A DNA stretch of 63,919 nt, the filler included, from Collodictyon triciliatum (taxonomy: Eukaryota), in NCBI GenBank assembly GCA_043381765.1. It is 8 parts of 8 records of this genome, joined end to end, with 100 filler letters (N's around TTAATTAATTAA, not from the genome) between each part and the next. Parts side by side here need not be neighbours in the genome. Positions count along the whole stretch, not along the records: positions 17,054 to 25,478 come from JBHJMP010003435.1; 7 more parts are not named here. One strand, written 5' to 3'. Positions 1 through 63,919 of this stretch are shown here, piece by piece. Below the pieces are notes generated by a model that saw only the letters and a program-made list of their open reading frames with translations, had not been told where the DNA came from and did no database searches. The stretch's first letter is position 1; the number at the start of each line of letters is the position of its first letter. The translations under genes were made by a program, and so were the position numbers.

Positions 1-17053: not shown

Positions 17054-20000
17054 AAGGGGCCCAATCACATGACCGCTTCGGAGACATCTACGTGAAGCAG
17101 TCAAAGTAATAATTGATCATTTATAGACGTTTTTTTTTTTTTTTTGCCTTTATTTCTGTAAATATATATATATATGTATGCTGATCAATTTTTTATGATA
17201 GGAATGAGCAAGCTCTGGTTGAATACACAAAGGCCATGGAAATCCGCCAAAAGAAAGTCGGAAACGAGCATCCACTTGTCGCAACATCGTACCAGAACTA
17301 TGGTCATGTCTCTCTGGCTGGGAAAAAGTAGCATATATATCCATTTAACTGGTTTTAAATCTACTTATAATTTGAGAAATATTAATATGATTGAATCTCC
17401 AAGGTATGAAGAATCTATTGAAAACTACGAAGAGGCAAGATCAATCCTTGAAAAATCGCTGGGGGCTAAGCATGCATCTGTTGCCTCGACAATCCAGTTC
17501 ATTGCAAACGTTCATCTTGCCAGTGGAAAGTTCGGATTTCTAAATTACAGATATATACATACAACATTAATTATTTTATTTCTTTCTTTCAATTTTTTAA
17601 AATGAGTGTTGCTTTATATATTTCATTGTATGGATGCTATTTGGGGATAATTTTGCATCATATAATTCTAACTAATTATATAAATATCAAATTACTTTTA
17701 TCTTATATAGGAAAACTGAGGCCTTGTCCTCATTAAAGCAATCGCTGGATATTTTCATGTCTGCCCTGGGTGAAAATCATCCGAATGTTGTGGCCTGCTA
17801 TGAAATGATTGGAGACATCAGCCATGATTTGAAGGAGTATCTCTTTATTAATTATTATTACATATTTAATTGAAAACAATAATGTATTTACTCATATTAT
17901 CCTAGCTTCAAGGGTGCTTTGGAGGCGTATGCAAAGACGCTGGATATTCGCGCGAGAACACTGGGCGAAAAGCATGCTGATTATGCGACTTCCCTGGAGA
18001 ATGTTGGCAGAACAAACTTTGAGCTTAAAAGGTTAAATTTCTCTATTATATTAAAAAAAATTAAATATTTTGATTAACACTTCCAAAAACAATGAATATT
18101 CATTAATGTTCATGCATCTAGATTGGACCAAGTCGTGGAATACTTCCAAAAGGCAGCTGCTATCAGAAAGGAGACACACACAATCATGTCGCTGAAAGAT
18201 GGCTCACAAATTGACAACATTATCCGATTCATGAAGGATAAGAAAGAGCATGAAGCCGTCATTCAGCTTTACAAAACGCTGATTCATTTATTCAGCAAGC
18301 TTTACTCCATGGATTATCTTGGGATATGGAACAGCTGTGAGGAAATCGACAAGACTTACAAGGAACTGAAGCAGCATAACGAAGCAGTGGCATTCTGGGC
18401 TGAGATGAGAGACAGATTTGCTGATAAATTTGGATGGATTCACCCCAGTACATTAAACTCATGCAAATACTTGTCCGTTCATTCAAAGGAAATTGGAATC
18501 AACAGAGAGCCTGTCGAGTTTACAAGAGTCAAGGAATTCATCAGTGAAACTCTTGATGATGCAAAGCTGGATGAGGAATGGAATCGTGAACAAATAATTC
18601 CATTTTTATTCAGCATTGTCTACATGTCAAAGACCGATGAGAGCAAATCAAAGGCTGCATCTGATGCAATCACACTTTTGAATTTCATGAATGTTTCGTT
18701 CAGTGGAATGGATTTATCAAACATCAAAATTCCACATGCAAATCTCAGTAACTCAATCCTTGATGGTGCAAATCTCACTGGTGCCAACTTGGATGGTGTT
18801 GACTTCACGAATTCGATGCTTGGTGATTGTGTTTTTGATAATGCGAATATGAATAACGTGAAATTCGGAATTCCTTATGATAAATTGGAAGGACATACAA
18901 GTTCTGTCTATAGTGTTTGCTCTATTCAAGGACCAAATGGTGAAAATTGGCTGGCTTCTGGAAGCAAAGATAAAACAATACGTATTTGGGATGTAGCCAC
19001 AGGAAACCAAATCAAAACATTAAAAGGACATACAAGTTCTGTATATAGTGTTTGCAGTATTCAAGGACCGAATGTTGAAAGTTGGCTGGCTTCTGGAAGT
19101 GATGATAAAACAATACGTGTTTGGGATGTAGCCACAGGAAACCAAATCAAAACATTAGAAGGACATACAATGGATGTCAGGAGTGTTTGCAGTATTCAAG
19201 GGCCGAATGGTGAAATTTGGTTGGCTTCTGGAAGTGGTGATAAAACAATACGTATTTGGGATGTAGCCACAGGAAGCCAAATCAATATATTAGAAGGCCA
19301 TACAGATTGGGTCAGAAGTGTTTGCAATATTCAAGGACCGAATGATGAAAATTGGTTGGCTTCTGGAAGTGGTGATAAAACAATAATTATTTGGGATACA
19401 ACCACAGGAAGCCAAATCAAAACATTAGAAGGACATACAAATGATGTCGTGTGTGTTTGCAATATTCTAGGACCGAATGGTGAAAAGTGGCTGGCTTCTG
19501 GAAGTTGGGATAAAACAATACGTGTTTGGGATGTAGCCACAGGAAACCAAATCAATAAATTGGAAGGACATACAGAATCTGTCAAGAGTGTTTGCAGTAT
19601 TCAAGGACCGAATGGTGAAAATTGGCTGGCTTCTGGAAGTGGTGATAAAACAATAAGTATTTTGGATATATCCACAGGAAACCAAATTAAAATATTAAAA
19701 GGGCATATCAATGATGTCAATAGTGTTTGCAGTATTCAAGGACCGAATGGAGAAAATTGGTTGGCTTCTGGAAGTCGTGATAATACAATACGCATCTGGG
19801 ATGTAGCCACAGGAAACCAAACACACAGTCTGCAAAAACTAGAAGTTACCTACACTGAAGGAAAATACCTCGTCAAGAAAGAAAAGCCAGACGAAGTCAT
19901 CGCAGTATTCAACAGAACAAGTGATGCGATGAACATGATTGACACCAATAGAATCCAAGATGCAAGGACAGTCCAGATTATCGGCCCAAGAAAGCTGCAA

Positions 20001-20228
20001 GGTGGAAACATCCAAATCAGAAATGTCACGGGATTGAGTCAATACAACAAATCCCTCCTTCTTTCTATCGGTGCTGCTTCCTTTCATGCGGAATTTGCTA
20101 CTTATTGTGAGCAGGGTAAGTTCACCAAGTTCCAGGCCCAAATGATGGCTGAGTGCTATGAGAATGGATGGGGTGTTGAGAAGGACACCGAGAAAGCAGC
20201 TGAGTGGAGACAGAAAGCCTCAGCTTAA
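17054..20228 (+). CDS. TPR - pentapeptide - 7x WD40 - Sel1 protein (NLR-like candidate receptor), 5'-truncated
   Basis: TPR exons 17202-17327, 17404-17529, 17711-17836, 17906-18031 (kinesin-light-chain-type ...LGxxHPxVA...). Terminal exon 18122-20228 carries ANLSNSILDGANLTGANLDGVDFT, seven GH...WD repeats and CYENGWGVEKDTEKAAEW. Confidence 0.9.
18879..19823 (+). repeat. Seven 135-bp coding tandem repeats (45-aa WD40 units)
   Basis: GGACATACA at 18891, 19026, 19161 etc.; high nucleotide identity between units. Confidence 0.95.
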
Positions 20229-21061
20229 CAAGGTAAGTAGTATAATAAATGCATATTAATATATGTTCGTTAACTATATTCATTTTAGATGGAGAGATTC
20301 TCTGGGTTTTTTTCAAGCAGACCTCCGCTTTTTTCCCACAAGGACGCTCCATGAAATCAGAATAAAACCATAAAAATGAAAGCAAAGCTGATCGATCTGT
20401 TGAATCCTTTTTTCAATAGAATGAATGTGTATAGAAATAATGACACAATATTTTACAATATACCAGAAGAGATTTACACAAGTACAATTCAATATAAAAT
20501 AAAGAATATGGGTACATACTATATTAATAGAAAGTAGTAATAGTAATATTGAAATATGAATCTGATATTACAATAGCTGATCAGAATTTTACAACCGAAA
20601 AATATTTTAGAATAGGCGAATATAGTTAATGGATAGTGTAAATGAAAAAAGTGTATGTGTAATTGGCATTTGTGAAATTAAGGTCTATCCGGGTGATAGG
20701 ATTATTATACAAGCTCTATTTATTTTTTGTGGTCTAATAACCGTTTTTTAAAGATTTTTCATCTGGATTTAATGAATAAATTTTACAGGATGATAGCTTA
20801 ACGAGTATGTGAGTATGTGCATATTAATCTAGAGACTGATAATTGCAGCAACTGTGTGAGTTATATAGATATATTCTTTAAATAGAGCATAAATATTAAA
20901 GAAAATATCCAAAAGTTTAATGGTGACAAAAAACTCGCAAATTTCCTATTTTTTCAAATAAATCAGGGTGGTCGAATTCTGTTAAATAGAATTAAAGTGT
21001 AAGCACTAATTATATAAAAATGCTATTAAGTATAATAAATAAAAGCGAGAGTATACTAGTC

Positions 21062-21088
21062 CAATGTGAAAGCACAGCTTTCACATTG
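21062..21088. other. Perfect hairpin, 12-bp stem and 3-nt loop
   Basis: CAATGTGAAAGC-ACA-GCTTTCACATTG. Confidence 0.9.
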
Positions 21089-21154
21089 AACGTCAAATCA
21101 GCGCGCAAATCTAGTTGCGAGATTTAAGAATTATTTGATACAACTAATTATAAA

Positions 21155-24100
21155 ATGCAATTAAGAGCTCATCAAGCAGAGTGCAAGCAAAAAATCTCCG
21201 AGTTTTTTGAAAATGGGTACAACTGCAAGGGGCTTGTCAAGATGTTTTGCGGCTCGGGCAAGAGCCTCGTGATCTACGACACGCTTCTTGCCCACGGCGG
21301 AGACCTCTGCGTCGTCGTCGTTCCGTCTATCCATCTGATCACGCAATTCAAAAGAGACTATCTGCTCGACGAAACCAAAATGAGATACAATCAACAAAAA
21401 TATTCCAAAGAATTTGACATTCTGACTGTATGCTCTCTGGATGAATTGGGAGACTGCAAAGACACATTCACTACCGATGAAACAGAAATCACAGACTTTT
21501 TGTTTACCGAATACACACAAAAAGTGGTGTTGATTACATACCAGAGTCTGCCCAAATTTGTTAAAATTGTGCAAGAAAACGAAATATCGATACACCTAGT
21601 TTGCTTTGACGAGGCTCACCACATTTTGGGAATAAAGATGAAGCATCTGCTGTTTGGATACGATGACTCTGAGTTTGAGTTTCAGGAAAAATTTGATGAA
21701 GAGAGTTTGTATGAATCGACGAGTTTTTTAGATAGTGTCAAGAGGACCTTGTTTTTTACGGCGACGCCCAAGAACTCGAATGGCGTTGTGATGTACGAGG
21801 TTCCAGAGACAGTTGGATACATGCTGAATGACGAGTTTGACGAAAACAGTGAGTTTTCGGATGAACCTCATTGTGGACCGATGCTGTTCGAGTACACGCA
21901 CCGGAACGGCGTCGACGACCTGATTCTAAATGATTTCAAGGTGCGTGTCGATATGTATACAGACAACACGGACAAGAGTGTTTTTGAGGCCATCTCGAGG
22001 TCGATTCTGGAAACAGGCAACAGTCGGGTGCTTACTTTTCATTCAAAGAGCTTTGTGAGTACTGGTGAAAAGTCTAATGTCTCGACATTCAGCAAGCAGA
22101 AAAAAGAGTTTTTAGAGAGTTTCCAAAAGGTCTGTCGAAACGAGTTTCCAGAGTTGCAGAAAAAGTACAAGAAAATCAGGTTCGAGGGAATGACCAGCAA
22201 GACGAAAAACCGAATGAAAATTCTGCATGAATTTGACGAGACGCCGGACGACGAAATTTTTATTCTGTCGTCTTGCAGGACAATCAATGAAGGTGTGGAT
22301 ACAAAGCGAGCAAACATGGTTGTGTTTGTAGACGAAAAGCAGTCTTTTATTGAAATCACGCAAAATATTGGGAGGGTCTGTCGAAAACAAGAAAAGTTGT
22401 CTACAATTGTGATTCCATGTTATGTGGATGTAACAAAGTACGCCAATTGTGAGACGGACGATGACAGAGACATCGTGATTCGGCAGGAGATGGCAAAGGG
22501 CGGAAACTTTAATGGAATTCTGAATGTGCTGAGTGCCCTGAGACAGGAAGACCCCTACATTTTTGAGCTGTGTCTAAAGTATCCAGAAGAGTACACGGAG
22601 ACAGAAATTCGTAGCAATCTAAAAAGAAACGGGCTTGAATTGCTGGACAAAGAGTATACGCCAGCAGAGTTGTTTTGTAATTACGGATGCGAGTATGATG
22701 AAAAAAAGTCGGAAGAGAGTAATTTCAGGGACCTGCAACAGGTGATAAAGAAAAATGTGCAGGTCATCAACAATTCAGTTTTGGAACAAGATTTGTATTT
22801 GGAAAGTCCAGAGTGTAACGAAACGGAGGTTATATATAAAACGGAGACAGGATACAAAAAAACTAGAAATAAAACAAATGGTGTAAGGAGGATAGAAAAA
22901 CCAAACCGGAATATGAAAATCAATGTGCATACGAATGACGAAATTAAGGTGTTGTGGAAGATGGTATCGGATATTTCGATACAGAAAAAGGTTTTTGGAG
23001 GGTTCATAGAGTGTGAGGTAAAGAATTTGGAAACAAGTGAGGATAGATGGATGGAGACACTAGACAATGTATCAAAATATATAGATGAGAATGGCAAGAG
23101 ACCTAGTTCAAAAAGTAGGAATAAAGAAGAAAAAAGGATGGGTTCATGGGTAAAAAATCAACAGACAAATTATAAAAAAAAAGTATTTTTAATGAAGAAT
23201 TCAAGTATCAGAAAAATGTGGGAATCTTTTTTAAAAAAATATTCGAAACACTTTTTATCTGGGAAAGAAATATGGATGCAGAAATTGGAGCAAGTGAAGC
23301 AGTACATCAATCAAAACAAAAAGACGCCAAGTGCTGCTGATAAAAATCCAGAAGTCAAAACTTTGGGATACTGGGTTTCAGATCAAAAAAAAAATTATGA
23401 AAAAAATGAGAATATAATGAGAGAGCCCGAAATCCGCAAACTGTGGGAGGAATTTAGGCAAGACTATTCAATATTGTCCAATACAGAAATATGGATGCAG
23501 AAATTGGAGCAAGTCAAGCAGTACATCAATCAAAACAAAAAGACGCCAAGTGCTGCTGATAAAAATCCAGAAGTCAAAACTTTGGCAATGTGGATTGGTA
23601 CTCAAAAAAAAATTATGAAAAAAATGAGAATATAATGAGAGAGCCCGAAATCCGCAAACTGTGGGAGGAATTCATGCAAGAGTTTTCAATGTACCTTTTG
23701 TCCAATACAGAAATATGGATGCAGAAATTGGAGCAAGTGAAGCAGTACATCAATCAAAACAAAAAGACGCCTAGTGCTGGTGATAAAAACCCAGAAATCA
23801 AAAGTTTGGGACAATGGATTCAAAACCAAAAAAATGGATATGAAAAAAATGAGAATATAATGAGAGAGCCCGAAATCCGCAAACTGTGGGAGGAATTTAA
23901 GATAGAGTACCTTGACGAGAAAAAGCCGGCACGAAAATCTACAAAAATAGCGCCAACAGAACTCAAAGAAAAATCAGAAACGGAACAGGAAAAAGCGAAA
24001 AGAAAAGTGTCGCAGTACCAGGAGCTCTGCAAAAAGATGGCGACGCAGCACTCGCAAACAACGAGCGAGCAGTTTGCGAAGAATCCTGGGCAGTGGCACG

Positions 24101-24579
24101 AGTACCACGATGCGCGCGACTTTTCGTTCGAGGGTTATGTAGAGCAAGATGAGATACCAGTCAACAAGATCATAAGGTACCTGCAGAGCAAGGAAAAGAG
24201 GAGGTTGAATATATTGGATTTGGGATGTGGCAGAAACAAGATCAAAACATTTTTTGAGGGGAATCGTAATTTTAATATAACGGGCTATGACCATGTTTCA
24301 TATAATGGGTCGATAGCGTGCGACATATCGGAGCTTCCGGAGGACAATGAGTCGGTGAGTATATGTATTTTTAGCCAGAGCCTGATGGGTAGCAACTGGC
24401 AGAGTTATATAAAGGAGGCGAAGCGGGTGCTTACTTATAACGGAGAGATGATAATTAGCGAGAGTGTGGAACGGTACAATGTGGTAAAAGAGACAGTAGT
24501 TGAACTCGGATTTACAATTTTGAGAGAAGAATATGAGCCGACGAATCGATGGTTTTATATATACGGAATAAGTAATTAG
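21155..24579 (+). CDS. SF2 (ResIII/Type ISP-like) helicase + 4 helicase-associated (HA) repeats + RRP8-like SAM methyltransferase; ~1141 aa if one frameshift near 23604-23612 is corrected
   Basis: Helicase motifs LRAHQ, MFCGSGKS, VPSIHLITQ, TYQS, DEAHH, TATP, INEGVD, QNIGRVCRK. HA repeats W..KLEQVKQYI.....PS........LG.W...Q. MTase ILDLGCG, ACDISELP, IFSQSLMGSN, EAKRVL. ORFs 21155..23635 and 23590..24579 join in an A9 run that is A10 in the sister repeat. Confidence 0.88.
23267..23897 (+). repeat. Three near-identical ~220-bp coding repeats (HA domains)
   Basis: GAAATATGGATGCAGAAATTGGAGCAAGT at 23267, 23486 and 23710. Confidence 0.95.
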
Positions 24580-24959
24580 TAAGTGGATAAATATTTAGAG
24601 TATTCTTGTAAAACAAGATATGTAACCAAGTTATAATCTTTTTTATTAAAATGAATAGTCTCAAACCACTGTATTTGTTTGACGTGTTCATTGATGTTTG
24701 GTGTCAAGATTTTGTCAAAGTTATTAATAACCTTAGCAATAAAAACGTAGTAAGTAGCAATTTTATAAGCGTTTTGGTCTAATAAATGATAGTCTTTATT
24801 GTAAATAAGTTTTGATTCTTCAAAAGTTTCTCTTATGGCAGTTTGAAATATAGTTTCATTTGGTTCGAAACTGCCTTTTGGAATGGACCATTTCAAACTT
24901 CTGTCGTCTAAAATCAATAAAAATTTAGAGCAATCTATACAATAAATTTGGACTTTCCG
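24576..24959 (-). pseudogene. Nudix hydrolase ORF with no ATG start (possibly 5'-decayed)
   Basis: Intact Nudix box GSFEPNETIFQTAIRETFEES preceded by KWSIPKG. The frame extends upstream as RKVQIYCIDCSKFLLIL to a TAA at 24960-24962, with no Met. Confidence 0.75.
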
Positions 24960-25156
24960 TTACGTGGTGTAAATTGTAAAACGTGAAACGTGAGTTGTAA
25001 AACGTAAAACGTAAAACGTGAGTTGTGTGAATAATGTGCCAAAATTTTTTACGCTTGGGTGGTACAAAAAATGTCCACTTACTATTTTAAGCTTCAGAAT
25101 ACCGTACAAAACATTCAGAGAGTACAAAGCACACTAAGCATACACAAAGCATCTCA

Positions 25157-25478
25157 CCCGAAAAAAATAAGAATGCGGGTTGTGAGAAAAGTCGATCTTC
25201 GCCCAAAAAAAAGAGAATGCGGGCTGTGAGAAAAGTCGATCTTCGCCCGACAAAATAAGAATGCGGGCTGTGAGAAAAGTCGATCTTCGCCCAAAAAAAA
25301 GAGAATGCGCGTTGTGAGAAAAGTCGATCTTCGCCCGAAAAAATGGGAATGCGGGTTGTGTGAAAAGTCGATCTCCGATCTTCGCCCGAAAAAAAGAGAA
25401 TGCGCGTTGTGAGAAAAGTCGATCTTCGCCCGACAAAATAAGAATGCGGGTTGTGAGAATAGTCGATCTTCGATCTTC
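25157..25478. repeat. 44-bp tandem repeat array, ~7 copies, runs into the contig end
   Basis: Unit ~GCCCGAAAAAAAGAGAATGCGGGTTGTGAGAAAAGTCGATCTTC with point variants and two 7-nt GATCT(T/C)C duplications. Confidence 0.95.
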
Positions 25479-25578
25479 NNNNNNNNNNNNNNNNNNNNNN
25501 NNNNNNNNNNNNNNNNNNNNNNTTAATTAATTAANNNNNNNNNNNNNNNNNNNNNNNNNNNNNNNNNNNNNNNNNNNN

Positions 25579-25769
25579 ATAAAAAATAGAATAAAAAATA
25601 GAATAAAAAATAGAATAAAAAATAGAATAAAAAATAGAATAAAAAATAGAATAAAAATAGAATAAAAAATAGAATAAAAAATAGAATAAAAAATAGAATA
25701 AAAAATAGAATAAAAAATAGAATAAAAAATAGAATAAAAAATAGAATAAAAAATAGAATAAAAAATAGA
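25579..25769. repeat. (ATAAAAAATAGA)n simple repeat
   Basis: Direct reading. Confidence 0.95.
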
Positions 25770-25817
25770 AGAAAGAGAAGAAAGAAGCAGGAGATGTGTG
25801 GCCGAGAAAACATTTAC

Positions 25818-27234
25818 CCAACGGAGTGCCAAAGGCTGCAGTATATGTCCATGTCGCCAGATTTATTGAGTCAGGAATATTTTCCCCTTCAGCACAAAAT
25901 GTAATCAAGGTGGATAAAGGAATATCCATGTCCTGACATAGAGCAGAAAACTTTCTCAAGAAGGAGCCCTATTACCATTCATACCTCGTAAATATGAATA
26001 CATCATATTATGGAGTATATTGGCTCTGAGAGACTAGACATTAGGGAAAATTCATGTATTGGATGGACATATTTTGAAGATGATTCATGAAGCACCTTTG
26101 AGTAGACAAAATTATCATCCCCTTGAGTGGTTTTTGGGTGGAATTCTTTCTCAAGGACAGGAAAAGTATATTCCATCGGATTCTCTTCATTGGTGATGTT
26201 GTATTGACGAATTTGCAGACTATAGATAAATTCATGATAGGCATATATTTGAATTAATGAAAATATCAATTCATATGAGCTCAATTATTATTTCGCAAAA
26301 CTGTCTAAGCTCCGCACTCAATTTTAGCAAAATGTTGATATTGATATATATTTACATATTGTATATGAATAAGACAAGATGATTTATTTATTGCGGGAAA
26401 TATGGAGAGAAAAAACAAACAGTCATCGATAAAGTACAAAAAGATAATTAAATTTAAGAAAAGATACCCTTGCAGCTGGGAATCGATGCGATAGCTAGAC
26501 ATACTAGAGTGAATCAAAAGAACTTTCTTGAACCCAACTTTCTTGATCCACTGGGATACATTCATCGCGTATTGGCCATTTCTATTCTGAATTATCGATT
26601 TTCCCTTTAAGATTTTAGATGACAAAAAAATAAAATAAAATAAATTCTTTAATAGTTTGGTACCTTTATTACTGGAGCACGTTGTTGAATAAGAAAAACA
26701 TTTTTCGATTTGACCTGATAGACTGATTATTTTTTTTTTATTAGGTTAGCATACAATAAATACCACTTGAATAATTCAAATAACAAACGAAGAATTAAAT
26801 CAACATGAAATAATTAGAATTACCCTCTAAATTCAGGGAAAGGTCATGACGACGCGATTGGGAGGCTATGTCATACGGAAGACTTCCAACTATTCTGACA
26901 ACAGAGGAATCGTTCAAAAACCCGACGCGCTCCGCACTCCAGGTTTGAATCATAAGATCGATGGCGAGTTGCGGTACATTCCCAATCGACATAGTTGGCT
27001 TAAAGGCAACAAGCAGTCAGCCATGCACAGCCATGGGTAAGGGCGATTAAGTGCGGTCATTTTCATTAGCATTTGTTTCTTTTAATGACTTTTTCATGCA
27101 CAGATGTGTTATCATATGGTACTGTTGCTATGGCGAAAGTTAGTTGTAGCTACCATGATCAAGGTGGTTGAAACAAAGTCCTTTTCTTCCACAAGCGGGG
27201 TAGAGCCCGAAGGAACAAAGTATGATGACTCCAT
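25818..27234 (-). CDS. PSMG2: Proteasome assembly chaperone 2 (PAC2), 3'-truncated
   Basis: MESSYFVP...TTLIM|PTMSIGNVPQLAIDLMIQ...; WIKKVGFKKVLLIHSS; LITFCAEGENIPDSINLA. Confidence 0.88.
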
Positions 27235-27323
27235 GAGGCGGCTAGGTAGCTGCAGAGTTGAGAGTTATCCACGATTCTTTGAGGGAGTTTTTTTTTTTAA
27301 AAAAAAAAGGGAAGGGGAAGAAG

Positions 27324-27959
27324 ATGATGCTCTCTAGGACTCACAGCAAGGGGCGAGGTAGACCGACAATATCCCTCACTATGATACCATCTCCTTTTTC
27401 TTTTTTTTTTTTTAATTTGATGATTGCTATTTTGCCTCTTTGTGTGGTTGCGCTACGTCTCTGCTTTGGAAACAGCTCTAGAAAAGCTCGCAAGAAGCCT
27501 CGCAGAACGTTCGATTGGAGGAAGTGTTGAGATCAATCAGAGCAGAATGAAAAAGAAGGCTACCACGATAAAGACAGACACCCCGTTGTGAATATCATAG
27601 GCTAATCCCATACTGGTTACAAAAGCTAGAGTGTGGGAGGATGTTTGAGCTCGGAGAACTCTGGTGTGTCATACGCTTTTGTAACACGACTGCGACTTAG
27701 GATGATCGAGAAGGTTGTGGGTGACGCTTAGTAAAAGAGATCATATCTTGCTACCAATCAAAGAAGAAACAACCATATCCGTGATAAATGGATATTGATT
27801 ATTATATTATTATTAATCCGAAGGTAGAAGAAAAGTAAGGCGATGTAGAAAGTAAATGCGCTCGCATTTAGTCATAGATACAGGTCTACCACGGATATGC
27901 AAAAGTAAGACTGTTGCATATTTTGCTAGGAAATCAGACCTCCTCAAAGCCTCAGTTGA
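27324..27959 (+). CDS. 5' part of a hypothetical gene divergent from PAC2
   Basis: MMLSRTHSKGR|ALEKLARSLAERSIGGSVEINQSRMKKKATTIKTDTP across a GT-AG intron; later exons unclear. Confidence 0.3.
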
Positions 27960-28995
27960 NNNNNNNNNNNNNNNNNNNNNNNNNNNNNNNNNNNNNNNNN
28001 NNNNNNNNNNNNNNNNNNNNNNNNNNNNNNNNNNNNNNNNNNNNNNNNNNNNNNNNNNNNNNNNNNNNNNNNNNNNNNNNNNNNNNNNNNNNNNNNNNNN
28101 NNNNNNNNNNNNNNNNNNNNNNNNNNNNNNNNNNNNNNNNNNNNNNNNNNNNNNNNNNNNNNNNNNNNNNNNNNNNNNNNNNNNNNNNNNNNNNNNNNNN
28201 NNNNNNNNNNNNNNNNNNNNNNNNNNNNNNNNNNNNNNNNNNNNNNNNNNNNNNNNNNNNNNNNNNNNNNNNNNNNNNNNNNNNNNNNNNNNNNNNNNNN
28301 NNNNNNNNNNNNNNNNNNNNNNNNNNNNNNNNNNNNNNNNNNNNNNNNNNNNNNNNNNNNNNNNNNNNNNNNNNNNNNNNNNNNNNNNNNNNNNNNNNNN
28401 NNNNNNNNNNNNNNNNNNNNNNNNNNNNNNNNNNNNNNNNNNNNNNNNNNNNNNNNNNNNNNNNNNNNNNNNNNNNNNNNNNNNNNNNNNNNNNNNNNNN
28501 NNNNNNNNNNNNNNNNNNNNNNNNNNNNNNNNNNNNNNNNNNNNNNNNNNNNNNNNNNNNNNNNNNNNNNNNNNNNNNNNNNNNNNNNNNNNNNNNNNNN
28601 NNNNNNNNNNNNNNNNNNNNNNNNNNNNNNNNNNNNNNNNNNNNNNNNNNNNNNNNNNNNNNNNNNNNNNNNNNNNNNNNNNNNNNNNNNNNNNNNNNNN
28701 NNNNNNNNNNNNNNNNNNNNNNNNNNNNNNNNNNNNNNNNNNNNNNNNNNNNNNNNNNNNNNNNNNNNNNNNNNNNNNNNNNNNNNNNNNNNNNNNNNNN
28801 NNNNNNNNNNNNNNNNNNNNNNNNNNNNNNNNNNNNNNNNNNNNNNNNNNNNNNNNNNNNNNNNNNNNNNNNNNNNNNNNNNNNNNNNNNNTGCGAAAAA
28901 TTATGCATACAATTATCAATATGATTTTATTATTATTATTACTATTATTATTTACAAAGTAAAATCTGAAACACAGTTTTATATCAAGGAAAAGG

Positions 28996-33610
<4,615 letters not shown>

Positions 33611-33884
33611 AAGTTTGCGAGTATCTGCATTTTAAAAGAAATAAATTTGGCAAAGCTATTGGCCCACACTAGTAATGTAGAAGAAAATACTTGAATCGGA
33701 CTAACAGCCCGGTTTGAACACTTATCCAGAAGGCCCAATAAAGGTTGATCTGTAGTTAAAGTGCATCGCATGTTTATATTATATTTCTTAACATTTATGC
33801 AATATTTTAAAAATACACCAGCTTTCGCATTAAATTTGCATATTAAATACCACTTAATTTAAGGTGGAAGAAGGAAGAAAGGAA

Positions 33885-33985
33885 GAAAGAAAGAAAAGGA
33901 AAGAAAAGGAAAGAAAAGGAAAGAAAAGGAAAGAAAAGGAAAGAAAAGGAAAGAAAAGGAAAGAAAAGGAAAGAAAAGGAAAGAA
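33885..33985. repeat. (AAGAAAAGGA)n simple repeat at contig end
   Basis: Direct reading. Confidence 0.95.
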
Positions 33986-34086
33986 ANNNNNNNNNNNNNN
34001 NNNNNNNNNNNNNNNNNNNNNNNNNNNNNNTTAATTAATTAANNNNNNNNNNNNNNNNNNNNNNNNNNNNNNNNNNNNNNNNNNNN

Positions 34087-34556
34087 CGCTCGTTCTTGAG
34101 GATGGTTTCGATGGCCTTCGGGTCGGTCACAAACAGAAGCGGCTTTACTCCATACTAGAAATTACATAAGAAAATCAGTTTTTTTTTCTAGGCAACTCAT
34201 CCACAAGTTATGTGGGTTCTTTGGTGATTTCTTGAGGCACCAGGTGAAGAGGTCCCGACTTTTTGTATTAGCAAATAAGACACATTCAAACTAGAGGACA
34301 GAAGTTTGTGACGGAAGGAGGCGCTTACGACAATACGAGAGAGCTTTCCACTCTTAGGGATCTCTGTCTGGAACCAGCTTCGAATGATGGTCTTTTTCCA
34401 GTTGTAGATTAGGCCAAGGAATGGCGGGGCGTAAGGACCAGGAATCTTCCGAAGCCTCCAGAGGCGGATCTGGGTCTTGAAGATCCAAGTGTTGACAGCC
34501 AGCCAGCAGAGGCAGAATATGATCTTGGCTATCACGATAACGTACTCGAGACTCAT
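34087..34556 (-). CDS. Cytochrome P450 N-terminus, 3'-truncated
   Basis: TM anchor, then the LRKIPGPYAPPFLG proline hinge; later exon YGVKPLLFVTDPKAIETILKNE. Heme motif lies outside the contig. Confidence 0.78.
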
Positions 34557-34877
34557 TTCCTCCGATCTTGGCTAGGAAGACAATAAGAGAAAGCACCATT
34601 AACCGAGAGCTTTCACCTGAGACAACCATTTGTTGTTCAATCCTCGACATTCACTTGTTGAACTTGCCCTGCCTGGCTGGTAAATAAACTCTGTTCCACT
34701 CGGTGGTATAGGATGTTTACCGTCCACCCTTTCGCTCGCTTTAGTGCGTCTGGGAGTATGCCTCACCGTCGTTTACCACTATCGTAGGTTGCTATGTTCG
34801 TTCGCTCTTCACCCGTCGTTGTATCCACGAATCCGGGCGTAGATTTCACGAGAATTCGCGCCTAATAAAACAAACGC

Positions 34878-34885
34878 TGACGTCA
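34878..34885. promoter_or_regulatory. Perfect CRE/ATF palindrome TGACGTCA in the P450-ALDH divergent intergenic region
   Basis: Sequence match only. Confidence 0.3.
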
Positions 34886-35305
34886 CTGAGCGGTTGGACG
34901 GTGGCTGTGTCTGTGGTTGCGGGATGTGGTCTATTTCTCATTTTTGTTTAATGATAACATATGTGGATGATTTGTACGAATTATTCGAGGTGCAGCATGA
35001 TTCATCTCACTTGATTGTACTTGAGTACCTAGTGTGGAAAATTCATATTTTGGAATTATTTATGACAAATGGAAGAGCTGCTTGTGCTGCGGTATTTGGC
35101 CAGGCCATTCAAAGGCATAAGTGATCGAATCAGGAAAGGCCGATCGCAAGACACAGCCCTTGGAGACTGACGAAGACGCTGGGTTGAGCGATCGGAAGGC
35201 TCGTAGTATGGTGCAATTGTACTTGCGTCATGCGTTCATTCTTTTGGTTGCAATTATTGCTCAGTTCTGTTTTTACATGACTTCGTCGCTCCAGAGAGTC
35301 CTTCG

Positions 35306-38445
<3,140 letters not shown>

Positions 38446-38868
38446 GCTCTGCTGAGGTAATTGCAAGGTTCTTGCACATTCAATTGCGGTGAAAAAATGA
38501 GAAAAACGTGTGACCGCGCGATTTAATTATATCTTCGTTGAATGTGAATCAAAGATGATGCATCTTTTCTAGGTCCGTAGGATGGCTTCATTTCACGACG
38601 GCCATATTAGGATGGATGAAAGCAATGCAGCCAAAATCGCATCCATGATTTGCATCAAACAATATAAGGATTGATGTGACCAATCAAAAAAATAAATTCT
38701 TAACACACGAATTGAGAATATTTCTTTTAATTAAATTGAGAGAAACCCAGCAACTTAATTGCAACGAAGGATTTGTTTTTTTTTGTTTTTTTTTGTTTTT
38801 TGTTTTTTGTTTTTTTGTTTTTAGTTTTGCTCATCCTGCTCATATATTGCTTTATTCTGGTATTACAT

Positions 38869-41800
38869 CTATGAAATATGGATATACTCCTGAACGTGCT
38901 GCAGCCCGTGGAAATTGTTGTCGTGAATCCGACCTGTCTTGATTCCACCAAACAGCGCTTCCAATGTCAGGCACGATTGGGAGACAACACGTTCATTGAC
39001 TTTCTAAAGCGTGGGTTTGTGTTAAAGGACTCGAAGTACTGTGAAATGCTTACATAATCGAGTGATCTAGCGAGCTAATTCTCTGGCTTCTGGTGAACTT
39101 CGGCACATATACAAATATAATTTAATCCAAAAAAAAATAGTTATATTATATTATTCGCAGGCCTTTAGCCATGCGAATAAAATTAGAAACTAATTGGAGA
39201 AAACTGGCCAATACTTGAAAGATATCATTTGCTCTGGTAAATCGGAGGTCAGTGATGTACGATGAAGAGTCAAACTGCACTGATTTTGTTAGATCGTCCC
39301 CGCAAATGAAGTCTCTCGTTTCTGCGATATCTGTCGTTGTGATTATCGTTATAAACATTCAACATTCCATTCTCCAATGGTATTCTTTCCTCTCTGATTT
39401 CAAATTTATCGTGTGATGGCTCGCGAGACTCACACATCGCCTGTCTATTCGTGATTTCCAATGTAAGATTATCCGGCCAACGTGCGGACAAAATGTAGAC
39501 CTTTATTATGCACATAGATTCTTTTAAAATACAAGACTGCAGCTGCATGGATACTGGCAATTACATGAACTAATATTCATTGTGGATTCGAGAAATAAAG
39601 TCATTGGATTGCTGCGCCTCATAGTCAGCTCACGTTGAAAGGGAGTGGGTTTGTTTCTCCCTGAAAGTGTGACTTCACCGGAAGAATTTGCCAATCCGCA
39701 AATAAAGCCAACTTATCGAACAGCTGGAAAAAAAAAAGAAGAAAAAAAGAATATTATTCATCAAATTGAAGGAAAGAGGAGTAATAAAAAATTAGAGCTT
39801 TATAAACTTTGTATACTTACTCTTAAAAAAAAAAGAGAGAGAGAAGGAATGGAGGAAAAGGCACAAACCCATCTATTCATCGGTCTCAGGATTGCATTTA
39901 TCTCTGCCCCGTCCGTCTGTAAAGCATTCCACAACTTGCACTTTCCATCGTCCGCTTAGATTATTCGAGTTATTCGAGGATGCATTTACATATTTACATA
40001 GAATTATAATCATGATCAAAATCTCGGTTGTAGACACAGCTTGAGAATCACTTTTAATTCAAGAAGGAAACCTCTAATGTCTATACTGTGTTCGACATGG
40101 AGTAACCGAATGTAGTTTTTTACAATTATGTATGAACCCACATATTCTTGCTCTTTCATAGACATGCCGATTATCTGACCATTTATTATAATTTAACATC
40201 ATCAGCAAAAAGTTGAATGGAAAGCAGAGATGATATGAGATGCTTTTTAATCGTCTATTTAATTTTGAAACTAATTCAACATGCCATGTCATCTTGTATA
40301 TCCAATATGTATTCGTCAGCGTGAGTGATTCCAGAATAATCGGCCTGGAAGGCAAAGTATTATCCATAATGAAAATAATATAGTGCAATATAGTTTTCAA
40401 TCAATAGGAAATGAGTGTGATTTTTTCCTTACTATCCATATATATGCATCATCCTCGAACATATTTCTGAGCTCTTGAATAGGATTTATTTTCTCCTTTC
40501 TAGTGATATATTGCTTCAAATTGACAAAATTGAAAAACAAATGCTTTTGTGATTATGAACGATTGACTTTGAGCTCAAAATAAGGGAAAAGATAGAGAGT
40601 GATGAAACAAAACCTTATTTTCTCTTTAGGAATGTGAAATATTTCACATGCATCGTGGAGTGTCTTTGATGTATGATCTAACTCAGCCAGCTTTCTCAAG
40701 TCTTCAATAATCCGATGTGTTGTGTCTATATATTTCCAAAAAAAATCACAAATTGGCAAGTGCTTCTTAAATCCTTGCATTTTTTTAAGATTTTAAATCA
40801 AGAAATATGCTCAATTATTTTATGAACCTATATTTCCGCGTTCCAAGTTGTGCTCATCTAGAGAAAAAGACATCACAGGAGTGGTGTCTACAAATTGGAT
40901 AAGAATTGTGTGAAAGAGCGAAGACATAGTAGCAAGAGGCTGTATTCGCATGATGTTTTGGTATAATTCCGAATTAAGAACCTATATTGTTATGCAAACC
41001 CTTGGGCCGGATATGAAGACTAAACGCGATAAATGGTTTTTTTTTAATTACGCTTCGAGACACAGTAATGTATATAATTGATTCATATTTCTATTATTTG
41101 AACTTTAGTTTTGGGGGACTCTCAGTTTCAGAAAGAAAAAAGTCTAAATGAGAACCGGTAGTGGCGAATAAGCGGGTTGCATTTTTCATCGACTATTTCC
41201 GGTGCTTGACGTATCTTTGTATGCCTTCCTTGTTGATTAGGTTTTCCACCTCCATTGGTTTTCAATTTGGCTGAAGAGTGACGTTCTTGGGTGTTAGGTT
41301 CAGATAAGAAAACCTATTTACAATTATAATGTCGGGGTACAAAATGAAGATAATATACTAACGACATTCTACCATGTGCACTCTTTTTTGCCCCTTGTAT
41401 GGATTTACCCTCTTGCACTTTGTATGGAATAAAGGGGGGAAACATGTACTCAATTTGAATACTGGAACAAATTCTTAAAATATTCATGTAAAAACATCCT
41501 GTTAATTATTCCCATAGTTTTTTTTATCACGTATGGTTAGCAAGTTCACTTTGGACGTAACTCACCCAGGGGAGTCGATTTCGGAGGTTTTACAACTCTT
41601 TTCCTGAGAGAAATATTCAAGCGACCAAGAATCGTCATTGGGTCATAATTGGTCAGATCATATGGAACCAGGCATCTAAATAAAGGGCAAATATGGGTTA
41701 TTCTAAACACTGTTGACATAGCAGCTTCTGTAGTTGAACCAATCCAGCCAAAAGATTCGAGTTAGTATACTAAATGTCCTTGTTTATCCACTCTAAGAAA

Positions 41801-42330
41801 TGCGTAATATATGGGCCATACTGCAAATGTCTTGTGTAAAAAGTCCCCCGTAATCGTGTTTCGTACGTCCCTAGTGTAGAAACGAATGATTGACCGTCAT
41901 TCTGGTCTCCTCTAAATCCAGTATTTTCACATTCAGAAGAATGAAATTCGCTGGAGGAGGTTATCTTTCGTTCATACACCTCATGAATTGGCCCTATATT
42001 TAATGATGTAGTTTTTTTTTTTTTGAATAATGATATTTAGACCATGTGAAATATTGTTTTCTTGAAAAAATTGTGGCATGCTTTATCCATGTAGTGTGGC
42101 AATATGTAAGTTTTGTTTTCATGCAGTTGTAGTATAGAGACTCACTCGGTTGGAGTCTTGACCAGTCGTTGATGTATATCAAGTCGCTTCGATTTGGGGC
42201 TTTTTCGGGTGTTTGGATAGAGTTGATTGAGGGAATTGCTACTGGGATCCATCTGTCTGGGATGGACATGCGTTCGCGTGGCCTCTGTGGAGCACTTATG
42301 GAGCGTCGCATCCTGCGTCTCTTTCTCCAT
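38869..42330 (-). CDS. Hypothetical multi-exon protein, possibly WD40-like at the C-terminus
   Basis: GT-AG bounded open exons, e.g. CLVPYDLTNYDPMTILGRL, DDGKCKLWNALQ, SSYITDLRFTRANDIFQ, ISSLDHSI; phasing not fully resolved. Confidence 0.45.
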
Positions 42331-42426
42331 AACTTTTTCTCTTTGTCTTTTTTTATAAATCTTTTTCCTCTATTATTATTGTTGTTTCTTTCTTTTTCTT
42401 TCTTTTTTACTTTTTTTACTTTTTTT

Positions 42427-42507
<81 letters not shown>

Positions 42508-42607
42508 NNNNNNNNNNNNNNNNNNNNNNNNNNNNNNNNNNNNNNNNNNNNTTAATTAATTAANNNNNNNNNNNNNNNNNNNNNNNNNNNNNNNNNNNNN
42601 NNNNNNN

Positions 42608-43119
42608 TGGAACCATCGAGAGCGACATTGGATGTCGGTTCTGCCTGGGATTTCGCGGGACACAGCTGTCCACGCAGTCGGGCCGTATTGCGCAACGGCA
42701 CTTTCCAGCAGAACGTCTTCTTCTGGAGTCCACGCGCCTTTGCGAATGGAAGGACACAGAACGCGGCCCCAGCGTTGAAAGCACTGGTCCGAGTCTCTGG
42801 GCGGGCCGACCTTGCGCTCGGTCAGGGAGTCTGCAACTTTGCGCCAATTGATGCTTTTTCGGTGGTGGATATCGATGACACTTGGCCTCACCAAAGTAGT
42901 AGCGAGCCGGGACTGATCGGTGGCGTCTCCAAGCATGACGGGTTTAATGAGGGAATCATACTTGAATACGCTATCAGAGTGCACGCATTCCAGCAAAGCC
43001 TTGTCCTCGTCGGGAGTCCACGACGCTACACGACCTCGACTGCGTCGTGTCTTTTTTATATGTGCTTCTTTTTCTGTTATATTGACGGCTGTATCTCGCT
43101 TTAGTTTTTCCGTACTCAT
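42608..43119 (-). CDS. Myb-repeat transcription factor, 3'-truncated
   Basis: WTPDEDKALL...NWRKVA...RDSDQCFQRW...IRKGAWTPEEDVLLESAVAQYGPTAWTAVSREIPGRTDIQCRSRW. Confidence 0.92.
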
Positions 43120-43707
43120 CTGATATTAAGTTTGGTTAGAGAATATACGGTCATCTTTCATTTTTTTTTGACAGACTTTGTGAATTGGGTGGGATCAAAA
43201 CAGTCCTTGGAATATCAATTCTTTTTCTCCTTGATGAATATCCTCATACCTTTGCAGTTGTATCCAATTTGAAGATATCCCAGTGCTTTGGTGTGAGTTG
43301 CGCTTGGCTTATATTAACTATGTCTTTGGTAAAGAGAAAGGATGAAGTGCGATTTTGTGGTGTTAAATGTTATAAACACAGCACTTGACACCCTCATGTA
43401 ACTGTGAATGAGTTGTTAAGAATAGCGATGATGGAACGAATGAACATAAATCGATGAATCGAAATCAGTTGGATCATAATTAATCGAGTCTCGCACATAA
43501 GCTTACTTAATTATAAACCCCCCCTCCTCTAAACTATAGCACTTTCTGGTGTTCTGACTGATTGAACTACCGGAATTGTCTTGTGAAAGTTGACAAAGCG
43601 GGGGGAAAACGTGGAAGGGGAAGGATCTTTCATATTATGAAACCAAGTCATGCTTCGATTCTAACGCATTGCCCATAGTTCAAGCTGTGTTTGATTGTAT
43701 CAAAATA

Positions 43708-43778
43708 AAAAGGAAAGGAAAGGAAAGGAAAGGAAAGGAAAGGAAAGGAAAGGAAAGGAAAGGAAAGGAAAGGAAAGG
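43708..43778. repeat. (GGAAA)n microsatellite
   Basis: Direct reading. Confidence 0.95.
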
Positions 43779-45482
43779 GGAGGGAAGGGAAGGAAAATAA
43801 GTCCCCGGTATTTTTGGGAGCTACTAATCTTCAGAAAGTAGATACCGCGGCTTCAACCAGATGATAAGAAAAGGAAACATATGGGTGGTGTCAAAAAGAA
43901 AAGAAAAAGAACACGCTGCGAACGAAAGGAACAGGAATCAAGCGGTTGACTCACAGGCTTCAAGAGAGCGACCGAAACCAAACCTCACAGCAGCAATCAC
44001 ATTTCACATGTCACATATCCCCCAAGCTATTCACATTTGTGCGCGCAGAAGCCGCGGGTTCGCTCGTGACCTATACCACGAGCCATTAGGACATGTTTGC
44101 GTGGGTGCACGGAAAACGTCTCGGGGCATGTACATATTCTTTATATATAGAGCATGCGTTTCCCCTGTCTTGCTTGACCGGTTTCTCTGGTCGTTTGTAT
44201 CGTGCGTCTTGTGCGTGTGTCTGGTTAATTTGAACGAAAGCAAACATTGAAAGAGCCCAAGACGTAGGAGGGAAACAAGCAATTTTTGGAAATAAAATTA
44301 TTACGTTTTGCCTTCTGTTTCCAAGTATGAAACGAATGAAATGCGCGATGCCCTATTTTTTTACAATGCCTTTTCATCATTCCCTGAAGTCCTCCTAAAT
44401 AAATAACCAACCAGGTTCTACTTTTCAAAAAGGTTTTTTTTCGGGGTTTTGTTTTGTCCATTTGGGAAAGGGATTATTTTTTTTTGTGTTTCATTTGGGC
44501 AATTGGGCTGTATAACAGGCTTAACTGGAAGAATAATTGCACGCAGAGAAACGTTTTTAAAATACATTTTTCAATAGAAACTATCAAAATATGGGAGAAC
44601 GAACCACACATTGTGCGGCACGCGAAAAGTTCCTCTGCCACCAGGAAATAGCTTGGGTGACTCCATCCGGGAAATTTGAATATCCCGCTTCCGGATTAAG
44701 ATTTCCAAAATCTTATTTGGAAAGGAATTCGAGGAAAATAGACTCAAATAGAAAATTCGTGGTCATTTGTTGGGAATTTTGCTTGAGGCACGAACCGCAC
44801 GAGCTCAGTTGCAGCAGGTTAAACCAAAAAAGTGTATGTCTTTTATATCCCACCCTGGCCACCGAAATATGATATATATAATGCATTATTATATTATCTA
44901 AAATATATTATGAATTTTCTTAATGAGTTTTTTAGATAATTATATAATATAATTATATATTTTCCAAATTTATAATTCAAATCCGGAAAATTATACACGT
45001 AATTCACATAATGATATATTGGCCAAAATATCGCTAATACGTTATTCTTTATCTAGCCAAATGGATCGCGCAGTCAAGTCACGTGAATGCTGCTGTGTCG
45101 ATTGCAAATCTTTGGGGCATCTGGAGTTCTTGTGCCCAAAAGCACCCAAGGATTTACTGATCACAAAGGAGCTGCTGAAACTATTGCTCTGAGTGTTTGA
45201 GTGTGCCAGTCTTCACATACGCCAAACACCCTAACTTGGTTTACTAATACTGCAGATATGTCAGCAAGACTGATGGCTTCTGATATGGCTCTGCGCAGTC
45301 GCTTATTGAGCAATATTCTTTTCCTTATCTCAAGCGAGCACAGAAAACACCAACCACAAGCGATCTACGTATCTTGTACTTTCAACCGCACTATAAAACA
45401 GTCGAAGACATTTTCTAGCTTCTGCGTATTTGAAAAAGTTTCCTGGTTGGGCAGAAACTCGTAGCTACTATAAATCCTTCTC

Positions 45483-45513
<31 letters not shown>

Positions 45514-45778
45514 TTTCGCAAGAAAATTAGTGTTCAAATGGGGTTCTCTCCATTTTATATATAAAAAATGCACGGGGAAAACCAAAGCGTCCTATAAAGC
45601 TTGAAGTGCCCGATGAACTACCTTAATTATCCATTCATTTTGTCGCGGTTCTCCCCTTCAACGAAACTCGTCCTGGGATATCTCTTTCTTCTAATGCATT
45701 TCTCCCTCTGAACTAACACGATGTTATATCATTAGAGAATTTAGTTTACCTTCCCTCCTGCTGACAAGAATTCAAACA

Positions 45779-47435
45779 ATGGGTTCAGAATAGTGAGTAT
45801 AGACTTCTGGACACCAATATTTTTTCCCCTTTTGAAAGGTATGACATGATGACGAAAGTAACTTTTTTTTTGGGTTTGGGTTTGGTTTTTGGGTTTGGTT
45901 TTGGTTTTGAAGCGACTATCTTTTCAAGTTACTTTTGATCGGTGACACCGGAGTCGGAAAGTCATGTATTCTGGTTCGATTTGCTGTGAGTTTTCTGTAG
46001 CATTTTATCAACCTTGAATTCCGTTTCATGTTCCCCGGCATAAGGGACTTTGAAGTCTATTTTTTTTAACGTTACAGTAAGCTTACAAGCCAAACCTTCA
46101 TTATGTTCAGGACTTTTCTCTTACCTTCGTATACTCATTTCTAATTATTGCTTGTGAATAAGTAAACTATTTACCCAATTTATTTTTATTTCGGCCGCAG
46201 GATGAAAAGTTCAACGAGACATATGTTTCAACTATCGGTGTTGACTTTGTAAATTTCTCTTTTCAATTACAACGCTTTTGTAATAGTATTTCTATACAAA
46301 ATAATGCACTATATCACCATTTCATTTGGTTTTAAATAGTTTAGTATATTCTAATTATGTGATTAGAAAATCAGGACCGTAGAAATCGAGGGAAAAACCA
46401 TCAAGCTCCAGATTGTACCTATTTTTTGAACACTTTTTTTCTTCCATTATTGAAAAATCAGTGGTTGATGTATTTTTTTATGTTATTAAACGATTTTTGC
46501 TTCAAAATATGATGGAAATTTTCATGTAGTTTTACATTACTCATTCTTTTATTTATATAACATGATTGAAACCCTCTTGTAAGTATGATTCCAGACATAC
46601 AAGGGAAAAAGAGAAGAAGATTCCAAACACACATAAACATCATAGTGGGACACTGCAGGTCAGGAGCGCTTCCGTACAATCACAACAAGCTACTATCGCG
46701 GCGCGCACGGAATCATCCTTGTCTACGACATCACCGAAAGCACCACATTCGAAGGGTTGCGCCAATGGCTGAAGGAAATCGAGAGCTACGCGAGCGAAAA
46801 TGTGGAGCGACTTATTGTGGGGAATAAATGCGATCTCTTGGACAAGAGGAAGGTCACCTTTGAAGAGGCCAAGGTAAGTATCGTGTTCAATTTGGTGTTT
46901 TCCCAATTATAATGAAATTTGCTGCTCTTTGAGAGAGTGTGGTCGCTTGAGGAGATTAATATGCATGAAAATGAGTCATCAACATTAGGGTCTTGTCTTG
47001 AACATATCCCCCTTCTATTAGCTGTAGTGATGCAATGTTAACATGTTACCTCATAGAAATTTGCCGACGAAGTAAGAATCCAGCTCCTTGAAACATCGGC
47101 AAAGAATTCAACCAACGTGGAGCAAGCTTTCCTGACCATGGCTGCGAATGTACTGCGAAGGTGCATCTCTCGTTTTTATATATTTTATTTCATTAACTTT
47201 GTCCAATTCACAATTACACTCTGCTTCTGGATATAGCTCAAAACTCAGGGACACAATTCTTAAAATACATACCACACATACTCTCGTCCCAGCGTCTTTT
47301 TACTCCTTTTTTAAAAACTTCTTTTAATTGTCCAACTGAAATAGAGTCGCCAACCCGGTCGCTAGCGTGAGCAACAGTGGGACAGTTCGTGTCGATACTC
47401 AAGGAAAAAATATCAAAAAGTCTAAATGTTGCTGA
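45779..47435 (+). CDS. RAB1: Rab1-family small GTPase, 7 exons
   Basis: [83 protein letters not shown]...GNKCD...|...ETSAK...|...KKSKCC-TGA. Confidence 0.96.
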
Positions 47436-48813
47436 GAATGGATCTATTTCATTCATGCTAGCCAGTCACCTAGCTGCGATAGTTCGCATTTTAACGCCTT
47501 TATATTCTGATCGTTTATAAAGAGAGTACTATGCCTTCAAAAGGAGTAAAAAAAATAAATAAACAATTAAATAATTAAATGAACCTGACCTTTATATACT
47601 CCAATATCTCATTAACTTTTTGTCCTCCTTCATTTTCTCTTTTTCATTTCCTCCTGGTTTTGAAGTGAAAGAAGGCAGAGAAAATCGGAAGAAAAATCAA
47701 GTAGAGTTGATATCACCCTTCCCAAAGGCATATAATCCTATATTTTTCGTTGAGGGTGTTTGCTCCGGATAAGTGATGCACGGTGGTTGAGTGTGATTCA
47801 AAGATATCTTACCAGGTTTGATAGGGTAGAGACAGAACACGCCATCCGGCCTCACCGATAACATTCATTTCATTTTTTTTCATAAAGGAAAAAAAAACAT
47901 TCATTTTCATTTTCGTTAAGACAATTCGCTTTCAAAATACCCACAAACTTGGATACCAGACTTTTAATAGGATGGTCTGCAGTTGTATGTTTTGGAGTGA
48001 GATAAGTTGAGTTCTGGCGGAGCTTGAGGGATAATGTAAACACGAAAAAAGTCTGAAAAGACTGGAAGATGGACACAAAAAAATCAACGTTAATAAAAGT
48101 ATGTATGGTTGGTGTCAGAGTGAGAGATTCCAAACTCTCTTAGTGCCCATGCATTGCCCGATTGAGGTTAATCACCTTTCACACCCGGAGCAAACCAACT
48201 GCAGCGACCAACCGACGATTCCCGTAATACAGGAAACATACCTGATTGCTATCTTTCTGGGCGCTCAGTCAATTAGGCCAACGACAGGGGTTGAGATGAC
48301 CACTTAACGCACAAGATTGAAAATTTTAAGCTAAATGAATCTCTGTATTACCGCCACACAAAAAGCGAGGATATGGGCTGTGGCTGTGTGGGGGTTGGGT
48401 CATTTCTCTTACTTCAATAACTAAACCGAACGAGAAATCAATCTATCAGGGCTGGAAAGCCTTGCTCAATCCAGCTTGTGGAACAACTTGCTTAAACACG
48501 CCCTAATCCTCCGCTAAGTCAACTGAAAGCGAAGGGAATGGTTTTTTTTTTGTAAGACATCTCATATCCCACAGTCAATCGTTAGACCCAACATCCCACC
48601 ATCTTGCACGTAATTGAAAGGAAGAATAAAAAATAATCACACAGTCAATTGTTATCCACTCAGCCAATAAATCAGTCGTGTCTCTCGTCTATCTAACACG
48701 CCATCGCTGACTTTTTTGGTGATTTTATCTCCTCGTCGGTCTATTTCTCCCGAGATATATATTAAACATTGTCACTTTACTTGTACCTGAGTTAGCTTCC
48801 TTTTCGAGCGTTT

Positions 48814-48921
48814 AATCGAATAAAGCAATAAAGCAATAAAGCAATAAAGCAATAAAGCAATAAAGCAATAAAGCAATAAAGCAATAAAGCAATAAAGCAA
48901 TAAAGCAATAAAGCAATAAAG
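48814..48921 (+). repeat. (AATAAAGC)n array, ~13 units, starting from the motif AATCGAATAAAG
   Basis: Direct reading. Confidence 0.9.
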
Positions 48922-49492
48922 AAATAAAATAAGTAATGTAAAATTAATAAATAAATGCGATTCAATCACTAAAAATTTTTAAAAATATAAATAAAATGCA
49001 CATACAACTAGGATGTACTGTAAAAAAATATATCTAAAAATCCTTCCTTCACTTGAATCGAATAAAAGGAAAAACCAATATAGATAGACTGAAAAAAATG
49101 CAAAAAACGCGAAAAATGCAAAAGTAAAAATATAATAAAACAATGGAAAAAAAAACGCTTACGCAACATTATGATAAAACTAAAGAAAAGTAAAAATTAC
49201 ATGTCTTAAGATCACACTTTCATCAGAATTTTTATTGTAATTTATAATAAAAGTCCCGTTTGTATGATTTTTCTTTAAATTAGAAAAATAACATATAGAT
49301 GATTTTAATGGTGATGATCGAGATGGAAGTTAATGAAGTATTCAGAAACTAACAAGAGAACGCATGTCGGAAGAAGTTGCCATCAACTGGCATGGTTACC
49401 TCGCACCATGTTATAGCACAACCGTTAGTTCAAATTATTTAGAACTGACTGTTGCATCACACGAGATAGCCGCAGACGACATTGCTTCACTC

Positions 49493-49556
49493 TATAATTG
49501 CCGTCAAAACACTTGGAATCGAATAAAGGAAAATAAAAATATAATTGCCGTCAAAA
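49493..49556 (+). mobile_element. 30-bp A-tailed insertion with 17-bp direct repeats (putative TSD)
   Basis: TATAATTGCCGTCAAAA [CACTTGGAATCGAATAAAGGAAAATAAAAA] TATAATTGCCGTCAAAA. Confidence 0.75.
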
Positions 49557-50591
49557 AGGTTAAAAATGCATTATTCATGAAGAAATCTCCGTTTTCTTTT
49601 TCTAGAAAAATATTTGACTCGCCCATTTTCTTTTAAATAACCATTTTTCCAATTAGACCTTCCCTTTGCTTTGACAGCGTCAGACCTGAAAATTTATGGT
49701 TGGTTTAAGGTATGAAATGAGGCCGATGCCAAGGGGATATATCAATCCATTTAATTATCTCTTGTATTTAAGTCAGCTTTTTGTAAATAATCCTAACCTC
49801 TCCACAATCATATAACCCATATCGATGTACTGCGAACATAGTTCGTTGATAATGTAATCATTGGTGCGTCTGGTCACATCCATCTCACACAGTTCATCTC
49901 ATTCACGTTGCTATCTTATGAAATCATCATCGCCATGCAAGATAAAAAGACCATTAAGTTTGACATTTCTTCGAGATGGCAGCCGATAGTCTTTATGTTT
50001 GTGCTTGTATTTCTTGAGAAAAAGAAAATCATCTGTCTTGGCAACTCCTCAATAATCCCATCTAAAAGGGACATTCAGTCTATATTTCTAACATCTGTGT
50101 TCCCTCTGCTCATTTACCCATGGAACACCCATACATAATCTCCTCATGTATCTCAATAAGAGCTCTTATTTTCTGCCACCACAGAAATGAACAGGCACGA
50201 ACTTTTCTCGTAAAAACGCCAGTATTTTTTTTTTTTACCCGCCGCTTCGATTCCGCCTGGCTATATTTTAATTTTATTTAAGAGCCCTTACGGGTGAATA
50301 TTTTGCCTTTATGACATCAATCTCCCTTATCATTTAGTAATTCATCAGCGAGATGGATGAGAAAGAAATCGAGTGAATATATTGTAATCAAGCAAAACTC
50401 TTTTTTTTTTTTTTTGACTGATGTTCTTTAAGTTCTTCCAACTTCTTTGTAAGCTGGAAAACAATATTGACAAGAGTTGGGCAACTATTGGAAAGAAAAA
50501 CAACTGAATCGTTTATAAAAACCACTAGTGTACCTTGTACTCACACTCCCAAGAGAAAAAAAAATATAGCAACATTTAGGTCTGATTTTCG

Positions 50592-50664
50592 GTTGTCACT
50601 CCATCATTTTTTTTCCTTTATTCGATTCAAAGTGTAGCGAGGTTATGAGTTGTCACTCCATCAT
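50592..50664 (-). mobile_element. 41-bp A-tailed insertion of the same family with 16-bp direct repeats (putative TSD)
   Basis: GTTGTCACTCCATCAT at 50592-50607 and 50649-50664; insert on the minus strand TCATAACCTCGCTACACTTTGAATCGAATAAAGGAAAAAAA. Confidence 0.75.
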
Positions 50665-50770
50665 CACCTTCATCACCTTACTTACTGCCCTTACAACACT
50701 TAGTAGGTTCCACTCGCTATCAAAAAACTAACTCTTACTAAATTATATATGAAAAAAACATATTAGCATC

Positions 50771-50889
50771 ATGAGCAAATATCAAAGCTTGAGCGAGACA
50801 TCGGGCTGCGAGTCCAGCCAGGACCCCGAAAAAGAACAATACGTGATACACCAGGAATCCTGTGGCTCTTTTAATGTGTCCACAACGAA
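50771..50889 (+). CDS. Probable first exon of a gene truncated by the linker
   Basis: MSKYQSLSETSGCESSQDPEKEQYVIHQESCGSFNVSTT followed by a GTAAGC donor. Confidence 0.45.
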
Positions 50890-50935
50890 GTAAGCAAATA
50901 CCTCACTTCATGCTGGAATCCTTATTGGCAATTAA

Positions 50936-50970
<35 letters not shown>

Positions 50971-50980
50971 AATAATAATG

Positions 50981-51022
<42 letters not shown>

Positions 51023-51896
51023 NNNNNNNNNNNNNNNNNNNNNNNNNNNNNNNNNNNNNNNNNNNNTTAATTAATTAANNNNNNNNNNNNNNNNNNNNNN
51101 NNNNNNNNNNNNNNNNNNNNNNTTTTTTTTGTTTTTTTGTTTTTTTGTTTTTTTGTTTTTTGTTTTTTGTTTTTTATTGGTTTTGTTATTTGTTATTTTT
51201 TGGAGCCAGTTTTGGACTTCGGTAGACACATCCTAAGAATCAAAAGAATATACAAAAGAAACCGATAAATGAAGAGAAAAAAAACTCAACGAAAGGAGCA
51301 ACACCCGTGGTGGCTGCGTTGTGGCCGTTTGGCATGGAGACAGTATCGCGGCAGAAAACGCCAAAATCCTGCGACTGCCTGAATACTAAATCCGCCACCC
51401 AGAAACCGTTCTCTTTAAGGCATTCGCGAAGTAGAAATATACGTTTGATACACTTAATGTGAAAGCTTCTGAACTCGGATGATAGGTGTTTCGATGGGAG
51501 GAGCAGGCCGCGCCTTCATGTGTGCATAGATGGCAAATGTTTCTGGCGCGAAGAGAGCGATTGCGCCAGACATAGAGCTTCTCTCTCTTTCAGGCAAAAC
51601 ATATCACACAATCACAAAAGCGAAAACAAGAGAAATTATTTGCGCAATCCATTTGACATCTCCATTTTGCAAATAATATATTCCTATTGGCAGATTTTCA
51701 ATTTATGTTATGATAAATCCTATTAAGAAAGTGAATACGCGAAAAGTCAGGGTGGTATATTTCAGCACACACAGCATCCAAAGTAGATCAATCTGAAAAT
51801 ATTGTTGGTAGATATCTGGGCACTAAACAAGAGACTATAAGCTTTTATTTGTTCAGAAAATCAGTATTCGCCTGAATTAAGCAACCGACTCGCTGT

Positions 51897-54800
51897 TTAA
51901 CGACAAGGGCCCAGGATTCCACGAACCACTCCCTCTGTCTTCACACTGTGGAGATGAGTTATGGGTATGAGATATGTAAAAGGTGAAGATATTCGTGGAT
52001 GATACAGCCTCAGCAATGAAAGCATGTTAATGTCCGAAGCCTGTTGTTGTTAAGAGGATGTAAAACATCAAAAGAAAAAAAATCAACTTAGTAAAACTAG
52101 CCTTCTGAAGCAGAGGTGTATAGTAAGTTGATGCAAACTCCGGCATGCCACACAAAAAGAATGGAAACTCTTTTTGGGTGAAATTCGGTATTTCGTCGAT
52201 TCGTTCGGTCAGTGTGTTCCATGATATGGTGGTGGTGAGTTCATTTAGATTGAAGAATATTATTCCAATAAAGATGAGGATTCCGCTTGTGACATGAAAC
52301 CTTTCAAATAATAAAAATACAAGTAAGTATACTCTTGACATAAAAACGGTTAGGAGACGAAGTACGCAAAAAAGAAAATGCAAAATGTATCCCCATAAGC
52401 AACATGACTCACCAATGGATTTTCTCCTGAAACTCAAAGTCGATAAGGCCGTACTTGTCGAAGGTCATAACAGAAACAGGTATAGTGAACAGCGACAGAA
52501 GCACAAGCAGAGTACTGGATAGGTGCAAGTGGGGGAGAACATAGACCAGCACCTCATTCACAAGACTCGTCACAACATACACTATTAAGGGTTTCCATAC
52601 TGGAAAAATATAAATAAATATATCAGCAGTAGATTATCGGCTATGAATAAAATTGATGGTGTCGTACCGCCATCACAGGTATTAGAGTAAGATTCAAAAT
52701 CTTCAGCGCCTGAAGAGTTGACGATACAATTTAATCCGTTAGAAATCAAGTCGCCTATCTCACTGGATGACCTTTCTCCGAAGCCAGGCAAATTTGTGAC
52801 GAAACAAAAGGCCAGAATGGCCAATACTTTAACAGTGTTGATATATAGGTGAAACTGCCACTTATTACCATCCTTTAGAGAATCAAAAAAGAGTTTGCAT
52901 ATTAGAGCGTTGAATGCCTTTGAAAAAAAAAAAAACTGGGACTACCTTTTTCAGTGCGACAACTTGTTTGATGACAGATGATGCGATAATGGGAAAACAT
53001 GATGATAGGAATATAAGCGTGTAGATTATGTCTTTGTGGTCTCTATCCTGGCGATTAAAAAATCAAATGGATGTTACTTGAGCGACATAATACATATACT
53101 TTAGTAATTTTGCTGTAGGCTAAATATTATAAATCATGGTTTTACATGCATATAAATAAATATGTCAAGAAATGCACCTCACTCTCAGGCATCCACATTC
53201 CTGATGAGACGATTGCTATTAAAGAGCCCAAAAATATTACTGCAGAGCCTATGATGAACTCCATGGAACATCTGTCATGAGGGGTAAAAAAAAAAATCAT
53301 TTAAAACTCATAAAGTAGGCTCGATGTAACTGTCATTATGTTCAGGCACCTTCTCCTAGGAGCTGCACACAATAATACTGTGCATAATGGCACAATAATC
53401 TGCAGTAAAAAAAAAAATAATTATTTGATGAATTTTTTTAAATGTTAAGATTTCATGCACAAAGCTTATGGGATAATGACTCTCCATGATATGCTTTGGG
53501 AACGGGAAAAAAAGAAAAAAACATTGGAAAATAAAAGGGTTTTATACCGGGTAAATAACAACTTGAGTCGAGCCTGGAGTCCCCACATTCCCAGCAAATA
53601 GACACAAAATGGAAATTGCATCCAGTATTCCCAGGATGATGTACGATAACTTTGACCTCATTACTCTGATTGGGGTCCAGTTAAGACCCCAGTCAATAAT
53701 CCATGCCATAGAATAAGTCGGAAGCTATAATCGTTTGTATGATCAAGAATTTGAGAACCATAGAGTCAAACTGTTTGGTTATTATAGTAATCATAATTAT
53801 AAAGGCAGCTATGGTGCAGTGATATTAAATAAAATGTAAGGAAAAATATCAACCAGAGGCTCTATTACTGACGCCGTGCTGTGTGGATTATCGTAATCAT
53901 CATGGCTTTCAGGATATACCCGAGTGAGAATTGCGGTGATTCCCAGAGAAAAGCACGATAATGCGACCCAGAGCGATGAGATTAGCAATGCAATAGGATA
54001 CCAATAGTCCGGCGCGTAATTGGACAATTGTTTAAAGGCGAATCGATTGGCCACAGAATTTGTAAGAAAAAACAGGAATATAAACCAGCGAAAGACATAG
54101 CGCATGACGGAAACCTTCCACGATCTGTGTAGAGTCTCTTCGGGCAACAGTCGGTAATTCCTCGAGTCGTACAAGCTATTGGACAAAGAGTAGAATGAAC
54201 CTATAGAAATGTTATCAAAGTCGGGATTTGCACAAGATTCTGAGTTGAGTGAGCCTGATGTCATCAGCGACGGTGCAGTCTTATGCTCTGGTGGAAATAG
54301 AAACGGCGACTGATTCGAGTCATGATGTGCATTCTGAGTAGTGCTTTGTTCGCCATAGTACGAGTCTCGGAGCCGGGCATTGTCGTCTGGCGAATTGTGA
54401 TGTCGTTAGTGCATGGTTAGAACTGATAGATAAAATGAAGTCGAAAAAAAAAATCAATCGATCTAGAATTATTAAAATTTCAATAATGTCTCTGGCGCAT
54501 TTATCAGCCCTTACAAATGATGCGATTGGGGAGGCTGCTAGAAGCCGAGTTCATCTGGGATTCGCCATGGTGGACGAATATGTCTGGATTGAACTTGCGC
54601 AACTTAGGAGAGCGACCGGGAGGGCGTTTGATGCGAATAGGCGATCGCAGAGAAGTACTCGCTGCAGGGGCAATAAATCCACTCGAGTATGAGCTGCCAG
54701 CACCGCCCAAAGGCCCAGAAGGAACCCCGCCAGTTGAAGCCGAGTGCATGGCGCTATTTTCGCTTGGGAAGCTGGGTGTGGAGCTTGTGTTTACCAGACT

Positions 54801-55295
54801 GGAGTGGCTGTTTGCGGACGGTTGTGAGGAAGTGTTGATCTGGGTCGGGGTTTGATCGATCTCTGGTCTCCGATCGCCCCTGCGCTGCCTTCTGAGTACA
54901 GGCGAGTATGAGTCGAATCCTGAGTCGTGGGGGAGAGAGCTGCTTGCCTGGGATGCGGCTGTGCCGAGGTTGAAGAATCGACGTGTCATCACCGGGCGGG
55001 AAACGGCGCCTGCTTTGCCTTGCTGAGTGCGGTTTGTTTGAAGCGCAACTCCGGGAAGGCGAGGCGATCGCACAGTCAGGATCTTCTCCTCGATGGCCTC
55101 GTCGTACGGGCACGAAGTCTCCTGCAGAAAGTCGACGTCGTCCGAATCGCTGTCTGAATCGGAGAGTTCTTCCACGGCTTGCTGCACAAAGACATAGGAG
55201 CCGGCCAAAGGCATGGACGAGGCGATTCCGCTGTTGGGATCGAGAGGCGTGGGATCGAATCCGCGTTGGTAAGTTTCGGGTGTGGCCTTCTTCAT
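51897..55295 (-). CDS. CRT-like (chloroquine-resistance-transporter family, DMT superfamily) transporter with long Ser/Pro-rich N-terminus; 3' end uncertain
   Basis: NSVANRFAFKQLSNYAPDYWY; TPGSTQVVI; IIVPLCTVLL; IFLSSCFPIIASSVIKQ; Cys-pair loop IGDLISNGLNCIVN...NTCDG; SLFTIPVSV; GILIFIGIIFFN. Confidence 0.72.
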
Positions 55296-56695
55296 TCTGG
55301 CGTGGGTCTTTGGTGGTGTGCTTGGGATTTTGGATCGGCGGTGTTTTGTCTGGCTTGGTCTGTGTGCGGAGAGGTAGACGCGATCGTGAGACGTTGCGGT
55401 GGGGAAGCGGAGGAAAAGAGGAGGAATGAGGTAGATCGCAATGTCTGTGTGGTTGTGGTTGGGCGTTGTGGCTGGTGTGATTGGGCGTCTGTAACGTGGT
55501 AAGAAAGGCTTCTTGGCGGGTGTGTGGCGTGTGATCGTTTTGAGCGATGATACAATGACTTACTCTATATATGCATTGAACTGCAGTTTATCTCTATTAT
55601 TAATTTGTGCATTTAGCATTGTTGCATCGATATTTGTGCTATATTATGCAACGTTAGTTAAATTCCATATTTGTCTTGCAGTGTATGGCATGAAGAAGCT
55701 CATCGGCCTTCTCGATTCCTGCGTGAAAAAACGCATTTTGTTCTTTTATGTGTCGCGCTGATATGTGTCTGTGTCCTGTCTGCTGAGACGAAGCGATGTC
55801 GTGATCGTTTTTTTTTTGTCTTAAGAAGCTTAGGGGTATCATTGGTACAGAGTTTAATTATGATACATTTAATGGTGGAATGGATGCAAACATTCTTCAT
55901 GCTTTCATGAATTCATTTTTTTTTTTATTCAGGGGCTTAAGGGTGCAGGAGATAAACATACCATCTCAGCGTCATCCGACGGTAACATGGCTGAGCACTT
56001 TATTTTGGTCTAAGATCAGAAAGTCGTTGAAATTCCAGTCCTCAGAACATCATGCAAATCATAAATAAGTAAATGAATAAGTTTATCAAACAACAATCAT
56101 CAAAACAAAAAACCGAAAAAAAAAGATAGCGAAAAACTCCACAGCTTAAGAGAGAGTGAAATGAATCACACGTCCACACATTAGATGCTATCTTAACAGA
56201 TTACTTGGCGAGATGGACACACCAAACCGTGTTGCACGAGCGATTAGGAATAAAATCTTCGACGGGTTTCCCGCTTGCTATTTTGTCTCACACCCGAAAA
56301 CTCTGCTGCAAACGCGTTTCAGAAGCGCAAAGGGAAGCACACTGCTATAAAAGGTATGATTGAATAATTGACGGGCACAGAATTCTCTCATCCTGTTGTG
56401 GGCGCTAATCGAAGCTATTTTAGCTCATGTCGATGCCAGCAGCCAAACAGGCGCTAAGGCAACGTCTGCTTCGAGACAAGCTGCTACGTGCAGCACCACC
56501 TCGTCCAAGACCTGCCCATCTGTCCCCTTACATATGAGCATGTTCACGTATTACTTTTATATTAAGATATCCTTTTCCTTTCCTTATGACGCCACATTTA
56601 TAAACGCGTCCACAACCTCCGTGTTGCCATCAGAAGGTCCGTTGTCCTGGCGCTGCCTCACTGACTTTTTTTTATTATCCCAGTTTTTGTTCTTG

Positions 56696-56783
<88 letters not shown>

Positions 56784-56786
56784 TCA

Positions 56787-59195
56787 ATGCTGCCTATCAA
56801 GACCCTGTCTAAAGCCATCATCGTCGTCGTCGCTGTGTCTCTTCTCGTCATTGGCTGGTATGAATGGAATGAGGATGGAATATCAAACAAGGAAAATATT
56901 TACACCGGTACAAATTGTAATACTAATTATAAATAGGCCAATCCTAATTTTAAGCTATCTTTTTTTATCTTTGTTTCGTTTTGTTTGAGAACATTAAAAT
57001 TTTTGTTTGATGCCGAACTTATTGGACTACAACACCTGCACGCTAAAAAGAAAAGAAAAACTTTTTATACCAACTCTGACATATAACCTTTTCTTTTTTT
57101 TTTTTTTTGCTAAATATATAAAAATGATTATTTGTACCTAATTCAGTTAGGTTGTTCATTCATTTATTTATACAGATAATGCTCACGAATATACACACAA
57201 GCTAAGAAGTGTTTCAAGGACCCAACCAAGGCGAAAATATGGCACACCAACCACTGTGGTATAATCAGCCTTTCTCACTACGATAAATAGAAAAATTAAA
57301 CTTGGCTCTATATTGTGGTAAAGCAAAATATTGCGTTATGATACAGTTTTTGCATCGTCCTTTTGCAAAGAAAATCAATAATGACTTTCTATTGAAAACA
57401 TTTTTTCGATATCTAATTAAACTAGAATCAAGTGAGCAGTACAAAAATCGGCCATAGCGACGCAGATGCTCCAAAAATTACATCTATCCTTCCAACAGAT
57501 GCATCGTCTGGCGAACATTCAATCATTTACAAATACGGAAAACATCAAGAGGGCCACAAAACGAAAAGTGGAACTCGCTATTTGATATATCGCACGACTT
57601 TTGGTCAATACAACAACCAGATTCTATCATTAGAGGTTGCTGTGTGTCTCGCCAGGATGAGTAATCGCATCATCGCATTTCCTGGATTCCTGAGGGATGA
57701 CCACATCCCACCTCCAGACCAAATAGAGTGACTCAACAGCTCGATTTTAAATTTATGGAAAGAAAATAATACATTGTTCAATTTTTGACACCCTCTATTA
57801 CACCTGATAGGTATCTATCAGTCCCTCTTGAGACATTCATTGATTTAGAAGTGGGCCAATCAAAAAATATCCCACTGATTGATTGGAAGGCATACAAAAG
57901 TGACACAGATCCTTTTGACACTCTGGAGATGGACTCTTACAAAAACATGCCTGAAAAGATAAGTGGTAAGTTTTTCAAATGATTCTAATTGTCTACATTC
58001 ACTTACAGGGTTTTCTTTGCTTATTTTTTTTGGAAGTCTACTGAGTTCTCAATATGCTTTTAATTATGAGATCCTGTTCTTATGGCCTCGTATCTGGACG
58101 AAATAAAAAGCAGTCTCAACTCAGAAACTGCCCTTGTAAGATAACGTGACCCTACTCTGCAATTATTCATTCATAATTTAATATAAAGAATAATTTTATC
58201 CTAATCTTATCAAAAATTCGTTACGCTTTGATTTACATCAGGTGGAGCTTCCGCTGCTGTTCTACTGGAGGCTCTTCGGACAAGACCGTTGCAGTCCAAG
58301 CGACACTGAATATTTTTATACATCGTTTATACCCAAAAAGGAGTTAAGAGATGTAAGAAGCTCTATTCTATTCTCTGATTATTATGAAGTTTAGTATATT
58401 TAATGACTCTATTTTTGCCATAATAGATAGCAGATTTGTTTATATCTTCACATCTTCGACGACCATTTGCCGCAATTCATTATCGAAGGTTGGACGGTAG
58501 ATGCAAGCAAAATATTGAGAGTATCGTGAATGAAATCCAAAAACAGGTGATGTCCAGTGAAACACCGGAGCTACAAACAAAGCATCATCAGCACAAACTT
58601 GCCTACATATTTGATTAGCTCGTTTTTTTCTATCTGATTCCGCCCATGAAATTTTCTATTGAAAGGCTGCAGCACTCAAGATTCAGTCTTTCTTCCTGGC
58701 TTCCGATAAAAGTGACTCGAATGGAGATAAAGTAATCTATATTTATATTTATTTTTATTTTGAGTTTGATTTTTATATTTATATTTATTTTTATTTTGAT
58801 TATCTGAGGGCAACTTTAAATTCCCAACCAAAATTGCATCTCAGGTTCTGAGAGAAAAATTCAAAACAATTAGTGTGGATATTCCAATCAGAGGAACTTA
58901 TAATGCTGGTATTGTTGACATGTATATCATGTCCAAAGCTGATGTACTATTTATCAACCCGTAAGACAATTCATATATTCATACTTATTTGAACTGAATA
59001 ATAGAAAAATATATTTATTGCTTGAACTTATTTAACTGACAAATAAGATATCAGTTGTTGACATTAGCTTTGCTTGGTATATCAAGGATATCCACGGTCT
59101 CTATGAATGCAATTCAATACAGCAAGAATCTCCACAAGATGAACAACACAATATTTACCTACACTCCCTATAGTAGTGGAGAGCCAGTTTGCTGA
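56787..59195 (+). CDS. Type II membrane O-fucosyltransferase-like glycosyltransferase
   Basis: N-terminal signal anchor; YLIYRTTFGQYNNQILSLEVAVCLARMSNRIIAFP; FAAIHYRRLDG; FFLASD; VDMYIMSKADVL; ends GEPVC-TGA. Confidence 0.82.
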
Positions 59196-59412
59196 TGGCT
59201 GTAGAGTCTCTGTTACATATCTGCCCATCATCTGAATGTGATTTGCATGCGTTTATTCACGAATTCAAATTGAACTATGATTTTTTACTTTGATCAAGGA
59301 TGAGAGGCTTGCTAATAAAAAATTAATTCCAAATATTACTATAAATGTATTGCCTTCACCACCCTTTCAATTTATTATCAATTTGAGCAAGGTTAGGGGT
59401 GGCCTAATTTCG

Positions 59413-59516
59413 CTAGCCATCGTTTGCATGGACGCTACTTGGTGGCCGGGTGGCGGAGAAGTAGTCGGTAATCAGGAATTGCATCCTGCGCTTTGGCCTG
59501 TAGCCTGGGTCTTGTG
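59413..59516 (-). CDS. Probable last exon of a gene, ending with a PCNA-interacting (PIP) degron
   Basis: After an AAG acceptor reads QDPGYRPKRRMQFLITDYFSATRPPSSVHANDG-TAG. Confidence 0.5.
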
Positions 59517-60057
59517 CTTGCATGAGAGATATANNNNNNNNNNNNNNNNNNNNNNNNNNNNNNNNNNNNNNNNNNNNTTAATTAATTAANNNNNNNNNNN
59601 NNNNNNNNNNNNNNNNNNNNNNNNNNNNNNNNNGACTCCGAAGTTGGTCAGTTTTCAAACAATTCGTAATATTCAGCCTTTAGTTTTTTTTTTTTTTGAA
59701 AAATAAAATAAAACAACTCACAGAATATACCACTTTCATCTATCTATTTATTATTTTAAAATAAAAATAAAAAAGAGAAGAAAACGTCTGCATTGAACGA
59801 AAAATCCAACCAAATAATATTGTTCGTGTGTCTGTGAATATGTAAGATGCCCATGGTCATTATCGTCTTGCATTCTTCTCCATCTAGGAGGCCAAAACAG
59901 CGCTGTTCGCCTGGATTTCACACTACCATCCTCATCGTACGCCACGATGTTACTTCGAGAGATTTGCAAGCGCTCTACAAGTCTTTCCTCGCAAGTCTCC
60001 ATGGCAAAGTCTGGCGCAGAGTCTTCTAATCACCCTGCTGACTCTTAAGCACCAAGC

Positions 60058-60157
60058 GAGAGAAAAAAAGAGAAAAAAAGAGAAAAAAAGAGAAAAAAAG
60101 AGAAAAAAAGAGAAAAAAAGAGAAAAAAAGAGAAAAAAAAGAAAAAAAAGAAAAAAG
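60058..60157. repeat. (GAGAAAAAAA)n simple repeat
   Basis: Direct reading. Confidence 0.9.
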
Positions 60158-60167
60158 ACATATATAG

Positions 60168-60175
60168 TGACGTCA
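60168..60175. promoter_or_regulatory. Perfect CRE palindrome TGACGTCA ~340 bp upstream of the PKA-R gene
   Basis: Sequence match only. Confidence 0.3.
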
Positions 60176-60517
60176 TCAAAACTCATATGGCATCACCAAC
60201 CGATTTCTAATAAAGCAACCAAACGCAACCCAGGAAACCACTGCGGTTTCATCGGCATCACGATCAAAAGGAAAAAAGAAAAAAAAAAGAGAAGGAAATA
60301 ACCGTGTCGGTTTTGTTGCTGTTTGGCACACGATAACAAAGTCTGCAGCGTCTTTGTCCTCTGAAAGGCAGACTGGATTCTTCAGAGTTTCATCATGTAG
60401 CCTTCTAAGATTAAAAAAAAAGAAAGGTAGAAAAAGCAAGAAAAGAATGCTGGGAAAGGTGTTTATAGAAAAGAAAAGGCGTCAGTTCCACAGCAACCCT
60501 CCATAATCATCCTTTGA

Positions 60518-63291
60518 ATGCGAATGCAGCAAGCAGGCCGAAAGGCAGTCACAGGAAAGGGGATGAGCAGCCGCGCTGAAAATCAAGACATGAAGGACGT
60601 TCTTGGGGAGCCACTTGCAGAGGGCCTCTCGGACTTGCTGCAAGGAAAGAAGAACGAAGGAGCAGAAATACACGCCTTTCCTGATCTTGACTCTGCTGAG
60701 CCCACTCCGCCTTTGCCGTCCTATCTGCGGATGCGCCGTCGGTCTGTTGTCTGCAGCGAAACAGTAGACCCCAGTTTGTATGTGGATACCACTGGTACTG
60801 CAAAGGGTTTGTAGTACTTGACTAATTTGACTCTTTATGGGTTTATGCTATCCTGTATATATCTTATATATATTTATATTTTTTATTTCAGAAAAAAGAG
60901 GGCTTGATCTCGAGTCAGATCTGATCGGAACAAAGATTGCCAGCGGGCCCGTGACCCCAAAATCTTTTGAGGAGTCTGCTACTATACGCAGGGTCATTCG
61001 CAAAAATATCCTAATGTCACACTTGGACGATCTTCAGATACAGGCTTTAGTGGATGCAATGTTTCTTGTTTGTTGCGAGCCACAACAAGGGGTCATCAAA
61101 CAAGGTAGATGCGATTATTCGCTTTGTAATTAAACCATCACCTAATATTTCCAAGAAGATATAGTATTAGTATAGTGCTCATTGTACATAATTAAGAAAA
61201 TATTACTTGAAATCTCTGTAATTTTCTTTTAATAATCGGAATGCCTGGCTGGTATTCTCTGGTTGATACTTTTGTTTTGTTTTGTTTTGTTTTGTGACGT
61301 TTCTATTCGCTCCACTCTTTGATAAAGGTGAGGATGGAGACAACTTCTACATCATTTCACAGGGTCTATTCCACATTTTCGTCCAAAGAGAAGATGATCC
61401 GTATCCTGGAAAACTTGTATTCGTTGGGAATCCTGGAGACAGCTTTGGTGAACTTGCCTTGATGTACAACTGCCCTAGGGCTGCGACTGTCATTGTATAT
61501 TTTACATCATCGATTTCATTTGTTTTCAATAGTATCCAGCCTATATCATGTGTATATATTATATCCATGCATCGATTTGTAAAGAAAAATAACGTAGACT
61601 ATCAATTTAGTCTCAATGCGAATCAAAACTTTGGGCCATCGACCGCATTACCTTTAGAAATATAGTTGTACATTCAACTGCCAAGAAAATGAGAACATAT
61701 GTTAGTTTCCTTGAGAAAGTTCCGATTATGGGTCTGTTCTGTTTTCAGAATTTTTGTTCTCCCACACAACAAACCTCAAAGCCTTTTCATCTCGATCACC
61801 TCGTATATTTCTGGCTTTCCCTAAGTCTTTTATTTCGCGTATTAGCACCTTTGAATAAGTATGAAAAAATCAAAGTTGCCGACGCCCTTGAATCCATTTC
61901 ATTCGAAGATAAAACAAAAATCATCACCCAGGGAGACCCTGGCGACGCTTTCTACATTCTAGAAGAGGTAACTTTAAATATGAATCCTTTTGATTGTATG
62001 GATTCTTGCTAAAATGAGTGATATATATATATAAAACTAAACGAAAGCAACCAATCCATACGGAATGACAGGGAGAGGCCACTGTCTATCGTGACGGAGG
62101 AGAGCAAAGCGACCCTGTCGAATTAAAGCGTTTAAGCGTGGGGGACTACTTTGGAGAAATGTCCTTGCTTACAGATAAACCTCGTGCAGCTAATGTGGAG
62201 AGTATCGGGTATTGCCGAGTGCTTCGGTTGGACCGTGAAGCTTTCCTGCGCCTGCTGGGTCCGTGCGAAGATATTATGAAGACAAACATTACGTATTATC
62301 GACGCATCTACGAAACATTTCTGGAGGAGGTCGAGCTCCTTGGTGAGTCAATACATGTCACAAAGAACAAAAACAAAAAACGTAGCAATAAAATAGGGAT
62401 GCGCAAAAATACAAACAATGAACGAATATGTAAACAGAAAAGAAGTTAAAAAAAAAAAACAAACAAACATAAAGGAGAAATGATTGGGAGTTTACATCAA
62501 ACATAAATATTCATTCACTCCTACTTTTTTTTTTTTTTTGGTTTATTCAGTGTGGTTAAAGTTATGCCATTAAGGATTACCCTTTTTATGCTTATGGGGC
62601 CTTTTTTTTTTTTTATTGTATCTGACCAATACATTATTTGATGCTGATACACAATAAATCAAATGAAGCATCTATCACACGTGAAGAACGAGCTGCCGTT
62701 GCTGATGCACTAGAAACACATATGTACTCTGATGGAGAAGCGGTCGTTACGGAAGGTGATGTTGGAGACCGTTTCTACATCGTTGTTGAGGTAACCATCG
62801 AAAATCACTTTCGCAATTATTATAAATGAGCGAGTTAAATGCATCTACCAATGATGCGTGGATATAGAGGAGATAAATTAAAGAGGCAACATTTTATCTT
62901 TTTTTTTTTTAAACAAAGATATCACTACCAATTTTCTCCCTTTTTTTTTCTTATATGTTTTCTTTCCTATATATTTTTTTTCAATCATGCATTTGGGACA
63001 CAGGGAAATGCATCGGCCATTAAATCATCCGCAGAAGGCAGCGTCGTCGTGAAGGACTACGTCAAAGGCGACTACTTTGGGGAGGTCGCGCTGCTGACCA
63101 ACCAGCCGAGGAAGGCGACTGTCCGAGCCAAAGGTCCTCTCAAGTGCGCCACGCTCTCCACAGACGACTTCAACAAGTTGCTCGGTCCGTGCGGGCCCGT
63201 CGAGAAGGTTCTGAAGCGCAACATGCAACATTACCAGTCTGTCATCCGCGACCAGACGCTCGACTCGTATTTGGGACAGTCCTCTGCCTAG
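60518..63291 (+). CDS. PKAR: cAMP-dependent protein kinase regulatory subunit with three cNMP-binding domains, 8 exons
   Basis: Inhibitor site RRRSVVCSE; phosphate-binding cassettes [51 protein letters not shown] ends at 63291. Confidence 0.9.
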
Positions 63292-63841
63292 GACACACCC
63301 CGATTATAGCGAAAAGTTTATCTTCATCTCAGCTTTAAGCAATCTTTAGTCTATTTCTATCTGCACCAAAAGGCATTCTTATGTGCCTCATGCGCTAAAT
63401 AGGAAGAAAGAAAAAAAAAAAGAAAAGGAAGTAGAAACTAAATGCCGATATTTGCTCATCTGACTTCCATATTCGAAAAAGAAGAAAAAGGGCGACTTCA
63501 CCCATCCTTCTAGGAGATAATTTCTCTTAAACTCCGGCACTCACCATTTATCATTAATGAATCATGACTGAAATATACCACGACCTTCTGAAGATTTTAA
63601 TGCACTCTATCCTCTAAAGTCTATAACTCCCTCCTTGCTGAAAACACTCTCGCTTATATAAACGCAACGACCACCCATTCGACAGTTATGCGCTCGTGTG
63701 TGTACAGTTAAGTATGTGGCATTTCAGTCTTTGCGTAGGAGATGTAAAATGAATAAAACCGTCGACAGACAGAAGAGCGGTACGCTGAATGCTAAATGAA
63801 ACGAGGACGCTTTCGAATTTATTTATTTTTTGAAAAAGCAA

Positions 63842-63919
<78 letters not shown>

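Follow-up and report, generated by a model that had tools for sequence, protein, structure and literature searches.

Gene structure and the WD40 array

The window analyzed here is a stretch of 63,919 nucleotides joined from eight parts of the Collodictyon triciliatum assembly GCA_043381765.1, and the gene of interest lies at the start of contig JBHJMP010003435.1 (positions 17,054 to 25,478). Truncated by the contig boundary, the gene runs from a series of TPR exons into one long last coding exon that contains the WD40 array (Table 1). This last exon aligns with residues 396-1215 of the related protein P0001 at 38.6% identity, and the order of segments matches on both flanks of the array. The C-terminal tail of the window gene also terminates P0001, P0267, and P0266 and is internal in P0121. 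Weak Pfam matches to TPR_NPHP3 and NPHP3_N accompany the main domains among the window gene and its relatives. A GT..AG intron after the TAA codon prompted consideration of the ciliate code, in which TAA encodes Q; this was ruled out by the 701-codon open reading frame (ORF), which has no in-frame TAA or TAG, and TAA was therefore taken as a stop. A giant-virus origin of the contig was unsupported: a search of IMG/VR returned no relative of the adjoining helicase, and introns are spliced out of the WD gene.

Table 1. Features of the truncated gene and of its WD40 array, in positions of the window
Feature	Position	Strand	Evidence, or hypervariable codons 8-9, 11, and 30	Residues at codons 8-9 / 11 / 30
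Contig boundary, linker N44-TTAATTAATTAA-N44	16954-17053		Joins the preceding part of the window	
Partial TPR exon, 5' end lost at contig boundary	17054..17105	+	tblastn with P0267 residues 1148-1241 starts at 17059; GT donor at 17106	
126-nt phase-2 exon, one TPR unit	17202..17327	+	TPR_12 match; acceptor from sequence; intron 17328-17403 (GT..AG) removed in two X16 contigs	
126-nt phase-2 exon, one TPR unit	17404..17529	+	5' edge from X16 joint 17327>17404; 3' edge inferred from GT at 17530 and frame continuity	
126-nt phase-2 exon, one TPR unit	17711..17836	+	AG/GT sites, frame continuity, tblastn with P0001 and P0267; edges inferred, without observed joints	
126-nt phase-2 exon, one TPR unit	17906..18031	+	3' edge from X16 joint 18029>18120, cut +2, giving intron 18032-18121 (GT..AG); 5' edge inferred	
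Last coding exon: helical linker, pentapeptide repeats, seven WD40 units, tail, TAA (20226-20228)	18122..20228	+	ORF and Pfam matches	
Pentapeptide-repeat segment, ORF residues 187-248	18681..18866	+	Pfam Pentapeptide E=1.5e-17; Pentapeptide_4 E=8e-8	
WD40 unit 1	18879..19013	+	18900-18905, 18909-18911, 18966-18968	SS / Y / K
WD40 unit 2	19014..19148	+	19035-19040, 19044-19046, 19101-19103	SS / Y / D
WD40 unit 3	19149..19283	+	19170-19175, 19179-19181, 19236-19238	MD / R / G
WD40 unit 4	19284..19418	+	19305-19310, 19314-19316, 19371-19373	DW / R / G
WD40 unit 5	19419..19553	+	19440-19445, 19449-19451, 19506-19508	ND / V / W
WD40 unit 6 (L replaces W of WD motif)	19554..19688	+	19575-19580, 19584-19586, 19641-19643	ES / K / G
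WD40 unit 7	19689..19823	+	19710-19715, 19719-19721, 19776-19778	ND / N / R
Family-specific C-terminal tail, 134 aa, weak Sel1-like half repeat at end	19824..20225	+	Sel1 E=3.6e-6, under Pfam cut-off	
3' UTR intron, 4 nt past stop codon	20233..20288	+	Joint 20230>20287, cut +2, GT..AG, three X16 contigs	

Tandem Repeats Finder placed the array at 18884-19821, with a period of 135, 6.9 copies, 85% matches, 0% indels, and a score of 1309. All seven units, in the register 18879 + 135k, lie in frame within the ORF at 18123-20228, each comprising 45 codons. The initial annotation described them as nearly identical; there are indeed seven in-frame, head-to-tail 135-bp units, but that wording was overstated, as a pairwise DNA identity of 81-89% (0.807-0.889 across 21 pairs) makes them homogenized. 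At the amino acid level, pairwise identity is 0.67-0.84, with a mean of 0.75. The residues quoted in that annotation for codons 8-9, 11, and 30 are exact in all seven units, and its claim that variation is focused on a few sites is borne out: codons 8, 9, 11, and 30 (4 of 45) account for 41% of pairwise nonsynonymous differences, which ranks first among 148,995 four-codon sets. Invariant amino acid columns make up 24 of the 45, and four or more residue types occur only in columns 8, 11, 23, and 30. With a uniform spread, the probability of at least three columns with at least four changes would be ~0.006. Codon 32 is near-invariant, with K in six units and N in one.

Transcription and read contigs

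Three GT..AG joints in the RNA-like run X16, in which 120 of the 490 aligned contigs are at least 99% alike, show that the window gene is transcribed and spliced. A 175-nt contig (18827-19001, two differences) holding unit 1 and its flank was recovered from two independent studies (runs X1 and X3). Within unit 2, a loose end after 19034 in X1 leads into a variant unit whose residues at codons 8, 9, 11, and 12 are different, and compensating one-base gaps at 19169-19175, corresponding to codons 8-9 of unit 3, occur in contigs of X1, X3, and X16. No read or contig in the examined runs crosses the whole array, so the assembly is the sole source for how many units there are and in what order. Joints at 19140>19967 (X1) and 19281>19967 (X7) represent forms in which less sequence separates the end of a unit from the tail, and these may belong to paralogues or other organisms. 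Depth values and uncovered stretches in these runs carry no evidential weight here.

Domain architecture of full-length relatives

In full-length relatives, the domain order is CH, TeTIR-like DUF4062, NACHT, TPR, helical linker, pentapeptide, WD40 (45-residue units), and tail, and the 2619-aa P0267 carries this entire order in a single chain. The protein P0122 contains CH, DUF4062 at 461-552, and NACHT/nSTAND1 at 735-903, and its residues 460-546 match the solved TeTIR chain of TEP1, 11gz_A (phmmer E=3.4e-15; chain positions 6-92 of 220). The DUF4062 segment of the relatives carries an RWG motif, and NACHT is present in P0122, P0123, and P0267. As described in 2026 for human TEP1, the TeTIR domain has NADase and cell-death activity, and members of the TeTIR family are known from bacteria, archaea, and animals as well as from a small set of fungi and protists (bioRxiv 10.64898/2026.09.21.753143). 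The C-terminal repeats by which TeTIR-NACHT family members are recognized are present in the window gene as TPR_12 exons and seven WD40 units; its predicted TeTIR and NACHT part is absent from the contig and from the rest of the window. Apart from repeat matches, PADLOC screening gave a single weak hit, Avs1b against the P0122 NTPase region (E=5e-6).

Predicted fold and location of the variable residues

Seven stretches of the window gene match Pfam WD40 (E=1.2e-68), and AlphaFold2 predicted a seven-bladed propeller in which the seven units close the ring (pLDDT 94.8, pTM 0.92). The model has 28 strand segments repeating four per unit, 27 of them at least three residues long and one, at the N terminus, of two residues. 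By unit position, strand a spans 10-17, b spans 23-29, c spans 34-38, and d begins at 44 and continues to position 3 of the following unit; these limits place positions 8-9 in the d-a loop, position 11 second in strand a, and position 30 first in the b-c turn. Foldseek retrieved the seven-bladed PkwA, LIS1, and WDR5 with TM scores of ~0.8, PkwA (cyanobacterial-type) being the best structural match. In such propellers, the top interaction face is made up of the d-a loop, the beginning of strand a, and the b-c turn (Paoletti et al. 2007, PMC1805685; WDSPdb), the top-face hotspots of WDSPdb being R1-2, R1, and D-1. In the fungal HNWD genes, the d-a loop and the b-c turn hold the codons under selection, namely 7, 9, 25, and 27 (Paoletti et al. 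2007, PMC1805685). Strand topology in the model and this literature together support a top-face location for the variable codons 8, 9, 11, and 30, in agreement with the initial annotation, and four residues on each of seven blades would place 28 residues around that face.

Selection at the variable codons

By the Nei-Gojobori method, pN was 0.64 at codons 8, 9, 11, and 30 versus a whole-unit pS of 0.17, and pN was 0.095 and pS 0.164 at the other 41 codons; this four-codon set was picked from the same data as were tested, and sets defined from the literature pass too. The literature-defined codons 9, 11, 30, and 32 rank 52nd of 148,995 four-codon sets. Across seven units of one gene copy, taken as nonrecombining in tree-based counts, parsimony assigned 18 nonsynonymous changes to codons 9, 11, and 30 versus 4.8 expected at dN=dS (P=3e-6) and 19 to codons 9, 11, 30, and 32 versus 6.6 expected if neutral (P=6e-5). 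Nonsynonymous change at the literature-defined sites amounts to 2.9-3.8 times the synonymous rate, compared with ~0.5 elsewhere, in line with the anticipated dN/dS above 1 for this set in the seven window units. Per-codon binomial tests on the same seven units were not significant (P 0.22-0.61). A partitioned codon model fitted better than a single one (2*deltaLnL=59.2, 6 df, P=6e-11), with an omega of 0.49 for the 41 other codons and the four codons evolving ~12 times faster; the omega of the four codons hit the program bound of 50 and so provides no estimate. Constraint is generally relaxed, as shown by a scaffold omega of ~0.5 and a dN/dS of 0.73-0.83 for the unit as a whole.

Comparison with old, diverged arrays of the family (P0267 with 19 units, P0266 with 17, P0121 with 10, and P0001 with 7) places these sites in context. 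There, positions 4, 17, 23, 1, and 43 are equally or more variable, and the variability ranks of the four sites range from 1 to 29 among the 45 positions. In the window units, positions 4, 17, 43, and 1 have merely two to three residue types. From these alignments we would argue that the four window sites are more than simply the least-constrained positions of a WD40 unit.

Related genes and the origin of the units

Within-array amino acid identity is 0.75 in the window versus 0.42 in P0001 and 0.28 in P0121; the latter two have ordinary diverged blades, so homogenization is not general across the family. The best outside match of all seven window units is the same one, unit 6 of P0001 (identity 0.60-0.69), and judging from the unit sequences, the seven blades appear to trace to one ancestral unit. 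Unit number also differs across the family, from 7 in the window to 19 ungapped units in P0267, which are not alleles. The tree of 24 units (45 columns) left 15 of 21 inner branches open, its sole grouping being unit 1 of the window with unit 1 of P0002 (91/85). Testing for gene conversion among the units, PHI gave no signal (observed 0.376, permuted mean 0.399, P=0.16), and 61 of 153 informative site pairs are incompatible among the window units.

The relatives P0002 and P0270, be they alleles, paralogues, or orthologues, come from other samples. Compared with these two, four-site residues are identical at 1 of 15 positions and other WD positions at 109 of 128 (Fisher P=1.2e-9). The residues that differ from the window number 10 of 11 in P0002 and 4 of 4 in P0270, with flank identities of 218/245 and 70/85 (82-89%); the 19 of 128 differences at other WD residues are not above flank level. 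Complete four-residue combinations are available for 10 units (seven in the window, two in P0002, and one in P0270), and each is distinct.

The WD region alone, used as a protein query, recovered only generic WD40 proteins at no more than 53% identity among the 120 matches listed. The non-WD part yielded 15,661 matches at E<=0.001 in a representative protein search, nearly all of them pentapeptide-repeat proteins, and the whole non-WD query was covered by the best stretch only in P0266, P0267, and P0001. For paralogue DNA in metagenome contigs, 36 pattern stretches were matched and none was confirmed, and a 33-letter degenerate pattern of the conserved unit core had 0 matches in these contigs.

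Interpretation and alternative explanations

Taken together, we think that the array is probably the WD40 propeller that serves as C-terminal ligand sensor in an NLR-like STAND protein of a freshwater microbial eukaryote, and that it is probably subject to diversifying selection. The initial annotation had called it a non-self or pathogen receptor under diversifying selection; the selection part is backed by the excess of nonsynonymous change and by the divergent sites in relatives, the full-length relatives are NACHT STAND proteins, and we infer a non-self or pathogen-receptor function of the window gene from architecture only. Under the proposed mechanism, seven blades would have arisen from one ancestral unit by tandem amplification or by homogenization within a single exon. 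The scaffold would have been kept ~85% alike, and four residues in each blade (a pair in the d-a loop, another where strand a begins, and the last in the b-c turn) would have been pushed to diverge. The top face may bind a variable ligand, either pathogen-derived or non-self, and ligand binding may release NACHT oligomerization. Oligomerization would then switch on the N-terminal effector; the corresponding domain of the human relative TEP1 cleaves NAD and kills cells.

The same array could be imagined as a young tandem amplification followed by neutral drift, in which a recently copied unit diverges fastest at fold-tolerant sites and the product is an ordinary highly repetitive WD40 protein with no receptor role. 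Such proteins are known in protists and are ascribed to recent duplication (PMC5587647), and the array identity of 0.75, the scaffold omega of ~0.5 with its whole-unit dN/dS of 0.73-0.83, the lack of a PHI recombination signal, and the low power of the per-codon tests would all suit this account. However, neutral sites should match the synonymous rate, and the literature-defined sites exceed it 2.9- to 3.8-fold; positions 4, 17, 43, and 1, equally free in old arrays, show two to three residue types here; and P0002 and P0270 differ at 14 of 15 four-site residues versus 19 of 128 other WD residues. We therefore regard neutral drift as unlikely.

A propeller that binds one conserved, asymmetric partner, with old blade differences held by purifying selection, would likewise present blade-specific top-face residues, as every WD40 protein does (WDSPdb), and the calponin-homology domain of the relatives is common in cytoskeletal proteins. 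Yet a conserved surface would keep its residues, which P0002 (10/11 different) and P0270 (4/4) have not done despite flanks that are 82-89% identical, and the differences must be recent if, as it seems, all seven blades trace to one unit; a fixed partner is thus very unlikely. The remaining concern is technical, namely that a fragmented assembly collapsed or chimerically joined units of paralogues. The window is a chain of ~8.4-kb contigs, none of the read contigs spans the array, 135 of 490 X16 contigs fit two places, and the units are covered several times more deeply than the flank. Against an artifact, the array is in frame without indels, exactly seven units produce a closed propeller in the model (pLDDT 94.8), both flanks follow the family order, and unit 1 with its flank was seen again in runs of two studies; we consider this explanation very unlikely.

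The reading of the array as a ligand-sensing propeller under diversifying selection leads to a broader and more speculative proposal. It is possible, and we put it forward tentatively, that a protist lineage independently evolved the HNWD strategy within the TeTIR-NACHT family, combining a homogenized WD40 pool and selected top-face diversity in an intracellular receptor repertoire coupled to an NAD-cleaving death effector. If true, this would be the first evidence for TEP1/NWD family members as variable immune or allorecognition sensors and would mean that a homogenized scaffold with hypervariable contacts recurs across eukaryotic supergroups. The combination of a homogenized scaffold and hypervariable binding-face residues is already known from fungal immune-type receptors and is no new principle here. 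Homogenized repeats with hypervariable ligand-contact residues are a hallmark of fungal NLRs (HNWD) and among the few signs of a recognition repertoire that can be read from sequence. This pattern in a free-living freshwater protist, with TeTIR-like relatives, widens the set of candidate receptors for innate immunity or allorecognition and offers a sensor hypothesis, open to testing, for the TEP1/NWD family, which is poorly understood.

Comparison with known systems

Among open-access papers and bioRxiv, we found no description of hypervariable homogenized WD40 arrays in protist NLR-like genes. Highly-Repetitive WD40 proteins, with internal identity of at least 0.7, are described from prokaryotes, fungi, and protists and ascribed to recent repeat duplication (Hu et al. 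2017, PMC5587647). The window array, at a mean of 0.75, passes this value, which the paper may compute by a different identity formula. By contrast, the available text of that paper presents such repeats as young and stable, without site-wise selection analysis.

The NB-ARC-TPR and LRR-ROCO candidates of Ectocarpus (Zambounis et al. 2012, PMC3341825) are a protist parallel, being STAND/ROCO proteins with fast repeat domains under diversifying selection. There is one TPR per exon in that system, as in the four 126-nt TPR exons of the window gene. The Ectocarpus genes as described shuffle repeat exons, whereas the window gene has point differences at four codons in an intron-free, single-exon WD40 array.

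With the TeTIR-NACHT STAND proteins (human TEP1, NWD1, NWD2, TTC41, and NPHP3; bioRxiv 10.64898/2026.09.21.753143), the relatives of the window gene share a DUF4062 that matches the TEP1 TeTIR, positioned upstream of NACHT with TPR and WD40 following. The preprint includes a small number of protist members. The window family differs in combining TPR, pentapeptide, and WD40 repeats with a CH domain and a tail, and the text of the preprint available to us does not describe homogenized or hypervariable repeats.

A further close parallel is with the HNWD/NWD genes het-d, het-e, and het-r of Podospora anserina (PMC1805685, PMC2873952, PMC4986451), fungal NACHT-WD40 NLRs. Repeats of this type undergo concerted evolution, in which units move within and among paralogues and repeat number is polymorphic from strain to strain. 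These genes differ from the window gene in several respects. The host of the window gene is not a fungus, and its relatives have CH, TeTIR-like, TPR, and pentapeptide segments instead of a HET domain. The window unit has 45 residues versus 42, with a longer a-b loop. Fungal NLR repeats are called highly internally conserved at >85% identity over at least 100 aa (Dyrka et al. 2014, PMC4986451) and are up to 100% identical in Podospora, whereas the window units are 67-84% identical in amino acids and 0.81-0.89 in DNA, a weaker homogenization than in HNWD. HNWD codons 7, 9, and 25 correspond to window codons 9, 11, and 30, and HNWD codon 27 to window codon 32. The equation of the window sites with the positions diversified in HET-D/HET-E, as made in the initial annotation, therefore stands for three of the four HNWD codons; the fourth, the residue after the conserved D, is not variable in the window, and the residue two after H (codon 8) is variable in addition.

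Other features are shared with this system. In both, a NACHT STAND architecture carries its WD40 array C-terminally and within a single exon, the NACHT here being seen in relatives, and the window units are far more alike than usual WD40 blades. In the window units, as in HNWD, the hypervariable residues of the predicted top face are those on either side of the V conserved after GH and the one just before the D conserved in the b-c turn, and nonsynonymous change exceeds synonymous change at these sites. The residue combinations of the window, P0002, and P0270 are all different, comparable to the 55 combinations reported in 69 fungal units.

Homogenised WD40 units and the concentration of variation

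The last coding exon of the receptor-like window gene holds the one tandem array with a period of 135 bp (18884-19821, 6.9 copies, 85% matches and no indels in Tandem Repeats Finder). Across 21 pairs, the seven units share 81 to 89% identity in DNA and 67 to 84% in protein; they are homogenised relative to ordinary WD40 blades yet fall short of the near-identity ascribed to them in the initial annotation. Within-array identity is 0.75, versus 0.42 in P0001 and 0.28 in P0121, two related database proteins, and unit 6 of P0001 is the best outside match of all seven window units (0.60 to 0.69). As the unit sequences show, the array arose by amplification or homogenisation of one ancestral unit in the lineage of the window gene. 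Recombination among units was not significant (PHI, P=0.16) and the unit tree is mostly unresolved, so this pattern does not demonstrate ongoing gene conversion. The one relevant supported pair (91/85), window unit 1 with unit 1 of the related protein P0002, hints at positional orthology.

Twenty-four of the 45 amino acid columns are invariant, and at least four residue types occur only in columns 8, 11, 23, and 30. The residues initially given for codons 8-9, 11, and 30 agree exactly with the units. Codons 8, 9, 11, and 30 (the four sites) account for 41% of pairwise non-synonymous differences, ranking first among 148,995 four-codon sets. Because this set was chosen from the same data, codon sets fixed by the literature were tested as well. 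In the HNWD genes, NACHT-WD40 non-self receptors of Podospora anserina, the positively selected codons 7, 9, 25, and 27 sit in the d-a loop and b-c turn, to either side of codons 8 and 26, which are conserved in the consensus (Paoletti et al. 2007, PMC1805685); WDSPdb lists R1-2, R1, and D-1 as top-face hotspots (PMC4383882). With an a-b loop three residues longer in the window units, these sets translate to codons 9, 11, 30, and 32 and codons 9, 11, and 30, respectively. The HNWD-equivalent set ranked 52 of 148,995 (P=3.5e-4). The annotated concentration of variation at a few sites is borne out.

Variability is widespread in the old, diverged arrays of relatives (19 units in P0267, 17 in P0266, 10 in P0121, and 7 in P0001). 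Positions 4, 17, 23, 1, and 43 are among the most variable there, and the ranks of the four sites range between 1 and 29 of 45. In the window array, other free positions hold two or three residue types and the four sites are saturated. From these alignments, the four sites appear to be more than merely the freest positions of the fold.

Position of the variable sites on the predicted propeller

Pfam WD40 matched seven stretches (E=1.2e-68), the array sequence being closest to WDR5. The AlphaFold2 model (pLDDT 94.8, pTM 0.92, 53-row alignment) retrieved the seven-bladed PkwA, LIS1, and WDR5 at a TM of ~0.8 in Foldseek. In the DSSP assignment, strands a, b, and c cover unit positions 10-17, 23-29, and 34-38, and d extends from 44 into the following unit as far as its position 3. 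Positions 8 and 9 therefore belong to the d-a loop, position 11 comes second in strand a, and position 30 comes first in the b-c turn. By this strand topology, together with PMC1805685 and PMC4383882, the four sites fall in elements predicted to form the top face, in agreement with the initial annotation, as a matter of topology rather than measured geometry. On the opposite side are the positions of lesser variability, 21 and 23 in the a-b loop and 39 and 40 in the c-d loop.

Gene architecture and contig context

The window consists of ~8.4-kb contigs, apparently ordered by size and linked by N44-TTAATTAATTAA-N44, rather than one chromosome stretch, so features separated by a linker do not adjoin in the genome. 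The array's contig spans 17054-25478. An extra run of 932 N's lies at 27960-28891.

Coordinates of features in the window
Feature	Position	Strand	Remarks
Linkers	8431-8530, 16954-17053, 25479-25578, 33987-34086, 42508-42607, 51023-51122, 59534-59633		
Partial exon	upstream of TPR exons	+	truncated by contig end
Four TPR exons	17202-18031	+	each exactly 126 nt, all phase 2, one 42-residue TPR unit apiece
Seven WD40 units	18879-19823	+	in frame within ORF 18123-20228
3' UTR intron	20233-20288	+	56 nt, GT..AG; begins 4 nt past TAA; spliced in three contigs of X16, an RNA-like run
Intron-free helicase gene	21155-24579	+	0.9 kb downstream of WD gene

Two introns of the coding part and the 3' UTR intron are spliced out (GT..AG) in X16. 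In the last exon, a helical linker and pentapeptide repeats (E=1.5e-17) precede the WD array, and a 134-residue tail follows it; the array is intron-free, unlike the one-unit-per-exon TPR part. The window gene is 38.6% identical to residues 396-1215 of P0001. The putative TeTIR and NACHT half would lie past the contig end and is absent elsewhere in the window. Among related proteins, P0122 has CH, DUF4062, and NACHT/nSTAND1 domains, its DUF4062 segment matching the solved human TEP1 TeTIR (11gz_A, E=3.4e-15) with the RWG motif present, and P0267 (2619 aa) holds the full domain order in a single chain, with 19 ungapped WD units and the same tail. Family members have between 7 WD units (the window gene and P0001) and 17-19 ungapped ones (P0266 and P0267). 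P0121 has ~300 extra residues beyond the conserved tail, which, by eye, we take to be MIB/HERC2-like.

The helicase gene encodes ResIII/Helicase_C, several Helicase-associated (HA) domains, and Methyltransf_8, the HA part consisting of 2.9 tandem copies of a 224-bp unit (23266-23897; 89% matches, 3% indels). Its two ORFs, 21155-23635 and 23590-24579, are in different frames, which points to a frameshift within the repeat, an error of assembly, or a pseudogene; a related-locus search of IMG/VR found no relative. In the neighbouring contig, ~8700-15700 on the minus strand holds many short ORF pieces with S4-like segments (R/K at every third residue) and pore-like stretches, translations that suggest a multi-exon voltage-gated cation channel gene. 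The contig of the WD gene carries a 44/88-bp tandem repeat at its 3' end (25157-25472, 7 copies, 84-87% matches), and an (AAAC)n run (16795-16909) closes the preceding one; such simple repeats appear to be break points of contigs.

Tests of selection and alternative explanations

Drawing on array anatomy, fold, site location, non-synonymous excess, divergence in relatives, expression, and relatives' architecture, we hold with moderate confidence that the most likely explanation is a sensor domain of an NLR-like STAND protein with its binding face under diversifying selection. The top face would bind a ligand, binding would lead to NACHT oligomerisation, and oligomerisation would activate the effector, in a putative immune or allorecognition role.

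Neutral drift in a young array is rather unlikely. Whole-unit dN/dS is 0.83 over all pairs (Nei-Gojobori). At the four sites pN is 0.64, compared with a pS of 0.17 over the whole unit; in the remaining 41 codons, pN is 0.095 and pS 0.164. In parsimony counts on a UPGMA tree, with 19 synonymous changes on 28.7 sites, codons 9, 11, and 30 carry 18 non-synonymous changes versus 4.8 expected under neutrality (P=3e-6), and codons 9, 11, 30, and 32 carry 19 versus 6.6 (P=6e-5). In a codon model, omega was 0.73 for the unit as a whole and 0.49 for the remaining 41 codons; a partition in which the four sites evolve ~12 times faster fit far better (2*deltaLnL=59.2, 6 df, P=6e-11), the omega of the four codons hitting the program bound of 50. 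As expected, non-synonymous change exceeds the synonymous rate at the variable sites taken as a set; codon by codon, no binomial test was significant. All tests use seven sequences, and tree-based results are unsafe under recombination between units.

A scaffold for one fixed partner is very improbable. Homologous blades of two closely related database proteins, P0002 (392 aa) and P0270 (132 aa), with 82-89% flank identity, differ from the window gene at 14 of 15 four-site residues but at only 19 of the remaining 128 WD residues (Fisher P=1.2e-9). Mis-assembly is scarcely credible. In two studies, unit 1 and its flank recurred over 175 nt with 2 differences.

Variation is also seen beyond the window gene. 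All 10 complete four-residue combinations are distinct. Contigs matching the stretch came from three DNA metagenome runs (three freshwater or sediment studies) and X16; in three runs, unit 3 shows compensating gaps that coincide exactly with codons 8-9, and another unit variant is visible at one contig's loose end. These variants may be alleles, paralogues, or sister species. No paralogue DNA of the array was recovered from metagenome contigs or among the matches listed in a protein search.

Comparison with known systems

By architecture, the window gene probably belongs to the TeTIR-NACHT family (human TEP1 and relatives). In TEP1, the TeTIR domain acts as an NADase, depleting NAD and killing cells, and TeTIR-NACHT proteins carrying WD40 or TPR repeats are reported from animals, bacteria, archaea, and a few fungi and protists (2026 preprint, 10.64898/2026.09.21.753143); the available text of that preprint does not describe homogenised, hypervariable repeats for the family. 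The array shares the pattern of HNWD genes (PMC1805685, PMC2873952, and PMC4986451), but its internal identity is below their very high level. The length of the unit, one of the four sites, the N-terminal domains, and the organism differ as well. The likeness to HET-D/HET-E initially proposed holds for the pattern and the high-ranking equivalent set, but not for one site or the degree of identity. Highly repetitive WD40 proteins in protists have been catalogued (Hu et al. 2017, PMC5587647), and fast-evolving repeat receptors are known from a brown alga (Zambounis et al. 2012, PMC3341825). With these and the HNWD-like pattern already known, the window gene adds a case rather than a new kind.

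Follow-up and report, generated by a model that had tools for sequence, protein, structure and literature searches.

We report here a stretch of about 4 kb that is probably an endogenised fragment of a Nucleocytoviricota genome, lying beside a spliced host gene in a single contig. Its one complete viral gene joins an SF2 helicase core to four HA units and an Rrp8-type SAM methyltransferase domain; beyond it lies the remnant of a Nudix hydrolase gene on the opposite strand. The window, that is, the whole stretch of 63,919 nucleotides that was analysed, is made up of at least seven contigs of about 8.4 kb with artificial 100-bp linkers of the form N44-TTAATTAATTAA-N44 in between. The description of the locus as one contig in an earlier note on this DNA accordingly holds for positions 17054-25478 and not for the window as a whole, which consists of joined contigs. 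The features of this contig are as follows.

17054-25478: the contig carrying the island, 8425 bp, flanked by the N44-TTAATTAATTAA-N44 linkers at 16954-17053 and 25479-25578
17185-20228, plus strand: 3' part of a TPR-pentapeptide-WD40-Sel1 gene, delineated by reading frames, Pfam matches and splice joints; its 5' end lies beyond the contig
20231-20286, plus strand: 56-nt GT..AG intron in the 3' UTR, just past the host stop codon (joint 20230>20287 in run X18)
20426-21058: AT-rich spacer between the host gene and the island, GC 0.23-0.30
21059-21091: hairpin with a 12-bp perfect stem and a 3-nt loop, placed 64 nt before the ATG of the helicase gene
21155-23635, plus strand: helicase gene, frame 1, 826 aa, in which the SF2 core (ResIII and Helicase_C) is followed by a long linker and by HA units
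23266-23897, plus strand: 224-bp tandem repeat corresponding to HA units 2-4, 2.9 copies, 89% matches
23590-24579, plus strand: helicase gene, frame 2, 329 aa, with the last HA unit and the Rrp8-type methyltransferase, running to the natural C-terminus
23604-23612, plus strand: homopolymeric run of A at which the frame breaks, inside HA unit 3 (repeat copy 2)
24576-24959, minus strand: Nudix hydrolase remnant, 127 codons from stop to stop, lacking an ATG and the N-terminal part
24968-25026: short microsatellite of the GTAAAAC type, between the Nudix remnant and the array
25157-25472: 44-bp tandem array, 7 copies, 84% matches, running into the contig end

Anywhere else in the window, stop-to-stop frames free of N reach at most 351 aa. 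Atlas searches with the N-terminal part of the host gene and with this 351-aa ORF gave weak matches only (0.81), an Rfam search of the window returned 0 matches at gathering scores, and an NCBIfam search recovered no match above the cut-offs.

The gene to the left of the island has a large exon that is open over 18096-20228 and codes for pentapeptide repeats, at least seven WD40 repeats (Pfam WD40, 1.2e-68) and a Sel1-like tail; 5' of it lie TPR exons with short introns between them. The GT..AG joints 17529>17711, 17836>17906 and 20230>20287 are present in contigs of the sequencing run X18, which is probably RNA, and hence this gene is spliced; the cover of the host side in this run stops within the bin 20145-20425. 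Its closest relative is a Diphylleia rotans transcript from EukProt (P0125; 40% identity over 99% of the query), which has the TPR, pentapeptide and WD40 families among the matches listed. Many distant relatives of the gene possess a NACHT or NB-ARC domain, and no such NTPase domain is seen in the part within our contig because the contig begins inside the TPR region. The host stop codon (20226-20228) and the start codon of the helicase gene (ATG at 21155) are 0.93 kb apart, and intron-free coding DNA then extends over 21155-24959, in agreement with the 3.8 kb of such sequence about 0.9 kb beyond a spliced host gene that had been described previously. A tblastx comparison of the left flank (20290-21154) with 159 loci showed no similarity and no viral coding remnant. 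A link between the island and this neighbour, regarded in the earlier note as a candidate immune receptor, had also been raised as a speculation; nothing supports one, and with no evidence of any kind for a functional tie to the TPR-WD40 gene we reject it.

The first frame of the helicase gene shows Pfam matches to ResIII (9.2e-13), Helicase_C (1.7e-09) and HA (3e-17), and contains both RecA-like domains with the SF2 motifs I, II, III and VI (GSGKS, DEAHH, TATP and QNIGR..R). In an alignment of 18 sequences, comprising the window protein and 17 relatives, the helicase columns K29-S37, D152-H156, T202-P205 and Q403-R410 are invariant, and the window protein keeps every invariant column. The HA family (PF03457), whose cut-off is 28.4 bits, scores 63.1 bits with frame 1 and 28.7 bits with frame 2, and the gene has four HA units in total. 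The second frame matches Methyltransf_8 (PF05148) at 3.7e-28, with 99.3 bits versus a cut-off of 27, as well as the PDB chain 2zfu_A at 1.9e-13, and displays the SAM motif LDLGCG, which aligns with that of P0027, a 1149-aa ORF of the viral locus L067. As this frame is 54% identical to P0027 and collinear with its C-terminal residues 816-1147, the two frames constitute one gene. The decay that had been suspected in this gene has a basis in the frame break at 23604-23612; it amounts to this single break, with all invariant residues kept. The copy in the assembly is presumably not expressed as a whole protein. The C-terminal 180 residues, with their Methyltransf_8 and 2zfu_A matches and LDLGCG motif, resemble the Rrp8/NML rRNA methyltransferase (PDB 2zfu, which bears the deposited name 'Cerebral protein 1'), but the methyltransferase predicted here forms the rear part of a fusion with a helicase and HA units. 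Judging from these domains, the most likely role of the gene product in the virus would be to link RNA methylation with the ATP-driven remodelling of nucleic acids.

Of 6611 candidate proteins compared with the helicase, 724 matched it at E<=1e-3, and the best 120 of these share 33-55% identity with it. All 120 of these listed relatives are single ORFs, on contigs of up to 428 kb, and 93 of them (counted from the listing) also possess Methyltransf_8, implying that the architecture is common; overall, the gene is collinear with hundreds of metagenomic proteins at 50-55% identity. In IMG/VR, where relatives were reached by alignment queries only, they are encoded in 83 stretches representing 79 loci, 41 of which are named GVMAG by our own count; single-sequence scans of IMG/VR and of metagenome_contigs with the helicase found nothing. 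Viral helicase-HA-methyltransferase proteins share with the window copy the domain order and the C-terminus (50-55% over the whole length) and the helicase motifs I, II, III and VI. The window copy differs from them in having four HA units where the relatives have more, in its one frame break and in its long terminal branch (0.55 versus a tree median of 0.22). In L001 and some other relatives HNH_2 stands in place of the methyltransferase. As to the viral context, the homologue in L007 has a family B DNA polymerase gene at a distance of 3 kb and PCNA, thymidylate synthase and DcpS in its vicinity, and in L008 PCNA and topoisomerase II are found near it. G002, a 283-kb genome with terminal inverted repeats that CheckV rates as 100% complete, encodes two homologues together with Capsid_NCLDV (8e-63, in a capsid search that covered two viral records). 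The previous assignment of the helicase-HA gene to the giant-virus kind is thus borne out, as its relatives reside in giant-virus genomes and are not intron-bearing eukaryotic genes. The closest relatives form a set of six with an SH-like support of 99, all on 4-12 kb contigs and none of them in IMG/VR, which tells against the giant-virus reading; the sub-clade of the window copy is known solely from such contigs, unlike the viral proteins described above.

The small size of the block (4 kb), the repeats flanking it and the hairpin on one side could also be taken to indicate a Polinton-like virus, a virophage or another small mobile element, and a Polinton-like origin had been offered in the earlier note beside that from a giant virus. 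We consider any such element highly improbable, given that neither a protein-primed PolB or primase-helicase nor an integrase, a double or single jelly-roll capsid gene or a packaging ATPase occurs in the contig, and that the block comprises just the helicase-HA-methyltransferase gene and the Nudix remnant, lacks terminal inverted repeats around it, and has its homologues in genomes of 100-550 kb. The core genes being absent from the contig, the Polinton-like element was rejected. The giant-virus hallmark genes (capsid, PolB, A32 and VLTF3) are likewise absent from the 8.4-kb contig, a point against a giant-virus fragment. The proposal of an endogenised giant-virus fragment is nevertheless the probable one, with helicase relatives in giant-virus genomes and the gene in one contig with spliced host sequence.

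The second gene of the island converges on the first, and, as had been noted, their stop codons overlap (TAG at 24577-24579 on the plus strand, TAA at 24576-24578 on the minus strand). Its minus-strand frame matches Pfam NUDIX at 3e-09. The absence of an ATG from the frame 24576-24959 was likewise confirmed: it corresponds to residues 159-277 alone of its closest relative, the 278-aa P0245, with which it shares 82% identity. The Nudix box, including RE..EE, is kept save for its last G, a complete fold and a start codon are absent, and the strand ahead of the box diverges from all five relatives. The best PDB matches are the Nudix domains of Dcp2 decapping enzymes (4.8e-06, a weak similarity). 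These solved structures share with the remnant the RE..EE part of the box, whereas the remnant has neither the start codon nor the N-terminal strands, and a decapping role could be suggested by analogy. The remnant would represent the 3'-terminal two-thirds of a Nudix gene of Dcp2-like type. Large DNA viruses carry Nudix decapping enzymes, and those of this sort in giant viruses decap mRNA. A viral origin of the Nudix gene is more weakly indicated than that of the helicase: in favour are distant relatives and the family member P0249, which is 81% identical to a gene on the GVMAG contig L081, but tblastn found 0 matches to a Nudix gene beside the helicase in the 79 viral helicase loci, so that the earlier view of it as a giant-virus gene may stand on sequence likeness and not on synteny. 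The family occurs in 0 of the 2 viral records searched, and nothing was retrieved by single-sequence scans of IMG/VR with the Nudix frame and with P0245, by a scan of metagenome_contigs with P0245 or by a word-based protein search with the Nudix frame. The GC3 of the Nudix frame is 0.28 versus 0.47-0.50 for the helicase gene.

At the edges of the island, the hairpin has a folding energy of -11.9 kcal/mol (z -6.9, equalled in 0 of 200 shuffles), and the 44-bp array occurs at high depth in run X18 along with the host gene. Both elements of the bracket around the block that had been described are present; since the array stops at the linker, the right-hand bracket is also a break point of the assembly. 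An IMG/VR search for exact copies of the 44-bp unit found 0, and tblastx of the right flank (24918-25478) against 159 loci gave nothing. X18 contains the array and the host gene but nothing over 20426-24921 (a blank that counts for little), which places host-type sequence on either side of the island. The octamer that serves as the Mimivirus early-promoter motif is absent from the island and appears within the contig as its reverse complement only, at 17185 and 17589 in the host gene.

Metagenomes that several studies obtained from freshwater and sediment contain exact matches to both the host flank and the island, at similar depth. In X1 the exact-match contigs have a depth of 14.7 over the flank (20338-20558) and of 16.6 and 18.6 over the island (21562-21783 and 24688-24902), and runs from three studies contain sequence of the flank as well as of the island. 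The exact-match metagenome contigs span 20338-20895, those of X2 and X7 both end at 20895, the summed depth goes up at some point between 20950 and 21394 to reach, within the helicase gene, 2-4 times the flank value, and no record bridging 20895-21155 was found among the metagenome contigs. Because of the missing bridge, the stops at 20895 and the excess depth, a mis-join or a free virus is conceivable; the check across 20300-21200 ran on short contigs, which cover 20.9-21.2 kb in a manner that makes bridging not demonstrable. A chimera or contamination, with DNA of a free giant virus or another organism misjoined to that of the host, would also be in keeping with the short, fragmented source assembly (8.4-kb contigs with N gaps), the breaks at 20895 in two runs, the depth jump past 20950 and, for the little that it counts, the presence of both flanks and none of the island in X18. 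We nevertheless regard such an artefact as quite unlikely: it would need two false joins, as host-type sequence lies on both sides, the viral Nudix sequence ends exactly where the host-type repeats start, and in X1 the depth of the exact-match pieces is similar for the flank and the island, both of which are present in runs of three studies. We infer that the join of the island to host DNA is real.

The metagenomes also contain diverged helicase copies, and the helicase gene is overlaid by a stack of contigs that are 90-99% alike. This raises the possibility, which we consider unlikely, that the gene is one of several 90-99% similar and mostly open copies in a widespread freshwater eukaryote or its persisting giant virus, with our contig being the edge of a recent or active integration. 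In a related formulation, which appears unlikely to us, the contig is the edge of a larger, recent and possibly active giant endogenous viral element (GEVE), or holds one of several intact helicase copies kept by the host. Besides the similar contigs at 2-4 times the flank depth, these views gain from the retention of the columns invariant across the 17 relatives, from the ending of the contig in a repeat and from the nature of the sole defect, a homopolymer at which a length variant reaches 41-65% of the depth in three runs (73.7/178.4 in X1, 40.4/62.3 in X2 and 69/108.2 in X7). Among the five best-supported listed variant sites in the helicase gene, four are at third codon positions and three are synonymous, a weak count because these are five of more than 500 differences. 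Against a larger or active element, the Nudix gene is truncated and followed by host-type repeats instead of more viral genes, the left flank is devoid of viral coding remnants, the terminal branch is long, and other organisms or free viruses may supply the extra depth. On the preferred reading of an endogenised relic, a giant-virus fragment of about 4 kb would have integrated into the nuclear DNA of an AT-rich and apparently freshwater eukaryote, at a site 0.9 kb downstream of the spliced TPR-WD40 gene and adjoining a host satellite array, possibly by non-homologous insertion during an infection.

GEVEs have been described in green algae. The island shares with them intron-free genes of giant-virus type within eukaryotic nuclear sequence, signs of erosion (the frame break and the truncation) and repeats at its edge, but it has just two genes in about 4 kb, neither of them a hallmark gene, while GEVEs extend over tens to hundreds of kb, and its junction is known from the assembly only. 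Published accounts report endogenous Nucleocytoviricota insertions or GEVEs in Euglena, oomycetes and others, and the island would be an ordinary example of this well-known type of viral relic, adding an example and not a principle. If the junction is real, the contig is a record of a past giant-virus infection of this eukaryote and ties the host to a lineage of uncultured viruses, the nearest relatives of which in the catalogues are no more than 46-58% identical. The presence of near-identical sequence in metagenomes from the freshwater and sediment samples of several studies indicates that the host or the element is widespread. Should the helicase be one of several mostly open copies and the contig the edge of a recent or active integration, this would for the first time connect with a host a sub-clade of giant-virus helicases that has so far come only from metagenome contigs of 4-12 kb. 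A text search of the literature found no paper on the helicase-HA-Rrp8 fusion in giant viruses; the fusion is abundant in giant-virus MAGs and defines an uncharacterised viral gene family worthy of biochemical study.

The coding part of the island comprises a helicase gene divided between two frames, with helicase-associated (HA) units, and a convergent Nudix frame:

21155-23635, first frame of the helicase gene, 826 aa: ResIII (9.2e-13), Helicase_C (1.7e-09) and HA (3e-17) domains
23590-24579, second frame of the helicase gene, 329 aa: a further HA unit and Methyltransf_8 (3.7e-28)
23266-23897, 224-bp tandem repeat corresponding to HA units 2-4: 2.9 copies, 89% matches
24959 (open) to 24576-24578 (stop), minus strand: Nudix frame with a Nudix domain (3e-09)

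The Methyltransf_8 domain scores 99.3 bits against a cut-off of 27, and the second frame is 54% identical to residues 816-1147 of the 1149-aa relative P0027, reaching its C-terminus. As P0027 is the ORF of a viral locus (L067), this collinearity shows that both frames belong to one gene, in which a helicase is followed by four HA units and by a methyltransferase of Rrp8 type. The latter also matches PDB 2zfu_A (1.9e-13), whereas for the helicase core solved structures gave only weak matches, to type ISP restriction-enzyme motors. The earlier note suspected decay of this gene; a single frame break is indeed present, but there is no other sign of decay, and in an alignment with 17 relatives the window protein retains all invariant columns, including GSGKS, DEAHH, TATP and QNIGR..R. 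Alignment of the three repeat copies places the break in copy 2, at the A run 23604-23612. A length variant at this point is abundant in three metagenome runs (depth 73.7/178.4 in X1, 40.4/62.3 in X2 and 69/108.2 in X7), so that differing copies are common, and the assembly's break could even be a homopolymer sequencing error. Among the five best-supported substitutions listed in the gene, a tally that lies beside more than 500 further differences, four of five fall in third codon positions and three of five are synonymous, which is only a hint of constraint.

Among 6611 candidates 724 proteins matched the helicase ORF at E<=1e-3, and the 120 relatives listed are 33-55% identical, cover the query nearly in full and sit on metagenomic contigs as long as 428 kb; 93 of these 120 also contain Methyltransf_8. 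No eukaryotic gene name occurs among them, and one is labelled as a Magnetococcales MAG. An 18-sequence alignment run against IMG/VR returned 83 confirmed stretches in 79 loci, 41 of which are named as giant-virus metagenome-assembled genomes (GVMAG). We scanned the neighbours at seven loci (65 ORFs of at least 200 aa, one of 66 having been dropped as antisense inside the helicase gene of locus L001). At L007 a family B DNA polymerase is found 3 kb from the homologue, and genes for DcpS, RNB nuclease, PCNA and thymidylate synthase are nearby; PCNA and topoisomerase II genes lie near that of L008; and L001, L002 and L067 carry Bro-N, HNH and T5orf172-type genes. The capsid search covered two viral records: G002 (283,047 bp, terminal inverted repeats, 100% complete by CheckV) encodes two helicase homologues together with Capsid_NCLDV at 8e-63, and Capsid_NCLDV was not found in the 60-kb fragment bearing L067. 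Taken together, the viral loci, their neighbours and the G002 capsid identify the helicase-HA-methyltransferase gene as a giant-virus gene family, often with several copies per genome.

The two G002 paralogues (L049 and L039) are separated by about 1 kb and lie no more than 40 kb from one genome end; rather than a single-copy core gene, this seems to be an accessory family with several copies at genome ends. In L007 (6967-13618) the homologue lies about 2.3 kb downstream of the DcpS-type scavenger decapping gene, another link of the helicase family to mRNA cap metabolism that does not involve a Nudix gene. In some relatives, such as that in L001 (8280-11753), an HNH_2 endonuclease domain takes the place of the C-terminal methyltransferase, next to Bro-N/T5orf172 neighbours, and PF13391 is listed also for four of the relatives (P0014, P0028, P0034 and P0068).

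The island is thus probably an endogenised giant-virus fragment. The earlier note had left the choice between a giant-virus and a Polinton-like fragment; the first is favoured by the 79 IMG/VR loci and the G002 capsid, and the second, for which small size alone speaks, is very improbable. A giant-virus fragment would comprise a helicase-HA-Rrp8 gene, almost intact, and a truncated Nudix gene, and would have inserted into the AT-rich spacer that separates the spliced host gene from the satellite array.

A FastTree analysis of the first 600-640 residues (the window and the 112 listed proteins of at least 900 aa, eight shorter ones being omitted) grouped the window protein with P0004, P0055, P0042, P0009 and P0039 in a set of six (SH-like support 99). 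Its highest identity, 62%, is with P0004; its end branch measures 0.55, the median being 0.22. The members of this set, like those of a sister set of four, all come from contigs of 4-12 kb, and none from either set was found in IMG/VR, where the best matches are 44-58% identical.

The Nudix frame lacks an ATG and its stop shares two bases with the helicase TAG, both as previously described. In an exhaustive HMMER search, 181 of 1.84 billion representatives matched at E<=1e-3 and just four at E<=1e-10. The best relative, P0245 (278 aa, 82% identity), is covered by the window over residues 159-277 only, and the frame departs from all five aligned relatives just ahead of the first conserved strand; the gene is thus a remnant, truncated at its 5' end. 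It retains the RE..EE catalytic box, and its best solved-structure matches are Dcp2 decapping domains (4.8e-06). GC3 is 0.28 in the Nudix frame, 0.47-0.50 in the helicase gene and 0.36 in the host exon. No Nudix relative was found in the 79 helicase loci, nor was the family found in the two viral records searched. A six-sequence Nudix alignment recovered 98 confirmed stretches in IMG/VR, with 16 of the 80 kept loci named GVMAG; these matches extend over parts of the domain only, at 27-64% identity. Furthermore, the GVMAG contig L081 carries a gene sharing 81% identity with the family member P0249 (itself 38% identical to the window, E 9e-10), and genes on L085 and L082 share 60-64% with P0249. 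These similarities make a viral origin of the Nudix gene plausible; it need not have neighboured the helicase gene in the virus.

The reported hairpin was recovered at 21059-21091, with a perfect 12-bp stem (z -6.9). Mimivirus-group giant viruses terminate transcripts at such hairpins, and by analogy this one may, purely as a lead, have served as the 3' signal for a viral gene upstream that has been lost. On the other side, 5' of the Nudix remnant in its own orientation, lie a GTAAAAC-type microsatellite and then the 44-bp array, which has no exact match in IMG/VR and no second copy elsewhere in the window. The array was held to bracket the island; it is present, but ends at the contig edge, with unrelated sequence past 25578.

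The 63,919-base window represents several molecules, contigs of about 8.41-8.43 kb separated by seven linkers, and as the joined contigs are unrelated any feature seeming to cross a linker is an artefact:

17054-25478: contig of the finding, 8425 bp
8431-8530, 16954-17053, 25479-25578, 33987-34086, 42508-42607, 51023-51122, 59534-59633: artificial 100-bp linkers, N44-TTAATTAATTAA-N44, the centre being a 12-base all-frame stop
27960-28891: scaffold gap of 932 N inside the contig after that of the finding; long 'ORFs' across it consist of X only

The whole finding lies inside 17054-25478, and the description of it as within one contig is therefore right.

Left of the island lies the host gene:

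from 17185: TPR-like exons in changing frames, upstream of the large exon
18096-20228: large exon with pentapeptide repeats, at least seven WD40 repeats and a Sel1-like tail

From X18, a run of coded organism A that is RNA by guess, 519 contigs were placed on the finding's contig, 156 of them at >=99% likeness. Its contigs join 17529>17711, 17836>17906 and 20230>20287, each joint omitting a GT..AG stretch; that organism, or one closely related to it, therefore splices and expresses the host gene. The last intron directly follows the stop codon (20226-20228), and the bin 20145-20425 is where X18 cover stops. Closest to the large exon is a 1219-aa Diphylleia rotans transcript in EukProt (40% identity, 99% cover), followed by cyanobacterial and fungal NACHT/NB-ARC-WD40 proteins. 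The contig begins within the gene and the part inside it lacks an NTPase domain, so that calling this neighbour an immune receptor is analogy only; nor did we find evidence of a functional tie between it and the island. The WD40 repeats form a DNA tandem of about 135 bp (84-87% identity, 18880-19821), with many joints and variants in X18 and the metagenomes, as for a multigene family.

The junction with host DNA bears on an alternative, an assembly chimera. Of the 24 runs listed, 20 contain part of the contig; the share of its words present is below half in every run and 0.33-0.47 in 17 of them. They derive from freshwater, sediment or unlabelled samples of several studies. X1, X2 and X7 (three studies) and X18 were compared at 90% likeness, in each case as short contigs rather than reads; of 30 bins, 29 are covered in X1 and in X7 and 24 in X2, in the host part as well as the island. 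Exact-match pieces occur in flank and island alike:

20338-20558, X1: depth 14.7, 0 differences
20450-20895, X2: depth 11.7, 0 differences
20529-20895, X7: depth 19.8, 1 difference
21562-21783, X1: depth 16.6, 0 differences
21563-21847, X2: depth 4.67, 0 differences
24688-24902, X1: depth 18.6, 0 differences

In favour of a chimera, contigs of X2 and X7 alike end at 20895, none of the listed records bridges 20895-21155 in the short contigs of X1, X2, X7 and X18, and summed X1 depth (contigs >=90% alike) climbs from 26.5 (20934-20949) to 123 (21394), staying 2-4 times the flank over the helicase gene. However, exact X1 pieces from flank and island have similar depth, as expected of one genome. 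X18 covers the host gene and 24922-25478 with the array, and as host-type sequence thus stands on both sides of the island a chimera would require two false joins; we consider it unlikely. The stretch 20426-24921 is without X18 cover, a blank that says nothing on expression. X18 depth over 24922-25478 is 829 and 1847, far above host-gene cover; in that organism the satellite is possibly transcribed, or else very abundant.

The excess depth comes from diverged contigs (e.g. 13-28 differences in 250-300 bases), implying several related helicase copies in those samples, residing in the same genome, related hosts or free viruses. It is rather unlikely that the contig marks the border of an element that is larger or still active, or represents a single member of a gene family that was retained. 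Insertions of giant viruses into eukaryotic genomes are a known kind in the portions of the literature consulted, and the island, as an endogenised giant-virus fragment, is a small new example. The remaining interest lies in the host that may thereby be linked to an uncatalogued helicase sub-clade, and in the abundant, uncharacterised helicase-HA-Rrp8 fusion itself, of which a literature search found no description; paper supplements might list it.

An Rfam search of the whole window found nothing. The other contigs contain a Myb R2R3-type DNA-binding exon at a contig start (42559-43125, minus strand, 3.5e-22) and a cyclic-nucleotide-binding exon (62839-63288, plus strand, 2e-11), both of ordinary host genes. 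GC is 0.48-0.50 at 54001-56000 versus about 0.35 elsewhere in the window, and this stretch includes a minus-strand open frame of 351 codons (54504-55559) with no Pfam family and weak Atlas matches (0.81). The very start of the contig following that of the finding (25579-25774) is a 12-bp tandem repeat, ATAAAAAATAGA, of 16.4 copies with 98% matches.

Follow-up and report, generated by a model that had tools for sequence, protein, structure and literature searches.

A restriction-type motor joined through HA repeats to an RRP8-like methyltransferase in an interrupted giant-virus-type gene from a Collodictyon triciliatum assembly

Introduction

Two neighboring open reading frames in an assembly of Collodictyon triciliatum (GCA_043381765.1) raise the question of whether a restriction-type helicase and an rRNA-type methyltransferase are parts of one protein and, if so, where such a protein belongs and what it would act on. 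The window, that is, the whole stretch of DNA analyzed here (63,919 nt), is divided by seven N44-TTAATTAATTAA-N44 spacers into pieces of 8408-8430 nt and a final piece of 4286 nt, and simple repeats were found at many piece ends throughout the window. Since the window thus consists of contigs of about 8.4 kb joined by spacers, linkage is shown within the 8,425-nt contig that bears the gene (JBHJMP010003435.1, positions 17054-25478, no strand assigned, such spacers on both sides), and linkage to the eukaryotic genes of the window would be conjecture.

One gene with a single frame break

The first frame, ORF1 (826 aa, positions 21155-23635, plus strand), encodes the motor, a middle domain, and the HA array as far as the break, and the second, ORF2 (329 aa, positions 23590-24579, plus strand), encodes the last part of the third HA repeat, all of the fourth, a linker, and the methyltransferase. 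ORF calling and Pfam assigned these features, and the coordinates are those given in the original prediction. A single frame change, located by repeat comparison and in metagenome contigs, separates the two ORFs inside near-identical HA repeats. It lies at a run of nine A (positions 23604-23612, plus strand), as compared with 10 A (positions 23385-23394) in the preceding HA copy. One additional A behind position 23603 was present in contigs of all four metagenome runs examined, and part of the contig depth in the same four runs was without it. In the homologue P0126, which is 96% identical over the methylase region, the HA repeats read through unbroken. ORF1 and ORF2 are read from their sequence as one interrupted gene.

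That the window yields two ORF calls, and that methylase entries of 180-330 aa stand alone on other contigs of 20-43 kb (P0139, P0148, P0151, P0155, P0178, and P0184), would suit a helicase and a methylase encoded by two separate, abutting genes. This arrangement is contradicted by the homologues and is very improbable. A homologue search returned 724 matches, and among the best 120, on which all counts below are based, the methylase domain follows the motor in 93. Similarly, motor and methylase share one stop-to-stop frame in 54 of the 74 IMG/VR giant-virus loci, and a separate plus-strand methylase ORF was found in none of the 74. The original expectation of one gene in homologues is thus borne out. 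Moreover, the break falls within a repeat unit and not at a domain border. Two of the stand-alone entries (P0148 and P0155) begin with an HA-repeat tail, which indicates that they are likewise products of a break.

A motor homologous to that of Type ISP enzymes

Residues 1-480 of ORF1 (positions 21155-22594, plus strand) were identified as an SF2 ATPase motor with GSGKS, DEAH, TATP, and QNIGRVCR motifs through Pfam, profile, fold, and PADLOC comparisons. Pfam detected ResIII (E 9.2e-13, residues 1-206) and Helicase_C (E 1.7e-9), and every motor motif quoted in the original prediction was recovered in ORF1: KGLVKMFCGSGKS, VVPSIHLITQ, VCS, TTD, TYQS, DEAH, TATP, LNDFKV, EGVD, and QNIGRVCRK. The predicted likeness to the Type ISP enzymes LlaGI and LlaBIII also held, as these were the closest solved relatives by profile, Foldseek, and VIA-align, and the PADLOC match agreed with them. 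The motor profile matched LlaGI (1.9e-22) and LlaBIII (5.8e-22) among PDB sequences, followed by XPBII (8.6e-10). The motor model matched Type ISP at 2.5e-19 by Foldseek, versus 3.8e-13 for RadD, and VIA-align returned Z scores of 27.2 and 26.6 for Type ISP and 22.7 for the next entry. In the alignment with a Z score of 27.2 (rmsd 2.9, 412 residues), model residues 1-618 were placed on chain residues 176-710. The PADLOC match was to REase_MTase_IIG (E 1.4e-14, profile positions 167-617 of 1646). Confidence in the motor region of the model was mostly at pLDDT 80-93.

ORF1 could be aligned over its full length to 31 homologues, and the window sequence keeps every one of the 61 columns that are invariant in this alignment. 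The Walker A, DEAH, TATP, and QxxGRxxR motifs were invariant in all 32 aligned sequences. Sequence and model together identify the N-terminal part as an SF2 ATPase motor homologous to that of Type ISP restriction-modification enzymes. As had been proposed, no nuclease precedes it: ResIII begins at residue 1, the stop-to-stop frame opens at position 21128, only nine codons before the ATG, and the homologue consensus begins at the same place as ORF1.

The motor is followed by a family-specific middle domain (residues 481-625, positions 22595-23029, plus strand), which matched no Pfam family and was modeled with mixed helices and strands. The VIA-align match to LlaBIII extends into this domain, to model residue 618, and ends at residue 710-712 on the chain side; model segment 595-626 has low confidence.

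A variable array of HA repeats

Four HA repeats of 73-75 codons each (positions 23030-23904, plus strand) were delimited by Pfam, a tandem-repeat search, and a custom HMM, the last of which provided the count of four. The Pfam model PF03457 (HA) scored 63.1 bits in ORF1 (E 3e-17, two stretches) and 28.7 bits in ORF2 (E 1.7e-6), with a cut-off of 28.4. The last three copies, which start at positions 23270, 23489, and 23713 and are preceded by one older copy, are near-identical (83-95% DNA identity), and the tandem-repeat search reported a 2.9-copy array at positions 23266-23897 with 89% matches. The array is basic (pI 9.4, net charge +13), and so is the Lys/Glu-rich linker behind it, recognized by its composition (positions 23905-23991, plus strand, pI 9.6). 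Copy number ranged from zero to 10 among the 120 best homologues, consistent with the array having been described as expanding. Other PF03457 HA proteins likewise carry repeats above the cut-off behind a helicase, as the Pfam name says, whereas here the repeats form a fast-changing tandem array between motor and methylase. No credible match to the array was found among PDB sequences (best E 0.052).

An RRP8-type methyltransferase

The remainder of ORF2 (positions 23992-24579, plus strand) was assigned by Pfam, PDB, Foldseek, and protein atlas comparisons to the RRP8/nucleomethylin type of SAM-dependent methyltransferases, with DLGCG as motif I. Methyltransf_8 (PF05148) scored 99.3 bits (E 3.7e-28, cut-off 27), and the generic models remained below their cut-offs (Methyltransf_11 at 20.2 versus 21.2, Methyltransf_31 at 24 versus 27). 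Nucleomethylin (2zfu) was the best PDB match by sequence (E 4.2e-13) and also the best fold match of the ORF2 model, which has a pLDDT of 88.5 (Foldseek E 5e-14, rmsd 2.0-2.4, TM 0.75-0.78 on the target). The atlas neighbors were all Methyltransf_8/RRP8 clusters. The methylase motifs quoted in the original prediction were all located in ORF2 (FAKNPGQWHEYH, PVNKII, DLGCG, ACDISELP, IFSQSLMGSN, and EAKRVL), and the 12 invariant columns of the ORF2 alignment, D210, G212, C213, and G214 included, are all kept in the window.

The claimed resemblance to RRP8 was therefore upheld, and grouping with DNA N6A/N4C methylases or with Methyltransf_11 enzymes was not observed. The claimed lack of an NPPY/DPPY motif was upheld as well: the pattern [NDS]PP[YFWH] does not occur in the read-through protein (with X at the break), and no N6_Mtase family appeared in the Pfam scan at E <= 0.01. 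A search of NCBIfam gave nothing near its cut-offs. All four families that had been expected, ResIII, Helicase_C, HA, and Methyltransf_8, were detected by Pfam. Together, sequence and model identify the C-terminus as an RRP8/nucleomethylin-type SAM-dependent methyltransferase, and to judge from the sequence, the ATPase and SAM-binding motifs are all intact.

RRP8 is a stand-alone protein. The protein studied here shares with yeast Rrp8 and human NML the catalytic domain, together with the helical extension at its N-terminus, and the glycines of motif I, but the substrate-side N-terminus of RRP8 is exchanged for the motor and HA repeats, behind which the methylase is fused in the window and in the same 93 of 120 homologues. 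The yeast study describes methylation of A645 of 25S rRNA by Rrp8, and mutation of a motif I glycine (G209) that abolished or strongly reduced SAM binding and lowered m1A645 (PMC3553958). This glycine appears equivalent to those of DLGCG. The substrate described for the RRP8 family is the N1 position of rRNA adenine (PMC3553958), and RRP8 is described as nucleolar in two sources (PMC11082032; GFP localization in PMC3553958).

Departures from the Type ISP architecture

The domain order of Type ISP enzymes, as set out in PMC4666363 and PMC4872093, provides the nearest comparison for the fusion as a whole. In both cases a single chain carries the motor N-terminal to a methyltransferase. However, the Mrr nuclease and the target-recognition domain of Type ISP are absent here, the HA array lies where a Type ISP coupler would be expected, and the methylase is of the Methyltransf_8 family instead of an N6-adenine DNA methylase. 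No target-recognition domain was detected in the window protein, which ends at the last strand of the methylase fold with no further Pfam family. Additionally, Type ISP enzymes are bacterial and the motor-HA-methylase family is found in giant viruses; only three loci were found in 185,579 prokaryotic species genomes, all on MAG contigs, of which two are under 4 kb. Homology of the motor is what would speak for a true Type ISP or Type IIG restriction-modification enzyme. This identity is refuted by its missing defining features, and its probability is close to nil: there is neither a nuclease nor room for one, neither an NPPY-type motif nor an N6_Mtase family, and nothing that resembles a target-recognition domain after the methylase, in addition to the scarcity among prokaryotes.

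Distribution among giant viruses

The best matches were 46-55% identical to the window protein over 99-100% of ORF1. Many of the loci carry GVMAG names and lie among densely packed genes of giant-virus type, such as poly(A) polymerase, PCNA, and minor capsid P2. PF05148 is present in 99% of the members of two protein atlas clusters, one with 92 members and one with 89, the smaller of which is labeled Nucleocytoviricota. By these sequence relationships the gene is assigned to a large giant-virus (Nucleocytoviricota) protein family. Close relatives, searched for by peptide patterns, were found neither in IMG/VR nor in JGI metagenome contigs.

The survey of giant viruses that had been suggested revealed an abundant architecture but no recurrent gene partner among 71 neighbor ORFs from 18 viral loci. 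The original claim of an undescribed system stands in that the literature search found no paper on the motor-HA-methylase fusion. It does not stand for the architecture itself, which is already abundant in public giant-virus data and labeled by JGI: among the 120 best homologues, six are named 'ribosomal RNA-processing protein 8' and many others 'superfamily II DNA or RNA helicase'.

The family also varies at the C-terminus. An HNH_2 nuclease occupies the methylase position in four of 20 scanned homologues (P0014, P0028, P0034, and P0068) and in the locus L001, and four loci (L005, L006, L007, and L062) end without a recognizable enzyme domain. These helicase-HA-HNH and HA-only paralogues share the motor, middle domain, and HA repeats and differ in the C-terminus; L001 and L062, for example, are 44% identical over about 800 residues. 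The methylase is thus one of several C-terminal forms. The only complete virus genome examined (G002, 283 kb) encodes one form with the methylase and one without an effector, which share only 35% identity, and no pair of methylase and HNH forms was found in it.

Contig neighbors and the status of this copy

Two other ORFs were called on the contig and characterized by Pfam, both neighbors by position alone. A 701-aa ORF with seven WD40 repeats lies upstream (positions 18123-20228, plus strand), and a 113-aa NUDIX ORF (positions 24576-24917, minus strand) lies tail to tail with the methylase, their stops overlapping by 4 nt. The methylase/NUDIX junction is spanned by a 976-nt metagenome contig of run X10, which covers positions 23862-24835 with 53 differences, and a word-based search with the NUDIX ORF found no homologue. 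In a check for insertion boundaries, no terminal repeats were found around the gene block, and an exact 25-nt pattern from the upstream spacer had no matches in metagenome contigs. A tblastn search with 1256 ORFs of 74 viral loci, a limited set whose negative outcome carries little weight, found no giant-virus gene elsewhere in the window, as its matches were confined to 21-24.6 kb, to the WD40 repeats (one ORF), and to a low-complexity stretch at 48.8 kb. The mimivirus-type promoter motif is AAAATTGA. It was not found just upstream of the ATG of the gene, and its 12 occurrences in the window compare with 16 expected by chance.

This copy may be a free virus gene, an integrated gene, or an intact gene that a sequencing error has made to appear broken. 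A dead relic, in the form of a piece of viral DNA (integrated or free) from a giant virus with a real frameshift and no function here, is a less likely but serious possibility. It would account for the broken frame, for the contig depth that lacks the extra A in all four metagenome runs, and for the absence both of any further giant-virus gene and of the upstream promoter motif. However, only one break was found in 1,141 codons, the family-invariant columns are all kept (61 of 61 in ORF1 and 12 of 12 in ORF2), and the longer A-run is present in contigs of all four runs. Runs of 9 or 10 A are classic sites for sequencing or assembly error, which further argues against decay. Relic status would apply to this copy and would fit RNA as well as DNA as the substrate of the family.

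Proposed mechanism and substrate

The best explanation is, tentatively, a viral motor-HA-methylase fusion that methylates RNA in the manner of RRP8, as suggested by sequence and model. The ATP-driven motor, aided by the basic HA array, would load on and move along duplex nucleic acid, which by homology of the motor would be DNA, and this movement would deliver the methyltransferase, as a tethered domain, to the substrate. The homology of the catalytic domain to RRP8 would point to the corresponding base methylation, at N1 of adenine on RNA, with large-subunit rRNA of the host or RNA that emerges from the template being tracked as candidate targets. The original proposals of host rRNA modification or m1A-type marks, and of target specificity set by the HA array, are thus hypotheses.

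An RNA substrate is favored over DNA, which is nonetheless a possibility of some weight. In the latter case a DNA-translocating motor and DNA-binding HA repeats would bring the methylase to viral or host DNA, which it would mark in an epigenetic, anti-restriction, or restriction-like role, with the HNH-bearing relatives as cutting counterparts. The motor is closest to dsDNA translocases and to the PADLOC restriction-methylase model, and its nearest solved relatives (LlaGI/LlaBIII, XPB, RadD, FANCM, and Mfd) all work on DNA, which counts against RNA. The basic HA array speaks for RNA and DNA alike, and the title of a 2013 structural paper on HA by Mills reportedly states DNA binding (title only), which again counts against RNA. 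The replacement of the methylase by HNH_2 in the five relatives named above also fits a system in which the effector works on the DNA being tracked, and eukaryotic hosts already possess RRP8, so that a viral copy directed at rRNA would have no obvious need. However, the catalytic domain has no DNA-methylase motif or Pfam family and its nearest relatives are all of the RRP8 type, N1-methyladenine prevents base pairing in DNA and is handled as damage, and G002 pairs the methylase form with an effector-less form and not with an HNH form.

A more elaborate version with DNA as the substrate, regarded here as unlikely, is a restriction-like giant-virus toolkit in which one DNA-tracking motor serves a methylase that marks DNA and an HNH nuclease that cuts it. 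The mark would be on the Watson-Crick face, for example N1-methyladenine, and would be written into DNA exposed by the motor, where it could serve as a self-mark or, used as a weapon, stall the replication of the host or of rivals. Cleavage by the HNH form would then depend on the absence or the presence of that mark, and slippage at the A-runs of the HA repeats would turn the methylase on or off. Slightly less probable still is a methylase-like domain that acts on protein or a small molecule, or that is a SAM-binding regulatory module. Class I Rossmann methyltransferases switch substrates easily, and the next-best fold matches include small-molecule methylases (e.g., 5ufm, E 2.2e-9), but the nucleomethylin match is five orders of magnitude better than the next one by fold, and fusion with a nucleic-acid motor and basic repeats argues for a nucleic-acid substrate.

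Significance

For the window, the two ORFs are to be annotated as one interrupted viral-type gene on a short contig. The size of the family (724 matches, with a complete 283-kb virus genome included) and its clear catalytic motifs make it directly testable, and its natural variants, with methylase, with HNH, or with no effector, could be used as experimental controls. If active, the protein would represent a widespread ATP-driven enzyme of giant viruses in which a restriction-type motor delivers an rRNA-type base methylase. This would imply either that viruses direct the editing of their host's translation apparatus or that they write a kind of DNA mark so far undescribed in viruses.

Reading frames and domain content

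Two overlapping open reading frames on the plus strand, ORF1 (21155-23635, 826 aa) and ORF2 (23590-24579, 329 aa), were found exactly where the original prediction had placed them, and every motif quoted in it was present in their translations. The Pfam domains were also exactly those expected. ORF1 contains ResIII at residues 1-206 (E 9.2e-13), Helicase_C (E 1.7e-9), and the helicase-associated (HA) repeat (E 3e-17), and ORF2 contains HA (E 1.7e-6) and Methyltransf_8 (E 3.7e-28, 99.3 bits against a cut-off of 27). Neither of the generic methylase models, Methyltransf_11 and Methyltransf_31, reached its Pfam cut-off in ORF2. Residues 481-625 form a family-specific domain that corresponds to no Pfam family. 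The HA array (pI 9.4, net +13) and the linker segment (pI 9.6) are basic, in contrast to the motor and the methylase, which are both acidic. Four HA copies are present in the window gene, compared to 0-10 (mode 6-7) across the 120 best homologues. A search of the HA array against PDB sequences returned no credible match; the sole structural study of the domain reportedly states DNA binding in its title.

The two frames meet within a tandem repeat at 23266-23897 (2.9 copies, 89% matches), whose encoded HA units start at 23270, 23489, and 23713, with an older HA copy of 61% identity preceding the first of them. The last two units are spaced by 224 nt, which is 75 codons minus one nucleotide. The A-run at 23604-23612 has nine A, and the equivalent run in the preceding unit (23385-23394) has ten. 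Upstream of the run the protein reads ...KTLAMWIGTQKK, and downstream, in the other frame, it reads NYEKNENIMREPEIRKLWEEF, an exact match to the preceding unit. ORF1 and ORF2 are therefore one reading frame with a single interruption.

Contigs from four of four metagenome runs (four studies, aligned to 17100-25400) carried an extra A behind 23603, at a depth of 40.4 of 62.3 in X1, 72.5 of 169.8 in X2, and 44.9 of 98.7 in X9 (three contigs each), and 9.44 of 19 in X10 (one contig). The remaining contig depth at this position was without the extra A in all four runs, and some of it may be misplaced because the HA units are alike. In P0126, a 361-aa database fragment that is 96% identical over the methylase region, the two visible HA units are read through unbroken. 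The shorter A-run of the window could be an error of assembly or could be a genuine allele.

Each of the four runs also had some metagenome contigs with other changes in the array, namely six nucleotides (TACTTT) inserted behind 23473, and a loss and a gain of one base that compensate for each other at 23333/23337. Both are length variants of the HA repeats that keep the reading frame. Four database proteins that appear as stand-alone methylases (P0148, P0155, P0139, and P0151) lie on contigs of 21-43 kb; the first two start with an HA repeat tail (MKEQE..LWEEF), and the other two have other residues ahead of the linker at the protein start. Interruptions near the HA array thus seem to recur in other assemblies, and they could have arisen artificially during assembly or through real slippage at A-runs.

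The fusion in homologues

Of 6611 candidates of 454-1446 aa, 724 proteins matched ORF1 at E <= 0.001. Among the best 120 of these, the top homologues were mostly of 1100-1440 aa, with 46-55% identity across 99-100% of ORF1, and 93 contained the methylase domain according to an HMM of that domain. An alignment-based scan of IMG/VR confirmed 80 of 202 pattern matches and yielded 74 loci, many of them named GVMAG, where motor and methylase shared one stop-to-stop frame in 54. The remaining 20 included seven cut by a contig end, five distant helicases of about 430 aa, and eight complete proteins without a methylase. A methylase encoded as a separate ORF was found in none of the 74 loci when plus-strand frames of at least 150 aa were searched. 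These results bear out the prediction of one gene joined through HA repeats and argue against two separate genes in homologues. None of the 61 invariant columns in the ORF1 alignment, or of the 12 in the ORF2 alignment, is lost in the window copy.

Relationships of the motor and the methyltransferase

No PDB sequence was matched by ORF1 alone. A profile of 32 family members matched LlaGI (5ffj, E 1.9e-22) and LlaBIII (4xqk, E 5.8e-22), followed by XPBII (8.6e-10), UvsW (1.5e-5), and RAD25 (2e-5). With an AlphaFold model of the motor ORF (pLDDT 80.3), Foldseek placed LlaBIII (2.5e-19 and 5.7e-17) and LlaGI (5.6e-15) ahead of RadD (3.8e-13). VIA-align gave LlaBIII a Z of 27.2 (rmsd 2.9 over 412 residues, model 1-618 against chain 176-710) and LlaGI 26.6, followed by XPB in TFIIH (22.7) and other SF2 enzymes (about 20-22). 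The single PADLOC match was a restriction-methylase model (E 1.4e-14, profile positions 167-617 of 1646), and the matched stretch is the portion behind an N-terminal nuclease. The Walker A, DEAH, TATP, and QxxGRxxR motifs are invariant across the family. Since three methods agree on a motor of the LlaGI/LlaBIII type, and the open frame of ORF1 begins just nine codons upstream of the ATG, the proposal of a Type ISP-like motor without a nuclease is supported.

For ORF2, the sole PDB sequence match was human nucleomethylin (2zfu), at E 4.2e-13 and, with the family profile, 1.7e-27. The same structure was the best fold match of the ORF2 model (pLDDT 88.5; E 5e-14, TM 0.75-0.78 on the target, rmsd 2.0-2.4), with a small-molecule N-methylase second at 2.2e-9. 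In the ESM Atlas, with helicase-bearing clusters excluded, the closest clusters were mostly eukaryotic and all annotated as Methyltransf_8 or "Ribosomal RNA-processing protein 8" (scores 0.93-0.97), and Bmt2 and type-11 methylases came next at 0.86. The predicted RRP8/nucleomethylin affinity is thus upheld over a grouping with Methyltransf_11, and the window protein indeed has no NPPY-type motif. Motif I (DLGCG) is invariant in the ORF2 alignment. In yeast Rrp8, SAM binding is lost or strongly diminished when the motif I glycine G209 is mutated, and m1A645 of 25S rRNA is lowered (PMC3553958).

C-terminal variants and viral setting

The methylase was lacking in 27 of the best 120 homologues, of which 20 were scanned and seven of 680-793 aa were left out. 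Four of the 20 (P0014, P0028, P0034, and P0068) had an HNH_2 endonuclease above cut-off at the C-terminus. Among viral loci, L001 (7983-11474) combined the same motor and HA repeats with HNH_2 (E 4.6e-11), and L039 had a weak HNH_2 match below cut-off. In L005, L006, L007, and L062 the HA-like repeats are degenerate and no enzyme domain could be recognised. Two paralogues of 35% identity are present in G002, a complete virus genome of 283 kb that has inverted terminal repeats; one carries the methylase and the other no effector at all. The methylase, HNH_2, and effector-less forms share the same motor and HA array, which makes this platform modular, with the methylase as the most frequent form at its C-terminus.

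The neighbourhoods of 18 viral loci (71 ORFs) were dense and typical of giant viruses, and included the poly(A) polymerase catalytic subunit, PCNA, minor capsid protein P2, a TBP-like protein, and kinases. No recurrent partner beside the fusion gene was found among these ORFs. Prokaryotic species genomes contributed just three loci, all on MAG contigs, two of them shorter than 4 kb.

The contig and the rest of the window

Seven identical spacers (44 N, TTAATTAATTAA, 44 N) at 8431-8530, 16954-17053, 25479-25578, 33987-34086, 42508-42607, 51023-51122, and 59534-59633 divide the window into pieces that measure 8408-8430 nt, except for a final one of 4286 nt. Simple repeats (microsatellites or poly-T) form the ends of many pieces. 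The arrangement resembles contigs that were sorted by size and then joined through a linker with stops in all six frames, so adjacency across a spacer is meaningless.

The fusion gene lies on a single 8,425-nt piece (17054-25478), which further carries a WD40 ORF, a possible TPR fragment, and a small NUDIX ORF. Zero-difference matches to this contig, including its non-coding spacer, were found in contigs of three of the metagenome runs, at 20450-20895 (X1), 20502-20994 (X10), and 20338-20558 (X2), and the source sample may be among these runs. The NUDIX ORF (24576-24917, minus strand, 113 aa, Pfam E 3e-9) is tail to tail with the methylase, their stops overlapping by 4 nt, and this adjacency is retained in an X10 contig that differs at 53 of 976 positions. 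A word-based search found no homologues of it. The 701-aa WD40 ORF includes seven units of 135 nt (45 codons; 18745-19854) that are 81-87% identical. Joints in metagenome contigs of this region skip 826 nt (19140 to 19967) or step back 534 nt, so variants in WD40 repeat number exist. A 28-nt duplicate and a 44-nt tandem repeat (six copies of a 97-nt register) occupy 24968-25472, and the next piece has a 12-nt AT-rich microsatellite (25579-25812).

Other pieces contain exon-sized eukaryotic gene fragments (2506-2793, 4232-4655, 36724-37438, 46646-46909, and 61267-63288), representing a La domain, a LARP1 HEAT region, an aldehyde dehydrogenase, a Ras-family GTPase, and cyclic-nucleotide-binding domains. 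They sit on contig pieces separate from that of the fusion gene, and any physical linkage to it is hypothetical. A GC-rich island at 54001-56000 (GC 0.488 against 0.32-0.40 elsewhere in the window) holds a 351-aa stop-to-stop frame (54507-55559, minus strand) without a Pfam family. Within one piece, 932 consecutive N (27960-28891) mark either a scaffold gap or a withheld stretch.

Proposed activity and comparison with known systems

Membership in Type ISP, the restriction-modification class of LlaGI and LlaBIII, was rejected on three defining features, as the window protein has no nuclease, no N6A methylase, and no target-recognition domain; the likeness is confined to a single chain in which a LlaGI/LlaBIII-type motor precedes a methylase. 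The methylase is a member of Methyltransf_8 (RRP8) by model score and fold, and it differs from the stand-alone architecture of RRP8 in being a fused domain.

Family identity is clear, the catalytic motifs are intact, and the build is modular, while the activity of the window protein is putative in every aspect. Duplex DNA is the likely track, judging by the motor and HA array, and RRP8-type base methylation is the likely reaction, judging by the catalytic domain; the RNA substrate would be large-subunit rRNA of the host or RNA located at the template being tracked. In the portions of the literature searched, rRNA adenine N1 was the only substrate described for the RRP8 family. Judged from sequence and models, motor-delivered RRP8-type methylation of such RNA is tentatively favoured, at somewhat under even chances. 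The main rival, methylation of the DNA itself, is strengthened by the HNH variants and is rated less likely.

The observation behind the original prediction was confirmed, and its interpretation was partly supported. Its candidacy as an undescribed system holds in that no paper on a motor-HA-RRP8-like fusion was found in the literature searched (main texts, few subscription journals), where the matches listed for Rrp8, m1A, and 25S rRNA all concerned cellular RRP8 or other RNA methylases. It does not hold for the existence of the architecture, which is plainly visible in public annotation; what is new is the uncharacterised combination.
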